Made by a program: the position numbers and the translations under genes
NCBI GenBank assembly: GCA_973895155.1
Contig: OZ316894.1
Coordinates: 14,151,680-14,215,679 of the forward strand
Length of the DNA: 64,000 nt
From: Marsupella aquatica
Taxonomy: Eukaryota; Plantae; Marchantiophyta
Direction of reading: 5' to 3'
Shown here: one piece after another, positions 1 to 64,000 of the stretch
Numbering within the stretch: position 1 is the stretch's first letter
Layout of the letters: every line of letters begins with the position of its first letter
Notes under the pieces: model-generated
What the model was told of the DNA's origin: nothing
The model's database searches: none
Seen by the model: the letters and a program-made list of their open reading frames with translations, nothing else

Positions 1-3000
1 TAGGATTAACACATCCTATCTCATTGATCCAACACAAATGAAAAGCCTTTCCATGCACCCTTACCATTTCATGAAAAGCTAAAATCTCTACATCAATCAT
101 TAGTCCATCATCTCCTATTCTCAATGTACTTAATGAGTCCTTTGTGAAAACGTGTTCAATACCTTCAGTTGGTCTCAAAGAAGGTTCTTCACTTGCCTTC
201 TCAATCATCTCTCTTGCCTTGGGCGACAAAGGTATGGCAACAGGGAAAACCTTTTGCTCCACAATTTTGTACTTAGTGTGGACGGCCACATCAGGCCTTA
301 ACAAATGTGTTAGCTCCAAATAGAACTCTCAACCAACCTCTATCTCACTTTCACCCGAGGTTAACAATATCACCCATAATCTGCACAAAAGAAGGGTTAT
401 TGGCCTTCTCATAAAAAATGCCAAAAACTTGCTCATCATTTGGTAACTCACCTAAGTAGTGCATTCACTTCTCCCACTTACCCATCTTTTGGTTTTCCAC
501 TGTTGAGCATCCTTCCCTACTTAAAAACAAAATCCAACTACACTTAGGAAACCCACAAAAGGAATTAGCAAACAACTAATCAGTATTTATATCACAAGAC
601 GGAGAAATGAAACCGGTACCTTGCTCTCCCAACACATCAAACAAGGCACATAATTGAAATTCATTTTAGACTCCATCTCTCTCAACTCTCTCCTATGTCT
701 CTTGTGGTTAGGGGAACAAGTAGGAAACTGCACAACCCTAAGGCCATCTCTACTTCAAATCTTAGCAAAGTTTCCATCATCCAAAACCTTGGTCTCCATC
801 CTCATCTTAGTGATGCAATAATGAAGGTTAATATGCACAAAAACATTCATGGGCTTGAGAATGTTGCCCATCATAGTTGTTACTCTAGGACAAGCACCCC
901 ACAAGGCATTCTGATCTCTGTTAATGCCATTCACACCCCACTCAATGTCTTGATCAGCTAAGACTTTTCCTTCATCATAAACCCTCATAGACATCAAGTT
1001 AACCTTAGACCCTGAGTCAATCAAAGCTCTCAAGGTCCCCTCAACACCTCAATCTCTACCTTAGTACAAGCCCTTGCCCAAAAGGATTCCATGAAGGACT
1101 TCTCTCCCCACCCTATGGACTCGTTGACAATACTGAGGGTAGCATCATACACCCTAGTCCAATTGTAAGCACTATCACTCATAGGTTCAAACTTCCTACT
1201 AATTGTAGAAAGCTCCTCATACTCATCTTCTACTTGATAACTATTTTTTTTACATTTTCTGGCGGAAACCAACCATGCATTTTCTGAACTTGAGAGGGGA
1301 GGCTCAACACTAGAAAAATAATCCTGAGTGCTTTTGACTTTGGCCTGACCTTCAACTTGCAACTCATCCTTCTCACACTCCCTCACCCGTTTAAGCCTAT
1401 CTTTCTCTACACAAGGTAGGTTAGGAGCAAGCTCACAAGGTTCCAAGTCACTAGCTCAAGTCCTTCTTTTTGCTAGTATTGGCACTGGCATTGTCTCCTC
1501 ATAATTTTCAAGAAATTTCATCCAATTACCATCCCCATCACTTTCACTTTCAGCTGATCCCTCCATGCTCTTGACTCTCAAACCCCTACTGTTGACTCCC
1601 AACTCATGGACTCAAGTAGGAAAAGTCCCTACCTCCCACACACTAGCATGGTAGGGAGACTTGTCACTAGTCTCTTGGTCTTGATCCTTAACCTCACTTG
1701 TCAAGGAAACAGACCCTTCCTTGTACACTCTCTTCTTCCTAGCCTTAGCTAGGATAGCCTCTTGAATCTCTTTCCTCATCACTCCAAAGAGCTCCTCATT
1801 AGTGAACCCTTGTGCCTCCTATTTCCAAAATTTTTGGGCAATGATATCAGGTTCAATTTCTCTCTCAACTTCTCTCCCTAGAACCCAACCTGGACTCTTT
1901 AAGGTTGCCTTAGCATCCTCAGCCTTCAATTGGGGAGGGGGCAAACCCTCCTTCTCAATTGGCAAATGCACATGCTCTGAAAACTGAACTTTCTTCTTGC
2001 CCTTTTCAACAGCACTATGCCTAAGACTCTCTCGCCTCCTCTCATCAACTCTTGCTTCCCAAGAAGCGCCAACCTCAACAGCATAAGGTGAGATCAAGAT
2101 AGGGTCATCCTAACCGGTTTTCTGACAAATGAAAGTAGCTAGTCTTTTTTTCTCAACTTCACTAGGACCAGTAAAAGATGAGGTTTCAAGACCCAAGGTG
2201 TAAATCTCAGGCTCAAATGCAAGAGATACCATTTTTACCTCAGCTTCAATCAAATGCTTCTCAATCAAGGCTTTCATCCCTCCCTTTTGATTGTTGAAAG
2301 GAATCTCCTCTCCTAACTCAAAATAGACAAGTTTTCTCATGCCTGGCTCAACCACATATTTAACTTTATGACTCTTAATGGCTTCAGGAAGATCTAGACA
2401 TTCCCTCTTTTGATGCTCCTTTGAGTCACACCACAAACATCGCCCATTTGTAGCTTGACTTGGACCTGCCCGATCACTTTTTCTTGGTCTTGATCTTGGA
2501 CCAGACACTTGTTTAGACAACAAGTTTAGACTCTCAAGGATCTTGGCCAAGTCAGATGGCTCTAGCCCCTTCTCATCTCTGGAAGGCTCTTCCTTTGTTT
2601 TCCCCTTACGTGCCTTAGATGGAGCAGCTGTTGGTTTTGCAATAGCCTCATCATCCAAAGCTCTATCTCTTGGCCTCTAAGAAATAATCTCAACAACTTA
2701 TTCCACATGACTCCAATCTACCTTAGACCTTCTACAAGGGTTAACAATATCAATAGCATACTCAAGTTCATCCCTAAGCCACTTATGAGCAGCACACAAA
2801 GACAAAGACAACTTTTGAAGGGAAAGGAATTCAAGGTCAGTAGAAGGCAATTGCCCAAGCTTTCTCTTGAACTTGAAGAGAAGGTCCTCTGGCCCTAACT
2901 CCTTATTCCTCTCACGAATCCAGTCCAAAAAGGTACCCTCCGTCATCCTCTCTGAATCAGACATCAGAAAATGATGCTGCATCTTCTTAACAAACTCTTC

Positions 3001-3166
3001 TCACTCATTCTCCTCTTCAAGGCCAAGCGCTAGCCTCAAAACCACATCCTTCAACTCAGGTTCAACAAGAGTAAAAAATTCCAGGACGACAATAACTTGG
3101 TCAATTTTGAAAACCTCAACTTGTCTCCAATATACTCTCAAATACTTGGTTACATCTTTGCCCTTG
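1..3166 (-). mobile_element. Degraded Ty3/gypsy gag-protease region (continues off the left edge)
   Basis: Minus-strand ORF fragments in gypsy order: Gag-like (2698-3160, KGKDVTKY...), CCHC knuckle RCLWCDSKEHQKREC (ORF 2110-2658), aspartic protease ALIDSGSKVNLMS (ORF 755-1033). Many stops and frameshifts. Confidence 0.75.
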
Positions 3167-3345
3167 TGTGGAATGGCTTAGTACAGGTTTGAGTAGAAAA
3201 TGTGTCAGCTTTTTGCTTTGGATGAGTAATAATAACATAGTTATAGTGATTAGCAGAGTTGTTAGGTTTTGAGTAACTTAATAACTAGGGAAGTGGAGTA
3301 GAAAAATAAATTGAGGAAGAAAACATGTTACTCTAAGAAGTATAG

Positions 3346-4498
3346 TGGTGGAACTTGACTACCTTACCACTTAGCTCTGGCGTCGTTGACTCCGATGCCA
3401 AGCTCCTATGGTCCAGGCCTGGAATGGCCACTCGGGGAGGACTTAGCATGGGGAGACTTGTGAGCAATGGGGCGTGCCACTGGCAAAGGCAAGGTGCTAA
3501 GTTGATGACACACACTAAGGACTTAGACTAGCTGAGGGTTGGTCGGGTTGAGGGGAAAGGGCTGGACTCAAGGTCGACCATCCGGACCCCCGGACAGACT
3601 TTGAGTTCTGAGGGCTTGAGTAAGAGCTCCTCTTGGGCCCAAGGCCAAGGGAGTTCACTCCATGGGCAACGTACGTTTGGGGCACGAGTTATGGCCCGAT
3701 CCGAGTTTGGCCGATCGGGGGTCCCGGGCGACGACGGGATCTGAGGGCCTAGGCATGAGCACTGGGTTGGCCCAATCATAGGCATGAGCACTGGGTCGGC
3801 CCAATCAACAGGATTCTTGGGATTTGCGGGGGCTTTGCCCGCTTGCCAAATCCTACCGAAATAGCAGCCAAGCCGTGTTCAGTCTCCCAAGGGAGCTTGC
3901 GTTGGGGGGGATCAAGGCCAAGTAGGCATGGAGGATGAGTTCCAAGTGTACTTGGCCCCTAGGCTACTGACAAGCAAGAATCGGGAGTTGATTACTAGAG
4001 TCGGGGCCATTCTGGTTCCGACGTGTTGGAACAAGCTTTAGGACAAGCTATGTTATTTGGGTCATGAGCATGTCCTGGGGGCAAGGCGGTCAGTTGGTGA
4101 TGGATAGGTACAAGGGGGGACCCGGGCCGCACCCAAGGAAGGAGTTGTTCAAGACGAACAAAGGGTGTCAATTCTGGTTCCGACTTATGGCATCGGGAGA
4201 ACCTATTGCTGACTTACTTACCAATGTCTGTTGAACTTGAGTTAGGATGCTAGACTTGGGGAGATCTAGATCCTGTTGGGTTACTTACTGAGGTACTTGG
4301 TTGGTTGTGCAGATAGTGAAGACCATTGAGTGACGGTCGTGTTAGGGAGCAAGTGCGGCTTTGTATGGGAGGGGCCGCGGGTTGTGCAAGGGGCATTGAG
4401 TTGCTTGCTCAAGATATTCCGTGGAGGCGTTCGGACACCTGGGGCACTTAGGCGCGGGTCTTGGGATTGGTGAGGGCGTTGGGTGGCTAGGTCCACCA
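3346..4498 (+). repeat. 5' LTR of chromovirus-type gypsy element
   Basis: Ends are a 7-bp inverted repeat TGGTGGA...TCCACCA. Followed by degenerate Met-tRNA PBS (tagtatcaagag, 4500-4511). Clearly homologous to 24937-~26405, which has an extra ~350-400 bp block near 25365-25725. Confidence 0.8.
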
Positions 4499-5224
4499 CT
4501 AGTATCAAGAGTTGAGTAAATTATTCGATAAGGGCAAAAAAAAGTTACGGTAGTCGGCAAGTCGGGCCAAAGGAAGGACCGATACTTTTGAGCGATATGT
4601 TTAGCCAAGACTCACACTATAGGTGCTAGGTAGTCCCTAGACCATACACAAAAGTTATGAAGTCAAGTGAGGTCTTAAGCTAGGAGTTCTATTTAAGTAT
4701 TTTGGCAAAACTTAAAATAACCAACTAGCGGGTCCAGGTAAATTTGTGGGTTCAAGTTTAAAATTGAGTTTAGTATAGCTCATAATATCCCTGGAATGTC
4801 TTAGAAGTACTTTGGTCACATTTTCTTACTTTTTGGGGGCATCTCAAAGTGAAGGAAAAGTAGTGCGCATTATAGATATGGGCAAACTTAGGTATTTTCA
4901 GAAAAGTCACTCTGAAATATTTAGCAAGTTGGATAAATTTAGGAGTGAGTCCTATGTCTAGGGATTCCAGGGATATACTCAAAAGTCCTTTTGGACTTTT
5001 GTGTGATTTTAAAAAATTAAAAAATTGGTGGGGGGGTTCCAAAACGGCCAAAGAATGTTAATTTTTCCAAAAAAAAACTGGAAATTTTTCTAAGTGTAAG
5101 CCGTGTTGACGGCAACCATGTGGCAAGCATGAGGAGGGGAGAAGCAAGCAATGCCATGTGGTCAGGTAGAGCCATAAGGGTCAAGCAAGAGGTGGGCTAA
5201 TTGAAGGGATGCTTGCTACAGAGG

Positions 5225-5610
5225 AATAGGCAACTGCAAAATTGAGTAGAGATGACTGGCAGCACATCAAAATAGGTTGCTACTGATCTAAATAGGTAGC
5301 TGCAAAATTGAGAAGAGAGGCTGCTGGCTGGGTGAGTGAGGAGAGCTATGGCTGCTGATTAGAATAGAGTTGGCTATTGAGAAGGAATCAAGTTGGCTGC
5401 TATTGCAAAATTGAATTGAAGAGCTATGCTACTGGTTGTTGAATAGGCTGCTGCTGATCATAATAGATAACTGCAAAATTGAGGAGAGGAGAGCTGGTTG
5501 CCTCGATACTGCTTGAGAAGGAGTAGAGCTCAGGCTGAGCTATGGCTATTGTGCTCCAAAGCTGCTATGATGGGATACGATGCTAACTGGGCTACAAAAT
5601 TGAAGGGTTG
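5225..5610 (+). repeat. Degenerate tandem repeats (core CTGCAAAATTGA) in the chromovirus leader
   Basis: Core motif recurs near 5233, 5300, 5403, 5471 and 5593 with related flanks. Confidence 0.5.
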
Positions 5611-7011
5611 GCTAACTGATTGCAAGGCTGCTTTGAATTAGATTGAGAGGGCTGTTGAGTGAAAGACCGACTAGCTGATTTGAGGATCAAGTAGGGAAAA
5701 GGGGCAGCTGCAAACACAAGATACTTCATGGGGCTGAGCTATGGAAGGCTGGGAGGAGGGCGCAACTATCCCAAGAGAGAGCACATCCATTAGGAATCAA
5801 GAGTGATTGTTGAATCAACAAGCTATGGCTGTCGTTTCCTTCTAGGCAATTTGAAATTTCTTCCTTGGCCTCAACATTCCTGAGTAATAGTGAAGATTCC
5901 TTCCCTGGTGACACCTAGAATCCCCATAAGGGGCGTGTAAAGGTTAAGTGTAAACAAGATGCGATTGATACCTACTTTATACCCAAAATGGCCAAATGAA
6001 AATGGATATAACTTGGGTTAGGGGCATCCTGTCGCATTCTTAACCTGGGCCTTAAATCCAGTTTAGTGCCATGGCGCGACCTCGACCACCAGTAGTGGTG
6101 AGGGTTCGGGCAAGGAGGTGTGTAGTGGCCCCGATTAGCCCTAAGTCGGGCTAAGCCGATATACTTACTAGTATAACACTTAAGCAATTCGTACTAGTCA
6201 TAGGTATCTTTTATTTTCCACCGCTGGAATCCTCCCTCAGTGACTCGGACTAACTCCCGGCTTGGGGCTTTTCAAGCCATCGACGCGACAGAACCTTGTG
6301 ACATACAATGGGTGGCAATCCCTACCATTAGTCCGCACCCGGTACGTCCCTTAAAATGGTGCCTTTGCCCAGACAAAGCATACTCACAACACCAGTTACT
6401 TGCGGAAACATTAGAGGGAAAAGACTACGTTTACTCAGCGAAGCATCAGTTTACATGGTTGACTCGACTTCAAAGGGGGTCAGCAGGCCCAACGGCAGTC
6501 GATGCCCAGTCTCTACGAGGCCCCGCCTCGCACTTGCCCAGCAAGCTCGACTCTGGCTCTCACTCCTTGGTGCGCTCTGACCCTGCTCAGGCCGGGACTC
6601 CCCGTGCCTCACCTTTCTTCTGCTGAGATAACTAAGCCTTCTCCCCCTTCCATAGCGGAAGGGGAAGCCTAAATACTACAGTTTGCGGAAGAGAACCGGA
6701 GGATACTACCTTCCGGGATACTACCTTCTGACTAACTACCTTCTAACTACTGGCCGTGCCGCACTGACTGGTTGACCGTCGACGACAAGGGTGCCGACCG
6801 GGATGGCAGCGGCCAAGCCTACTGACAAAAATCTAGTCCGTTGATGGACTCCATCCTACGTTGGCTGATCCTAACTGATCCGACCCTAATTCTTCCTACT
6901 GCCGCTAATCGGCGCCTAATGATAGCCATTCTGTCGCTGCACCTAACCGAAAGATGCCGCTGACTTAACTGCCTCGCGCGGCACCTGCTTCCACCCTTCG
7001 CTAACCACCCC

Positions 7012-8559
7012 TTACGTGGGTGCTGTGGTTGGACCAGGGCTGGTCCCCTTGTCAGGGCGAGACCTCAAGCCGCCTTGATCAGAGGTGGGCCCAGGTTTTC
7101 CCCACTGGAGGACGAGTAGGGTAACACGGTCCTGCAAGGCCTTGTTGTCCCACACCGCCTCCTCCGCCTCGTTTGCAACTTCATCGGCCTCGGTCTGGAG
7201 CCGTGCTACCTCCAGGTTGAGCTGGTTAATGGAGTCACGATGGATCTGGTCCTGCGCCAGCAATTTATCCCGTTCGGCGGAGAGAGTAGCCACCTACTGC
7301 GGTGCCTGTAGGAATTGTTTGTTGAGGTCGGTCAGGCTGGTAACTCAAGCCGAAGATTCTGAGCGTAATTGAAGCATGGTGTCGTCCAGCTTCTTGAGAT
7401 CTGCTTGCGCTCCGCTTAACTCCTGGGTTAGTCCGTCCCTCTATTTGACGGTGCGGACTAACTCCTCGCGGCGGGTAGTGGCCTCCTCCTCGAGGTGCTC
7501 TACCAGCATCTGGAGGCACCCGATCTCATTCCCCTTCGCCATGAGTTCTTCTTCCAAGCGACTTACGATCCGTGGTTGGTGCTCTAACATGAAGAAGGCT
7601 GGTTGAAAGTACGCCGAGACTTGTTGTCTGATGTACGTCGCCAGCTCCCCAAACATAGTCTGGCTAAACTTCTGGACCAGGTCGTAGGCCATGGTCCCCG
7701 GGGCTACTTGGTAGTCCTCCATCCTCTCGGGTACCGGTGGTTCCTCGGGCGGGGCAACGAGCTCCTCCGTAGTCTGTGTTGGGGAGGGGAAGGTTTCTTC
7801 AGGTGGTGGAGGGATTGGGGGTGGTTGTACTGCGGATAGCGGAGGCTCGACGGAAGGGGGCGGCGGAATTTCCATAGGAGGAGGTGGCGGAGTATTAGTC
7901 GGGGCTTCCAGCTCAGGGTTTGCCCGAGGGACGGTAGTCCGCGCGCTCGGGGTTGCCTCCTCTGGGGCGGGGGTGACATTAGTCGGGGCTGAGGTGGCCA
8001 TATTCTTTCCTCTGGCCTCCCGCCGTGCCTTGTACCAGGCGAGGATAATGGCGATATGACTTCCCAAGTAAGTTTTCCCCCCAATAGCCATACCACCCTG
8101 AGCCCGCTTCAGCTCCCCCGAGAATCTTTGGTAGAAGAATTGGGCCCAGTTCCACCGTTTGTACTGTTCCACCTGCACGATCGTACAGAGGGAAATCTCG
8201 GATCGTGGCTCAATCATGTGTAAGGTAGTCCGTATGAAGTTAAGATGCTCCATGCAGATTAAGTTGGTGCACAACCCCTGCTTGTATCCGTTGTCTGTCT
8301 TACCCTCGGGTTTGAAGTGCCGCGGTGTACACTCCTTATCCCAAATTCGGAGTTCAACCGGTACCGGCCCGGTTGGCAGGCAGAAGATTTGCGTTAACCG
8401 ATGCTCCGTGAGTGATAAGGCCTGCCCCGAAACCTTGGTGGTCGATGCATTAGTGTCAAAATTGGAGATGAACTCACAAATCTCCTTCGGCCCGGCGGCG
8501 CACGGTCTCCATAGCAAGTGAGCAAACTGCTCCAACTGATGCTCCTTCAGATAGTCCAT
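7012..8559 (-). CDS. Athila-type extra ORF (env-like/plant transposon protein-like domain, Pro-rich linker, coiled coil); frameshifted near 7440
   Basis: 372-aa ORF 7441-8559 with 'ICEFISNFD...KVSGQALSLTEHRLTQIFCLP...WNWAQFFY...YLGSHIAIIL', a pattern resembling Athila ORF3-type proteins by eye. Heptad-rich continuation in ORF 7012-7293. Confidence 0.5.
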
Positions 8560-8610
8560 GTGTTCGAGTTTCTTGATCGCGATCCAGACTACTTCGGGGA
8601 CGCGGATTAC

Positions 8611-9327
8611 CTATAATAAGTTGGACTTTGGGTTATCCAAGGGCTGTCGGTTCTGGTTGGCCGGGGGGTTTTTCGGGGTAGGTGCAGGCGCAGCGTTGGT
8701 TTGCATTGTTGATTCGGGGGCCGTCGTCGTCCTTGGCCGCTTACGAGAATGCTGTTCAAGTTGCGGACTAACTCGCTCGGAATCCGAAGAACACTCTATG
8801 TTGATCACTGGACGGACTTGGGACCAGTTCGGCGGTACGCCGGTGGTCATCGGCTGAGGTACTGGTGGTATCGGGGTAGCCATATCCCAGTTGAAGGCGT
8901 TGGAGCTTTCCCCGAGGAACGTAAGATTACGCGCCGCTTCCCGTTGTCTGCTGATGTCTTCTTGATGCTTTTTGGCTGCGATCTGCTGGTCTAGGTACCC
9001 CGGAATCTTATCGAACTCCGCTTGAGTAAGCCGCTGGCTGCCTTTCAGCTTAAAGAACTTTGCTGGGACTTCAAGAATCGCCTCTGCTACCGATCTAAGC
9101 CCTTCCTCGTTGAGATATAGTTTGGTGATGTGGTCTCGCAGCTCGTTGTAGCTAGAATCCCTGGTGATGGCTGTCCTTTCACAATTAACCAGTGCTACCT
9201 TGGTCACCAGCTTCGCGTATCTTTGTTTGTAAGCGGCTTTCTCGGGACAAGAGTACCAATAAGTCTCGGAGAACTTAGCACCTACCTCGCCAAACAAGGT
9301 CCAGAATCCCAAGGCTGTAAGGGTCAT
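8611..9327 (-). CDS. Hypothetical accessory protein of the Athila-like element
   Basis: Open 238-aa ORF with helical N-half and low-complexity tail containing RKRPR; sits between integrase and the env-like ORF on the same strand. Confidence 0.45.
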   Translation of the reverse strand: MTLTALGFWTLFGEVGAKFSETYWYSCPEKAAYKQRYAKLVTKVALVNCERTAITRDSSYNELRDHITKLYLNEEGLRSVAEAILEVPAKFFKLKGSQRLTQAEFDKIPGYLDQQIAAKKHQEDISRQREAARNLTFLGESSNAFNWDMATPIPPVPQPMTTGVPPNWSQVRPVINIECSSDSERVSPQLEQHSRKRPRTTTAPESTMQTNAAPAPTPKNPPANQNRQPLDNPKSNLL

Positions 9328-9827
9328 ACTAACCTCGTAGTCCGGTTTGTTGAGTCCACGTTCCCACCCGGCTGGTCCTTTTTCTCGTGGAGGCCTCGCT
9401 CGTCCTGACTAAATCTCGCCACATTCCGCTTTTATCCGTCGATAATCTCCTTGTAAAGGTCGACTTGATTCGATCAGAAAGGCGAGTGGATGGCAACGTC
9501 CGCGAATTCCAAAAAGGTGGAAATGAGCAAATGGCCCGCAGCGCCATCGGCTCCTCTCTTATGGAGGTGCCAGGATGAGTCCGAGCATGAGAAGGCCAGG
9601 CCATTTTGGTCATTGATAATGAGCTGAAGTCGGCACCCCAAGCGTGATTCTTCTAACTGATTTTTACTCCGCTACCGCCACCGTACCTCGGTCGCGCGTA
9701 ATAATCCTCTTCCTGAACTCATAATCACTCGGTCATCTTAAGCTACTCCTAATCTATTCATAATGGCAACGGACGGCTATACGTGCTATTCTACGCTACG
9801 GCTACGGTCCTAACGTCCGTATAAGAC

Positions 9828-11741
9828 CTAATCTATGACCTGGGTTCGGTTAAGTGACATGTTACCCGTGTCACATAGCTCCCCACTCAAGTGTGAAGCG
9901 TCCTCGCGAACATCATTACGCTCATTGTCCTGGTGAAAGTACCTCTTCACACGGTCGTAACTAACTCGATTGGGAAAGAGGTCGCCGGCGTACGTTGATA
10001 GCTGGAGGGATCCGTTCGGGTACATCTGCTGGACAACGAAAGGTCCTAGCCAGCATGTGTGTAACTTTCCTGGAAAGTACATGTACCTACTGTCGTACAG
10101 AAGGACAAGATCTCCCGTAGTGATGTCCACCTGGCATAGTCCCTTGTCGTACTGTTTCTTTGTTGCTTCTTGCTTGGCAGTTACGCCTCGCGATGCCCAC
10201 AATCTCTATTCTTCTAGACTGTCGATCTTATATGCTCGATCGGATGAACTAGCGGCCTCCGGTAACCTGTGGCGGATGCGTACCCGCGGGGTCTCGACCT
10301 CGAACTCGACGGGTATGAGCGCATGTTGTCCGAATACCAAGAAATACGGACTATGGTTTGTGGTAGTCTTAAACGCCAAGTTGTACGAATAGACCGCAGC
10401 AAAAAGCTTGTCGTCCCAATCTATTTTGTGGGCTGCCACGGTTTTGTTGAGGATTTTCCCTACGATGCCATTAGCTCGCTCTGCTAGTTCGTTACATTTG
10501 GGATGATAAGGGGTAGTCTTCCTGTGCTTGACGAGGTAACGGTCAGTCAGTTTTTCCATCGTTTCGTTCAAAAAATGAGTCCCACGGTCGCTGACTAATT
10601 CCAAGGGAGGTCCGAAACGGGTGAAGATCTGTTCGTACAGGAACCTGGCGATGGTGGCCGCGTCATCCTTGACCGTTGCCCGGGCCTCGACCCATTTAGT
10701 CGAGTAGTCAATAGCAAGAAGGATGTACCGGCAACGCCGACCTCGGGTTACAGGGGTGAATGGTCCGATATAATTGATGCCCCATTTCTCAAACAGGGCA
10801 AGAGGAAAGATCGGGGTAAGAGGATGATTACCCGATCTGAGGGGTTTGCCCACGCGCTGACACAAGTCGCAACCTCGGATAAAATGGGCTACGTCGTGAT
10901 GAAGCGTAGGCCACCAATAACCTACGTCCAAGATTTTGTGAGCCGTGGTGACCGGGGCGAAGTGTCCTCCTACCTCCTCCTCGTGCATAGCTTGCATGAC
11001 AATGATCGTCTCGTTATAATCTAGGCATCTGCGGATCTTCCCATCGACGCCTTCCTTATGCAGATGTCCGCGTATCATCATGTATGGTGCGGCCTTGCGT
11101 AGAAAGACTGATGCGGCCTCTTGGTTTATGTTACTTGGAATGCGGGCCGTTAAGAGGAAGGTGATTAGGTCCCCGTACCACGTTGGTTGGTCCGTTTCTA
11201 CGCGGAACAATTCTTCATCAGGGAATGCACCATCGACAGGTGCGTCGTCTGATTCCCCTTCAATCCTTGAGAAGAAGTCCGCATTCACGTGTGCTTTCCC
11301 TGGTCACACCCTGACTTCGTAGTCAAATTCTTGGAGCAGCAGGACCCAACAGGCTATTCTCCCCGTCAAGTCTGCTTTGTTTACCATGTACTTCAGGCTG
11401 TCATGATCAGTATGGAATACTACCTTATATCCCAATAGATAATGGCAAAACTTTTTACACGAGTAGATGATTCTCAAGGCCTCCCGATCGGTGGGCGAAT
11501 AGTTTTTCTCTGCGGCAAACAGTTGTCGGCTCGCAAAGTAAATGGGGTGGTCACGTTTTTCGTCGTCCAGTTGGCTTAGGACTGAGCCGATGCAAAATCC
11601 AGACATGTTGACATACACATGGAACTCCTTGTTCCAATCGGGGGTAGTCAAAATCAGAGCCATAGTTAGCTGGTTTTTTAGTCCGTCAAAGGCTGATTTT
11701 CGACGGGGAGTCATTTCTATGACCGCGTCTTGCTTCATCAT
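9828..11741 (-). pseudogene. Gypsy pol fragment: RNaseH and integrase
   Basis: HPIYFASRQL...EKNYS..REAL...HTDH (RNaseH); H..GGHF...CDLCQ zinc finger; LVSDRGTHF...LAERAN core; WLGPF. One frameshift near 11300 and one stop near 10205. Confidence 0.9.
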
Positions 11742-11844
11742 TTCTGTGAGGGGTAGGGCTATCTTCTAATGAGGTCAATTATAGCCGATTTGGTCAAATA
11801 CATAGAAAGTTATGCCCTCATAACCGAGAGGGGGTACTCACTGC

Positions 11845-12197
11845 TGCGCTAACCCAAGTTACATATTTAACCCGAGTTTGGCTAACCTAGCTATCCTATC
11901 TAACCCGAGTAGAGCTAACCCATGGTCTCGGGTTAGGCCGCTACCTGCTATCCGCTAACCTAGGCTAAGCTGAGCCTAAACCCGAGCTTATCTATGCTAA
12001 CCCGAGCCCAAGTTTAGGCTAACCCAAGTTCAGTCTAACCCGGGCTCAATCTAACCCGAACCCGGGTTAAGCCTAAGCTGAAGCCGTGCTGACCTGAGCT
12101 AAGCTTAAGCCGAGCTCACATAAGCTAAGCCATGGCTGAGCTTAGGTTAACCCGAAACCGAAGCCGAATCCGCTAATTCCGGCCATAAGTTAACCCA
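11845..12197. repeat. Cluster of short degenerate CTAACCC(G/A)AG repeats
   Basis: Roughly a dozen copies of taaccc-based units, some in palindromes (aacccgggtt). Confidence 0.6.
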
Positions 12198-13329
12198 TCA
12201 CACTAATCACGCCATATCTTTCTTAATACACCTCCATTTCCCAAGTGTTTTATATTGATTTTACTTGCCTTGACCAGATCTTTCCAATACTCTTTACAGA
12301 TCCAGATTTGGTGACGTATTGAAAGAGATATGGTTACCGACCACCCGCGACATAGCTTTTTATTTCCCTAACAATCTAAGACTAGACTATGAACCACTAA
12401 CCTAACACATGGAATGAAGATGCACACAAAAAGACATTCATATTTCATTATGAGAACAACCACCATACCACATAGCCATTTATTCAATCGTGGAGACTTG
12501 CTTCCCCAAATTACCGCATCTGCCCCTGCATCTTGGAGAGCCCCCATGCTCCATTGTGCTTGCCAACACAGTAGTATGGTAGAGGAGGTGACTCCTCTCT
12601 TCCCCTAGCTACTTATTGGTGGCCTTGACAATGATTTTCTCCATTATGTCTGCCTCGGCTGTGCACTCTTCAGGCTAACCTGCCCTAGTTCTGCTCTAAA
12701 CGCCATGATTGCCCTTACTTGCCATCTTGCTGATCGTTATGCAATCTCACAGTTACTTATTGCGTACAACATACCAATTCCATCGTATTACAGAATAAGG
12801 ACCATGTCATCAGTGTCACCGTGGTCCTCTACCAAATGCTGTGGGCATTATGGTTGGGGCGCAATGAACATATGTTCCAAGCAAATGGTACCAGGAAAAT
12901 AGATTACAAATTCATCTTGTCAGAGGCAGCAGATCATGTTTCTGTTGTTTTGGTCACGCTGCCAGGCAGAAAACAAGATTACTACGTGCTAAGGAACTGA
13001 TTAACTGTGAGAGGCTAGTATGGTTGAATTGTAGAGATGTATGGATCACATCAGGATAGGCAGGTACTGTTGGCTAAGTCTTAGGAAACTACTACTAACA
13101 TTGTTCTCTGGCTTATTGTCCAAAAGAAAGGCCAAGTGTAGGGAAATAGTTTAACGGGATGTGGGCCTTTGGCCTGATCGCGGGTACTTGATCTTTGTTG
13201 TCTGTGTTGTATTGCTCGGTGTACTTTTGGGCTGCTTGGTCGGACGGATTTTGTGTGTCTGATTGTTTCCTTTGCCATGGGGTTTCGTGGCACAAGATAT
13301 AAAAATTATAAAATGTTTTAAGGAAGAAC

Positions 13330-14184
13330 GGTCCCAAGGTGGTAATACACACAGAGCTTGCCAACTTGGGTACTTCAGTTCTAAGCCAAGGCTGAACCCC
13401 AAGGAAATGCGCTGACACATGTTCTTGGCGGATTTCAATTTTGAAGTCAGTCACGTTCCTAGGAAGACAAACACGATAGCTCATGCGTTATTGCGTAGGG
13501 ACCATCAATGGGATCACAATGCTTGAATCCGAGTGGCCAAAGGTTCTGGCCGAGGCGTATGGGGATGACAGGCCCGATGACAGGTTAGCCAAGGAATGGC
13601 AAAGCAATGGGGGTAGCAAAGGCAAGGTAAGGCACATTTCATTGGGGTTGGATATGACGCATAATGTCCAATTATGGCAATACAAGCAGAGGCGTGTGTA
13701 CATCCCAAAGTTTCTAAGATTGGAGGTTCTGCAAAAGTACCATGACTCGCCTTGAGGTCGGCATGGCGGACAAGCTACTATATATCATAACATGTCATGA
13801 GAGGTGTATTGGTCGGACATGAAGCAATCGGTTCTTCGCCACGTACAAAGTTGTTACTTGTGCCAAAAGAACCGAATGGTCTATTGGGCAAAAGGAGGAC
13901 TTCTACAGCCCTTACCAGTAGCCGCGGCCCCATGGGAGTCCATCTCCATGGACTTCATTGTGGGGTTACCTGAGTCCCACGACAATAACTCAATCTTAAC
14001 AATTGTGGATCATTTTTCCAAAATGGCGTATTTCTTGCCGACTCCAAAAATGGTTTTGGCCTAAGAGGTTGTTGGTCTAGTGTTTGACAATGTCTTTTGG
14101 CAACGGGGATTGCCGTTGCATATCGTGTCCGACCGCAACACCAAGTTCACTGGCCACTCCTGGAAGGCGTTGTTCCGGTTATCT
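13330..14184 (+). pseudogene. Chromovirus RNaseH end and integrase N-half
   Basis: FLADFNFEVSHVPRKTNTIAHALLRR; EVLQKYHDSP...CYLCQ; GLLQPLPVAAAPWESISMDFIVGLP; IVSDR. Interrupted at 14184/14185. Confidence 0.85.
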
Positions 14185-14680
14185 TGTCATGCCAAGGGAC
14201 AATGCCTCTTATGCACATTGGCATGTCCCTCGCATGCTCGCTCGGTATGTAGTTAGGGCTAGTGTACTACTTGAGTTAGCAACATGTTCTTATAGCAAAT
14301 TTCAGGCGTTTTTGAAGCAAACGCGCTTGTTAGTGTGACGCCAGGACTTTGTTTACTTAGGGCATGTCTTTCTTTGTTGGTTTTTAGTTCTTCTTGAATC
14401 GCTGTTGACATAGCTCAAACAGTGCTCGTCGGTTCCGTACACGGGATTCACACAGTGATTCGTTAGATGCTCCCGACCGATCTTGGCATCCTGCCGGTTT
14501 TTTATTCGATTTCAGTACAATTGTTTCTCTTACACCTTTTATTCAAGAAGAACTGTCGAGATAGTGGTGAGGGGAAGAAGATTGCTCGTGACGATTTCGA
14601 CAATTTCTGGTGAAGCCATTGCAATTTCTTCGACGGACATCGGATCGGAGTGATGAGTTAAAAGTTATGACTTTATTGTG

Positions 14681-14716
14681 GTGTTATGTGTATACTTAAG
14701 TGTATACACATAACAC
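14681..14716. repeat. Perfect 15-bp inverted repeat (hairpin) in the leader of copy 1
   Basis: GTGTTATGTGTATAC-ttaagt-GTATACACATAACAC. Confidence 0.9.
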
Positions 14717-15004
14717 TCCCTTGGGGGGCCCGGGTTTTTTGTTTCCGGCCACAATCTTCTTTGACCGGCTAATCCCGCTTCCGACTGTCACTGCCGATCT
14801 GCTACCCTGGATTGCTTCCGGCTGCTGCACCCTCGCTTTGAATTAATGCGTTTGCCCCTTTTTCTCCTGTTTTCTTTCTTCCGGTCGACCGTCGCCTGGT
14901 TCCTCTCTTTTCCCCCATCGTTGCTCCTCGGCTGCTCGGCCACCTGCATAGGGTCGCGCGCCACTTTTCTTGTTATGCCGAGTACAAAGCGACAGTCAAG
15001 AGGG

Positions 15005-15485
15005 AGGGGGCACACGACCCTATGCTGCATAATTAAGGAGGGGAGGGGAGTTAAGTCGACTCCCTTCTTGGGAGTACATACAACTCCCTGCTCGGGAGTT
15101 TCTGCCAGAGGGCACAAAGCCCCAATTGCTTTTAGAGGAGGGGAGGGGGAAGCAAAAGGAGGGCACAAAGCCCACTTCACCAGCATTAAAGAAGGGGGAG
15201 GGGGGAGTTGAAGCGAAAGGAGGGCACGAGGCCCTATGAGTAATTAAAGAGAGGGGGAGTACATTCGACTCCCTCCTCTCGGGAGTCACGGTCCTGCCAG
15301 GCACGAGGCCCCATTAAACATTAAAGTAGGGGGAATTACACTCAACTCCCTGCTTTCGGGAGTACTTTTGCCAGGGGCGAGCACAAGGGCACGAGGCCCT
15401 ATGAAGCAATAAAGAGGGGGGAAGGAGGAGTACATTCAAACTCCCTTACACGGGAGCCCTTCTGCCAGGCGCGAGGCCCTATGCA
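15005..15485 (+). repeat. Tandem degenerate repeats with GGGAGT/ACTCCC hairpin modules in the leader of copy 1
   Basis: Recurring gggcacgaggccctatg, attaaag and tctgccag motifs; five ACTCCC-N5-7-GGGAG(T) stems near 15059, 15083, 15268, 15345 and 15440. Confidence 0.75.
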
Positions 15486-16084
15486 GGGCTCGAGCTATTA
15501 ACTCTTGGGGGTCCCATTTCTCTTTTTCCCTTCTCCTACCTTTGTTGGTTTTCTTTCCATACGCACGCCGTTGCATTCTTCATCTTTTGGCTGGATTTTT
15601 TCCTATTGCCTCGCTGCGTTTGTTGTGTATAGGGTCGCGTGCCTATACACATTCGGGCTTCGGCCGGTCCACCTTAAACCAGATATGTATACACTTAGGG
15701 GCGGGCCCATTTTGCACCGTATTTCTTTCCCGGGGTCCGGTCGCTACATAGGGATGCGAGCACGGTTTGTGTATACACCTACGGCTTGTGCATACACATT
15801 GGGGACCCCATTTCGCCGTTTACTCTTGTTTTCTTCCGCTTCATTTATTTTGACCCTTATAGGCAAAGCCAATATACACATAGGGGCTAATTTCATTCTG
15901 TTTAGCCCGGCCTCCTTGCCTCACACCGTTTGCTTCATTGTGGGTTAATTTTCTAGCCTTGGGGCTGCCATTTCTTTTCTTGTCAGTTTCTTTCCCGACA
16001 ACACCTCATACCACCAGAAAAAGAGGGGGGGTGGAGACATTTCTTGTTGCGACCATTTCCAATTTGGCACCCCGGGTTAGCAGC

Positions 16085-17365
16085 ATGTCAGCAGAGGAGC
16101 CGAGTCATAGCAGCTCATCGCCACCGACACCCCAGTACCACTTACGGAGTGATCCACGACCGTTGGTGCCAATTTTGTTGGAGTCTCGGCAATTTTGATG
16201 ACGCCAGTAGACAGCAGCAGCACCCACACCACGCAATCCTTCTGCTACATTTGGCGGTCACTTTACCACTACCCTGAAGCCTACTATCACTTCTCTGCCC
16301 TTTACTCCTTCTGCATCAGTGATTGTTCCAGCTTCACCGACATATAGCATGGATGCCAGTCACTCATCTGGCCGCATTGAGCGCTTTAGTGGGCGGCCAG
16401 ACACTGTTTCTTTGCGTGAGGTCAAATCCACTTTCTATACTATCGTTTACAAATTGGAGTTGAAGTACGGCAGCAATTTCACAAATGCTTTTGCATTTAA
16501 GCAGCTAGCCAGGTATGTGCACCACGAGGCTTTGGATGTGTATGAATAGCACTCTCAACGGTTGCTTGCTGTCACACAATTGCCTAACCCTACCTATGCC
16601 AGTGCAATTGCGGCTGCCTCACAACTGGCATTACAGAATGCCATTGCAGCCCATGCTGTTGCTCCTGCCACTTCCCCTCCTACTCCAGTTCCTACCACTA
16701 TGCCAATTACTCCCACTATCTTGGCAAAGGCTACATCAGGCATTTCTCCCACCATTGATTCTCCTGCCTTTGTTGATCCAGTGGCTGAGTTTTTCCAGGT
16801 TCTTGAATTGGAATTCCCAATCAAGAGTGCTGACAAAATCATGCAGTTGGCCACCTTTGTGAGGCAGCGCAATGAAACCTTGAAGATGATGTATCGCCGG
16901 CTTCTCAAGCTGAAGGAGGACACCCAGAGCATCACTGACCTGGAAGCTGCTCATTGCTATCTTCGCGCATTGGAGGGCACACCAGCTCTCCATTCGCAAG
17001 TGTTGCAGCAAGTATTCTCAGAGTTTGGAGACAGCTACACCCTGCTCAATGTCTATGACATTGCTGAGAAACTTGAGTTGGCCCATGCATATTATGAGGC
17101 CAGTATTGCGCATCCACCGCGATCCAGGTACCAGGCTGTTGCCCCTACACTGGCCACCCCTTCCCGTGTGCCACAATATGGTTCCAAGACCAAGCTAGCC
17201 CATGCTGCTTTCATGCTGCCATCTTGCAACTATTGTGGTAACCCCAATCACAAGGCTAATGAATGTGATATTGTTGCTGAGGACCTGTCTTGTGATTTTT
17301 GCGGGAAAGTGGGTCACTTGGAGGCAGTTTGTTTTGCCAAATTCCCAGAGAGGAAGCAGCTATGA
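16085..17365 (+). pseudogene. Gag of copy 1 with two CCHC zinc knuckles
   Basis: Single frame from ATG 16085 with in-frame C>T-type stops; 'IERFSGRPD' Gag motif; CNYCGNPNHKANEC and CDFCGKVGHLEAVC. Confidence 0.8.
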
Positions 17366-18185
17366 TAGCAGGCTCCTCATCCTGCTCCTGCTTCCACTCC
17401 CCCACCAGCTAGGAGGGCTCCTATTGCCTCAGTTGCTCCTCCTTCCAATGGCAAAGCACCTGGTGCCAACAAATCGCCCAAGCAGCAACAGAAGCAACCA
17501 GCTCAGAAGGAGGCTCACAACGCACAGGCAACTCAACTCTAGTCTCTGACTCATGAGGTTGAGTCCCTACGTGCCCAACTTGCCAACATCAAACGCAAGT
17601 CAACTGCCTCTACTGGTCCTTCTCAACCGGCTGGTCACGTGCAACCCATCCCTGGCCCAGGCACCACTGATAGCTCAGCATCTCTACGTACCCCGCTCTT
17701 TTTATGGCTTGCCATTTGATGCTCATATGGGTGAGTGTGTGCTGTCCTCTGCTACACAGCCTGGCCTTACAGTAGAATCTTTAGATTCATTCTGCCCTTC
17801 CTATTTTGCTTACCAGTAGGCGAGTGCTGCCTTTCGTATTGCTCCCACACGCCGCATTGTATAGGCTGATGGTCTTGCTGCCGGTCCTATGACTAGAGCC
17901 AGGGGAGCTCGGGCTGTCCTACCCCAATCTTTTCAGCCACTCATACTTGCTAAAGAGCGCACCTTGTTGGCGAGGGGGGAGGGAGCTGCAGCTACATCCA
18001 TTCCACCACCAGGTGCTGTTGACATTTCACAGGGAGTTGTTTCTCCTGAGCTGCTTGAGCATTTCACCTCCGGTATGGCACAAAGGATTCTTACAACTCC
18101 ACTTTTTAGTTGCCATGATTTATAGCTAGATGCTAGAGCTGTCATCAGAGCGCTAGAGGGTTCACTGCATTCTTCATCAGCCCCT

Positions 18186-20160
18186 GTGACACCGGTTTTG
18201 GAGGTCCAATCTCATGTACATACTGGACCTTTTTCTTCTCCATTACATGCTTCCACTGGTTTGGCTATCCTAGTACCAATTTCCAGTGGTAGAAATGACA
18301 GTATTGCTGCAGATTGTGTGACTAGAGCTACACTTGATTCTGGTCATGCTGCTCCATCTTTCCTGGCTATGCTGTTGAGTGGGAAGACCATGGACACTAA
18401 CTCCCTTCACAAGGTACCTCATCATTTGCCAAAAGTGGTGCCTAGTGACAGGACTTTAGTTTCCACCACCATTGCCATTGTTGACAACAGGAATTCAGCG
18501 GTCAAGTTGGAGGGTCACACTCCTCAGGTGGTCATGCTAGACACAGGCGCTCAACCAGTGATATTGGGCATTCAGTTTGCCAAGAAGATGGGACTATTGA
18601 CTGATCATTTACAGCAATCCAAGTGGCACATTTGGACTGCTAGTGGCACTATGGAGGATGTGCTGGGTGAGAGTTCTACTTTACTCACTCTCACTTTTAA
18701 TGGAGGTACAGATCAGGAATTGCATTTCCCAATCAGATGTTTGGTTACCAATGCCACTACGTATGATGTGCTCATTGGCCAGGAGGCTTTGTTCCCACCA
18801 GGTTTTACCATTGACAACTGGCATGAGCATGCATACTACAAAGTTGATTGGCATACGGATGGCTCACACTTGGGCTACAATCCACTTGATTTGCATGGTG
18901 CCCATACACCTATGGCTCACCACTGTGTGTTGAAAGCAGTGCACACAGCTACCTATGTCAACCACCCATTGCAGGATTGGATTGAGGAGGATGATGATGA
19001 GGTGGCTATTGCACATGCTGCTGCACATATAGCAGCACTTTCCAGCAACGTGGATCATCAACCAGAGGTGGTACAATGGCTCCAAGCAGCCCATGGACCT
19101 TTGGTGGCTGCATTGCGCAAATTTGAGGACCTTGGGCAGCACAATGGCCAACCAATAGCCCCAATCTTGAGCGCACCAGTTACATGGACTCCTCCTTTAG
19201 ATGGCCTTACATTGCTTGAGCTTTTTGGTGGCATTTCTACAGGCCTAGAAGCTCTCCTACAGTCTGGCATGGTGGTGAAGCAGTACATCTATGTGGACAT
19301 TGATCCAGGTGCAAGGCAAGTGGCTGAATCCCGTCTACTGGAATTTTCAGAGCAATTTCCCCAGCAGTTTCCACACAGTGCATGGAAGTCTGCATTTTCT
19401 TTCTTTCCTCCAGATATCCAACTTGTCCAGCACCGGCACTTAACCCTTCTTGGCTCCCTTGATTTGATCATAGCTGGTTGGGAATGCCAAGGGTTTAGAG
19501 CTGCTGGTCACGGTGCTGGACTGCATGATTCTCATTCTGGTCTTTTCACAACATTGGTTCAGATTCTCACCTGGGCTCAATCCCTTTATCCTGCTGTTGG
19601 TTATATCATTGAGAATACTCCATCTCGGTTTGACCAGCGTCCACAGGTCAAAGAGGATTTCAGTGTGGTCCAGCACTACTTGGGACCACCCCTTCTCATT
19701 GATGCACTGCACTATGGTTCTTATGCACATCGTCTTCATAACTTTTGGACTAACCTTGCACCACCTTCCTTGTTGGAGTTAGCTTTTCACCACACATCCA
19801 GGGACACTAACCTCACAGTGGACCAGATTTTGGATCCTAACAGTTCTTGCCAACCAGTTACACGGCAAGAGCTAGCACCTTGGTATCCAGCCAATACCAT
19901 TGGACAGCCCCGTGCTACTTGGCCTACATTTGTATCCTTTCCAGGTGCACATGCCTTTCAGGGTGATGGTCCTAGCCTGGTTTATTGACATTCTACCGGT
20001 ACTTGGGATGAACCTAGTCCTGAGGAGAGAGAACGGGCTATGGGCTTCCAATCCGGTACTACAGGCCACACCCACATCACCAGGCTGGTCAGGAATGCTT
20101 TACTTGGCAGGGTGATGGATCTTAATGCTCTCACTTGGCTTCTGGTCACTTGCATCTGGA
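18186..20160 (+). pseudogene. Aspartic protease followed by DNMT3-like C5 cytosine methyltransferase domain (copy 1)
   Basis: Protease VMLDTGAQP...YDVLIG. MTase motifs: I LELFGGISTG (19215), II YVDID, IV GWECQGF (19476), VI IENT (19611), VIII AHRLHNFWTNL, IX EERERAMGF, X RNALLGRVM. One in-frame TGA at 19986-19988. Confidence 0.9.
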
Positions 20161-20469
20161 GTTCCAGCTCTACCACTCCATGGTGCTGCTACATGGCATC
20201 CAGACCAGGTGCACTTACCTCTATTCAACACTCACTGCTTCAGTCCAAGTGTTGGGGGGGAGGAGGTCCCTTGTAACGTGGCTGACAATATTTCTGAGTT
20301 TCATGGTGTGGACCAACTCAGATCAGCAGGTACAACAGGCCTTGGAGAGGCCTCATCACCTTATCAGCAGCATGCTAGCAGCTTGGACAGTGGAGAGGCT
20401 GGCACTTCTGGCTCTTCAAGCACGAGTACATAAGGTCCTATTCCTAGTGTTGCCAACTACACATTCATC

Positions 20470-22090
20470 ATGGGCAACCACCTAAGTAAAAGACAAAAGG
20501 ACCAGCTGCTGAATTTGCTCCTCAAGCATGAGAACGTGTTTGCTTTCTCTATGAAGGACTTGGGTAAGTGCAAGACTATGCAGTTCTCCATTGAGTTGGC
20601 TGATGAAACACCTATCTTCAGGCGAAGACACCGTTTGAGTAAGCATGAGTGGCAGCTGGTGGATGAGAGGTGCCAAGAGCTCTATGAAGCTGGTCTTATT
20701 CAGCCATCTACATCAGATTTTGCAGCAGCTATAGTGATGTCAACAAAGAAGGATTCCAGTGGATTATGGACAGAGAAGCGCATGTGTGGGGACTACAGGC
20801 CACTGAACCTGGTCACACCCCAGGACAGGTACCCCATGCCACGGCTAGTGGAGCTATTTGACAGCATTGGAGACTCAAACATCTTCACTCTTGTGGATCT
20901 AAGGCAAGGCTTTAACCAGATTTTGCTGCTTGCAAAGGACCGCAAGAAAACAACTTTCCATGGTAGTAACCAACTATGGGAGTGGTTGGTGATGCCATTT
21001 GGCTTGAAGAATGCGCCCATATTCTTTCAAAGAGTCATGGACCAGGTTCTCCAAGGTGCTGAGTTTCTGAAATGCTACATTGATGATGTGTTGGTCCACA
21101 GCAAAGGATTTGACCAGCATCTACTTGACCTTGAGGAGCTATTCATTAGGCTTAAGAAGGTGAACCTAAAGATACACCCCAAGAAGTGTGAATTTGCTGT
21201 CAGATCAATAGTATACCTTGGGCACCGCATTCTTCCAAATGGAACCATGGCTCACTGGGCCAAGGTGGTATCCATCTTGGAAATGCCCACTCCTACTAAT
21301 GTTCACACTCTTAGGAGATTTATTGGGTTGTGCAATTACTACCGGATCTACATCAAAGATTTTAGTACCATTGCACATCCATTGTATGTTTTGTTGAAAA
21401 AGAATGTGACTTGGACATGGAGTACAGATGCTGAGGCAGCATTTGCCACTTTGAAGGAGAAGCTCTTAGAATACCCAGTGTTGAGAAGACCTGATTTCAG
21501 CAAGGTCTTTGTGTTACACACAGATTGGAGTGCCCTTGGGATTGGTGCCATTCTGGGCCAGCATGATGAGGAAGGTAAAGAGTATGTCATTGCCTATGCA
21601 TCTAGGAGCAACAATCAGGCAGAGAGTCATTATTCTTCTTATGAGGGTGAATGCCTTGCTGTTGTGTGGGTTGTCATACATTACAGGCCCTACCTCTATG
21701 GGACCAGGTTTGTTCTCTACACCGACCACCAGCCCTTGAAGTGGTTGATGACCAACGACAAGCTTACTGGCAAGCTTGCTCGTTGGGCGCTCATACTCCA
21801 GGAGTATGATTTTGAGGTAATTCATAGGCCTGGTGTGACACATCAAAATGCTGACACTATGTCCCACAGCCCTTTGATTGCCTCTGATGATTCCTCAGAT
21901 GCACAGCAGGATTTTGACCAGGTTTCCATCCTGCCTACATTTCATGCATCTACCTATCTTGCTTTGCTGCCATGCTACGTTGTTGACCAACCTGTGGTGG
22001 ACATATGGGAGAACAGCGACACTCTGAGATTTTTGCAGCATGGGGAGTACCCCATACAGGTTACTGCAACCCAAAGAGACCAATTTAGCA
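20470..22090 (+). CDS. Reverse transcriptase and RNaseH of copy 1
   Basis: RMCGDYRPLN, DLRQGFNQI, MPFGLKNAP, YIDD; RNaseH LHTDWSALGIGAIL...AYASRS...YEGECLA...TDHQPL. Frameshift near 22085. Confidence 0.95.
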
Positions 22091-23441
22091 AAGGTCCAAG
22101 CGCTACTTGTGGAAGGGAGATCATCTTGTGCGCTGCTTGCCAGACAGGGAAGTGGTGGTTCCACCCATTCATGAGAGGGTTGGCCTTATCCGTAAGGTAC
22201 ATTCTGAGCTTGGTCATTTTGGCATCAAGAGGACTTACAGCCTCTTGGTTCCCCATTATCATTGGAGAGGCATGCATGGCCAGGTTTGAGATGTTATTGC
22301 CCGGTGTGAGCAGTGTGATAGGGTAAGGACTTCTTTCACATCTTGGCAACCCACACTTCATCCACTCCCTATTCAGGGCATGTTTTATCGCTGGTCATGT
22401 GATCTGGCTGGAGAATTACCCCTCACTTCTCGGGGTAATCTCTACATCATGATCATGATAGAGCATTTCTCCAAGTGGATAGAACTTGTGGCATTGCCGG
22501 ATAAGACCTCCCGTAGCACCAGCCAGGCATTCCTGCAACAAGTTCTCAGTCGCTTTGGAGCTTGTGCAGAATGTCTCACTGACCAGGGCTCAGAGTTTAG
22601 AGGAGAGTTCCAGGAGCTGCTTGATCAGGCCCTCATTGATCATCGCCGGACATCACGAGATCACCCACAGGCAGATGGTTTGGCAGAGCGCATGGTTCAG
22701 ACATGCAAGAAGGGCCTCCGGAAGATCTGCCTCACCAAAAACAAGGAGGATTAGGACCTGGCCTTACCCTACATTGCTATGGGGTATAGGATGTCCAGAC
22801 ATGCATATATCACTGTCTAACTTTTCTCCCTACTTCTTGTTGTTTGGTCGTCACCCAGTTCCACCTTCTGCTATTGCTGCTCACATGCTTCAGGTGGTGG
22901 ACTTGGATTCAGCTGTGACTTGGTCTGATGTGATCTCTAAGAGGGCTGCCCTATTCAGGAGGGTTATGCCCATGCCATGGAGAATTTGGCCATTGCACAG
23001 CACAAGGACACATTGCGTTATGCACACACACGAGGGGGCAGTTTTCAGCCCAAGGTCAGGAAGTTTGATGTGGGAGATTTTGTGTACTTGCAGCGGCAAG
23101 CTAACGACACCCTGGACACCTCTACCAGTCGTACTATTCTCAAGGTTAAAGCTATTCGACCGTCTGGAGTGCTAGAGTTACAAGGGGCAGATGGGCGCAC
23201 AATTGCTGACAATGCTAAGAATTGTGCCCCTTGTCATCTGCCTAACCTGGATCCCACCATTGTGACTTCTACCTGGATTCCACCTGTGGACTACCCTTGC
23301 AAAGTGTGTTTGCGAATTGACGATGTTGACCAGATGCTACTGTGTGATAATTGCAATGGAGGGTACCATCTTTTCTGCCTTCGGCCTGAACTTACCCAAG
23401 TACCAGAAGGGTTATGGTTTTGCCCTTCCTGTGCTACCTGA
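22091..23441 (+). pseudogene. Integrase with C-terminal PHD finger (copy 1)
   Basis: H-x-GHFG...C..C zinc finger; DDE core WSCDL / LTDQGSEF / GLAERMV; PHD CKVC...LLCDNCNGGYHLFCL...WFCPSC (23298-23432). A few stops and frameshifts. Confidence 0.92.
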
Positions 23442-23655
23442 TTTTTCTTCAGCCCCCTTTTGGCTGTGGTCTAGGGGGGATACAGAGGTTTACACCTCCA
23501 CTACGTACATACCACCTCAATTGCTTTTTCTTGGCACTTGTGAATGTGATTGGACTTTTTCTATGCATGTTGGTTGCTAGCAACTTGCACATATGCATTG
23601 TTGGTGACTTGTATGTTTTCGATACACTATGGCTACGATACTATATGTCACGACA

Positions 23656-24485
23656 ATCTGACATAGACCTTACTAGAGGATTAGCGTATCATCATGAGAC
23701 AGATGGCCAAACAAAATGGGTGAATGGTATCATAGAGGATGACTTGCGTCAATTTGTGATGGCCAATCAAAAGGATTGAGCAAAGCACTTAACAATGGTC
23801 AAGTTTAGGTATAACTCGACCAAGCATTTGGCAATGGGGTTTGTGCCGTTTGTGTTGGCCACAGGGAGGACGCCAAGGGCGCCCTCTTGGTTCATAAATC
23901 CAAAATCTTGGCAGATGGAAAGCAAGGTTCCTTCTATGGATGATTTTATTTGAGAGTGACGCCTAGTTGTGGAAGCGGCTACCAAGGGTATGACCCTTGC
24001 CCAAAGTTGGTACAAGGAGCAAGGGGATAAACATCAATGTCAGGTAAGCTTCAAAATTGGGGAGAGCGTCTAGTTGTAGTTGAGACCTAAGCACTACCAC
24101 AGGAACATAAGTAAGAAGCTGTCTCCCAGGTATGTGGGGCCCTATTGCATCATACAATGGGCCCACAAGGATAATCCAGTTTTGGTGGTGTTGGAGACAC
24201 CAAGGAAATGGGTGTACGCAAAAGCTACCATGTTAGCCGACTCAAGAAATTTGTCAAAGACAATGATCCCAACCGGGATCAAGTCCTCCGTCCAGACGCC
24301 AGGCTGTGGAGGACGCTGAGGGGTTTGAGGTGGAGGCAATTCTAGACCACTGTTATAAACGCAAGCTAGGAAGGCAAATCTTAGAGTATTTGGTGAAGTG
24401 GGCTGACTATGACCAAGTCGAAAGTACTTGGGAATTGGAGAAAATTTTGGGTAATGCCCCAGAGATCCTTGGAAGCTATCTTTAG
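23656..24485 (+). pseudogene. Chromovirus integrase C-half, GPY motif and chromodomain
   Basis: AYHHETDGQT; KKLSPRYVGPY; FEVEAILDH...EYLVKWADYDQVESTWE (24324-24480). Confidence 0.88.
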
Positions 24486-24936
24486 CGAAGCGGCCTATTG
24501 CTGTTGTGAACTAGTACATATAGCTGTGGCTACCTTTGTCAGTTGTATCCTAGTTTCACTCATCTCGGCCTCTTGAAAATGAGATTGGATTGCGTGGGCG
24601 CTAGAGGTTGTTGGGCGGCCAATTTGCTTTTTGCGAGTGGAAGTTGATGGTGCTCGCTTCACATCTGTGGGCTGGTTAGTTCAAACTAAAGGGGGGTGAA
24701 AAAAGGGTCTGACGAGTTTGGAGTTGGCTTACCCGCTCGGACTGACATCCTACTTGGATAAGTGGGATAGGTTGGAATTTCCTAAGTCTGGAATGCGCAT
24801 ACCAACCTGGTTTGCATTAGCCTTATGGCATACCATTTGTTACCTTATAATATTTTTATGACCTAAAGTGGTCTAGGCGTGTTGGAATGTTTACTTAGGT
24901 CACGCAGACGTGACCATTTTTAAGGGGGGGTGCAAG

Positions 24937-26405
24937 TTGCGGAACTCGACTACCTTAACATTTAGCTCCGACATCGCTGACTCCAATGCCAAGCCCCCCT
25001 ATGGTCCAGGTCCAGAAAGGTCATCCGGGGAGGACTTAGCATGGGGAGACTTGTAGGCAATGGGGCGTGGCACTGACAAAGGCAAAGTGTTGAGCGGGTG
25101 GCACACAATAAGGACTTAGACTAGCCAAGGGTTGGTTGGATCAAGGGGAAAGGGCCGGGCTCAAGGTTGACCGTCCGGACTCTAGACAGAGTTCTGAGGG
25201 CTTGAGTGAGAGCTCCTCTTGGGCTCAAGACCAATGGAGTTGACTCCATGGGCAACAGACGCTTGGGGCACGAGTTATAGCCCAATCCGGGTTTGGCCGA
25301 GCATGGGTCTCGGGTGACAATGAGATCTGAGGACCTAGACATGAGCACTTGGTCGGTCCAATCACAACGGGCTAAGGCACTCCGCTTGCGGATGTCTAAC
25401 TAGAAAGTTATGGGCATTGCCAGTTGGTGGCGCGCCCAGACATGCCGGTTGGGGTCCAGATGGGGACCAAAGTTTGAGGACCAAAGTTGGTCCGGTGTGG
25501 CAGGTCTCCAAAAGCATATATTAGGGGAGTGGTGTCTCCTTGGGGGCTAAGGGCGAGCTGAAGTCGTAGGCCGTGGCGGTCGCGGCACTAAGGAAAAACG
25601 CCAAACAGAAACAACGATAACTTCCCAATGGTAAGTCCGTTGGAGGACTTCCTTGGTGCGTTGAAAAGCTCTCAAGGAGGGATACATGCATCCTTCTGAG
25701 ATCATTTGGGTCTAGGGGTGCTATAGGTTCTTGGGATTTGTGGGGGCTATCTTGCCCGCTTGCCAAATCCTGTCAAAATAGTAGCCAAGTCGCCTTCAGT
25801 CTCTCAAGGGAGCTTGCATTGGGGAGGCAAGGCCAAGTAGGTGTGGAGGTTGAGTTCCAAGGGCACTTGGCCCCTAGACCATCAGTGGGGCAAGAACCGG
25901 GAGTTGGTTGCTAGAATCGGGGCCATTCTGGTCCCGACATGTTGGGACAAGCTTTAGGACAAGCTATGCTAATTGGGCCATGAGCATGTCCTGGGGGTAG
26001 GATGGTCAGTTGGTGATGGATAGGTACAAGGGGGAACCCGAGCTACACCCGAGGAAGGAGCTGTTCTAAATGAACAGTGGGTGTTGGTTTTGGTTCCGGC
26101 TTATGGCATCGAGAGGACCTATTGCTGACCTACTTACCAATGTATGTTGAGCTTGAGTTAGGATGCTAGACTTGGGAGATCTAGATCCCGAGGGGTTACT
26201 TATCGAGACGCTTGGTTGCTTGTGCAGACAGTGAGAATCGTTGAGTAGCGGTTGTGTTGGAGAGCAAGTGCGGCTTCGTATGGGAGGGGCCGTAGGCAGT
26301 GCAAGGGGCACCAGGTTGCTTGCTCGAGGTATTTCGAGGAGTCATTTGGGCATCAAGGGCACTTAGGTGTGGGTGTTGGGATTGGTGAGGGCGTTGGGTG
26401 GTCAG
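24937..26405 (+). repeat. 3' LTR of the chromovirus (right end truncated)
   Basis: Follows the PPT; homologous to 3346-4498. Confidence 0.8.
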
Positions 26406-26880
26406 GCGCTCTAGAACTAGAGAAAAGCCCTTGAGCAAAGATCCTCCAGACAAAAGTTTTTGCCTTAGTAGAGAGATCAATAGTCCACACCACTGTCCAT
26501 ACTCTACTCCAGTCAGCCTCAGTCAAAGTTTCATTCCAAATCCGGTTGAGCCTACAAAAGTCAGAGCCCTTAGGGTGAAGCATTTCATACACCCTACTGT
26601 TAGGTAGCCTAAAACATAGAGGTAAGTGTCCTTGTCTAGACACCTCCATTGCCTTGTCATTGAATCAAATGCCCATCCTTGGAAGACCAATTTGTGAATA
26701 GCCTAGATGAAAGCAAGTGTCTCTTACTTTGCCTCCCAGCAAAATCCCTGAAACATAACATTAGAGCACCCATGGATTTCTACTCATGGTCCGCAGTAGA
26801 CCAAAGATCCAAGACTGATGGAACTCCCACTCATTCCACTGTCTTATAACTTCAACCTTTTTTGTACTAGACCATAAGGC
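26406..26880 (-). mobile_element. L1-type LINE ORF2 fragment (region just upstream of the zf-RVT zinc finger)
   Basis: 'WSRVWTVVWTIDLSTKAKTFVWRIFAQGL' in ORF 26353-26649 is typical of plant L1 ORF2 C-terminal region. Confidence 0.6.
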
Positions 26881-28587
26881 AGCCTATTATATGAACTTAA
26901 TTAAGTATTTGGTTCAATGCCATGGACTTAAGTCGGTAAAATTACATTGTTATCAGTTGTTTCCATCAATCGACCTGATGTCAGTGGCCACATCATCTCA
27001 GAGAGGCTGCCAAGATGCGGTGGCGAAGAAAATTGCGCAAAAAAATCATTTTTTTCTCAAAATTTTATGGAGAATTTTTTTTTCACTATGGGTGTTTGTA
27101 CCGTACAGATACCACATCTTGGCGGGGCTAGCCAAGATGGCCAGGTGTCCGTATGGTACAAACATGGAATTTTGTTGAATTTTTTTTTTCAAAAATTATT
27201 TTTGGGGGGAATTTTTCATAAAAAAGGAAGATTTTTTTCTCCATTTTTTTGTCCGTACACCAATCTCGATGAGGTCAGCTAAGATTGAGTCAATCTCAGT
27301 TGCCTAGCCGAGATGCGTGGAAGTGTGAAGTCACCATCTCAGCTACTCAGTTGAGATTCAAAAATTTCAAGGCAAAAAAATTGATAACTGATGATCCTTG
27401 CTACCCCACTTAAGTCTTTGATTGAATGAAAAGGACTAAAGTATTTGGTTGAACAAAATGGACTTAAATAAGTGTTTGATTGATTGCAATGGATATGAGT
27501 GTTTAGTTGACTGAAATAGGCTAATTATGAGTGGTTGAATTGATGGAATCAAAGTGTGTGTCACTTGTAGTGTAATTGGTACAAATCCACTGGTAACAAC
27601 AAAATTTTTTCACTTATTATGCAATGGGCAGTGGATTGATATTGAGATGGTAATTTCAAATGTGTGTTGTTGTGTATATAATCACATGTGATGCATGCGG
27701 GTTAGAGGGAGTGAGTAGATTAGGGGATTGCGGATTGGAAAATTTTATGCTTAATTAAGGGTTTGATTCCCCTCCATCATATGGACATCATCACTATGAG
27801 GTACTTTACTTTTATTAATAGGCATTTTTTATCATAAAAAATAAGCTTGACTTTAAGTTTTGTAGGGGTCAAAAAATTAGAAATAGTCGCTTTTAAGAAA
27901 ATAAGGGTGAGGAGGAAAACAATTTCACTTATAAGTTAGGGGGTTCATACCCTAAAACATTGCACATGATGCAGGGCCCTACACATAGTGACCCCCTGAG
28001 CTCCTCCTTTCAGTCCAACTTGATGCACACAAATGCAAACCCAGAAGTTCCTTGGTTGCGTAGATTCTCATAGTACAACTTCTCCATGGTTTTTGAGGAT
28101 TGTTCTCAATCGGGGTTGTTTCACAAAAATCCTGTCAATCATTCAATTTTTTGTGTGCGCATCTGTACTTGGTGTGTTGAATGGGCTTTGTGTTGGATTA
28201 ACACGCTCTTGGAGCTCAAGTAATATCATCTGGTGCTATAGTTTAGACAACAAGTTTAAACTCTAAGCACATGAGGAGTTTAAATTTTGCTTGTTTGTTA
28301 GTTTGTATTGAATACTGACTGAGTTTTGATTGTAGTGTTGAGCGCTAGTATTAGTTTATTGCCAAACCACTAGCCTGTTCCACTTAGCCTTGTAATTTGA
28401 TCCTAAGCTTTTATAAGTAAAATTGCTTTTTATCAATTTCTCTACTTGGACACACGCACCCTGGGAATTTTGGGGCACAGGTTGGATATGGTAGCAACTG
28501 AGGACTGCATGTTGTTGGTCTTAAAATATCTGTAAATATTATGTTCGCCTCAAATATGGTCCTAAAAATGTGAGGTTTTTTTGGAGT

Positions 28588-28653
28588 CATTTACCATTAT
28601 GAGTTTTGTTGTTTGCTATTTACTCTTCCTTTTTGCTGTCACGGTGAAAACCC
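28588..28653 (+). mobile_element. Right end of MITE family (TIR ...TCACGGTGAAAACCC)
   Basis: Matches the right end of the element at 55475-55810 and is the reverse complement of its left terminus GGGTTTTCACCGTGA. Confidence 0.55.
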
Positions 28654-29549
28654 CCAACATCAATTGGAGTTCAATTCTTTACAAATGAGCAACTATTTAA
28701 TCCCCTGATAAGACGTCCTTCAATCCAGTACTCTCTGAAATGGCCGACAACATTCACGGGCTATGTGAGGCTTTTGGCCCCAGCCACAAACACTTGCGGC
28801 TTCTCCTGGCCAAGTATGCTGTGGTCACCAAGAGAAGGAGATGGCTGGGATGCAAGGATGCTTTTGTGACTTGGTGAAAGCACCTCATTCTTATTTCTTA
28901 TAGGGATCTTAGGGGAGGCAGCTCCTTTAGTCATTTAGGTGTGTGGTTTTTTAGGACTGGTCTTTTGATGGATGTCTTCTCTTCTGTCTGACCATCCTCT
29001 AGACAGTTGTTACATAGAACGTAGAGGCTGTCATTGGTGACCGGTGCATGGTCTCGGGTCTTAGATGGCTCTTAGACGTACGACCTTTACAGCTGTCGGA
29101 TATCGCAACTTTTTCATGTTCACATTCCCTTGTGTTGGGGCTTGGCCCCCACCGTTTTGGCCCTGTTTGGCCGTTGTACTGGCTGTTTTGGCCCCCCTTC
29201 CCGTGGGTTCTTGTGGGTTTTACTTGTAAAAGGCAAAAAAAGGTTGGAAAATAATAATAAATTGGAGTTCAATTATTGTCAAGATTGGGGGGATTGTGGG
29301 TTCCACTTGAATGTTTCCCATTGTTTTATGTTTGTTGTGTATATGTTTGGATTGTCCCTTTGATTCTTAATGAATTACACATGGAAGAGAACCCAAGTAG
29401 AAGTTTCCAAAGAAAGTGCAATATTCGGTAACACACCAAGTAAAGGAAACAAACAAAGAAACAATACGGATACGGGAATGAATAAGAATAACAGTGAATA
29501 AACGTCAAAGATACCGATGGATGTGCAGGCCATATTTGGTTTTATCAGC

Positions 29550-32150
29550 TAATTCATAGGGAAAGGCAGTTTATGGTGTAGGAATTCAAGAGTATAGGGA
29601 TGGTGTAATTGGTATGGTTTTGTTTCCCGAAAGCGAGCAGCCTGCTGGATGTGATGAGGCATGGCATCTGTACTCGGGCATCAACCTCCTTAGGAAAGGA
29701 AAGATTGCCGGTCTAGATTTGTCATGAAGGCTGATGACAAGAATTGTAAGCTGGAGTTCTATCAATGGAATAAAGTGGAGTCTTACTTGATAGAGGATAC
29801 AATTTTATCATATAATTTCATAAATTGTGAATATGGAGAAGATTAATCTCACCTGGACAACTGAATTGAAAATGATACCATATGGTGTTCAGAATGCACT
29901 CAAGGGGTGCTGGAAACTAATTCACAAATGGAGGACAACATTAAAAAAGGAAAACTTAAAACCAAAAACTTTTGCCTAGTTGATTGAGAATACTTGACTA
30001 GATTATTGTGAGGGTATTTAAATGTTACTAGCTGAATGATAAGGTGACATACAACTATTGTTTCTCTGGATATAAGGCAGGGATATGAATCATAAACATA
30101 CAATTCTGATTCTACTTGACTAATGAAACTTGAGTTGGATCTTCTACTGAGCTCGACAGTGTGCTTGACAGTCCAAGGGATAAGGAGAAGAAGGCAGGGG
30201 GCCTTACCTTTCCACTTGAGAGAAAGAGAATTTAAGAGAATAGTAAGAAGTATAAGTCTGGAAATTGTTAAGAGTCTTCAATTTGAAATCTGGCTGTCCA
30301 AGAATGGTTTAGAGATCAATCAAATTAATAGACCAATCAATTTGGGATCTTTTGATGTGTGGAGTGGAGTGATTGAGACCGTTTTAAAGAAGGGAGTAGT
30401 CAGATTTGAGTGAATATATAAATGATTGATCAACAGTATGAAAGAGGTAAAGATAGAGCCAGGAGAGAAGTTAGAAGGAGAGGATTGATTAAGATATGTT
30501 GACCTGAGGAGCTTGGATTGGTGGAATCGCTAGATGAGTTTCTGAGGTTCACAACGCTGGACTTAGGACAAAAGCACTTTGATCCCTTGCCTGTGCGAGT
30601 GTATGCCTGGAACTGGGGCCTGACCATGCCCTCCAGTGCCAAAGATTCTTCACAATAGCAGGAGCGGCCTCAGGCTCCTCCCCATCCTTAGGAAGCGGGA
30701 GAGAGTTCTAGGCCCAGCCGATTGCACTAGCATTTCCCTTGCCCAGGCATACGCCGCTCCAGCAACAGCAGCAACAAACACAACAGCATCTGTAGCGGCA
30801 ACATTCATGCTAGTCCCCATCCATGGCCCAATCAGCAGTCCGGGTCTGATTAAGCAGTCCGGGTCTGATTAGTGGTAAATGTGTCAAGTTAAGGGCCATC
30901 TTGCACGTGCAAGGTCCTTTGCTTTCCGGCCCTGAAACAAACCTGTGGCATGAGTTCATGAAGCAAGAGCTTGGCACTCCAGACGGCGTCTTTGGTTGAG
31001 ATGCAAGGGCAAGGGCCAGAAATTTCTGGCCCTTGAGGTCCCCAACCTTTAAATCTCAATAAAACAAAATGACATTGATCATAAGAAGACAAAGGAGTAG
31101 ACACAACTGAGTGGACGCATCACACGTTTATGTTCTTTGGTTGAGTTTAAATTCAGGTTTACACTTTTTCCCCACATTTGTGGACTGGTAAGGGCTGCTT
31201 TTCTGAGGACTCTTGCACATGCAAGACAGCCCTAAGTTTAGGCTCGGATACCCTGAGGCTGCAGCAGAACATGCGGGTCTTGCGCCAAAGTCATACCCCT
31301 GCATCTTGGTAGCCCCACCAGCCAACTCCAGTAGTAGTCCCAATGGATGAGGCTGTTACCATTGCAGCAGCCTCCACCAGATGTCAACTATACTAGTGAT
31401 TGTCTTAGTCACTGATCACCCAACAGTATCAGAGATGGAGGAAGGGGAAATTCCTTTGGCTGCGGTTGCGTCCAATAGACAAAGCCAAATAAGCTGACAT
31501 CCCACTACTCATGGCCACCGTGGGGTGGCCACACTCACGCTCCACTGAATGGGAGAGAATCTCCATAGAGGCATCCTTCACGCGTCCCACGATGTGTATG
31601 TGCAAACATAGGGATCCGAGTAGTTGGTGTCCTTATCTTGGAACACTTGTTGCAACTATGGGCAAGAGATCACTGAATGTATCGTCAACTTTGATGAGGC
31701 CCAAGAATGTACTAGGGTCGATGGACAAGCTTGGGTTTAGATGAGTTTCCGCTTGCCCGAGGGCACGCCAAGGTAGAGTCACGAGCACCCGGCCTAGAGA
31801 GGTGAAGTATCATTCCCACAACTTTGACTCCTTCATGCACATTGACAACAACTTCCTTCTGCACAAATGCAAAAGGGTAGAGATCGTAGAGCAACTCAAG
31901 TTCTAGAGGTACGCCTGCAGCCAAGAGGAGAGATCTCTGTTGCAAAGTCCACCAGGTGGAGTTCTTCAAGCCGAGGAAGTGGATTTCATACTTCACCAGA
32001 AGATTGCACAAGGAGCTAGTCCAACAAGGCACCCTCTACGTGGGTGACATACCTGGTCAGCCAAATCAAGATCATCCTCGTATGGTTACCCTCATTGTCC
32101 TTGCCAGGACATTGGTCAAGATGCCATCCTTGCTGGTCCCACTATTTGAT
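29550..32150 (-). mobile_element. Highly decayed LINE-like remnant
   Basis: Broken ORFs with a degenerate CCHC-like 'CFR.GKQ..' near 30900-30945; no clean domain recoverable. Confidence 0.3.
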
Positions 32151-32227
32151 CTTACTTCACTCACCCAACTAAAGTATACACCCCCAAAAAGTGAGGGAAA
32201 ATGAACCAATTGTCTCAAAATATGTAT

Positions 32228-32630
32228 CTCTTCACTATGGCATACTATCTTTTAATTGTACTTACATCAACATATTAAAGTTTTGATACTAAAACAAACA
32301 GGGCATTCTAAACAGGGCATGTAGATGTCCCTTCATGATGTCAAATGCAACAAGTCAGATGGGCATATAGATGTGCCTTCATGATGTCAAATGAAATCAA
32401 ATGCTTCTTTACAAGCATTAAAGGACACATACTCTTCACTATGGCATAATATCCTTTAATTGTACTTACATCAAACATAGTGGAGTTGTGACACAAAACA
32501 AATGGGGCATTCTGAACAGGTCAGATGGGCATATAGGTTTCCCGTCATGATGTCAAATGAAATCCAATGCTTCCTTACAAGCATTAAAGGATACAAGATG
32601 TCAAACGAAATTGAATGCATCCTTACAAAC
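32228..32630 (+). repeat. Imperfect ~200-bp tandem duplication
   Basis: ctcttcactatgg...ttaattgtacttacatcaa...gtcagatgggcatatag...tcatgatgtcaaatgaaatc occurs twice (starts ~32228 and ~32432). Confidence 0.7.
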
Positions 32631-33245
32631 ATTACAGGATACATAAGTACGAAAGTAACTTTACACCTGCTTACACCCCCTTGACAAGTCTCACAATGTT
32701 ACAAGTTACTCTCGATTACAAAGTTCATTGTATCTCAGAGTGCGAGTGTCCAAGTTCGATAGAAACAAGTAATGATTGCACTAACTATTTCACATTGAAC
32801 ACTGAGAGTCTGATCATCCTGACACAAGACGGGCAATTGGATGTTTGTTAACCAGAATATCTTGCATCTGTCAGACTTCTTTAGGTCAGTATTCAAGACA
32901 GCAGTATCAATTCGTCACATCAGCATGGAATTTCAAAAAATTGATCACTCCGCGATCGGCATTGCTGTTAAGGTGAAACTTGAGTGTCTCCGGAATCCTA
33001 ATACGATCCTTGCTATCCCGAAACTAATAACAAGAATACTCTCACCCTTCCTAACTCCACCAATTCATTTCACGAACTCAAGCTGTTGTAGACCTGTTAC
33101 AATTGATACGAAAAAGTCCATCCAACCTGAAACTCCTCTTCCACACTCAAAATAATAGATTGGAAGTTCTTGCCGAGAGTTGAGAATAAGAGAGTAGAAT
33201 AAGGAGCACCCTGTGTATGTACTTCTCCTGTAGGATCACGGATCC

Positions 33246-36200
33246 CTACGTTTCGTTTGCCTGGTGTGGTGGCAAGGCATACGGTGTAAGGTCCCCAATT
33301 TCTGGCTTTTCATTCTGCAAGCCAATCGATAACGAGAGATGGATGCTTAGAGAGAGTATATGAACAGACTACTCCTGACTACCTTAAGGTTCATGATTGA
33401 AAGAAAATCGGATGTGAAAGGTTCACGGCATCTTGGCAGGAAACGCACCACATCAACCTCAAATGACTACGCAGCAAGGTTTCACTCCTAGTTTATTGAG
33501 AACGGGATGAGGTTAAGGAATCACCAATAATTGTGATACATTCCATTCATTGTTGAAAAGTAACACTGGCCTTCCCCACTGTGAAAACAAGAGATAGTTC
33601 CCAAAGTAAGTAGCCTAAAAAAGACTCAACCTAGAGTTTCAAAAACTCGCTTTCCTGCTAGTGACAAACACTTTCGAGGCTTGTCTTTTCTAACTGTTAA
33701 ATAGCCTAATGAATTACGGTGGACACATCTTTGACGCGAGTTTAGGGTCATCAATTAGCACAATCAGCTGAAATTCTAAACAGAAATGATAAACGTTTAG
33801 TCGTGTCCGGTTTTCAGTACATTGAAGGTAGACAACGACTTACTTGATCCTTGACTGTTGCACAGTTGTACAATCTACCGACTTTCTCAAGAGCTGGCCA
33901 TCCTCCTGCTACCCATCTGGCGACACTATATCCAAGAGGCTCCAAATGTGTCTCTACATTGTATTCAGATGTCATCCGATACTGCACAACCTGAAAAAAC
34001 CTCCCTCGCTGATCAGAACCCCTTCTTATTAGAGCTTACGTCAAGTTCTTCACTATCCCAGGCTAAGAGCATCGCTACTGAATCCGCAACATTTGGCCCG
34101 TGTGCACAGCTACGATGAACATGCCAAGATAATCTCATCTCTGTCTAAATTCGAGAAACCAAACTCGTATACTAAGCCACTCCTCCACATATAGAGACAA
34201 ATTATGCCCAGTCAACCTTTCGTTCCATACCTCAAATTGAAGTTGACCTACAGCTGCAATGATCGGATCTTTCCTCCCTGAATTGACTGAATACAGCACC
34301 TAAATAAAAATCAAGAAGTGAGAGATATTCAAAATTACATAATAGAATGGGAGCCCGGCAGGGCATACCCAAGAGGCTTTCATCAGATGTAATGCAGTCA
34401 ATATGGAGCTTTCCTGGAAAGACGGGCACGTTGACTGCAATCTGAGTAGGTAATGAAAAATTCCGTCTTCCTGTTGCCCAGAATTTGTTGAGGCCGATTT
34501 GGTTTTCCAGACAGTGTCGAAAGGCAGACAGAAGACAATAAATGTATTTACGAACCATTGACACCGGAGACCAATACATGTATACAAAAAGGAGTGAGAG
34601 TATCTACCTGAACTGCACCTTCCCCCAGGAGCTCAGTCACACCCTTCAGAAATTGCTTGTATTTAGAAGGATTTGGATTATGCAGATAGCAGAACAGTTC
34701 TGGAGAAAATGAGGGAATGCCGGGGTAAAATCTCCTTGGGCCACAATACAGAGTATCTCCGATGCAGAAGGCATTTGGATTGTTGAGCCCAATCACTGCA
34801 ACAGGACAACTCCATTTAAATATTTTCGCCAATAACTTTAAGGATATCAACCAATCACTCATTAAGGAGTTCAATTCCCATCGTCAAGTGACCTACTCGA
34901 AAAAGTCACCTAAACCTCTCTATCATTTTAACTGCAAAAAGCCCTTGACAAATAACAAAAATTAATACATTTTGGCAGCCCATGAATTTTCTATTCCCTG
35001 AAAGACGCTTCGAAACAAGAGCATCTGGATTGGGGACAGAGTAGATACACCTGCGCTCGCTACCCTAATGATTTTTAGGCCATCAACCGATCACTATGCA
35101 ATAAGCTCAAGCGCAAGTTCAGAAATAACTCTCCTCATTCCAACTAAAAACCTTCCTCATAAAAAACTTCATAGAAAAACGACCTTGGCAGAAATTGGAT
35201 TTTGAAATCCATGATAAATAATGAAGAAACAGAAGCATTGTATGACATGAGGCTGGAGCCTTCCATTATTCAGAACTTGGCAGGACATTGGAGATCAAAG
35301 ATTATACCATCTCCCGCATATCCAACCTCAACTGTTGTGCGATCCTGTGCAAACATCTTCTGTGGCCTTGTCAAAGTGATAGTTTTGCCATTCCTTGCTA
35401 GTTGTACCTTCATTCCCTTCTTGAACTGACCTGGACATGGCGAGTACAGGACTTTAGAGGATTATGGTTTGCAATTTCCTTCGCTGGCAATCACAATCTG
35501 CACAGCCCTCAGCAAAACGTCAGAAATGTTCAGTGACCTGCAGTCCTGCCCTTTCCAGTCTCTGAAATGTGCTTGCATCAATTTCGTGACCTCATTAATG
35601 TCTGCCTGCCACTCTGCATGAACCCCGAGTATGGAGAACACTGAGGTTGGAAATTTCACACTGACAAAACAGAAGTCTATCCGGACCTGAGCAAACCCGC
35701 AAAAATGCAACTTTGTCTCTGTGCTTGGGATCCATGTTTGCTTGCAGCTTCAACAGTTCATGTCATACATTAGTCCTCAGAACATTGACAAGTGATTCAG
35801 TTAGCTGCATAGTGAGCATAAGCATCTGAAAAGAAACGTCGATGACAATCAAATAGGTGTGAGAACCAGAAAGAGAACTTTTGCCAACTAGCTAGTTCGC
35901 TAGCTTATCTAAATTCAGTTTCAATGATCAACTGACAAGAATGAAGAGGGAAACTTTACTTTGAAAACAAACCCAGTGAAGTAAGGATACTCTGGATGAA
36001 CATCCCCCAAACTGCTAGCATGAGTCCCAGGCTTCATTCCATACTCCAGGAATGTTTCTAGGAACAATTCTACCTGCAGCAGATGCGAAGTGAATGACAC
36101 GACAGCTTCAAAAAAATTCCAAATCAAGGTAGCATGAAAGAAGGATATTTTACCACCTCGTTAGACGTTTTCATACCTACTTGTGTCTGATTCCGACCAC

Positions 36201-39200
36201 ACTTAACCAATTCCGCTTACTTTATCAAAAGAAATCCATCAGGAATAAATCCTAAAACCGAGCCACCAGCTGCAAAAGGACTCACCCCAAAATTATTCAT
36301 GGCACTTCCGAAGAAAACCGGTGACAATTCTCCAGCATGGATCTTTCTCATATCTAGAGGAGGTGACAACTCCTCCAATAACTTGATCTCTTCCTGCAGG
36401 GTTGTGTAGTGTGCTACAACTGTCATGCGTGCTCTTCGACTATTGAGAAGGAATCCAAAACCGAGAAGCTTGAGGTAAAATATATTCTTCTGCTACACTG
36501 CGTTACCCATCTCCTTTGGGTGGTATTTCTTCTATTTGTAGGCTGGTTTTGCATTCATAAGTGATTTTTTAAGTTCCCAGGTTTGACTACACACCATGCA
36601 ATACAAGTCAAAAAAGAGAAAACATAAAATTTAGAGGCTAAGAGATCCATTCACCTGCAATTGTTCAAAGAGCTCGTCTGGAATTATCCTTTTGAGACAT
36701 GGATCACCCCATTGTATAACTTGGGTCGCAGAAGCAACGGTGCCATGTTTTTCTCCTTTTTCAAATAAGTGTACTTCATTCCGAGGTCTATGAAAAACTC
36801 CCATAAACCTATAGTGCAAACCAGATTCTTGTCAGACTACCTTTCGTACACCCATCAATTTTTTTGGTACGAACTGGAAATTAGTGTGTTTTGCATTATA
36901 CAGGTTTTGCTTTTGGACATGAAAAGCGTGAGTTGAGATATAGTCTGGACTATACTGTACAAAAGTGAACATCTCATTTCAGAATTACTGTTGACCAGAC
37001 TACATTATTTTAGACCTCATGTTTATCCAGTTCGAGCCAGACCGAAGGTTTTGGAAGGTGTAGCAGATTGGAAAAACTCACAAGACTTATCACTTAGTAG
37101 TTCAACACGTTGTGAGGTTCTTTCTGAACGATAACAAAAAGCTCTCACCTATCTCCAGATCCAATAGGCCAATTAACAGGATATGTCTCAAGCTGGAACT
37201 CCTTCTCAAGTTGATCGATGAGCTCCAAAGGTTCAAGTGCTGGGCGGTCCATCTTGTTCATGAAAGTGAAACAGGGAAGCTTCCTCATGCGACAAACCTG
37301 CTCTACAAAGTTACGACAATATTCAGCTGTTGTGTTTTGATTGTCATTATATGATTTGCGTCAGATTCATCTAAAGTAAAACCTTTAAGCAAAACCATAC
37401 CCAGATCAATTCCGGACATACCGTATAATTGTACCATTTGGTACCATATTCAATTAAGATGCATTGACCATGAACAAAACAAGGAGTACAAGAATGAATT
37501 TTCAAGTCTGCAGATCCTGGTCTCGAGACACCAAATAGCGAGTGGCAAGTTCGTCGTCCGGGAATTCAACAACTCAAAGGTAAGGCACTACAAGTTACAA
37601 TAGCAAGAGATAACTTAAAATGACACACGGTTCAAACAGAATTAATTATCTCTTTCGACTTCAGATGTTTTCGGTGCCGCCATAGCTGAGCTTAAAACAT
37701 TCAAAGTTTGTAGACAGCAATGCACTCTGCACTCGTAGCCATCGTTGTCACCTTCTTTTGTTTACTCTATTGTTTTTATCTTCTCTCTCGCAATTGTCTC
37801 CTACATTTTCTTGCATCTTGCCCTTCTCCATTGGTAATGGACCTATATATATATCCACGCTGTCCAGCACCAACTTGTGGATGGGACCCACAATCTACAA
37901 AGATTCAGACCGCAAGCCTCCCTTCTTAGAACCCTCCACAACATGACATCCATATTGACGCCCCACGATGTTAGCCACTCTACCATCATGATCGCTTTGA
38001 CTGGACGAAGATCAGCAGCAAACGATAATTTTCTGACTGTAAAATTCAAAATCCGCCCCTCTTACCTCTAGTTCTAGGCCTTGCTACATAATTTTCACTC
38101 TTGCTGCCAGAAAACTTGTCACTTCAAAATTCCAGGTAGCATATTCATCCCTCCCAATTATACACACTTCATGTAGCCATGATTTAATTGAAAATATATA
38201 ATTAAAGCTCAAAGAATTCAAAGACTCAGCAAGCCCCAACACAAGCGACGAGAAAATCGAGGCCGACAGCTAAATGGCTGAGATCTCACAAATCTTAAGT
38301 AAAGGAGCCCTGCCGAATTCTGCAGAATACCCACAAACAGGTTATTGCCTCTGGCGGTGACGACTTGGGTATCTGTTTTGAAAGCCCGTTCAATGAAAGC
38401 CGGAGCCACAAGGAAGGCACAACAGTCATGGCAAATGTACATGACGTTGCTGACATTAACAGTCCCATCAGTTGACTCTGAGACAGCGCTCGCGATGAAC
38501 GAAAATGCCAAACAATAATGTTCAAGTTGGTTAGAAAACACCAGACAATCAGCAGTCAATCTCCTCGACAGAGCTGTCCAAGAAGGGCTCTTGCAGACCA
38601 TGAATGCGGTCAACCAAATGGGCCGCAGCTAATCACTGCACCATACTGGTCGGCGAATTCAGGACAAATCTTTATGCTCAGCCCCGGCACTCACCTCAGT
38701 GGGCAGGGGGATAACTGCATCTGAGAGAAAAGGACATGAAGTAGAACAAAGGAGATGGACGGGTAGAGCGGAAAGATAGGGTTTGCCAACTTTGTGATAG
38801 CTCTATGTAGAGAATGAATATCATGTTTTCATTGCTTGCAAGATTTGTGAGGGTGTAAGAATGGTATCTCAGATCTTGGTGAAAGGTCTATATGCATTGT
38901 TTAGTCTGCTCCCTCAGCAACTTGGTAGATTTATCTTAGCAATTAATAAAGAACGGGGACAAGGTTTGGAACGTCTTTGAGAACTCTTTAGGTCCGCAGT
39001 TTGATAGAGGACATGTTGATCCTCTATTGACCAATAATCGTTTTGATTGCTCATTTCTTTGCAGTGTACTTTCTTTTCTGTTGCTCTATATCAGAGGCAG
39101 CTTTTGCACGGTACATCACATAATTCTCAAGAGCTTCGGTGAAAAAAGCACCAGGTCCAGGGCTAAAACATGTAAATCGACACCGTGAACCTGCTTCGGA

Positions 39201-42200
39201 GAAACTCCAAACCGTCTGATAGAGTATTTTGGGACGCATTGTAGGAATGGCTGAAAATGGTGGGGAGAGACTAATAAGAGTGTTCTTCCTCATTTTCCGT
39301 TCAAGACAAAAAGGAAATGCTCTTCCATATATCCTCATACTCCTAGTAATCCTTGAGTTTCCTGATGATGTGGTGCTAACTTTGTGAGGATATCTTGGTG
39401 ACTAGAGATGTCTACATGAGCTTATGGAGTTTACTGCCAAATTAGGGATGTCAGACAAAACGCAGAAAATCAAATAGCTCTATTTTACGAAAGGATCCAC
39501 CAGCAACTCATAAAGGAAAATTGGAGCTACGTCAGCAATAGATTGAGATTATCAAGCTACATGTACATTTGGTGAGAGTGTACTGGAACGACCGATGGAG
39601 ATGACGGCACTGCTAAACCGAAAACAGCGCGGACACGAGAAGTGTCCCTCTCATGGATACTGCAAAGAAACTGAACTTTGGCATTTCCAGGGAAAGTGCA
39701 AATCTTCCACAGCGGCAATTTGAGTATGAGATGGGCTCCTGTCAAAGCTCAATGGCAAACTATCTTGAAGGACCCTGGCAAGCTCTCCTTGAAAACCTGC
39801 CTTTGAGACAGGACAATTACCACACATCGGATACATCTCACTGACTTCAGAAAGTTCCTGCCCTAATCCTCTCAATGAAATTTCGCATCCCTGTCTTCCA
39901 GTACACGAAAAAGGTCTGCAAACAACGAACGTCTGGACCTACTTTGATGGCCTAATAGTATACAAGCCCGAAAAATTCCACATGTTGATACTTTCAAGGT
40001 GAGAAATGGTTGAAGAGGCAGGGCATGTTAATGAACACGCTCAAAAGCAACAATTGTTAGAAAAATTCAATGGAAAATAAAACGGTAATGTAGTATAAGC
40101 TCCAGGAACATCAAATTCAAGGGAGCGGCAACGAAAGCGTAGGTACAATGCGTTGGAATGAGCAATCCATGAAACATTGCTCATTTGAGGATCATTATGT
40201 CCTCTATCAAATCTAGGTACAGGGACTGAACTCCAACTCAAAATCGTACAGAAGTATGGAGTATCACAGGATCAGAGGGAACAGGTGGAGAAGGTACATT
40301 ATTCAATGTACTGACCTACTGTTTCTCATCGTAGAATAACAAAAATGTATCTACGATGATTTGCCTTACCAGAAAGGTTTCAGAACTCAGATCCAGCCCT
40401 TTTGTTTTCGTGGAAGCTAGAGTCGGGGAGAATGGGTCTCTCAGTAGCCACACTTTGTTTAGGGCAATGCTTACGCAAGCGCTCTGATCTCAGGATGCTC
40501 TTCCATTTTTGGTGTCAATCGCTGTGTTAGTCACATCTGAACGGCTCAAGCATGGCTAGCGGCGCAGGACATTGATGCTGAGAAATAGGCAAACGTTTCG
40601 AGCCGAGACAAAGATCAAAGACTTTGATCTGCAAACTAACTAACTAGTCGTTGTATTTCCTGCCCATATTCGTGATGTTTGACTTCGAGAGAAAAAGCGC
40701 AACAACCTCTTTAGGACTAAACGGCAATGCACATCCTTCTCCTCAAGCTCGTGGGTTCCAAGCCTTTCGCATAGATTTCTATGACAAAGTATTTAAGGAC
40801 AAATTCTTATACACACGCAGTGGAGTTAAAGATGCCGGTTGGTGCACGATTATATCTCTTATCGGTTGGGAGGTGAAGACACCTTGACCTTCCACATTTC
40901 AAGAACTGCCTAGTTGCAGGCACTTATTCATACTCCCATAAAACAAATAAAAAGGCGTTTGAAATGTCAACTTGACCACGTCTAAAATTCCATTGGGAGG
41001 ACATTAAATTAAAGCCAGAGTTTTAGTTGACCTCAAACAGCTTCCTTGTCTGCGGCTCCAAACCTTTGCCTCCATCCACGAGGATGACTGCATTGTCAGC
41101 AGCAGCTAATGTCCTGCTTTTTAAAGTTGTCAACAAAGCAATGCCCACCAAATATGACCATGACCATTTATTCTCATGCACGAAAGAAATCCTTGACAAA
41201 ATAGTAAATTTGTGGGCTGTATCTACCGACCTCGGAAACTGGCATACAAAATTCTCTTTCCAGGACGTGGTACAGATCTTATTGCTTACCGGAAAGTATC
41301 CTCCCCAAAATCCTGCCACATAAGAGTTTGATTCGCGATTTCAAAAGCAAGTTCCCATACAATCTCATTAAAGTTGAGTTGCCAATCTTGAAAATCTATC
41401 TTCACAGGACATTAAACTAAGTAACCTTGCGTTAGAAAGCATCGACCCAAAAACGATATTGGACATTTCACATCCATGTAGTCCGTGACAATTTCTAACC
41501 TCCCTTAGGTAATTAGTACATCGGAGGCATAAATCGCCTAACGCAAAACAAGAAAAACTACGCGAATCTCAGTTCTCGTCCTCTGATACGTGGAAGAAAG
41601 ATATCGTTTAAAACTGTTACCTGATGCCCAGGGGTGTCCAGAAGGTTTATCTGCAAACCTCTTGTCTCGAAGACAAGAGCAGTGGATGTGATGGAAATTC
41701 CTGCCGAAGACACAAAGAATTCACCAGACGTCAACCGGCTTCAGCCAAAATTCCACCGACCCTCCTTCACCCATGCATTAGATGGTATTGGGCATTGACT
41801 ATAGTCAACAGATGCAAGTGAACAGGTAAATTTCGGAGTCCAAAAAGAGGACCTGACGGAGCCCAGGAACAGAGGATTTGCATATGTCAGATAGCCAGCA
41901 ACTGTCTCCAACGGGACTACCGAGAAGGACACAACGTGGAAACTTAGAGCAGTACTTCGCACGAACCAGTGAACCACAGGATCACATTACAATGACCGCT
42001 CTACCTGGGCACCCAGAATTTAGAACATTGACGATGACAGCCCCGCTATACCCGTAGATAAGTAAGCCAATCGTTTACATGCCTAAATAAATTAGAGGAT
42101 TAAATACTCAGTATTGAGGGGCCGGTACCTCTTTGCTTCTCTAACTCCATCCAGTCAGAAGTTGCATGCCGTGAAGCTCTCCGAGCTTTCACAGCGCCTG

Positions 42201-43271
42201 CTTCATGAATAGCTCCTCCAAAGAGCAGCAGCTTTTCTGTCTACAGAAGAACAGGATGAGGATTTCAGAAGTTACAGGTGAATCGAAGAATTAACAATCC
42301 AGGAAACTGAGGACGCTTCATTTAGATAATAACAAGATGGACCGTAATGCATCGACCGTAAAGGATCACCACCGCGGCGGCTTGCCACCCACAAGTCCAA
42401 GTCCAAGTCCAAGTCCGGGAAATCCCTTCGTTATCAACAAATTCCAAGTAGACGGGATCTGCTTTAAATAACCCTAGCTATCACTTGGATACTTGCCAGG
42501 GTTTTCCCATTCGTAAAATGCTGCAAAGTCGTCTACATCGAGGGGAACAATCCCCGTTTCAAACAAGCAAACTTTGTTATGATGCTTCAATGGCGAAACC
42601 ACTTGACAAGGCGGGACGGGGTTTCCAAGACTTCACGATTCGTTACACGCACAACTGCCCTAAATGCCTTTCCAGGGACCTACTAGAGTCGTTTTCCCCG
42701 CATCGGGATGCGAAATGATTGCAAAATTCCTTCTCCGAGCAACCTCCGTCGAAATAAGCTGGGGTGAGACTGGGCTCGAACCCTCCTGGCCGGAATATTT
42801 CAAGCCATTGCAGGCTGACTCGAAATTCTCATCGAGAACTTCCGTCCCGCCCAGTAACACAGAGGTGGGTCTTGCGCCTCTAATTCGTTCATTTTCCTCG
42901 ATACTACGAGCAAGCGGACCTGCTCCATTTCCATCAGCTTCGATTCTTAGAAGCTCGTCTTCGTCCGCTACCGGTGACTCCCCCGCAGCAGGAAGTTTAA
43001 GCTTGGCTACTGCCCTTCCTCTTCTTAACAGACCATTATACGGAGGGATTCTGAATTTCAGAGTTAGAAAAGATAGGATTGTCCACCTCGTCGTGAGACT
43101 TCCGACTTTGAAGTTGCTCTCACTTCCGACTTTAAGTTTGCTTTCACGCAAATAATCATAAGAGCCGAACCCACCTGAGCCCAGCTTACAAGAACTTATG
43201 GGCAAATCAGGCACCAGGAGAGTAGTCGGGAGAAGAGCCGAAGGCACTCGACAGCAAAGTAGAGAAGCCAT
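33246..43271 (-). CDS. prfC: Bacterial-type peptide chain release factor 3 (GTPase), probably organelle-targeted; 16 exons, ~706 aa
   Basis: Exons (minus strand): 43271-42684, 42240-42129, 41700-41621, 41312-41290, 41113-41032, 37297-37149, 36808-36655, 36393-36286, 36073-35960, 35747-35687, 35430-35308, 34795-34608, 34299-34231, 33990-33844, 33578-33525, 33314-33246. All introns GT-AG and phases consistent. RF3 signatures [90 protein letters not shown]-terminal extension of ~175 aa. Alternative upstream ATG at 43346. Confidence 0.93.
38724..39050 (+). mobile_element. 5'-truncated LINE 3' end (CCHC finger) inside prfC intron 5
   Basis: Frameshifted translation '...[12 protein letters not shown]...[11 protein letters not shown]' is the C-terminal CCHC motif of non-LTR retrotransposon ORF2. 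Confidence 0.55.
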
Positions 43272-43425
43272 CGCTAATGGAGTAATGGCGATGCTGGATC
43301 GCTCTCTGCGACACACATACAGTGCAGTAATGTTTAGTGATCGCATGACCTCTTGTCCTTTCGGTAATTCGGTGCATGATGACCGATGATGAGGTCGGAC
43401 AAGAAATAATTAATTTTAAAAGTTT

Positions 43426-43544
43426 TGGGCCTGAAAAAAGTCTAAGCCGAAATAGACTGCCACCTTGTTTCTAGTACCTCCCATGGGCCTGAAAAAAGTC
43501 TAAGCCGAAATAGACTGCCACCTTGTTTCTAGTACCTCCCATGG
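43426..43544 (+). repeat. Exact 58-bp tandem duplication upstream of prfC
   Basis: tgggcctgaaaaaagtctaagccgaaatagactgccaccttgtttctagtacctccca occurs at 43426 and 43484. Confidence 0.9.
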
Positions 43545-45782
43545 ACTCTGACAGGCAGATAAGAGTTTACACCCAGTGACTCCATAGAAACTACTGTAGC
43601 TAAATGAAATTGTTTTCCACTGAAAAACTATACGAAAAGTTGGATGGATCAATTTTGGCTCGAACTTTTCCTGGCTCAAAAACAACGAGTAATTATAAAT
43701 CCATTGCACACATACAAGCAATATACACAGCACTACGGCCCACACAAAATGGGGCAACGGACAAAGGGGGGGGGGGGGGGAGGAGAGGGGGGGGACTTTT
43801 GGATGGAACTTGGAGCTAAATCATAAGAAGGAGAGAATCAAAGCCCAACAATTTCATCCACGCTAGGATGATAAGCCAAGCAGGGATTGGATTTTTGCTG
43901 GCTTGAATGTATTTCTCATGCAGTGCATTCCCTTGCATAGTACCTTAGACTTACAAATTGATGGCAGTAAAACTTCATAGATGTCAGATTTAAAGTTTCT
44001 GTGATTAGCAGGAACTATGATCACAACGAATTTTGATTAAATAGCACATTCAATTCTTCCTGATTTTACCTTACTATGGTGTGCTACAAAGCCCTTGGAA
44101 ATACGCATCTGCTAAAACAAAAATAGCTGATTTTGATCGAGAATTGATTCAATAATATCAAAACCTACAATTTCCTATCATGAGGCACATTTCAATAATT
44201 CATGGTCTCCAATACAGGATTCCACAAAGTGGTATCTTAGGTGAGTCTACCATTATATTCACTTAAACTCAGGGTGAGTTAACCGGGGAGTTAACATTTG
44301 AACCAAGCTTCAACCACTCACATTTAGAGGACAGGCTCAGACTGGAAGGCCTACCGGAGGTGCTTCATCCTAAGTCCCCAAGAGTTTCAGACAAGACAAC
44401 TTCCTGATCAAGAAAGCTTCAATTTGTTAGGAGCTCTTTGTTAACTCACTCTCAATTTCTTAACTTAGCTGTATAAGGAGTGATTTTGCTGGTACCCGTC
44501 TTCCTCCTAGTCCATTTGCAAATAACTTCAATAACTAAGAGGAATCTGACAGTGAGTTCATGACACCCAGAAACTCCTCATCGCCAAAGTTACCTTTGGT
44601 TCTTAGTAATATCAAAACTAACTTAAATCAAATGACAGAGAATTTCAGAAATTTATGGTCTGCATATTATTTAGCAGAATATGAAATACTTCCCTCAGTA
44701 TATGCTCTTGCTAAGACATTCTTATTATTCTTTGCTCCAAAGATTCTGACATACTTGACAAAATCTGGCAGTTCAAAATCTGGCATTTGTTAAACGCATG
44801 ATTGGAATGCTTTCTTTGCCCCAAATACTAAACAATTTCATACAATAAATTTTTCATTCAAGATGAAGAACAAATTCAAAATTGTTTCTTGCCAATGACA
44901 TAGCTAGATTTTCAAGTTATCAAAGAGAATTCAGAAATTTGTAATCTCCTTAATACTAGATATTCTGGCAATATTAGATTCTTTGCAATGTTCCTCCTAA
45001 ATCGCTTCAAGCCATTCCATGTGCAGAATTTTTGATGAAGAAGTGAGCTAGGGATTTGGATCCATTTCTAGCTTGTTGTTAACACAGTCACACATTGCAG
45101 GTTGTAAGCATGTAACGGTTGAATAAAGCACAACTCACCAGCTAGATAAATGGACATGGACATAAACTTAAAGTTTATTTGTCTGCTGTTGAGTTACTGG
45201 TCAATCAAATCAAGCAGCTTTTAAGTACTTTGTCACTAAAGATGTGAATCCACCTTTCAGATTTTGTCTTATTCATATTTCATGTCCAGTATTTTGATTT
45301 CAATGTGCCTTAACAAGGTGAATCCTTTGTATTAATTTGATTTTGAATTAACTGTACGACCCCTTTTAATTTTAGTGAACTTAGAGTATTTTGAATGTAT
45401 TTGGCTCCCCTCAAATGTTTAATCTTTCATTTTCAATCACTCCTTAGTGAATTTTATTTTTCTCATGAGAGTGAGAGAAATGTATTTGAACAATGTGTAC
45501 ATTGGTGTACTAAGTTCCCTTCTTGGTTTCCTTTACAAAATTTATGGTTTTAATTGAGTTGATTGTCATTAACTAGAACCAAGTGAAAATCTGTAGTGCA
45601 TGTGCACAACTCTTTAGTAGGTACTTTGCACTTTCTTGGTAATAATGTGTTTTCTTTGCATGTGTACTTATGGTTTTGTGTGTTATGTCATTCACTCTTA
45701 ATTAGCAGATATTAATTTCATAACATACACTTTACATGTACCTACTTCCTTTATCATGAAACAAATTAAATGAATTACATAT

Positions 45783-46140
45783 CACTACAAGACAAAAAAA
45801 GAGGCATGTTCCAGGATGAACATGCTATATCAAACATCACTAAAGATGTTTCGTCACTTGCCTATCCAACGATTAATACGTGCAAACCGTACTTTTCTTC
45901 GTTTAAACCGTTGGTATCGTATTATGGGGTCGTGAAGGAACGTTATTTGGAGGATTTTCACACCTAAGGATGAGTATGTTTGATTTTGCTCCCGGAAATG
46001 TACTTTTTGATCAAGTCTACCGACTGGTCTCTCCGTTTTTGATCAAGTCCAAGGGACTGGCCCCACCATCTACAACTCATGCCCACCGGGTGAGTGCTCT
46101 CACCACCCCCCTCTCATGGGCAAGCTTACAAACGTTTACA
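45783..46140 (+). mobile_element. Probable CACTA transposon left terminus
   Basis: CACTACAAGA start, then an abrupt switch from AT-rich to CpG-containing subterminal sequence. No matching right end found. Confidence 0.45.
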
Positions 46141-46449
46141 ATAAGATTTGAACACTAATGACAAGGGCAAATGTTTCCACAACGAAACCGACCACATGCA
46201 CTAGGGGAGGAAAACAAACAACACAAGCAACAACAAGTGACACACAAAATATTGGAACCTCAAGCCAAATCCATATCTCTTGGTGTTTCCCGTAACACAT
46301 GCAAGTACAACCCGGCCTCCTGCCGTCTGCCCAACTCCTGCCTCCCGGGGACAAGTGCTACGTTCTCCACCTCACTACTTTGGCTTGAACTTCTCCTAAT
46401 CGGTGCGCTACTCACAAAAGCTACTCAAAAGCATCAAAGCACATGAACC

Positions 46450-49400
46450 AGTCAGAGGAGAAGGTTGTGACCCTTGGATTTGGCAAACTAAGAGTCTCCT
46501 GGAAGAAGTGTTGCTAGTACATCTGGTGGGCTACATCAATTGGGGAGTGTGCTAGGCCAGGGAGGGCACAACCCAATGCTCCCGATGGTGCTGTTGCTGG
46601 TGGCAAAGGAGCAATAGCACCCCAATGTCCCTTTCAACCTTCTTATGCCACTCAAGTGGAGTGTTGAATTGGAGCTGTAAGAGACCTCATAACCAACGTG
46701 ACTGCCTTGAGAGTAAGGGTCTACCATGTGTAGAGCAGGGAGGAGATACCCCTAGATAGCCTGATCTTAGGTGTTGTGACCATTGCCATAGAAATGGGCA
46801 TACTATTGAGAGATGTTTTGAGCTGCATCCAAAAATGCGATCTGATGCTGCGCGTAGGGAAGTTGCTCCTAGAGGTTGTGGAGGCCCCCGCCCTGGTCAT
46901 GGAGGTGATAGGGTAGTCCCAGTAGCCATTGCATAGACCATCAATCTAGCAGCAGCCAATTTAGCATTGCGGGCCCCTAGCAAAAGTGAGGCCTCTAGTT
47001 CTCGCACCATGGATAGTTCATAGATTGCTCTTGGCTTCAGCAACTTGGATTATATGTGCGGTGTTGCACAGTTAGATAGTGATGCAGCTATCACCAAAGC
47101 AGTGGCTAAGGCTGCTGAGCCACAAGGTGCTGCCATGGAGTTGGATCCAAAACAAGGGGAGGCCAGCCAACAACAGCAATTACCACATAGTTTTACATTG
47201 ATGGATGTTGCCTGGACTTCTACTATGGCATCAGTTGCTGACAAAAATGGACCTTCTATCCTCTCTCGTGATCACATAGGGCCACATAGCATTGATCCTG
47301 ACATGGTAACTAGCCCAGTGTTGGGGGCGGCTAGAGCCTTGTCAAGTTCCATTATTTTCTTGTGCTCAATTATCTTCCCTTGGAGTTCCTGTTGCAGATG
47401 TGTTGTGCTAGGCAGCTGCATTGTATGATATTGGAGCAATTTTGGCATCTAGCTGTGACACAACTGGTCCATAGGTTGGCCTAGATGGTTTCAAGTCCCG
47501 CCATTCTTTGATGAGAGATGCTGAGACTTCTTGGTAGGCTTTTGCTGCTTGATTGAGTGAGGTCCCTACTAGACCAGCCATTGATTGGAGTGTTGTGACT
47601 CCTGGTGTGGTTGTGGTGGACAACCGTGCTGGTGTTTTTACATTGGTTGGCCCTAGTGGCACGGTGTATGTGCCACCTTGTGTATTGTTGGATTTAGGTG
47701 CACAACCTCTCATGCTAGGGAAAGCAGCTATCCAAGGATTGGGCCTGAAGAAGGCTAAGGTGGAGCCTTTCCCATTTCAGATTCATACATCTCTTGGTGT
47801 ACAAGAGAAGGCGCAACACATGATGCAGGACAATCTCACTGTGAGGTTAAATCCCCACCGTATTGGAGATGATTTTGCCTTGAAGGTGAGAGCCGTTGTC
47901 ACACCTGCAGAGTCTTATGATGTTTTGGTAGGGGGAGTCGTACTCTACCTATGGGCTTTGTGTTGGATTACTAGCAAGAGACTATTCACTATCGACCAGG
48001 ATGGCAGTCTGGTGATGGTAGGAAGTGTGAGCTGCCACTACACTACTTCTTGCGTCGGACTGAGCCGTCACCAGAGAAGGTGATTAGTTTGTGAGCTTGT
48101 GCTTGAGCTATCACCTGGCCAAGTGATCTCTTGGAGGGTAATGCCCACGCTACAGACATCCCTATAGTAGAGGAGTTGCCAAGCTCCTCAGGTAACCACA
48201 ACATTCCCGTTGTACCACAGGTATGGGGTTCCACTCCTGAGTTACAGCAGCATGCAGATTTGTATGTACAGGCAACTTGGAGTGAACCATTTGCCCCTTT
48301 AGAGGAGCCACATGTGGTGGATGGCATTCCCAGTTTGATTACTATGTCCCTATTGGACACCACTCCCATTTTGTGGACATACCGTGCTGAGGGTATTTGC
48401 TTGTTGGAGTTGTTTGGAGGCATGAGCACTGGTTTAGTTGTTGTTTTACATGCTGGTATTAGAGTGCAATAGTATCTCTATGTGGAGCAAGATGACACAA
48501 CACGACGTGTCTCACTTCATCATGTTGCTCAGTTGCATCAGTAGTTCCCTGATTTGTTGCCCTTGCCAGCTATCAGAGGTTATGAGAATGCTTTGCCAAC
48601 TGACATCTCACTTTTGGGGGCGTTAGATTTAGTACACGTAGGTGAGATTCACCTTGTGATTGTTGGTTGGCCATGTCGGGGACATTCCTCTACTTGGACA
48701 GGATCTGGTCTCAAGACCATCATTCTCACATATTTTGGGCAATGCTGCGTGTGATGAGGTTTTTACAGGAGAAGCAACATATCTCTCCAACCTATATATA
48801 GGAGAATGTCCCCTTGTTGGGTGATACTAGGTCACATATGGTGGCTAGTATGCACCAAGTGAGGTCCTTGTTAGGACCTGCTGTCTTTTTAGATGCTGCT
48901 AGTGTCAGATCGATAGCACATCATCCACAATTATGGTGGACCAATTTGAATGCCACCTGAGGTTTTGCGGAGGGCATATCAGCACATTGTGCGGCCTGTT
49001 GGGCTCACCGTGGACCGCATTTTGGATGCTAGACGACATGCACAATTAGTGCGCCACGATGATCGCTCCCCATTAGCAGTGGTGAACCGGGTTGGTCAGC
49101 CACTGCAACACTACCCACTTTGGTGAGTTTCCTCTCATTGTATGCTTATCGTAACGGTGGATATGGGTTAATTTGGAATTCCCAGGACATCTTGCTGATA
49201 GAACCTATTGCTGATGAGCGTGAGCGTGCTACGGGATTCCAGACTTGCCCCACAACAGTACCCTTAGTGACTGAAGCAGCACGCCGTCACATTCTAGGTC
49301 ATGCTATGGATCTTAATTGTTTGACTTGGATTGTGAGCTTAGCCTTGGCAGAGTAGCGCCAGTTACAATCTTCTGTGACACATCCACATGGATGCTCTTC

Positions 49401-52400
49401 CTCTATCGGGTCACTAGAGATCAGAGCAGGGGGCAACAGTACCATAGATCGTCAACCCTGGACTTCATGGGGAGTCAATGGAGAGGCCAATGGGCTTTCT
49501 TTTTTGCAACAACATGGTATTGCTACTCCTCAGGTTGCAGCATAGCAACCATAGTTGGCATTCTTTGCCCCTTCTACCAAGGTTATCATTGATAGTTGGG
49601 AGCCAACTGATGGCCCCAAGATCACTGGAGGTGAGAGACGATGTGTATGACAGTTTTTGCGGAGTTATGGAAATTGTTTGCTTTCAACATGTAGGGTTTG
49701 GGCATGTTAAAGGGACCAGGCATCCAAATAGATTTGGCAGTTGATACGCCCATCTTTTGGATACCATATCGGTATTATGATATGGAGAGGGCACTAATTC
49801 AGGCAAGGTGCCAGGATTTTGTTGGTAGAAGGAATTGTGGAGAAGTCATTTGGTGAGTATGCTTTTGCCATTGTGATGCCAGCAAAGAAGGATATGCATG
49901 GCAATTGGACTAATAGGAGGATGTGTGGAGACTATCATCCAATTAATCAGCATACTAAGTCTGATAGGTTTGCCATGCCCACCCTAGAGGAGATATTTGA
50001 TACCATTGGGCATGCGAGAGTATTTAGCACATTGGATCAGGATTGGTGACAGGCAAAAGACAGCATTCTAGGGGATTGTTGCTCATTGTTGTATCAATGA
50101 CTATTTTCACCAGCTGAGTTTCGAAGGGTCATGGATTGGATTTTGGCAAACCTGGATTTTGCCAAATATTATATAGATGACATTATTGTCTATAGTGACA
50201 CTGTGGAGGAGCATGCTATATATTTGCAACAGGTGTTTGAGCGACTCCGAGAGTATGGATTGAAGTTGCATCCTGGAAAATATAAGTTCTTCCATGACCA
50301 GATTGCATATTTAGGGCATAGCATTTATTCAGGTGGATTGGGTGTGTAGCAAACAAAGGTGGAGGAAATTGTTGGCACCCCTTAGCCTACAGATGTGAGT
50401 AGAGTCCAAGCATTTTTTGAGCTTGCAAACTTCTACCGAAGGTATGTGAAAGGATTCAGTGCAATTGCAAAACCTTTGACATTACTTACAAGACTGGACC
50501 ATGAGTAGCAATGGGGTGTTGACCAGGATAGAGCTTTCTATCAGTTGAAGGAAAAGTTCACATCAGCACTCATCTTGAGGAAACCTATTAGGGGACGTCC
50601 ATTTAGGTTGCATACTGATTGGAGCATGCTGGGACTTGGAGAAGTGCTCACTCAATAGGATGACGAAGGAAGGAAGTTTGTGGTAGCATATGCCAATCAA
50701 TCAAATAACATTGCAAAATCAAAGTATGGCTCCTATGAGGGATTATGCTTGGTTGTAGTGTGGGCAATGGCTCATTTTTTATGTTACTTGTTTGGCAATC
50801 CCTTCACTCTTGTTATGGATCACCAACCACTCAAATGGTTGATGGAATCAGACAAACTTATTGTTAAGCTTGCTCATTGGGCACTCATACTTTAGGAGTA
50901 TGATTTTGAGGTCTTGCATAGACCTGGTCACTTACATTAGGATGCTGATGGATTGAGTCATAATCCTTGTCCAAGCCAGAGGGATTTAACAGGAGCACAT
51001 TGGCATGATGAGGCAGATGAGGAGATGGTGCCAGGTTGACATGCTTCTACTTATTTGTGCTTGTTGTTAAGTCTGGATGGTTTTGGTGTAGTGGCATCAT
51101 TAGAGAGACCCAATGCAGACTTTGTGGATCCAGAGATTTCTAGTGAGGAGTCTGTTGGACATGATATTCATGATGATGTAGATGTTGTGTGTATCTATGC
51201 ACAGGTAGCATGCCAGGCATGATAATTGCCAAGGAGAGAGATTGGATCCTACAACAAGCTAAGAGGTTTAGATGGGAAGGATCTCACCTATTGAGAGTTT
51301 GGGATGATGACAGGGTGCGGTTGGTACCTCCTTTATCCCAGCGTGCACGGTTGGTGCGACATGCTCATGAAGAGCTTGGACATTTTAGAGTGAAGCGGAC
51401 ATATAACTTACTCCAGACCCAATATTGGTGGCGTGGAATGCATGCTGAGGTGCAATAGTTGGTGGCGCGGTGTATTGTGTGTGATAGAGTGAGAGCATCA
51501 TTTAATGCTCCTACCTTGCAGCTGCATCCCTTGCCAATCTTGGGCTTGGGATATTGTTGGAGTTTAGATTTTGCTGGACCCTTATCATTGACTAGACATC
51601 ACAACCGTTATGCTTTAGTGATGGTGGAACACTTTTCTAAATGGATTGAGTTGGTTGCATTGCCAAATAAAGGTAGTGAAGGAGTTGCCTATGCCTTTTT
51701 GGATCGTGTATTGAGCCATTTTGGTGCTCTAGCTAAGATTTTGACTGACCAGGGGACTTTGTTTTGGGAAGATTTTTAGGCCTTGTATGATCAAGCATTG
51801 ATTGATCACCATACTACGTCTAGGGATCATCCGGAGGCAAACGGATTGGCAAAAATAGTTGTCCAGACAATGAAGAGAGGATTGCGGAAGTATGGCTTGC
51901 AAAAGGATCATGTGAGTGATTGGGATATCCAACTATCATGGTTAGCGATGGGATATTGTTTCAGTAGGCAAGCATCTCTTGCATCCTTTTCACCATATTT
52001 GCTGCTCTATGGTAGAGAGCCAGTGTTGCCAACAACCATTCAAAGGGAGGTTGGTGAGGTGTTGCAGTTGGATGACCTTGATATATGGATGCAAGCTTTT
52101 TCTCAACAGGCAGACTAGTTTTGGAGAGTGATGCCCATGGCGTTTGAGAACTTAGCTATTGCGCAGCATCAAGATACTTTGAGGTATGCCACTATTCGGG
52201 GAGGAGGATGTTGCCCTAGCATTAGGCAATTTCGTTCTAGAGATTATGTGTATCTGCAACAGACAACACCTATTACTTTGGATGTTACTACCAAACGTAC
52301 TATTCTGCAAGTGCAAAAGGTTCTGCCATCAGGCATCCTGATTTTAGAACGTCGTGACGGTATAGTTTGAAAGGATCATGTGCGTAACTATGCACCTTGT

Positions 52401-52896
52401 CACCTTCCAAACATTGATGATAGCATAGATCCTAGTCTAGCAGTGGTACCTGCAGGTTTATGATGTATGTTGTGTGGATCTGCCCGTGGAGTTGCAACCA
52501 TGTTGATTTGTGATGGTTACTCAAGAGGTTGGCACTTGGCATGTTTGACGCCACCTCTTGATTCAGTCCCTGAAGGACGATGGTTGTGTCCCAATTATAG
52601 ATAGAGATTGACTTTAGTTAGCATAAAACTTATTAGATAGTATAGATTGCAGGTAGGCGATTAACGATGGGGCTCCTTTGCACCCGGCCTCTTGATCTGT
52701 GCACCCAAAAGGTGTATACTTCCTTTTAGTTTTAGGGCTAGTTGTAGTTAGCGGGAAATCCTAAACCCTAACCACCAGGTAGGGGGGGTGGTTATGGATT
52801 TCAGCATACATATGTTGTGTGTTGTGTGATTATATTTTTCTTGTTTACATGATGTGCTGCTATGTGAGTTGTGTATGGATGTGTGTCCGCACGGCA
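46450..52896 (+). mobile_element. DNMT/PHD-carrying Ty3/gypsy element, copy 2 (5'-truncated, decayed, divergent subfamily)
   Basis: PR 'LLDLGAQPLMLG...YDVLVG'; DNMT LELFGGMSTG, GWPCRG (48665-48682), ENV (48802), WWTNL, DERERATGF, RHILGHAMDL; RT YIDD; RH TDWS; integrase; PHD ~52464-52600; PPT aggggggg 52781-52788; terminus CACGGCA at 52896. Confidence 0.88.
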
Positions 52897-53499
52897 ATCC
52901 CCAACTTGTCCCAAGCGCCAAAACCAACTTGGCCCCAATTCTAGAAACCGTCTCTATGGATCCAACTCAACCAATTCAAGAGTTTGAGGGCATGATGCAC
53001 TTGGACCTCAACACCCATGTCTACTTTGCATTGCCTCCCCAATGCAAGCTCCCATGGGAAATTGAATGCAACTTGGCTGCTATTTTGATAGGATTCTTAA
53101 GCAGGCAAGATAACCCTAGCAAGCCATGAGGACCAAAGGCATCCCAAGACCCAGTGATATCAAGAGAAGATGCCCCTCCTTTGTTGGATAAATTCTTTAT
53201 CCCAAGACACCATGCACATGTAAATACCATACAAAGTAATCGACACAACGAGTACATGGTTCACCTCTCGATTGAGGCTACGTCCATGGGAAAGCAAGAG
53301 ACCTTTACTTCTCTCTTGCTCCACTCCAACAATGAACTGAAGATCCACCAGGGGCTAGCATCAGCTCTGGTTATATACAGCATGCATCACTGCTAACCTT
53401 AGCTAAGTCCTAACTTGAGTTAGCCTAACTGTGGTTAGCCCTAGAGTCACAAGACTAAAAGCAATATTCAACAAACTCCCCCTTGACTCTAGTCTTGGG

Positions 53500-56400
53500 G
53501 ATTGAACTAATTGCTACCATATGGTCTTGAGAAACTCTCCAAAATAATCACTTTGGTAAAAGCATCAGCCGGGTTGAGTTTACTGTCAATCTTGACTAGC
53601 TCAAACTGATTATTAGACACACCCTGCCTAATAAAATGGTAAATTGACGTTGATGTGCTTCACCTTACTGTCCATCACTTGGTTCACAGCAAGGTGAAGA
53701 ACACTCTGACTATCATAATGGAGCTTCACATTCCCCTGTGGCAATCCCATCTCAGTGATAAGTCTATCCAACTAAATAGCTTCCTTTGTTGTTTCCGCTG
53801 CTGCAACATACTTAGCTTCTGTAGTAGAATGAACAATACACTTTTGCAAAGTAGACCTCCAACTTATGCATCCACCGCCAAGTGTGAACACATACCCAAT
53901 TGTTGATCTCCTCCAATCCAAATCATGTGCATAGTCAGCATCTACATAGCCCATCAATGATTTTGCATTATCAGCATGTGCATCAAACAAAAGACCATGA
54001 TCCATGGTACCCTTCAAGTACCAAAAAATCCACTTCACTGCTTCCTAGTCTACCTTCCTTGGATTTGATATGTACCTGCTCACCTTGCCCATAGCCATGG
54101 TAAGATCAGGTCTAGTGCAAGTCATCAAACACATGAGACTCCCCATTGCCTTGTCATAAGGAACCTTTGACATCAGCCCCCTCTCTGTCTCATCCGTAGG
54201 ACAAAAAGCTGATGACAACTTGAAGTGTGGAGCCAACAAGGTACTTATTGGCTTGCTATCCCCCATGTTGAACCTTGCAATTACCTTCCTTGCATAACTG
54301 CTTTGCGTCAACCATAGCTTACCAGCCTTCAAGTCCCTAGTGATCTCCATACCCAAAATCCTCTTAGCTAGCCCTAAGCCCTTCATCTTAAGCTCTGCAC
54401 TAAGAAGTACCTTGAGCTTAACAATCTCAGATCTATCCTTGGCCGCAATAAGCATGTCATCCACATAAAATCCCGCATAAAGTACTAAAATAATAAAACC
54501 AATATTGACAATATTCTTCACCAGTTTAAGATACACACAAAGATCAAATATACTCTTGTGAAAACCCTCTGCACGAATCCAATCATCAAACTGCTTATTC
54601 CATTGCCTTGGTGACTGCTTCAACCCGTACAAGGATCTGAGCAATTTTCAAACCAAATCCTCTTGCCCTTTCTTCACAAAACCTAGCGGCTATCTCATGA
54701 AGATCATGTCTTCCAATGTGCCATAGAGGAAAGCTATGACAACATCCATCTGATCTAGCAGCAGACCAAATAAAACAACAAATACACACAATAGTCGTAT
54801 TGTAGAGTACTTAGCAACTGGTGAGAAGACCTCATTGTAATCCACACCTTTTTCTTGTGTGAATCCCTTGATTACCAACCTAGCCTTGTAGACCTTTGAT
54901 CCACCTCATGTGGACTGATCCTTCAACTTGTAAATCCACTTGCTAGACTTCAGGAAGCTTGACCAACTCCCAAGTCTTGTTGGGGCCATATGATCATTGT
55001 TAGACGCAATTTGAATATCATCTAGTTTAGATGAATCTGCCCATTGTCCATACCTGGTAGGAGCTCTAGTAAAATGACTTGAAGTTTGTCTAGTAGATGA
55101 TTTAGGCTGATCTTCTGCTACTGCTGGCTGAATTTGAGGGACACCAACATCAATCTGCTCCTCTTGTTCCATCACAAGAACTAGCTCCATACCCTAAGCA
55201 TCTCTTTCTTTCCTGTCAAAAACATCATCATGACTTATCTCCCCCCAACCGGGTCCGGGATAGGAGATTTTCTCTTGTCAGTATGGGAGCCTTGAGAACT
55301 CTTCTCCTCCTTTGATGATCTGGATTCATTAAAGGAACCATCTCTATTGACAATTATCTTAGAGGTTGTTGGATCCCATAACCTTTTACACCTTCCTGAT
55401 ACCCAAGGAAAATGCATTTACTCGACTTGGACTCCAACTTAGACCAAAGTTGGGAAGGTGTAAGCACATAAGAAGGGTTTTCACCGTGAGAGCAAATAGC
55501 AAACAAATTTACTATTATGAGCAAAAATTTACTGTTATGAGAAAAATAGACAATCTAAAAATATGTCATTAACAATCACAATTTTCAAAATAATTTAAAA
55601 CACGATAATTTTTTGCTAGTGTAAGGCAATACTATTACTACTTGGGGTGCTAGCCAAAAAATATAGACCCTACAAAAACATTTAATATTTTTCCTCCCAA
55701 AAACAAAATACAAAAAAATAAAAAATAAAAAAATTCCAAAACATTTACCACCCGTTTGTTGTTATGAGTAACTATTTGTTGTTTGCTATTTACTGTTTGT
55801 TGTCACGGTGGTTATATTTGCACATAATATCACAGCCAAAAACCCTCAGATGTGAATAATCTGCTTGACGCTCATACCTGATTTCAAATGGCGTCTTGAA
55901 TCCAATTGTATTGGATGGAGAGAAATTTACCAAATAAGCTGCAGTGTTAACAGCTTCTGCCTAGAATTCATGTGGTAAGCATAATTGGCTCAACATACTC
56001 CTCGAGCGCTTCAATAGTGTTTGGTTGAGCCTCTCAAAAAACTATTTTGCTGAGGAGTATAACTTGTTGTGAGATGACGTGTAATCCCCTATTCCTTCCA
56101 AATTCACCAAAACTGTATTTACTGTCGTAACCCGATCAAAGATATCTCACCTTGTTACTAGTCTAATTTTCAACTCGGGCTTTTCACTCCTTAAAAGTGG
56201 CAAAAACATCAAACTTATTGTGTAGAAAGTATATCCACACATACCTTGAGTAATCGTAAAAAAACGTGACATAATAAACTCTTCCAGATTGTGAAGGAAT
56301 AGGGGCTGGTGCCCACACATTACTATGTACATACTCAAGTACCTCCTGGCTGGTGTGAGTTCCAACTCCGAGGGGTTTCCTATGTTGTTTTCCAAGCACA

Positions 56401-57218
56401 CATAGAAATCTAACTTACAAGATTGCAAATTAGAAAGTAATCCTTTTTTCTGAAGAACAACCAACCATTTTCACTCATGTGACCCAATATGAAGTGCCAC
56501 AATCGGGTCGTCTCCTCATGAGACAAGGTTACATTGGCTTCATCACAGACTATATTGCCCTCCAAAACGTATACATTTGTGTGTCTCTTTCCCTTCAATA
56601 CAACCTTAGTACCAGTTGAAACCTGAAAGACACCATTTGCAAAACTTCACCGATGGCCATTTGCTTCTAACATTCCAAGTGAAATGAGATTTTTCATCAT
56701 GCTGGGAATATGTCTCACATTTCTCAAAGTTCTCACAACACCATCAAACATCTGAAATCTCATAGATCCAAGTCCAACCACTTGACATGGGATTCCATTT
56801 CCCATCAATACTAAACTGTTGAAAATTGTGTAAGAACAAAAAAATTTCTCCTATAGCAAATGTGAAAGGTACATGCACCATCTAGTATCCAGTCATCATC
56901 ACCTGGATGTGACACTACGTTGAGAGCAAAACCTTGGCATCATAAAATGTCATCATCAAGTAAATCTACCTTATGTGCGCTAGATGTCGCATTAGCTGAT
57001 GCGGTAGAGTCCTTTACCCGACAATCCCTCTTCATGTGGCCAGACTTGCCACATCTCCAACATGCAAGAGGCTTCCTCTCTTGTGATTTCCCTCTAGATT
57101 TAGATCGTCTCCTTGACTTAGATCTAAACTTGTTTTCTCCATTCGTCCACTAAGTAGACCTCCCACGGTTCACATTCAATGCAGCACTAGATGAAGATGT
57201 TGTTTGGGCTTGACTCGA
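53500..57218 (-). pseudogene. Copia gag C-end, protease, integrase, RT and RNaseH (many frameshifts)
   Basis: CWRCGKSGHMKRDC; DWILDGACTFH; LWHFILGHMSE; LRSLYGLKQSPRQW; YVDDML; GYVDADYA...RSTIGYVF...STTEAKY. Confidence 0.9.
55475..55810. mobile_element. AT-rich MITE inserted in the copia integrase
   Basis: Inverted termini (GGGTTTT)CACCGTGA ... TCACGGTG with subterminal AAATAGCAAACAA inverted matches; no clean TSD. Confidence 0.6.
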
Positions 57219-57222
57219 GGCT

Positions 57223-60200
57223 TGTCGTGTGCATACACATCGCTACACAACATACATCGCTTGTCACACATATCCAAGCATAGTCACAATCCACTAACAC
57301 AAACATAAGAGAATGGAGTACAAATGGAACCAATATCCACACATGCCCAAAACCCACAATAATCTTTTTTGGATGAAATCGAACAACGATCAGTGCTAAT
57401 CCAACAACGATCCCGTCCAACTCGATCACACATATATGTCAAGCCCAACGCACCTTGTGCTTCAAGGAATCCACGTTAAATGCACACAACCTGGTCAACC
57501 ACACCATAGCCACCAAGCTCATGCTCAAAGGCTTAACATTGAAAGATGAGGCCTTTGAGCCAACACAAGGGGATAACTATCCCTCACACCAACTCAAACT
57601 AAACACAAAGTGCTCATATAGCACACATACAAAACCTCTATACCCTAGATAGTACGATATACTTTACTACCACTCTAAATGGTGTGACAGCTGTCGTGCG
57701 CATACACATCGCTACACAATATACATCGCTTGTCACACATATCCAAACATAGTCACAATCCACTAACACAAACATAAGAGAATGGAGTACAAATGGAACC
57801 AATGTCCACACATGCCCAAAACCCACAATCGCCCCCCTAGCTGGGAGTGAAGTCCCCTAACTCTAGCTAGCCATGAGTTCTACAAGGTTAATATACACCT
57901 TTTTAGGTGCGAAGATCAGGAGGCAGGGTGCAAGTGAGCCCCATCGATCACCTACCTGCAATCTATATCTTCCACAAGAACACAAATGATAACTAGTTGG
58001 CATCACCGACATTGAGGACAAAACCATGATCCGCTAGGAATCATGTGCAATGGTGGTGTCAAACACGACATGTGTCATCCTCTAGAACACCTATCACAAA
58101 TCAACATAGTAGCTGGTTCCCGAGCAGACCCACACAACATACACTTCAAGCTAGCACGAACATGTGCCAAGCTTGGATCCACAGTGCCATCAATGTTTGG
58201 AAGGTGACATGACGCACAATTACGCACGTGATCCTCCCAAACCATATCATCACGCCCTTCCAACATAAGGACTCTAGAAGGCAACACTTTACGCACACGC
58301 AAGATTGTCCGCCCTACGGTCACATCAAGCGTTGTTGGTGCTGTCTGCTGCAAATAAACAGAATCGCCAGGATGAAATCTCCTAATCCTCGTGCGATAAC
58401 CTCCTCCACGAATAGTAGCATACCGCAAAGTATCACGATGCTGGGCAATAGCAAGGTTGTCAAAGGCCATGGGCATGACTCTCTCAAAAACTTATGCCCT
58501 CTCTGAACAAACCTTTACCCAAATATCTGGATCATCCAAATCCACAACAGTTGCAACATCACAACGAATAGCCGTTGGCAAATCTGGCTCTCTACCATAG
58601 AGCAAGAAATAGGGTGAGAAGGATGCAAGTGATGCTTGTCGACTGAAACGGTAGCCCATAGCTAACCAAGGTAGTTGGAGATCCCAGTCTCCCAAATGAC
58701 CAACCTGCAAGCCATATTTGCGCAATCCTCTCTTCACAGTTTGTACAACTCTCTCTGCCAATCCATCCGCCTTAGGATGATCGCGAGAAATAGTGTGATG
58801 GTCAATCAGAGCTTGCTCACACAAAACCTCAAAATCCCCATAGAATTCCGTGCCCTGATCAGTCAACACCTCAGCTGGTGCTCCAAAGTGACTGAGTACT
58901 CGATCCAGAAATATGGTAGCCACTCCTCTACTAGCTTTATCTGGCAATGCCACTAGTTCAATTCCACTTGGAGAAGTGCTCCACCATAACCAAAACATAA
59001 CGGTTATGTCGTTGGGTGAGAGGCAATGGACCAGCAAAGTCCAAACTCCATCTGTACCCCAAACCCATGATTGGCAATGGATGCAACTGGGGAGTGGGAG
59101 CATTAAATGATGCCCTCACTCGATCACATACCACACACTTAGCTATCAGTTGCTGGACATGAGTGTGCATACCACGCCACCAATACTGTGTCTGTAGCAA
59201 ACTGTAAGTGCGCTTCACACCAAAGTGATCCAACTCCTCGTGCGCATGTCGCACCAAATGTACTTGTTGTGATGGTTTTGGTACCACCAATACCTTACCA
59301 TCACGTAGTACTCTCAAAAGATGGTTTCCTTCCCATCGAAACCTCTTGGCTCTCTGTAGAACCCTGTCACGTTCCTTGGCATCAACACTGCCAACAATAG
59401 AACCACTGAGCAAATATTCCAACACTCTCACATCATTGTGAATATCTTGTTGTCCAGAAGTTACCTCACCAACATACACATCTGAAGACTCATCATCTAC
59501 TTCATCCAATGAAGTAGAATCCACAGATCCACTGCATGCTGGAACCCAACCAAGGAAGGCAGATGCATGCCATCCTGGAACCATCTCCTTATCTGACTCA
59601 TCATGCCATCTGGCTCCAGTCTCATCCTGCTGACTGGTACATGGGTTGCGGCTCAATCCATCCGCATCCAAGTTCACTTTTCCAGGTCTATGTACAACCT
59701 GGAAATCATATATTCCTGCAATAACAATGCCCATCTTGCAAGCTTCCCAATAAGCTAGTCAGACTCCATTAACCACTTGAGAGGCTGATGATCAGTGATC
59801 AAAGTGAAAGGATTACCAAACAAGTAACAACGGAAGTGTGCCACAGCCCACACTGCTGCCAAACACTCTCCCTCATAAGAGCTATACTTAGCCTCTGCTG
59901 AATTGTTTGATCTACTGGCATATGCCACAACAAACTCATGCCCTTCATCATCTTTCTGAGTCAGCACTGCTCCAAGTCCTACTCCACTCCAATCAGTGTG
60001 TAGCTGAAATGGTCTCCCTGAAATGGGTCTTCTCAAAATAGGGGATGATGCCAATCTTTCTTTCAACTCCTGAAAGGCATGCTCCTGATCATCACCCCAA
60101 ATCCATTCCTGATCCAACTTAGTGAGTATGGTCAAAGGTTTAGCAAGCTGGCTAAATCCTTTAACATACCTCCTATAGTAGCTCGCCAATCCCAAGAATG

Positions 60201-61305
60201 CACGAACTCTGCTCACATCAGTAGGACGAGGAATCTGTGTAATGGCCTCCACTTTAGTCTGTTGTACACCCAATCCCCCTGGGTATATAGTGTGGCCCAA
60301 ATACTCAATCTGTTCTTGGAAGAACTTACACTTGCCGGGATGGAGCTTCAATCCATGTTCCCTCAATCTCTCAAACACAATCTGCAAGTGTCGTTGATGT
60401 TCTTCCATAGTAGAAGAATAAACCAAAATATCATCAATATAACATCTGACAAAATCCAAACCTGCAAGGATTCGATCCATGACTCTCTGGAACTCAGCTG
60501 GTGCATTCTTCAACCCAAATGGTAAGAACAACCACTAATACAAACGATCCTTGCCATAAGAATCAATTCCCCAGAATGTTGTCTTGGACCTGTCAGAATG
60601 TCTGATTGGAAGCTGATGGTACCCTGCCCTCAGATCCAATGAACTAAAAACCTTTGCATGCCCCACTGCATCAAAGATCTCCTCAGGTGTGGGCATGGCA
60701 TATCGATCAGATTTTGTCTGACGATTAATAGGTCGGTAATCACCACACATACACCTATCCGTGTAATTACCATGCACATCCTTCTTGGCTGGCATCACTG
60801 TGGCAGATGCATACTCCCCGTATGAGGTCTCCACCAAACCAGCCTCCAACAAATCCTGAGTTCTGCTCTGAATCAAAGCTCTTTCCATGTCACTATAACG
60901 ATATGGTCTATGAAAGATTGGCGCATCACTAGCCAATTCAATCTGAATACCAGGGCCCTTCAATGTCCCCAAATCCTTCATGCTGAATGCAAAACAATTC
61001 CAGTAACTCTTCAAGAATCGATGCATGCGACGTCTCTCCTCCCCAGTCAACTTAGGACCAATCTGTGGCTCCCAACTCTCCACCAGATCAGCGCAATGCA
61101 CACAACCTGGTCAGCCACACCATAGCCACCAAGCTCATGCTCAAAGGCTCAACATTGAAAGATGAGGCCTTTGAGCCAACACAAGGGGATAACTATCCCT
61201 CACACCAACTCAAACTAAACACAAAGTGCTCATATAGCACACATACAAAACCTCTATACCCTAGATAGTACGATATACTTTACTACCACTCTAAATGGTG
61301 TGACA
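57223..61305 (-). mobile_element. Copy 3 of the PHD-integrase gypsy family (internal deletion removes gag-PR-DNMT), with split/permuted repeats
   Basis: TSD GGCT (57219-57222 / 61306-61309); removing the insert and one TSD restores the copia gag frame (KKLGQA|SSQAQ). Repeats A 57223-57360 / 57692-57829 and B 57479-57689 / 61095-61305. RT YIDD, RH TDWS, integrase, PHD ~58010-58143; PPT revcomp at 57830-57840. Confidence 0.92.
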
Positions 61306-61309
61306 GGCT

Positions 61310-61900
61310 TGACCCAATTTTTTCTGTGCATCATCTGACAACAAAGAGCATACTACCTCATCGTATGAAATAGACTTTAGGTCTCTATACAAGAGAACCT
61401 ACTTCAAACCCTAATAAGATGGGGGTAAAGAGCTAAGAAGAAGCAAGGCCTTATTCTCTTCTTCAATGCCCTTACCAAGATTAGACAAATCAATAGCTAG
61501 GCTGTCAAATTCATTCAAGTGATCCTGAAACTTATTCCCCTCTTTGAGCCTCAGGCTCATCAAGAGAGAGTTCTTGTATAATTGGTCTGAGATATCCTTC
61601 CGATAGTACTTCTTTCTTAAGGCTTTGAATAGAGATGCACAATCTGCGTAGTCATCCAACTTCTTGATGATATGCGGCTTCAGATAAAGCATCACCGCAT
61701 TCACTGCCATCACTTATTCCTGCCTCCACCTCTTTAGTGGAATCTCCTTTTCACCATCATACATCTCTTGTGTAGAGAGAAGATGATCTAGGCCCATAAC
61801 ACAAAGAACTCATTTCACTTGCTTCTCCCAAAGCAAGTAGTCCGTACCCCCATCACACTTTTTGACCTCAAACTTGACACCTCCAAACCTGTCATATTTT
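61310..61900 (-). pseudogene. Copia gag N-part
   Basis: ORF 61411-61713 'DHLNEFDSLAIDLSNLGKGIEEENKALLLLSSLPPSY', a typical copia Gag. Confidence 0.85.
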
Positions 61901-64000
61901 TTTCTTCACAACTATCGTTAGCTCCAGTAGTACGATTGCTTCCTCCACTTGCTGCACCGGTGATGGTACCGGTGTCACATACTCTTCCTTCTGCTCCCCT
62001 CTCTCCACCTCAAATCGCCATGGTGATCCTCATGCTTCAAGCTCCACATCTTCGAATTTCTTCTCCGAATCACTCATGTGAGAAAATCACAAAAAATGTT
62101 GTTTTTCAAAACTTCTCAAAAAACTCAAAACTAATCACCATTGCATAGCCCACAAAGTTAGGAGTCCAACACTGAAAACCAAAATTGAAACCAAAATCCG
62201 ACAAAAAAGTTATTCAAATTTTGGTCGGGGTGGGTAAAACCTTGGGAACTCTCCCGTTTTGACCACCTCAGGGAATAACCAAGTACAACCTATCATTGGA
62301 ATTGCGATTCAATTGGTGCACTCCATTGCTAACTTCATTGGCTACGTCCTCGCCAAAAAAGATTTGAAAAAGTTATCATTTGGACCTTAGAATTTCTAAC
62401 TAACTGCCAAAAAATAGCTCTCTATTTTTTTGGGATATTCCCTGCATAGTACAACAGGGCTTATAGGGGGCCGTTCCCCTGTCGGAGCGATTAAAATAGA
62501 GGGTCATCGGGCCCGGGATGAGGGAGAACCAATGGAAATCCGGGAAAAAATATTAAAACCAGGCCTAAAGGGGTTTTAAGGGCCCTTAACAAAAAATTCC
62601 TTTGTATAAGGGCCAGGCCAAATGCGGGAGGGAGTTGCACAGGGTGTATGGTCGGGCAAGTATGGGGTCGGGCGTGGGGGCATCAAGACAGCCGCGTACT
62701 CGCGGCGTACGCTGCAAAGGGTGGGGTCGGGGGTCACAAGGCAGTCATCGGGGCAGGCAACAACTGGCAAAGGAAGGGAGGGCACCGGGCAAGCCACAAC
62801 CCGTGGCTTGCGGGTCAAAGAGGCGGAAATACAAAGGCGGGTGGCGGAGCGCGCGCCGTGGTTGCCGTTGAGTGTAGCCGATTGGGAGGAGGGGGTATGC
62901 AGGGGTGTGGGGGTATGCACGGGAGTACGTGCGTGTATACACACATTTTTGTGTGTATTCACACAAAACTCCTCTAAGGTAACCTAAATAAAAATTTTGC
63001 TGAAAAAACGCCGGTTACACACCTTAATTGCCACTGCTTTGCACGAGAAAAATGACTATCACTGACGGAAAAAGTTGCCAAATTGCACCGGCACAGTCTG
63101 CAAGCTCAACAGAGAAAAAACTTCTTGTCATGTCGCCTTCACTCCACGTCAAGGGCTAATCTTGGACTCAAAATGACCGCTTCTTCGTGATGTCTTCGTT
63201 GAGCCTTAGCACTTTGCGTTTCTTTCTTTGAGTCGGACGTGACAACAAGAAAACCCGGTTCAGATGGGAACAAGCTCCATATTTTATAAAACATTTGAAT
63301 GTCTCTTTCACTAGTTGTATTGCACTTGGTAAACACTCGGCAACAATTCAGCTACCGAAATGACCAGCTCGCCTCAACCTACAACTTGAGTAGTAACATG
63401 CAACACCTCGTGCACCGCAAAGCTCACACCGTTTCAAAAACCAACTCTGGTCTCTTCCCCCAAAATGCCGCCAAACACAAAAAATTCAGAGACAAACATT
63501 TTCTGCGAGTACTCCTCACTCAGAAATTTGATCGATGATTTCTAACAGTTAGAAAGCTCTCTCAACAATCTATCCGATGAGCCCACCACCAACCAGTTTC
63601 ATGTGACAAAAACTCCCGGGATCTTCAAACCATCAACTACACAAGAAATTCTTGTCACCACAGTGTCACCTCCCAGGCATGCTCTGATACCACTTGTTGG
63701 GTAAATTCCTTATGCCGAGACATCATGCACATGTAAATACCATACAAGTAATCGACACAACAAGTACGTGGTTCACCTCCCGATTGAGGCTACGTCCACA
63801 GGAGAGCAATACTCAACATCCTTGAGAGATTTCTAACGTACCCAAGAAGTTATCCAACAAATTTTCCCTCGAGGAGAATATCACAGTTTGTTTTTGCCAT
63901 TTCTCCTTAGTAGCGCAATCATTGCGCTCCATGACTTGGGCTTGCCTTTGGCCCACTAGGAGACACCACTCCCCTCAAATATGCTTCTAGACCTGACACC

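Follow-up and report, generated by a model that had tools for sequence, protein, structure and literature searches.

We found that a decayed Ty3/gypsy retrotransposon, here called element 1, carries a C5 cytosine methyltransferase (MTase) domain in its polyprotein. Very probably, the domain is DNMT3-like and element 1 a dead liverwort member of the Gypsy-DNMT3 kind. The kind itself is already described; its range across green plants, two layouts of its polyprotein and an end junction are added here. The window, that is, the whole stretch of 64,000 nucleotides analysed, holds element 1 and two sister elements, with the following features.

14185..23655, +: element 1, a decayed Ty3/gypsy element of the Gypsy-DNMT3 kind, with the ends TGTCATG...CACGACA
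14185..14542, +: left terminal segment A of element 1; joint 14542->23480 in other copies
16349..17674, +: gag of element 1, with a zinc knuckle at 17222-17269 and four stops; 61% to Calypogeia P0410
18498..18842, +: aspartic protease (DTG) of element 1; PF13975 (E 2e-5) and family HMM
19188..20156, +: C5 cytosine MTase domain (DNMT3-like) of element 1, broken, with canonically ordered motifs I-X
19986..19988, +: premature TGA within the element 1 MTase
20629..21807, +: reverse transcriptase (RT) and RNase H of element 1; PF00078 (7e-28), PF17917 (3e-38)
22089..23441, +: DDE integrase of element 1 with a C-terminal PHD finger at 23298-23435; PF00665 (1e-14), PF00628 (4e-12)
23480..23655, +: right terminal segment B of element 1
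47673..52896, +: element 2, divergent and more decayed; protease 47673-47951, MTase 48395-49317 in two frames
57223..61305, -: element 3, a deletion derivative without gag, protease and MTase; A-RT-RNase H-integrase-PHD-B-(GC)-A-B

Element 1 and its methyltransferase domain

The domains of element 1 follow the order gag, protease, MTase, RT, RNase H, integrase and PHD finger. The gag-protease-RT-RNase H-integrase order, the DDE integrase, the TG...CA ends and a short target duplication (4-bp ATCT at 14181-14184 and 23656-23659) are those of a Ty3/gypsy element. The PHD integrase noted in the preliminary description is confirmed, as PF00628 matches after PF00665. No tyrosine recombinase was matched in the ORFs scanned, and the DIRS/PAT tyrosine-recombinase class was rejected because an rve integrase and 4-bp target duplications are present. 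PF00098 matched the gag under its cut-off (E 1e-3). The RT frame differs from the MTase frame in element 1 only; both lie in one frame in the relatives P0124, P0321 and P0410. Stop codons interrupt the gag frame four times, the linker three times and the MTase once; another lies ahead of the RT, several more fall in the integrase, and frameshifts are found in addition, the integrase included. Because every ORF has stops and frameshifts are added to them, this copy cannot be active. Compared with element 1, other copies (run X1) showed 130 T>C and 108 A>G changes, and 72 C>T and 44 G>A changes; most of the changes private to element 1 are C>T/G>A decay that it underwent itself. Contig depth over the MTase was of about the same order as over the RT, depth being different from copy number.

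Element 1 sits inside the integrase of an old chromovirus (3344-26401, +), and contigs of other chromovirus copies contain the empty-site joints 14183->23663 and 14181->23687. This chromovirus, which also hosts another nested gypsy, has LTRs that are 82-84% alike, an integrase split at 14184/23656 and a chromodomain near 24320-24480. The LTR pair 3344-4486/24935-26401 was considered for element 1 and rejected, since it belongs to the hosting chromovirus. The 5' leader of element 1 holds a tandem array (15007-15486, +) whose five units have diverged and are about 80-110 nt long; they carry GGGAG/CTCCC motifs, and joints in other copies skip parts of the array. A gypsy fragment (7441-11765, -) contains RNase H and integrase, then the ORFs 7441-8610 and 8611-9408 without a Pfam match; its CpG ratio is 0.86-1.03, undepleted unlike its neighbours. 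At about 34000-43300 (-) lies a host gene of several exons that encodes a peptide chain release factor 3 (RF3) of cyanobacterial type. The host exon 34608-34796 is identical to RF3 of Calypogeia fissa at 97%, Marchantia at 92%, Riccia at 87-89% and Sphagnum at 87%. These identities indicate that the host is a liverwort, which bears out the earlier impression of a land-plant genome.

All MTase motifs named in the preliminary description were located in canonical order: LELFGGISTG (19215-19244), YVDID (19290), DIQL (19413), GWECQGF (19476-19496), IENT (19608), LLIDA (19692), AHRLHNFWTNL (19725-19757), EERERAMGF (20022-20048) and RNALLGR (20091-20111). They share one frame with the protease signature MLDTG at 18534, and this frame has no stop between 18126 and the TGA at 19986, beyond which it goes on to about 20156. 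With PF13975 on the protease and the RT downstream, the claim of a C5-MTase embedded between gypsy protease and RT holds. The TGA at 19986-19988 precedes the last two motifs, and the element 1 MTase is stopped before motifs IX-X. At the equivalent codon, four other homologous proteins end and 25 read through. A programmed stop was rejected because of these 25 proteins and because the L001 codon begins with CpG. Two further positions depart from the family: motif VIII reads AHRLH, with His at the second Arg (Arg in 162/169 homologous domains), and residue 104 is Arg (Ser in 168/169). The DNMT3 patterns cited earlier thus stand in part; E.ER..GF and R..LLGR align with DNMT3, but AHR.R.FW.NL is broken by this His. 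The PF00145 check that had been proposed was likewise divided. The element 1 ORF gave 20.2 bits (E 4.6e-4), just under the cut-off of 22, but the intact relatives P0123 (36.6 bits) and P0122 (28.5 bits) passed. The family HMM built in this analysis matches the element 1 MTase at 19206-20129 with an iE of 2e-138.

Profile and fold both point to DNMT3. As a single sequence, the element 1 MTase had DNMT3A as its best PDB-chain match (E 5e-4). A profile built from 73 family members gave DNMT3A (E 3.5e-19), DNMT3C (7e-17) and DNMT3B (2e-16), followed by DRM-type enzymes (3.6e-12 to 2e-9), HhaI (8e-8) and DNMT2 (8e-4). The DRM match is confined to the piece expected from permutation, namely the N-terminal part of the family against the C-terminal part of DRM. 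The motif order I-IV-VI-VIII-IX-X lacks the circular permutation of plant DRM, in which VI-X come before I-V. The element 1 domain, read with X at the stop, gave a predicted structure with a pLDDT of 89.6, and the 33 PDB matches listed for this model were all DNMT3 entries (TM 0.63-0.73, rmsd 3.0-4.9); identity in the structural alignment with DNMT3A was only about 20%, and the best viral match had a TM of 0.63 with an rmsd of 8.1. The earlier description of the domain as DNMT3-like and unpermuted is supported by this profile and by the predicted fold, and the family falls nearest to the DNMT3 clade.

The family has the C5-MTase motifs I, IV, VI, VIII and X with the catalytic Cys, Glu and RxR. 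Among 169 family domains, the catalytic Cys is kept in 99%, the motif VI Glu-Asn in 100% and 96% and the motif VIII Arg pair in 99% and 96%; motif IV is W/F-E-C in 101/169 and P-C in 58/169. Four phage Dcm-type enzymes, picked from the top 21 of 234 records in a run that used --max, scored 61-79 bits on the family profile, and DNMT3A scored 72 bits. Since these phage enzymes score like DNMT3A, the capture of the domain from a host DNMT3 stays unproven. ESM Atlas matches were PF00145 clusters only, one mostly streptophyte and two mostly phage.

Sister elements and the end junction

Element 2 contains RT-RNase H, integrase, a PHD finger at 52464-52595 and the right end CACGGCA downstream of its MTase. 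Its RT-RNase H is 46% identical to that of element 1. Its left end was looked for within the 64-kb window and not found. Element 3 has the target duplication AGCC and is inserted in a copia gag, and its RT falls in the same clade as those of elements 1 and 2. The copia-like gag around it (56800-57222 and 61306-63700, -) has a zinc knuckle and an TGGTATCAGAGC primer site near 63690. Element 3 (57223-61305, -) is young; its A copies differ at 2/212 bases and its B copies at 4/138. Its internal junction, ACGACA-GC-TGTCAC at 57697-57684, joins two ends in a palindrome (GACA-GC-TGTC), as if the junction of a circle had been stored there.

A terminal direct repeat was not found in element 1, whose only terminal segments are a single A and a single B. 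By eye, no canonical primer site was noted after A in element 1, and no tRNA genes were found. The set of two full LTRs with a tRNA primer-binding site and a polypurine tract was not found. Among the joints listed (15 of 95), the A-to-B joint 14542->23480 was present in six contigs of run X1, five of X2 and three of X3, and the joint from the B end to the A start, 23656->14185, in one X2 contig with the spacer AC, not GC. The arrangement A-ORFs-B-A-B is complete in element 3; for family 1 it comes from contig joints. Because A-to-B and B-to-A joints occur in other copies, the full form of family 1 is likely A-ORFs-B-NN-A-B. The permuted LTRs proposed earlier are therefore seen as split repeats in element 3 and in the joints of other copies, but not in element 1 itself, with its one A and one B end. 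With two matches in the window against 1.54 expected, the short junction pattern carries no weight by itself; the evidence for the junction is the repeats of 138 and 212 nt. DNA-context pattern scans gave one locus from 73 pattern matches in metagenome contigs, and none in viral contigs (0/4 and 0/34 loci) or genome contigs (0/9).

A CA-NN-TG junction would define both ends for the integrase. The ends could arise if the circle is opened at CA-NN-TG by the DDE integrase, or the junction could prime both strands. Copies of the form A-ORFs-B, such as element 1, may come from recombination between B copies or from integration of a one-unit circle.

Relatives, layouts and selection

Homologue searches kept 229/924 and 44/1957 candidates, giving 240 clusters at 50% identity (E <= 1e-30). 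Named relatives are from Calypogeia fissa (73-74%), four Sphagnum species plus S. jensenii, Closterium and Klebsormidium nitens (GAQ93235.1), and among chlorophytes from Chromochloris and Scenedesmus (KAF8056149.1). A neighbouring retroelement domain was reached in 142/303 MTase proteins. The 303 proteins comprise 161 with the MTase only, 32 of layout A (protease-MTase-RT), 108 of layout B (RNase H-MTase-integrase) and two ambiguous ones. All assignable named streptophyte proteins have layout A and two named chlorophyte ones have layout B; most B proteins are unnamed. The protease-MTase position is common to the Calypogeia, Sphagnum, Closterium and Klebsormidium proteins. The gag-pol frame includes the MTase in P0121, P0124, P0321 and P0410, and in Calypogeia P0410 (CAM6101866.1) gag, protease, MTase and the RT start lie in one frame with all motifs intact. 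Elements 1-3 and 68/108 layout-B proteins have a PHD finger behind the integrase; the integrases of P0180, P0305 and P0310 have no PHD match. In the layout-A proteins P0128-P0131, P0311-P0315, P0268 and P0318, the ORF ends 18-154 residues past the MTase. This suggests that the enzyme lies in a gag-protease ORF and the RT in a second ORF, with the enzyme made at the Gag level. The layout-B proteins P0148, P0232, P0288 and P0139 have a G-patch domain between MTase and integrase.

The MTase tree comprises 169 domains with lengths of 270-400 residues; its 20 A domains all fall in a clade of 36 that contains no B domain (support 0.966). In the RT-RNase H tree (64 regions, with 22 redundant cluster members left out), seven A sequences and element 3 form one clade with a support of 1.0. 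The layout split also holds, at 91.3, in an MTase tree rooted with four phage outgroups, whose 34 B domains were 30 drawn at random from 100 plus chosen ones. Since the trees separate the two layouts, the MTase appears to have changed its place in the polyprotein once. The direction differs with the rooting; with the midpoint root layout A is a clade, and with the phage outgroups layout B is a clade nested in A. GAQ93235.1, which has a zinc knuckle, protease and MTase and is 35% identical in the MTase, lies on the layout-A side with the element 1 domain (0.966) and in the retroelement clade against the phage outgroups (97.3). It is presumably KnitGypsy-Dnmt3, and the MTase trees point to common descent with the Klebsormidium element.

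Between element 1 and Calypogeia P0410, identity is 75.5% in the MTase, 77% in the protease and 49-50% in the linkers. The dN/dS of the element 1 MTase against L001 was 0.10 over 321 codons, below a Ka/Ks of 0.2, in one pair with dS near saturation (1.98). Both comparisons support purifying selection on the MTase domain. The outcome that would have spoken against the earlier claim, a domain confined to these copies and evolving neutrally, did not appear. The CpG observed/expected ratio was 0.14-0.33 in the coding parts of element 1 and 0.86-1.03 in the neighbouring MTase-less gypsy; elsewhere it was 0.26 in the copia gag of the window, 0.40-0.68 in the chromovirus and 0.43 in L001. The depletion is not specific to element 1, so host methylation can explain it.

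Possible roles and known systems

In Ty3/gypsy elements, the domains of Gag-Pol assemble together in the particle, and the protease of the element sets them free. In live copies, the particle would be the place where the MTase is cleaved from the Gag-Pol polyprotein; the freed enzyme would carry out SAM-dependent methylation of the new cDNA before integration, possibly in the CG context by analogy with DNMT3A and SymbioDIRS-Dnmt3. New insertions would then arrive pre-marked. On balance we consider this role likely. The inactivity of the Klebsormidium domain in yeast, the W-E-C form of motif IV and the non-specific CpG depletion count against it, as does the recent insertion of element 3 without an MTase of its own, for which complementation in trans is possible.

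It is unlikely, in our view, that an active enzyme acts instead on chromatin together with the PHD-bearing integrase, methylating the insertion site or older copies and so damping the family. The PHD finger in elements 1-3 and in 68/108 layout-B proteins would fit such a role, as would layout B, which puts the MTase directly before the integrase; cDNA self-methylation is the hypothesis of PMC5890265, and insertion-site and self-limiting roles are raised there as well. In layout A, however, RT and RNase H lie between MTase and integrase, and P0180, P0305 and P0310 have an integrase without a PHD match. The C>T/G>A decay private to element 1 could be read as damping, but it is also what host methylation gives. 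A role outside DNA C5 methylation, such as the methylation of RNA, the binding of nucleic acids or work on the end junction during the unusual replication, seems less probable still. The Klebsormidium domain without activity in yeast (PMC5890265), the atypical W-E-C in most members and the company of DIRS-like repeats (PMC5890265) are in its favour, whereas the catalytic positions of a DNA C5-MTase are all conserved across the 169 domains and the fold is nearest to DNMT3, with DNMT2 far lower (E 8e-4). Chance pick-up of a host DNMT3 fragment or a nested insertion in this lineage, followed by neutral drift, is highly improbable. Element 1 is a pseudogene with two family-conserved residues changed and a Pfam score under the cut-off, as such an origin might leave; but this explanation is already contradicted by dN/dS (0.10), by the 240 clusters, by the layouts, with the same position in Calypogeia, Sphagnum, Closterium and Klebsormidium, by the higher identity of the domain than of the linkers, by the lack of introns and by the identity of only about 20% to DNMT3A.

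If the likely role, methylation of cDNA in the particle, is combined with the trees and the end junction, a wider picture can be drawn, which we put forward only tentatively and hold to be doubtful as a whole. Integrase retrotransposons of this type may form a superfamily that spans the green plants, predates the chlorophyte-streptophyte split, is still abundant in bryophytes and has retained one DNMT3-like enzyme, which changed its place in the polyprotein a single time. Such elements would replicate without true LTRs or a tRNA primer, with a CA-NN-TG junction opened by the DDE integrase or priming both strands, and would insert self-methylated cDNA, writing part of the land-plant methylome. 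Apart from that picture, the retrotransposon DNMT3, presented as a one-off charophyte capture, proves to be an old and widespread strategy; it is found under selection in liverworts and mosses, and chlorophytes have it in another layout. The cDNA self-methylation question of PMC5890265 can now be tested with intact enzymes from land plants and in their hosts. Furthermore, some of the DNMT3 genes counted in bryophyte genomes may be transposon copies, and split-repeat elements of this kind will escape LTR finders.

In the full-text literature searched, with subscription papers mostly outside it, there was no report of such elements in bryophytes, other land plants or chlorophytes, and none on a CA-NN-TG end junction. 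The supplementary trees of bioRxiv 10.64898/2026.05.21.726589 and PMC12344493 may include land-plant or chlorophyte copies; both cite Gypsy-DNMT3 as from 'streptophytes', after PMC5890265. The available parts of PMC11244446 and PMC11982613 contain nothing further on the kind. The combination of MTase, PHD integrase and permuted repeats, called unusual in the preliminary description, is so in that a land-plant report was not found; its single parts are less so, as DIRS-like repeats are already in PMC5890265 and PHD fingers in a Chlamydomonas gypsy.

The Klebsormidium precedent named earlier is KnitGypsy-Dnmt3, the first description of the kind, by de Mendoza et al. 2018, in K. nitens only; in the available text its capture is read as specific to that lineage (PMC5890265). 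It shares with the liverwort element an intronless, unpermuted DNMT3-like domain in a gypsy Pol, purifying selection and DIRS-like repeats, the arrangement A-ORFs-B-A-B being that of DIRS and, according to the Fig. 4c legend, also of KnitGypsy-Dnmt3 (PMC5890265). Its host is an alga, whereas the host here is a liverwort with relatives in liverworts, mosses, Closterium and chlorophytes; unlike in its description, two divergent subfamilies lie within 64 kb, and the PHD finger has no occurrence in the available text (PMC5890265). SymbioDIRS-Dnmt3 of Symbiodinium also has a DNMT3-like domain in Pol and split direct repeats, but it is a tyrosine-recombinase element, whereas the liverwort element has a DDE integrase, TG...CA ends and 4-bp duplications (PMC5890265). 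In yeast SymbioDIRS-Dnmt3 methylated CG, and KnitGypsy-Dnmt3 gave no methylation, a result that its authors called inconclusive (PMC5890265). The EpiLTRs of Cymbomonas and Euglena are LTR retrotransposons that likewise combine a cytosine MTase with a chromatin-reading domain; their MTase is sister to DNMT4 and is accompanied by an adenine MTase and a chromodomain, and the preprint sets it apart from the Gypsy-DNMT3 of streptophytes (bioRxiv 10.64898/2026.05.21.726589). Chlamydomonas Gypsy-7a_cRei resembles element 1 in its gypsy polyprotein with a PHD finger and in slightly asymmetric terminal repeats, but it has near-normal LTRs and no MTase among the domains listed (10.1101/2022.06.16.496473). 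With the mammalian DNMT3A/B/C, the liverwort domain shares the motif order, the fold (TM about 0.7) and the aligned C-terminal E-ER..GF and R..LLGR; it differs from these enzymes and from plant DRM2 in having no PWWP/ADD, no UBA and mostly W-E-C in motif IV, and it is unpermuted whereas DRM2 is permuted.

Follow-up and report, generated by a model that had tools for sequence, protein, structure and literature searches.

To our knowledge, tyrosine recombinase (YR) retrotransposons of the PAT/Ngaro type make no target-site duplication (TSD). Integration through a circle junction is a model reportedly put forward by Panganiban and Temin in 1984. The model was set aside in the 1980s, and the accepted view is that LTR elements and retroviruses insert linear cDNA via terminal att sites (passages in PMC11054761). 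Retroviral integrases, such as those of foamy virus and HIV-1, can cut palindromic circle junctions (parts of PMC1180852 and PMC4372172), and circle-junction integration is regarded as a minor or disputed route (parts of PMC11054761 and PMC4372172). Split direct repeats have been defined for YR elements (part of PMC4157794), and a self-priming primer-binding site (PBS) arrangement is known from the chromoviruses Tf1/sushi and Tcn1 (parts of PMC6317226 and 10.1101/2022.12.06.519325). KnitGypsy-Dnmt3 of Klebsormidium nitens (de Mendoza et al. 2018) has repeats as in DIRS and domains as in Gypsy, according to the legend of Fig. 4c in PMC5890265. In the parts of that article covered here and in its text supplements, neither a mechanism nor a TSD, an att junction, a PBS, or a short form is given for this element; further detail may be in the supplementary figures. 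The literature searched, to which Repbase Reports and most subscription journals did not belong, yielded no account of a permuted LTR whose att site is internal, and an earlier one may exist. The portion of 10.64898/2026.05.21.726589 available to us has nothing on the permuted layout. A sequence-only reading of the locus described below knew of no gypsy lineage with its mechanism. This stands for the internal att site and the mechanism, of which we found no account, but DIRS-type repeats were already on record in the legend cited above. The layout has been glimpsed once before, and there seems to be no earlier description of the att site, the self-priming PBS, the TSD, the short form without repeats, or the mechanism.

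The copy under study occupies positions 57223-61305 on the minus strand of the 64-kb stretch of DNA that was analysed (the window). It belongs to a Ty3/Gypsy lineage with a permuted LTR, inside which the TG and CA ends stand head to head, and has suffered a deletion. The repeat segments of such elements are referred to as X and Y; in this copy X corresponds to B plus S, and Y to A. Read along the minus strand, the 5′ TSD AGCC (61306-61309) is followed by B′ (61095-61305), the 5′ copy of X, which starts with TGTCAC and keeps only 211 of 329 bp after an internal deletion, complete relatives having the whole X and then the PBS. The broken pol (58003-61094) encodes RT, RNase H, an HHCC and DDE integrase, and a PHD finger, interrupted by stops and frameshifts; RVT_1, RT_RNaseH, Integrase_H2C2, and rve were matched, and the PHD finger was read from the sequence here and found by Pfam in relatives. 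The polypurine tract (PPT) TAGGGGGGCG (57830-57839), as in the relatives, stands directly before A′ (57692-57829). A′ is Y1, the first part of the LTR defined by reverse transcription; it ends with CACGACA, and many different flanks lie behind this end in other copies. A GC spacer (57691-57690) leads to X2 (57361-57689, 329 bp), the second part of this LTR, composed of B (57689-57479) and S (57478-57361, 118 bp). The att palindrome GACA-GC-TGTC (57686-57695) consists of the Y end, the 2-bp spacer, and the X start. Y2, or A (57223-57360), again ends with CACGACA and is followed by the 3′ TSD AGCC (57219-57222). B′ and B (211 bp each) have 2 differences and A′ and A (138 bp each) have 4, and the two divergence rates do not differ significantly (Fisher P 0.22). 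The first base of A′ adjoins the end of TAGGGGGGCG, and the S/A join hits the identical first base of A, as an LTR end joined to an LTR start. The repeat, spacer, PPT, and flank coordinates of the sequence-only reading all held on re-measurement.

Although AGCC stands on both sides of the copy (61309-61306 and 57222-57219), six bases (CAAGCC) match locally there, so the TSD length of 4 bp is established by the relatives and not by the window locus alone. GACAGCTGTC has a single occurrence in the 64-kb window. The host of the insertion is a broken Copia gag whose frame, with the flanks translated separately, is continuous across the site once one AGCC is removed. The host region was also seen insertion-free, 12 bases shorter, in contigs of another sequencing run (loose end at 57214). 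At the 5′ end, B′ joins straight to the linker before RT, with S, the PBS, and gag-PR-DNMT deleted; the sequence-only reading had missed this deletion. With this 5′ deletion, the copy is dead. A self-primer, ATCTTTCAATGT, is predicted in B at 57536-57547 (1 of 5000 shuffles), where the RNA 5′ end likely lies. In other copies of the family, S is followed by 12 nt that are complementary to this primer in reverse orientation. The same 12-nt motif is present in B′ as a predicted self-primer at 61152-61163, a position given by the 3616-bp repeat spacing. No clear TATA box is seen in B of this copy.

Two diverged relatives lie on the plus strand of the same window. E3 (14185-23655) is a short form, X-internal-Y, with the order gag-PR-DNMT-RT-RH-INT-PHD and the TSD ATCT at 14181-14184 and 23656-23659. 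It starts with TGTCATG, ends with CACGACA, has no terminal repeat, and interrupts the integrase of another element in frame. Its self-primer (14386-14399) lies inside X (14185-14540), and the 14-nt complement, the PBS (14541-14554), directly follows X (0 of 5000 shuffles for the pair at 14386-14554). A tRNA-like stretch at 16065 had been considered as the PBS and was dropped after this self-complement was found. The Y of E3 (23480-23655) directly follows the PPT, starts with ATAC, and ends with CACGACA. E2 (46500-52896, start approximate), whose pol is 70% identical at the DNA level, has a PPT, a Y of ~108 bp ending with CACGGCA, and then flank; a TG/TSD scan and BLAST did not find its 5′ end. 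In all three window elements, the PPT is succeeded by a short segment ending with CA, and TG-X is not at its start.

We then classified relatives from a JGI scan, using the best 80 of 395 loci. Forty-six of the 80 match the X/Y references of two families, which may come from one or few host genomes, and repeated assemblies of one insertion were merged by their flanks before counting. Left out of the counts were the 34 loci without such a match (among these are L007, L008, L009, and L060, which were inspected by eye), L014/L016 and L057, in which the start of X is missing, and L046, which is interrupted before the PPT. Complete relatives are either long, TSD-X-internal-PPT-Y-GC-X-Y-TSD, or short, TSD-X-internal-PPT-Y-TSD, the latter having no terminal repeats; the window copy is long and E3 is short. 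Among distinct insertions of the two families (best 80 of 395 loci), 18 of 29 3′ ends are short (PPT-Y-flank) and 11 are long (PPT-Y-GC-X); one of the long ends has its att deleted, one is seen only to the contig end, and one has a truncated second Y. L008, from another family, has a short end. The PPT is followed by Y, never by TG-X, in all 29 JGI 3′ ends, in four further families, and in the three window elements. All 16 JGI 5′ ends start at X without a preceding Y (best 80 of 395 loci). The mirror form X-Y-GC-X-internal-Y is absent from these 16 ends and from the 18 obtained with the window elements included; were it as common as the long form, its absence would have a probability of about 0.0005 (16) or 0.0002 (18). 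Nor does any of the 18 carry a whole canonical LTR. The sequence-only reading had predicted just two forms, B..A and B..A-GC-B-S-A, and only these were found. It had also named ordinary TG...CA LTRs in other copies, or a tail unique to this locus, as evidence against itself; no canonical copy is present among the 18 5′ ends, and the junctions are conserved across families.

A perfect 4-bp TSD flanks six of eight complete JGI elements, the other two having 1 and 2 mismatches, and 8/10 complete elements overall, including both complete window elements; the 4-bp TSD of the sequence-only reading is thereby borne out. The internal, head-to-head position of the TG and CA ends that it described also recurs across families. 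Specifically, the CA-GC-TG junction occurs in the families of the window copy, L022, L079, L009, and L060, and L007 has a GT spacer. The same att junction is found in L009, L015, L037, L041, L060, and L068, with single-base variants elsewhere; the spacer reads GC or differs from it at one base (AC, GT, or TC). L007, L009, and L060 may be collapsed assemblies, which show the junction only. The RT-RH of junction-bearing families is 54-73% identical to that of the window copy. In viral contigs, a protein scan returned 39 stretches, none related, and the junction pattern had 42 matches, none with pol nearby, which were treated as chance.

The family of the window copy itself was followed in contigs from four public sequencing runs (three studies; one run may be the source sample), aligned to 57100-58300. 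Among the matches listed for run X1, 17, 23, and 15 contigs run into unrelated flanks at 57222, 57223, and 57692, respectively, with an agreement of 0.40-0.44. Since many unrelated flanks lie past the A end, many copies truly terminate there. Each of the four runs has, among the matches listed, 6-14 contigs that match from 57678 rightwards and diverge inside B. Because the matched stretch includes just 12 bases of B, we infer that these contigs span the A′-GC-B junction of a subfamily whose B is different. A and A′ have minority alleles in common at two positions, 57294/57763 and 57332/57801. Contigs in three of the four runs, among the matches listed, leave S at 57360 and continue with 12 nt that match the reverse complement of 57547-57536 exactly; the same 12-nt sequence also occurs in run X1 within a loose end at 57376. 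A primer in B just before TGAGCC had been expected beforehand from homology with the L022-type X, and the run contigs then showed the matching PBS. Intact copies run B-S-PBS-internal, and B′ of the window copy is therefore a deletion product. The last 14 nt of S had been a candidate for a retained PBS, which was dropped as the run contigs put the PBS beyond S. No canonical LTR end is present among the loose contig ends listed for the runs, a weak absence.

The borders of the repeats indicate which unit is duplicated by reverse transcription. The 11-14 nt directly after the 5′ X are complementary to a site inside X in all five cases tested (0-9 of 5000 shuffles), and are predicted to be a self-priming PBS of the Tf1 type. 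In the L022 and L079 families a TATA box precedes the primer site in X by about 25-30 nt, and in L048/L050 primer and PBS change together. In the predicted 5′ RNA fold of L051, the first 11 nt pair with the PBS (z −2.31); in the minimum-energy fold of E3, the primer is not paired with it (z −0.12). In L007, where X and the internal region are not connected within the contig, no convincing self-primer could be located. With the PPT and the PBS at its borders, Y-GC-X is the duplicated unit and thus the true LTR, in agreement with the A-GC-B-S unit of the sequence-only reading; the PPT stands before it, and in relatives and run contigs the self-priming PBS stands after it. The X2/Y2 join is identical in all five L022-family insertions and has a few extra PBS-like bases in two of the four L079-family insertions. 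We then inspected alleles present on exactly two repeat copies. Both copies belong to the same element for 11 of 19 such alleles in Y of the L079 family (chance share 14%), 15 of 23 in X of the L022 family (chance share 20%), and 5 of 7 in the first 56 bp of Y (chance share 11%), and for only 1 of 6 in full-length Y of the L022 family. Mostly within-element sharing is what a single template for both copies in each cycle would produce.

By its enzymes the lineage is Gypsy, and it is neither a canonical LTR element nor a YR element. The Ty3/Gypsy order PR-RT-RH-INT with a Gypsy-type RT is present, RT-RH-INT in the window copy and PR only in relatives. So are TG...CA ends with a 4-bp TSD, and, in relatives, a PBS after the 5′ repeat and a PPT before the 3′ repeat, the PBS being deleted in the window copy. 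Two identical terminal LTRs are lacking. The integrase has an HHCC domain and the DDE domain that the sequence-only reading held it to have, and is closest to foamy virus and Ty3 integrase; it is followed by a PHD finger in place of a chromodomain. None of 11 window ORFs, and none of the eight ORFs scanned out of 16 listed for L007/L009, has a Pfam match to a tyrosine recombinase. A C5 methyltransferase (PF00145) is found in L007, L009, and, weakly, E3, and is deleted in the window copy. Relatives thus combine a C5 methyltransferase in a Gypsy pol with DIRS-like repeats, as KnitGypsy-Dnmt3 does. The long form alone resembles PAT/Ngaro/VIPER elements in its A1-ORFs-B1-A2-B2 layout, with an internal junction that equals the joined ends. 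These elements differ in that ours has a DDE integrase instead of a YR, a 4-bp TSD, TG...CA ends, a PPT and PBS, and a Gypsy RT, and its repeat-less short form is the commoner class. With Tf1/sushi and Tcn1 it shares the self-priming PBS, the PPT, the PR-RT-RH-INT order, and a chromatin-reader domain after integrase, but this domain is a PHD finger rather than a chromodomain, and the DNMT and the permuted LTR with internal att are further differences.

We consider it nearly certain that the permuted-LTR anatomy is conserved throughout the lineage, and highly probable that the internal att is cleaved in some form. In the version toward which we lean, the cDNA ends are joined first, the DDE integrase cuts the internal palindrome, and insertion follows. 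The RNA would run from a start in the 5′ X, some 25-30 nt past the TATA box, to an end in the second X. Its first 11-14 nt, judging from the complementarity, would act as the minus-strand primer in the manner of Tf1. With the PPT and PBS that are observed, reverse transcription by the established LTR route would give a linear Y-GC-X-internal-Y-GC-X whose ends carry no att. Ligation of these blunt ends would account for the X/Y join at S/A. Both strands of GACA-GC-TGTC would then be cut after CA, with a 2-nt stagger, to release two ordinary processed ends (CA-3′OH with a 5′ GC overhang), and their strand transfer would leave the observed 4-bp TSD and TG...CA ends, with no GC at the ends. Cutting at the left att would yield the long form; a 1-LTR circle, or cuts at both att sites, would yield the short form. 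Only the long form is predicted to reproduce, because the short form does not carry R, the part of X that is transcribed, at each end. A palindromic head-to-head att, presumably cut by a DDE integrase, also marks the 2-LTR circle junction. There, however, the att junction is the circle junction itself, whereas in the present lineage every LTR encodes the palindrome internally, a single 2-bp spacer serves both ends, and no canonical-ended copy was found. The 2-LTR circle that the sequence-only reading proposed as the source predicts the long form, which was found, but a symmetric circle with two equal att sites equally predicts the mirror form B-S-A-GC-B-S-internal-A, absent from all 18 5′ ends. 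We favor a bias to the left att, which is predicted to become double-stranded long before the right one and which selection may plausibly favor as well; alternatively, the mirror form may collapse to the short form through its longer, closely spaced X repeats.

The same products would result without any free circle, if integrase cut the left att of linear cDNA and inserted both ends, and host end-joining sealed X to Y after integration. This accords with the linear-substrate rule of LTR elements (passages in PMC11054761), but would need a double-strand break at each productive insertion, sits poorly with an X/Y join that is base-exact in 5/5 L022-family insertions, and leaves the missing mirror form unexplained as well; we think it unlikely. 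The exact join would be accounted for if replication were of the PAT/Ngaro type with a DDE integrase, such that the RNA includes Y2, the internal Y-GC-X templates the rebuilt ends, and the join is inherited. The A1-ORFs-B1-A2-B2 layout (parts of PMC4157794; PMC5890265, Fig. 4c legend) and the two-copy alleles that go by position (4/6 and 6/19) point in this direction. Such replication is nevertheless rather improbable, given a PPT and PBS exactly at the Y-GC-X borders, as LTR-type priming needs, private alleles common to Y1 and Y2 within elements, TSDs, and no tyrosine recombinase in the eight ORFs scanned.

That an ordinary TG...CA LTR (B-S-A) was rearranged at the window locus by chance deletions, tandem insertion, or assembly error is hardly credible. 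B-S-A does start with TG and end with CA, tandem LTR-element structures are common in plants (part of PMC11899658), and the window copy carries one real deletion. Against this, the PPT is followed by Y wherever it was read in JGI 3′ ends, further families, and window elements, the 5′ X is followed by the PBS and not by Y, terminal repeats are entirely lacking in short forms that have perfect TSDs, and the layout recurs in unrelated assemblies.

Taken as a whole, we judge it probable that a Ty3/Gypsy lineage spanning charophyte algae to bryophytes moved its att into the middle of the LTR and integrates obligately through joining of cDNA ends and a staggered CA-GC-TG cut, a natural, self-sustaining circle-junction route that leaves most insertions without terminal repeats. 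The internal palindromic att makes this route directly testable with a defined 10-bp substrate. Split direct repeats can thus arise with a DDE integrase, which bears on the evolution of the PAT/Ngaro repeats. As short copies lack terminal repeats and X-Y resembles a solo LTR, two-LTR pipelines would likely miss or mis-border this abundant bryophyte/algal class; REXdb, for instance, was built with LTR-FINDER (part of PMC6317226). If the reading is true, most insertions of the lineage are invisible to LTR finders.

The RT-RH proteins nearest to the window copy come from the liverworts Calypogeia (82-83%) and Marchantia (77-78%), and the next ones from a metagenome, Klebsormidium, and Closterium, many with PHD or DNMT. 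The window probably derives from a bryophyte. An RT-RH tree was built with one HSP kept per locus and L015 dropped (under 120 aa). In this tree the window copy groups with Calypogeia, Marchantia, L022, and E2, and two Klebsormidium proteins (P0064 and P0099) are sister to E3/L079. All permuted-LTR elements fall in one 29-row clade (support 95/86). The two Klebsormidium proteins lie inside it, and KnitGypsy-Dnmt3, compared here by its description, may belong to the same lineage.

The two diverged relatives of the permuted-LTR Gypsy element within the window, E3 and E2, encode a C5 cytosine methyltransferase (DNMT) domain between the protease and reverse transcriptase (RT) domains. It lies at window positions 18126-19988 in E3, with a weak match to PF00145, and at approximately 48380-49350 in E2, where it was read by eye. 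The region of E3 between the predicted self-priming primer-binding site (PBS) and gag is unusually long (14690-16050) and includes a degenerate tandem repeat near 15221-15482.

In two relatives from the JGI scan, L007 (5083-5091) and L009 (4661-4669), an in-frame TAG followed by CAR divides gag-PR-DNMT from RT-RH-INT-PHD. TAG-CAA is present at the equivalent site ahead of RT in four of seven further loci (L013, L022, L028, and L055), and also in E2 at approximately 49540. Stop-codon readthrough likely takes place at TAG-CAR between DNMT and RT.

Further observations concern other JGI loci. In L051 (13262-13517), a long-form copy (X-internal-PPT-Y-GC-X-Y), a deletion between short repeats has removed the internal CA-GC-TG (att) junction and fused Y to X. 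AACG adjoins the element in both the 5′ flank of L027 and the 3′ flank of L011, and these loci may be the halves of a single short-form insertion (X-internal-PPT-Y), from different assemblies. L060 (3775-4546) has Y-GC-X followed by a 14-16-nt self-complement at 4531; the locus is a genuine tandem or else its assembly is collapsed, and its X would measure approximately 755 bp.

The target element is hosted by a broken Copia element on the minus strand (53400-62000; gag, 61411-61713; RVT_2, 54045-54647). Other copies of this Copia have a gag linker 12 bases shorter where the target element inserted. The window also contains several pieces of a separate repeat family (3344-4486, 24935-26401, 52996-53162, and 63694-63999; 74-90% identity) and, on the minus strand, a separate Gypsy-type pol (10206-11765) and an ORF (42660-43409) with a translation-factor GTPase motif at its end, which we presume to be a host gene exon, e.g., of release factor 3.
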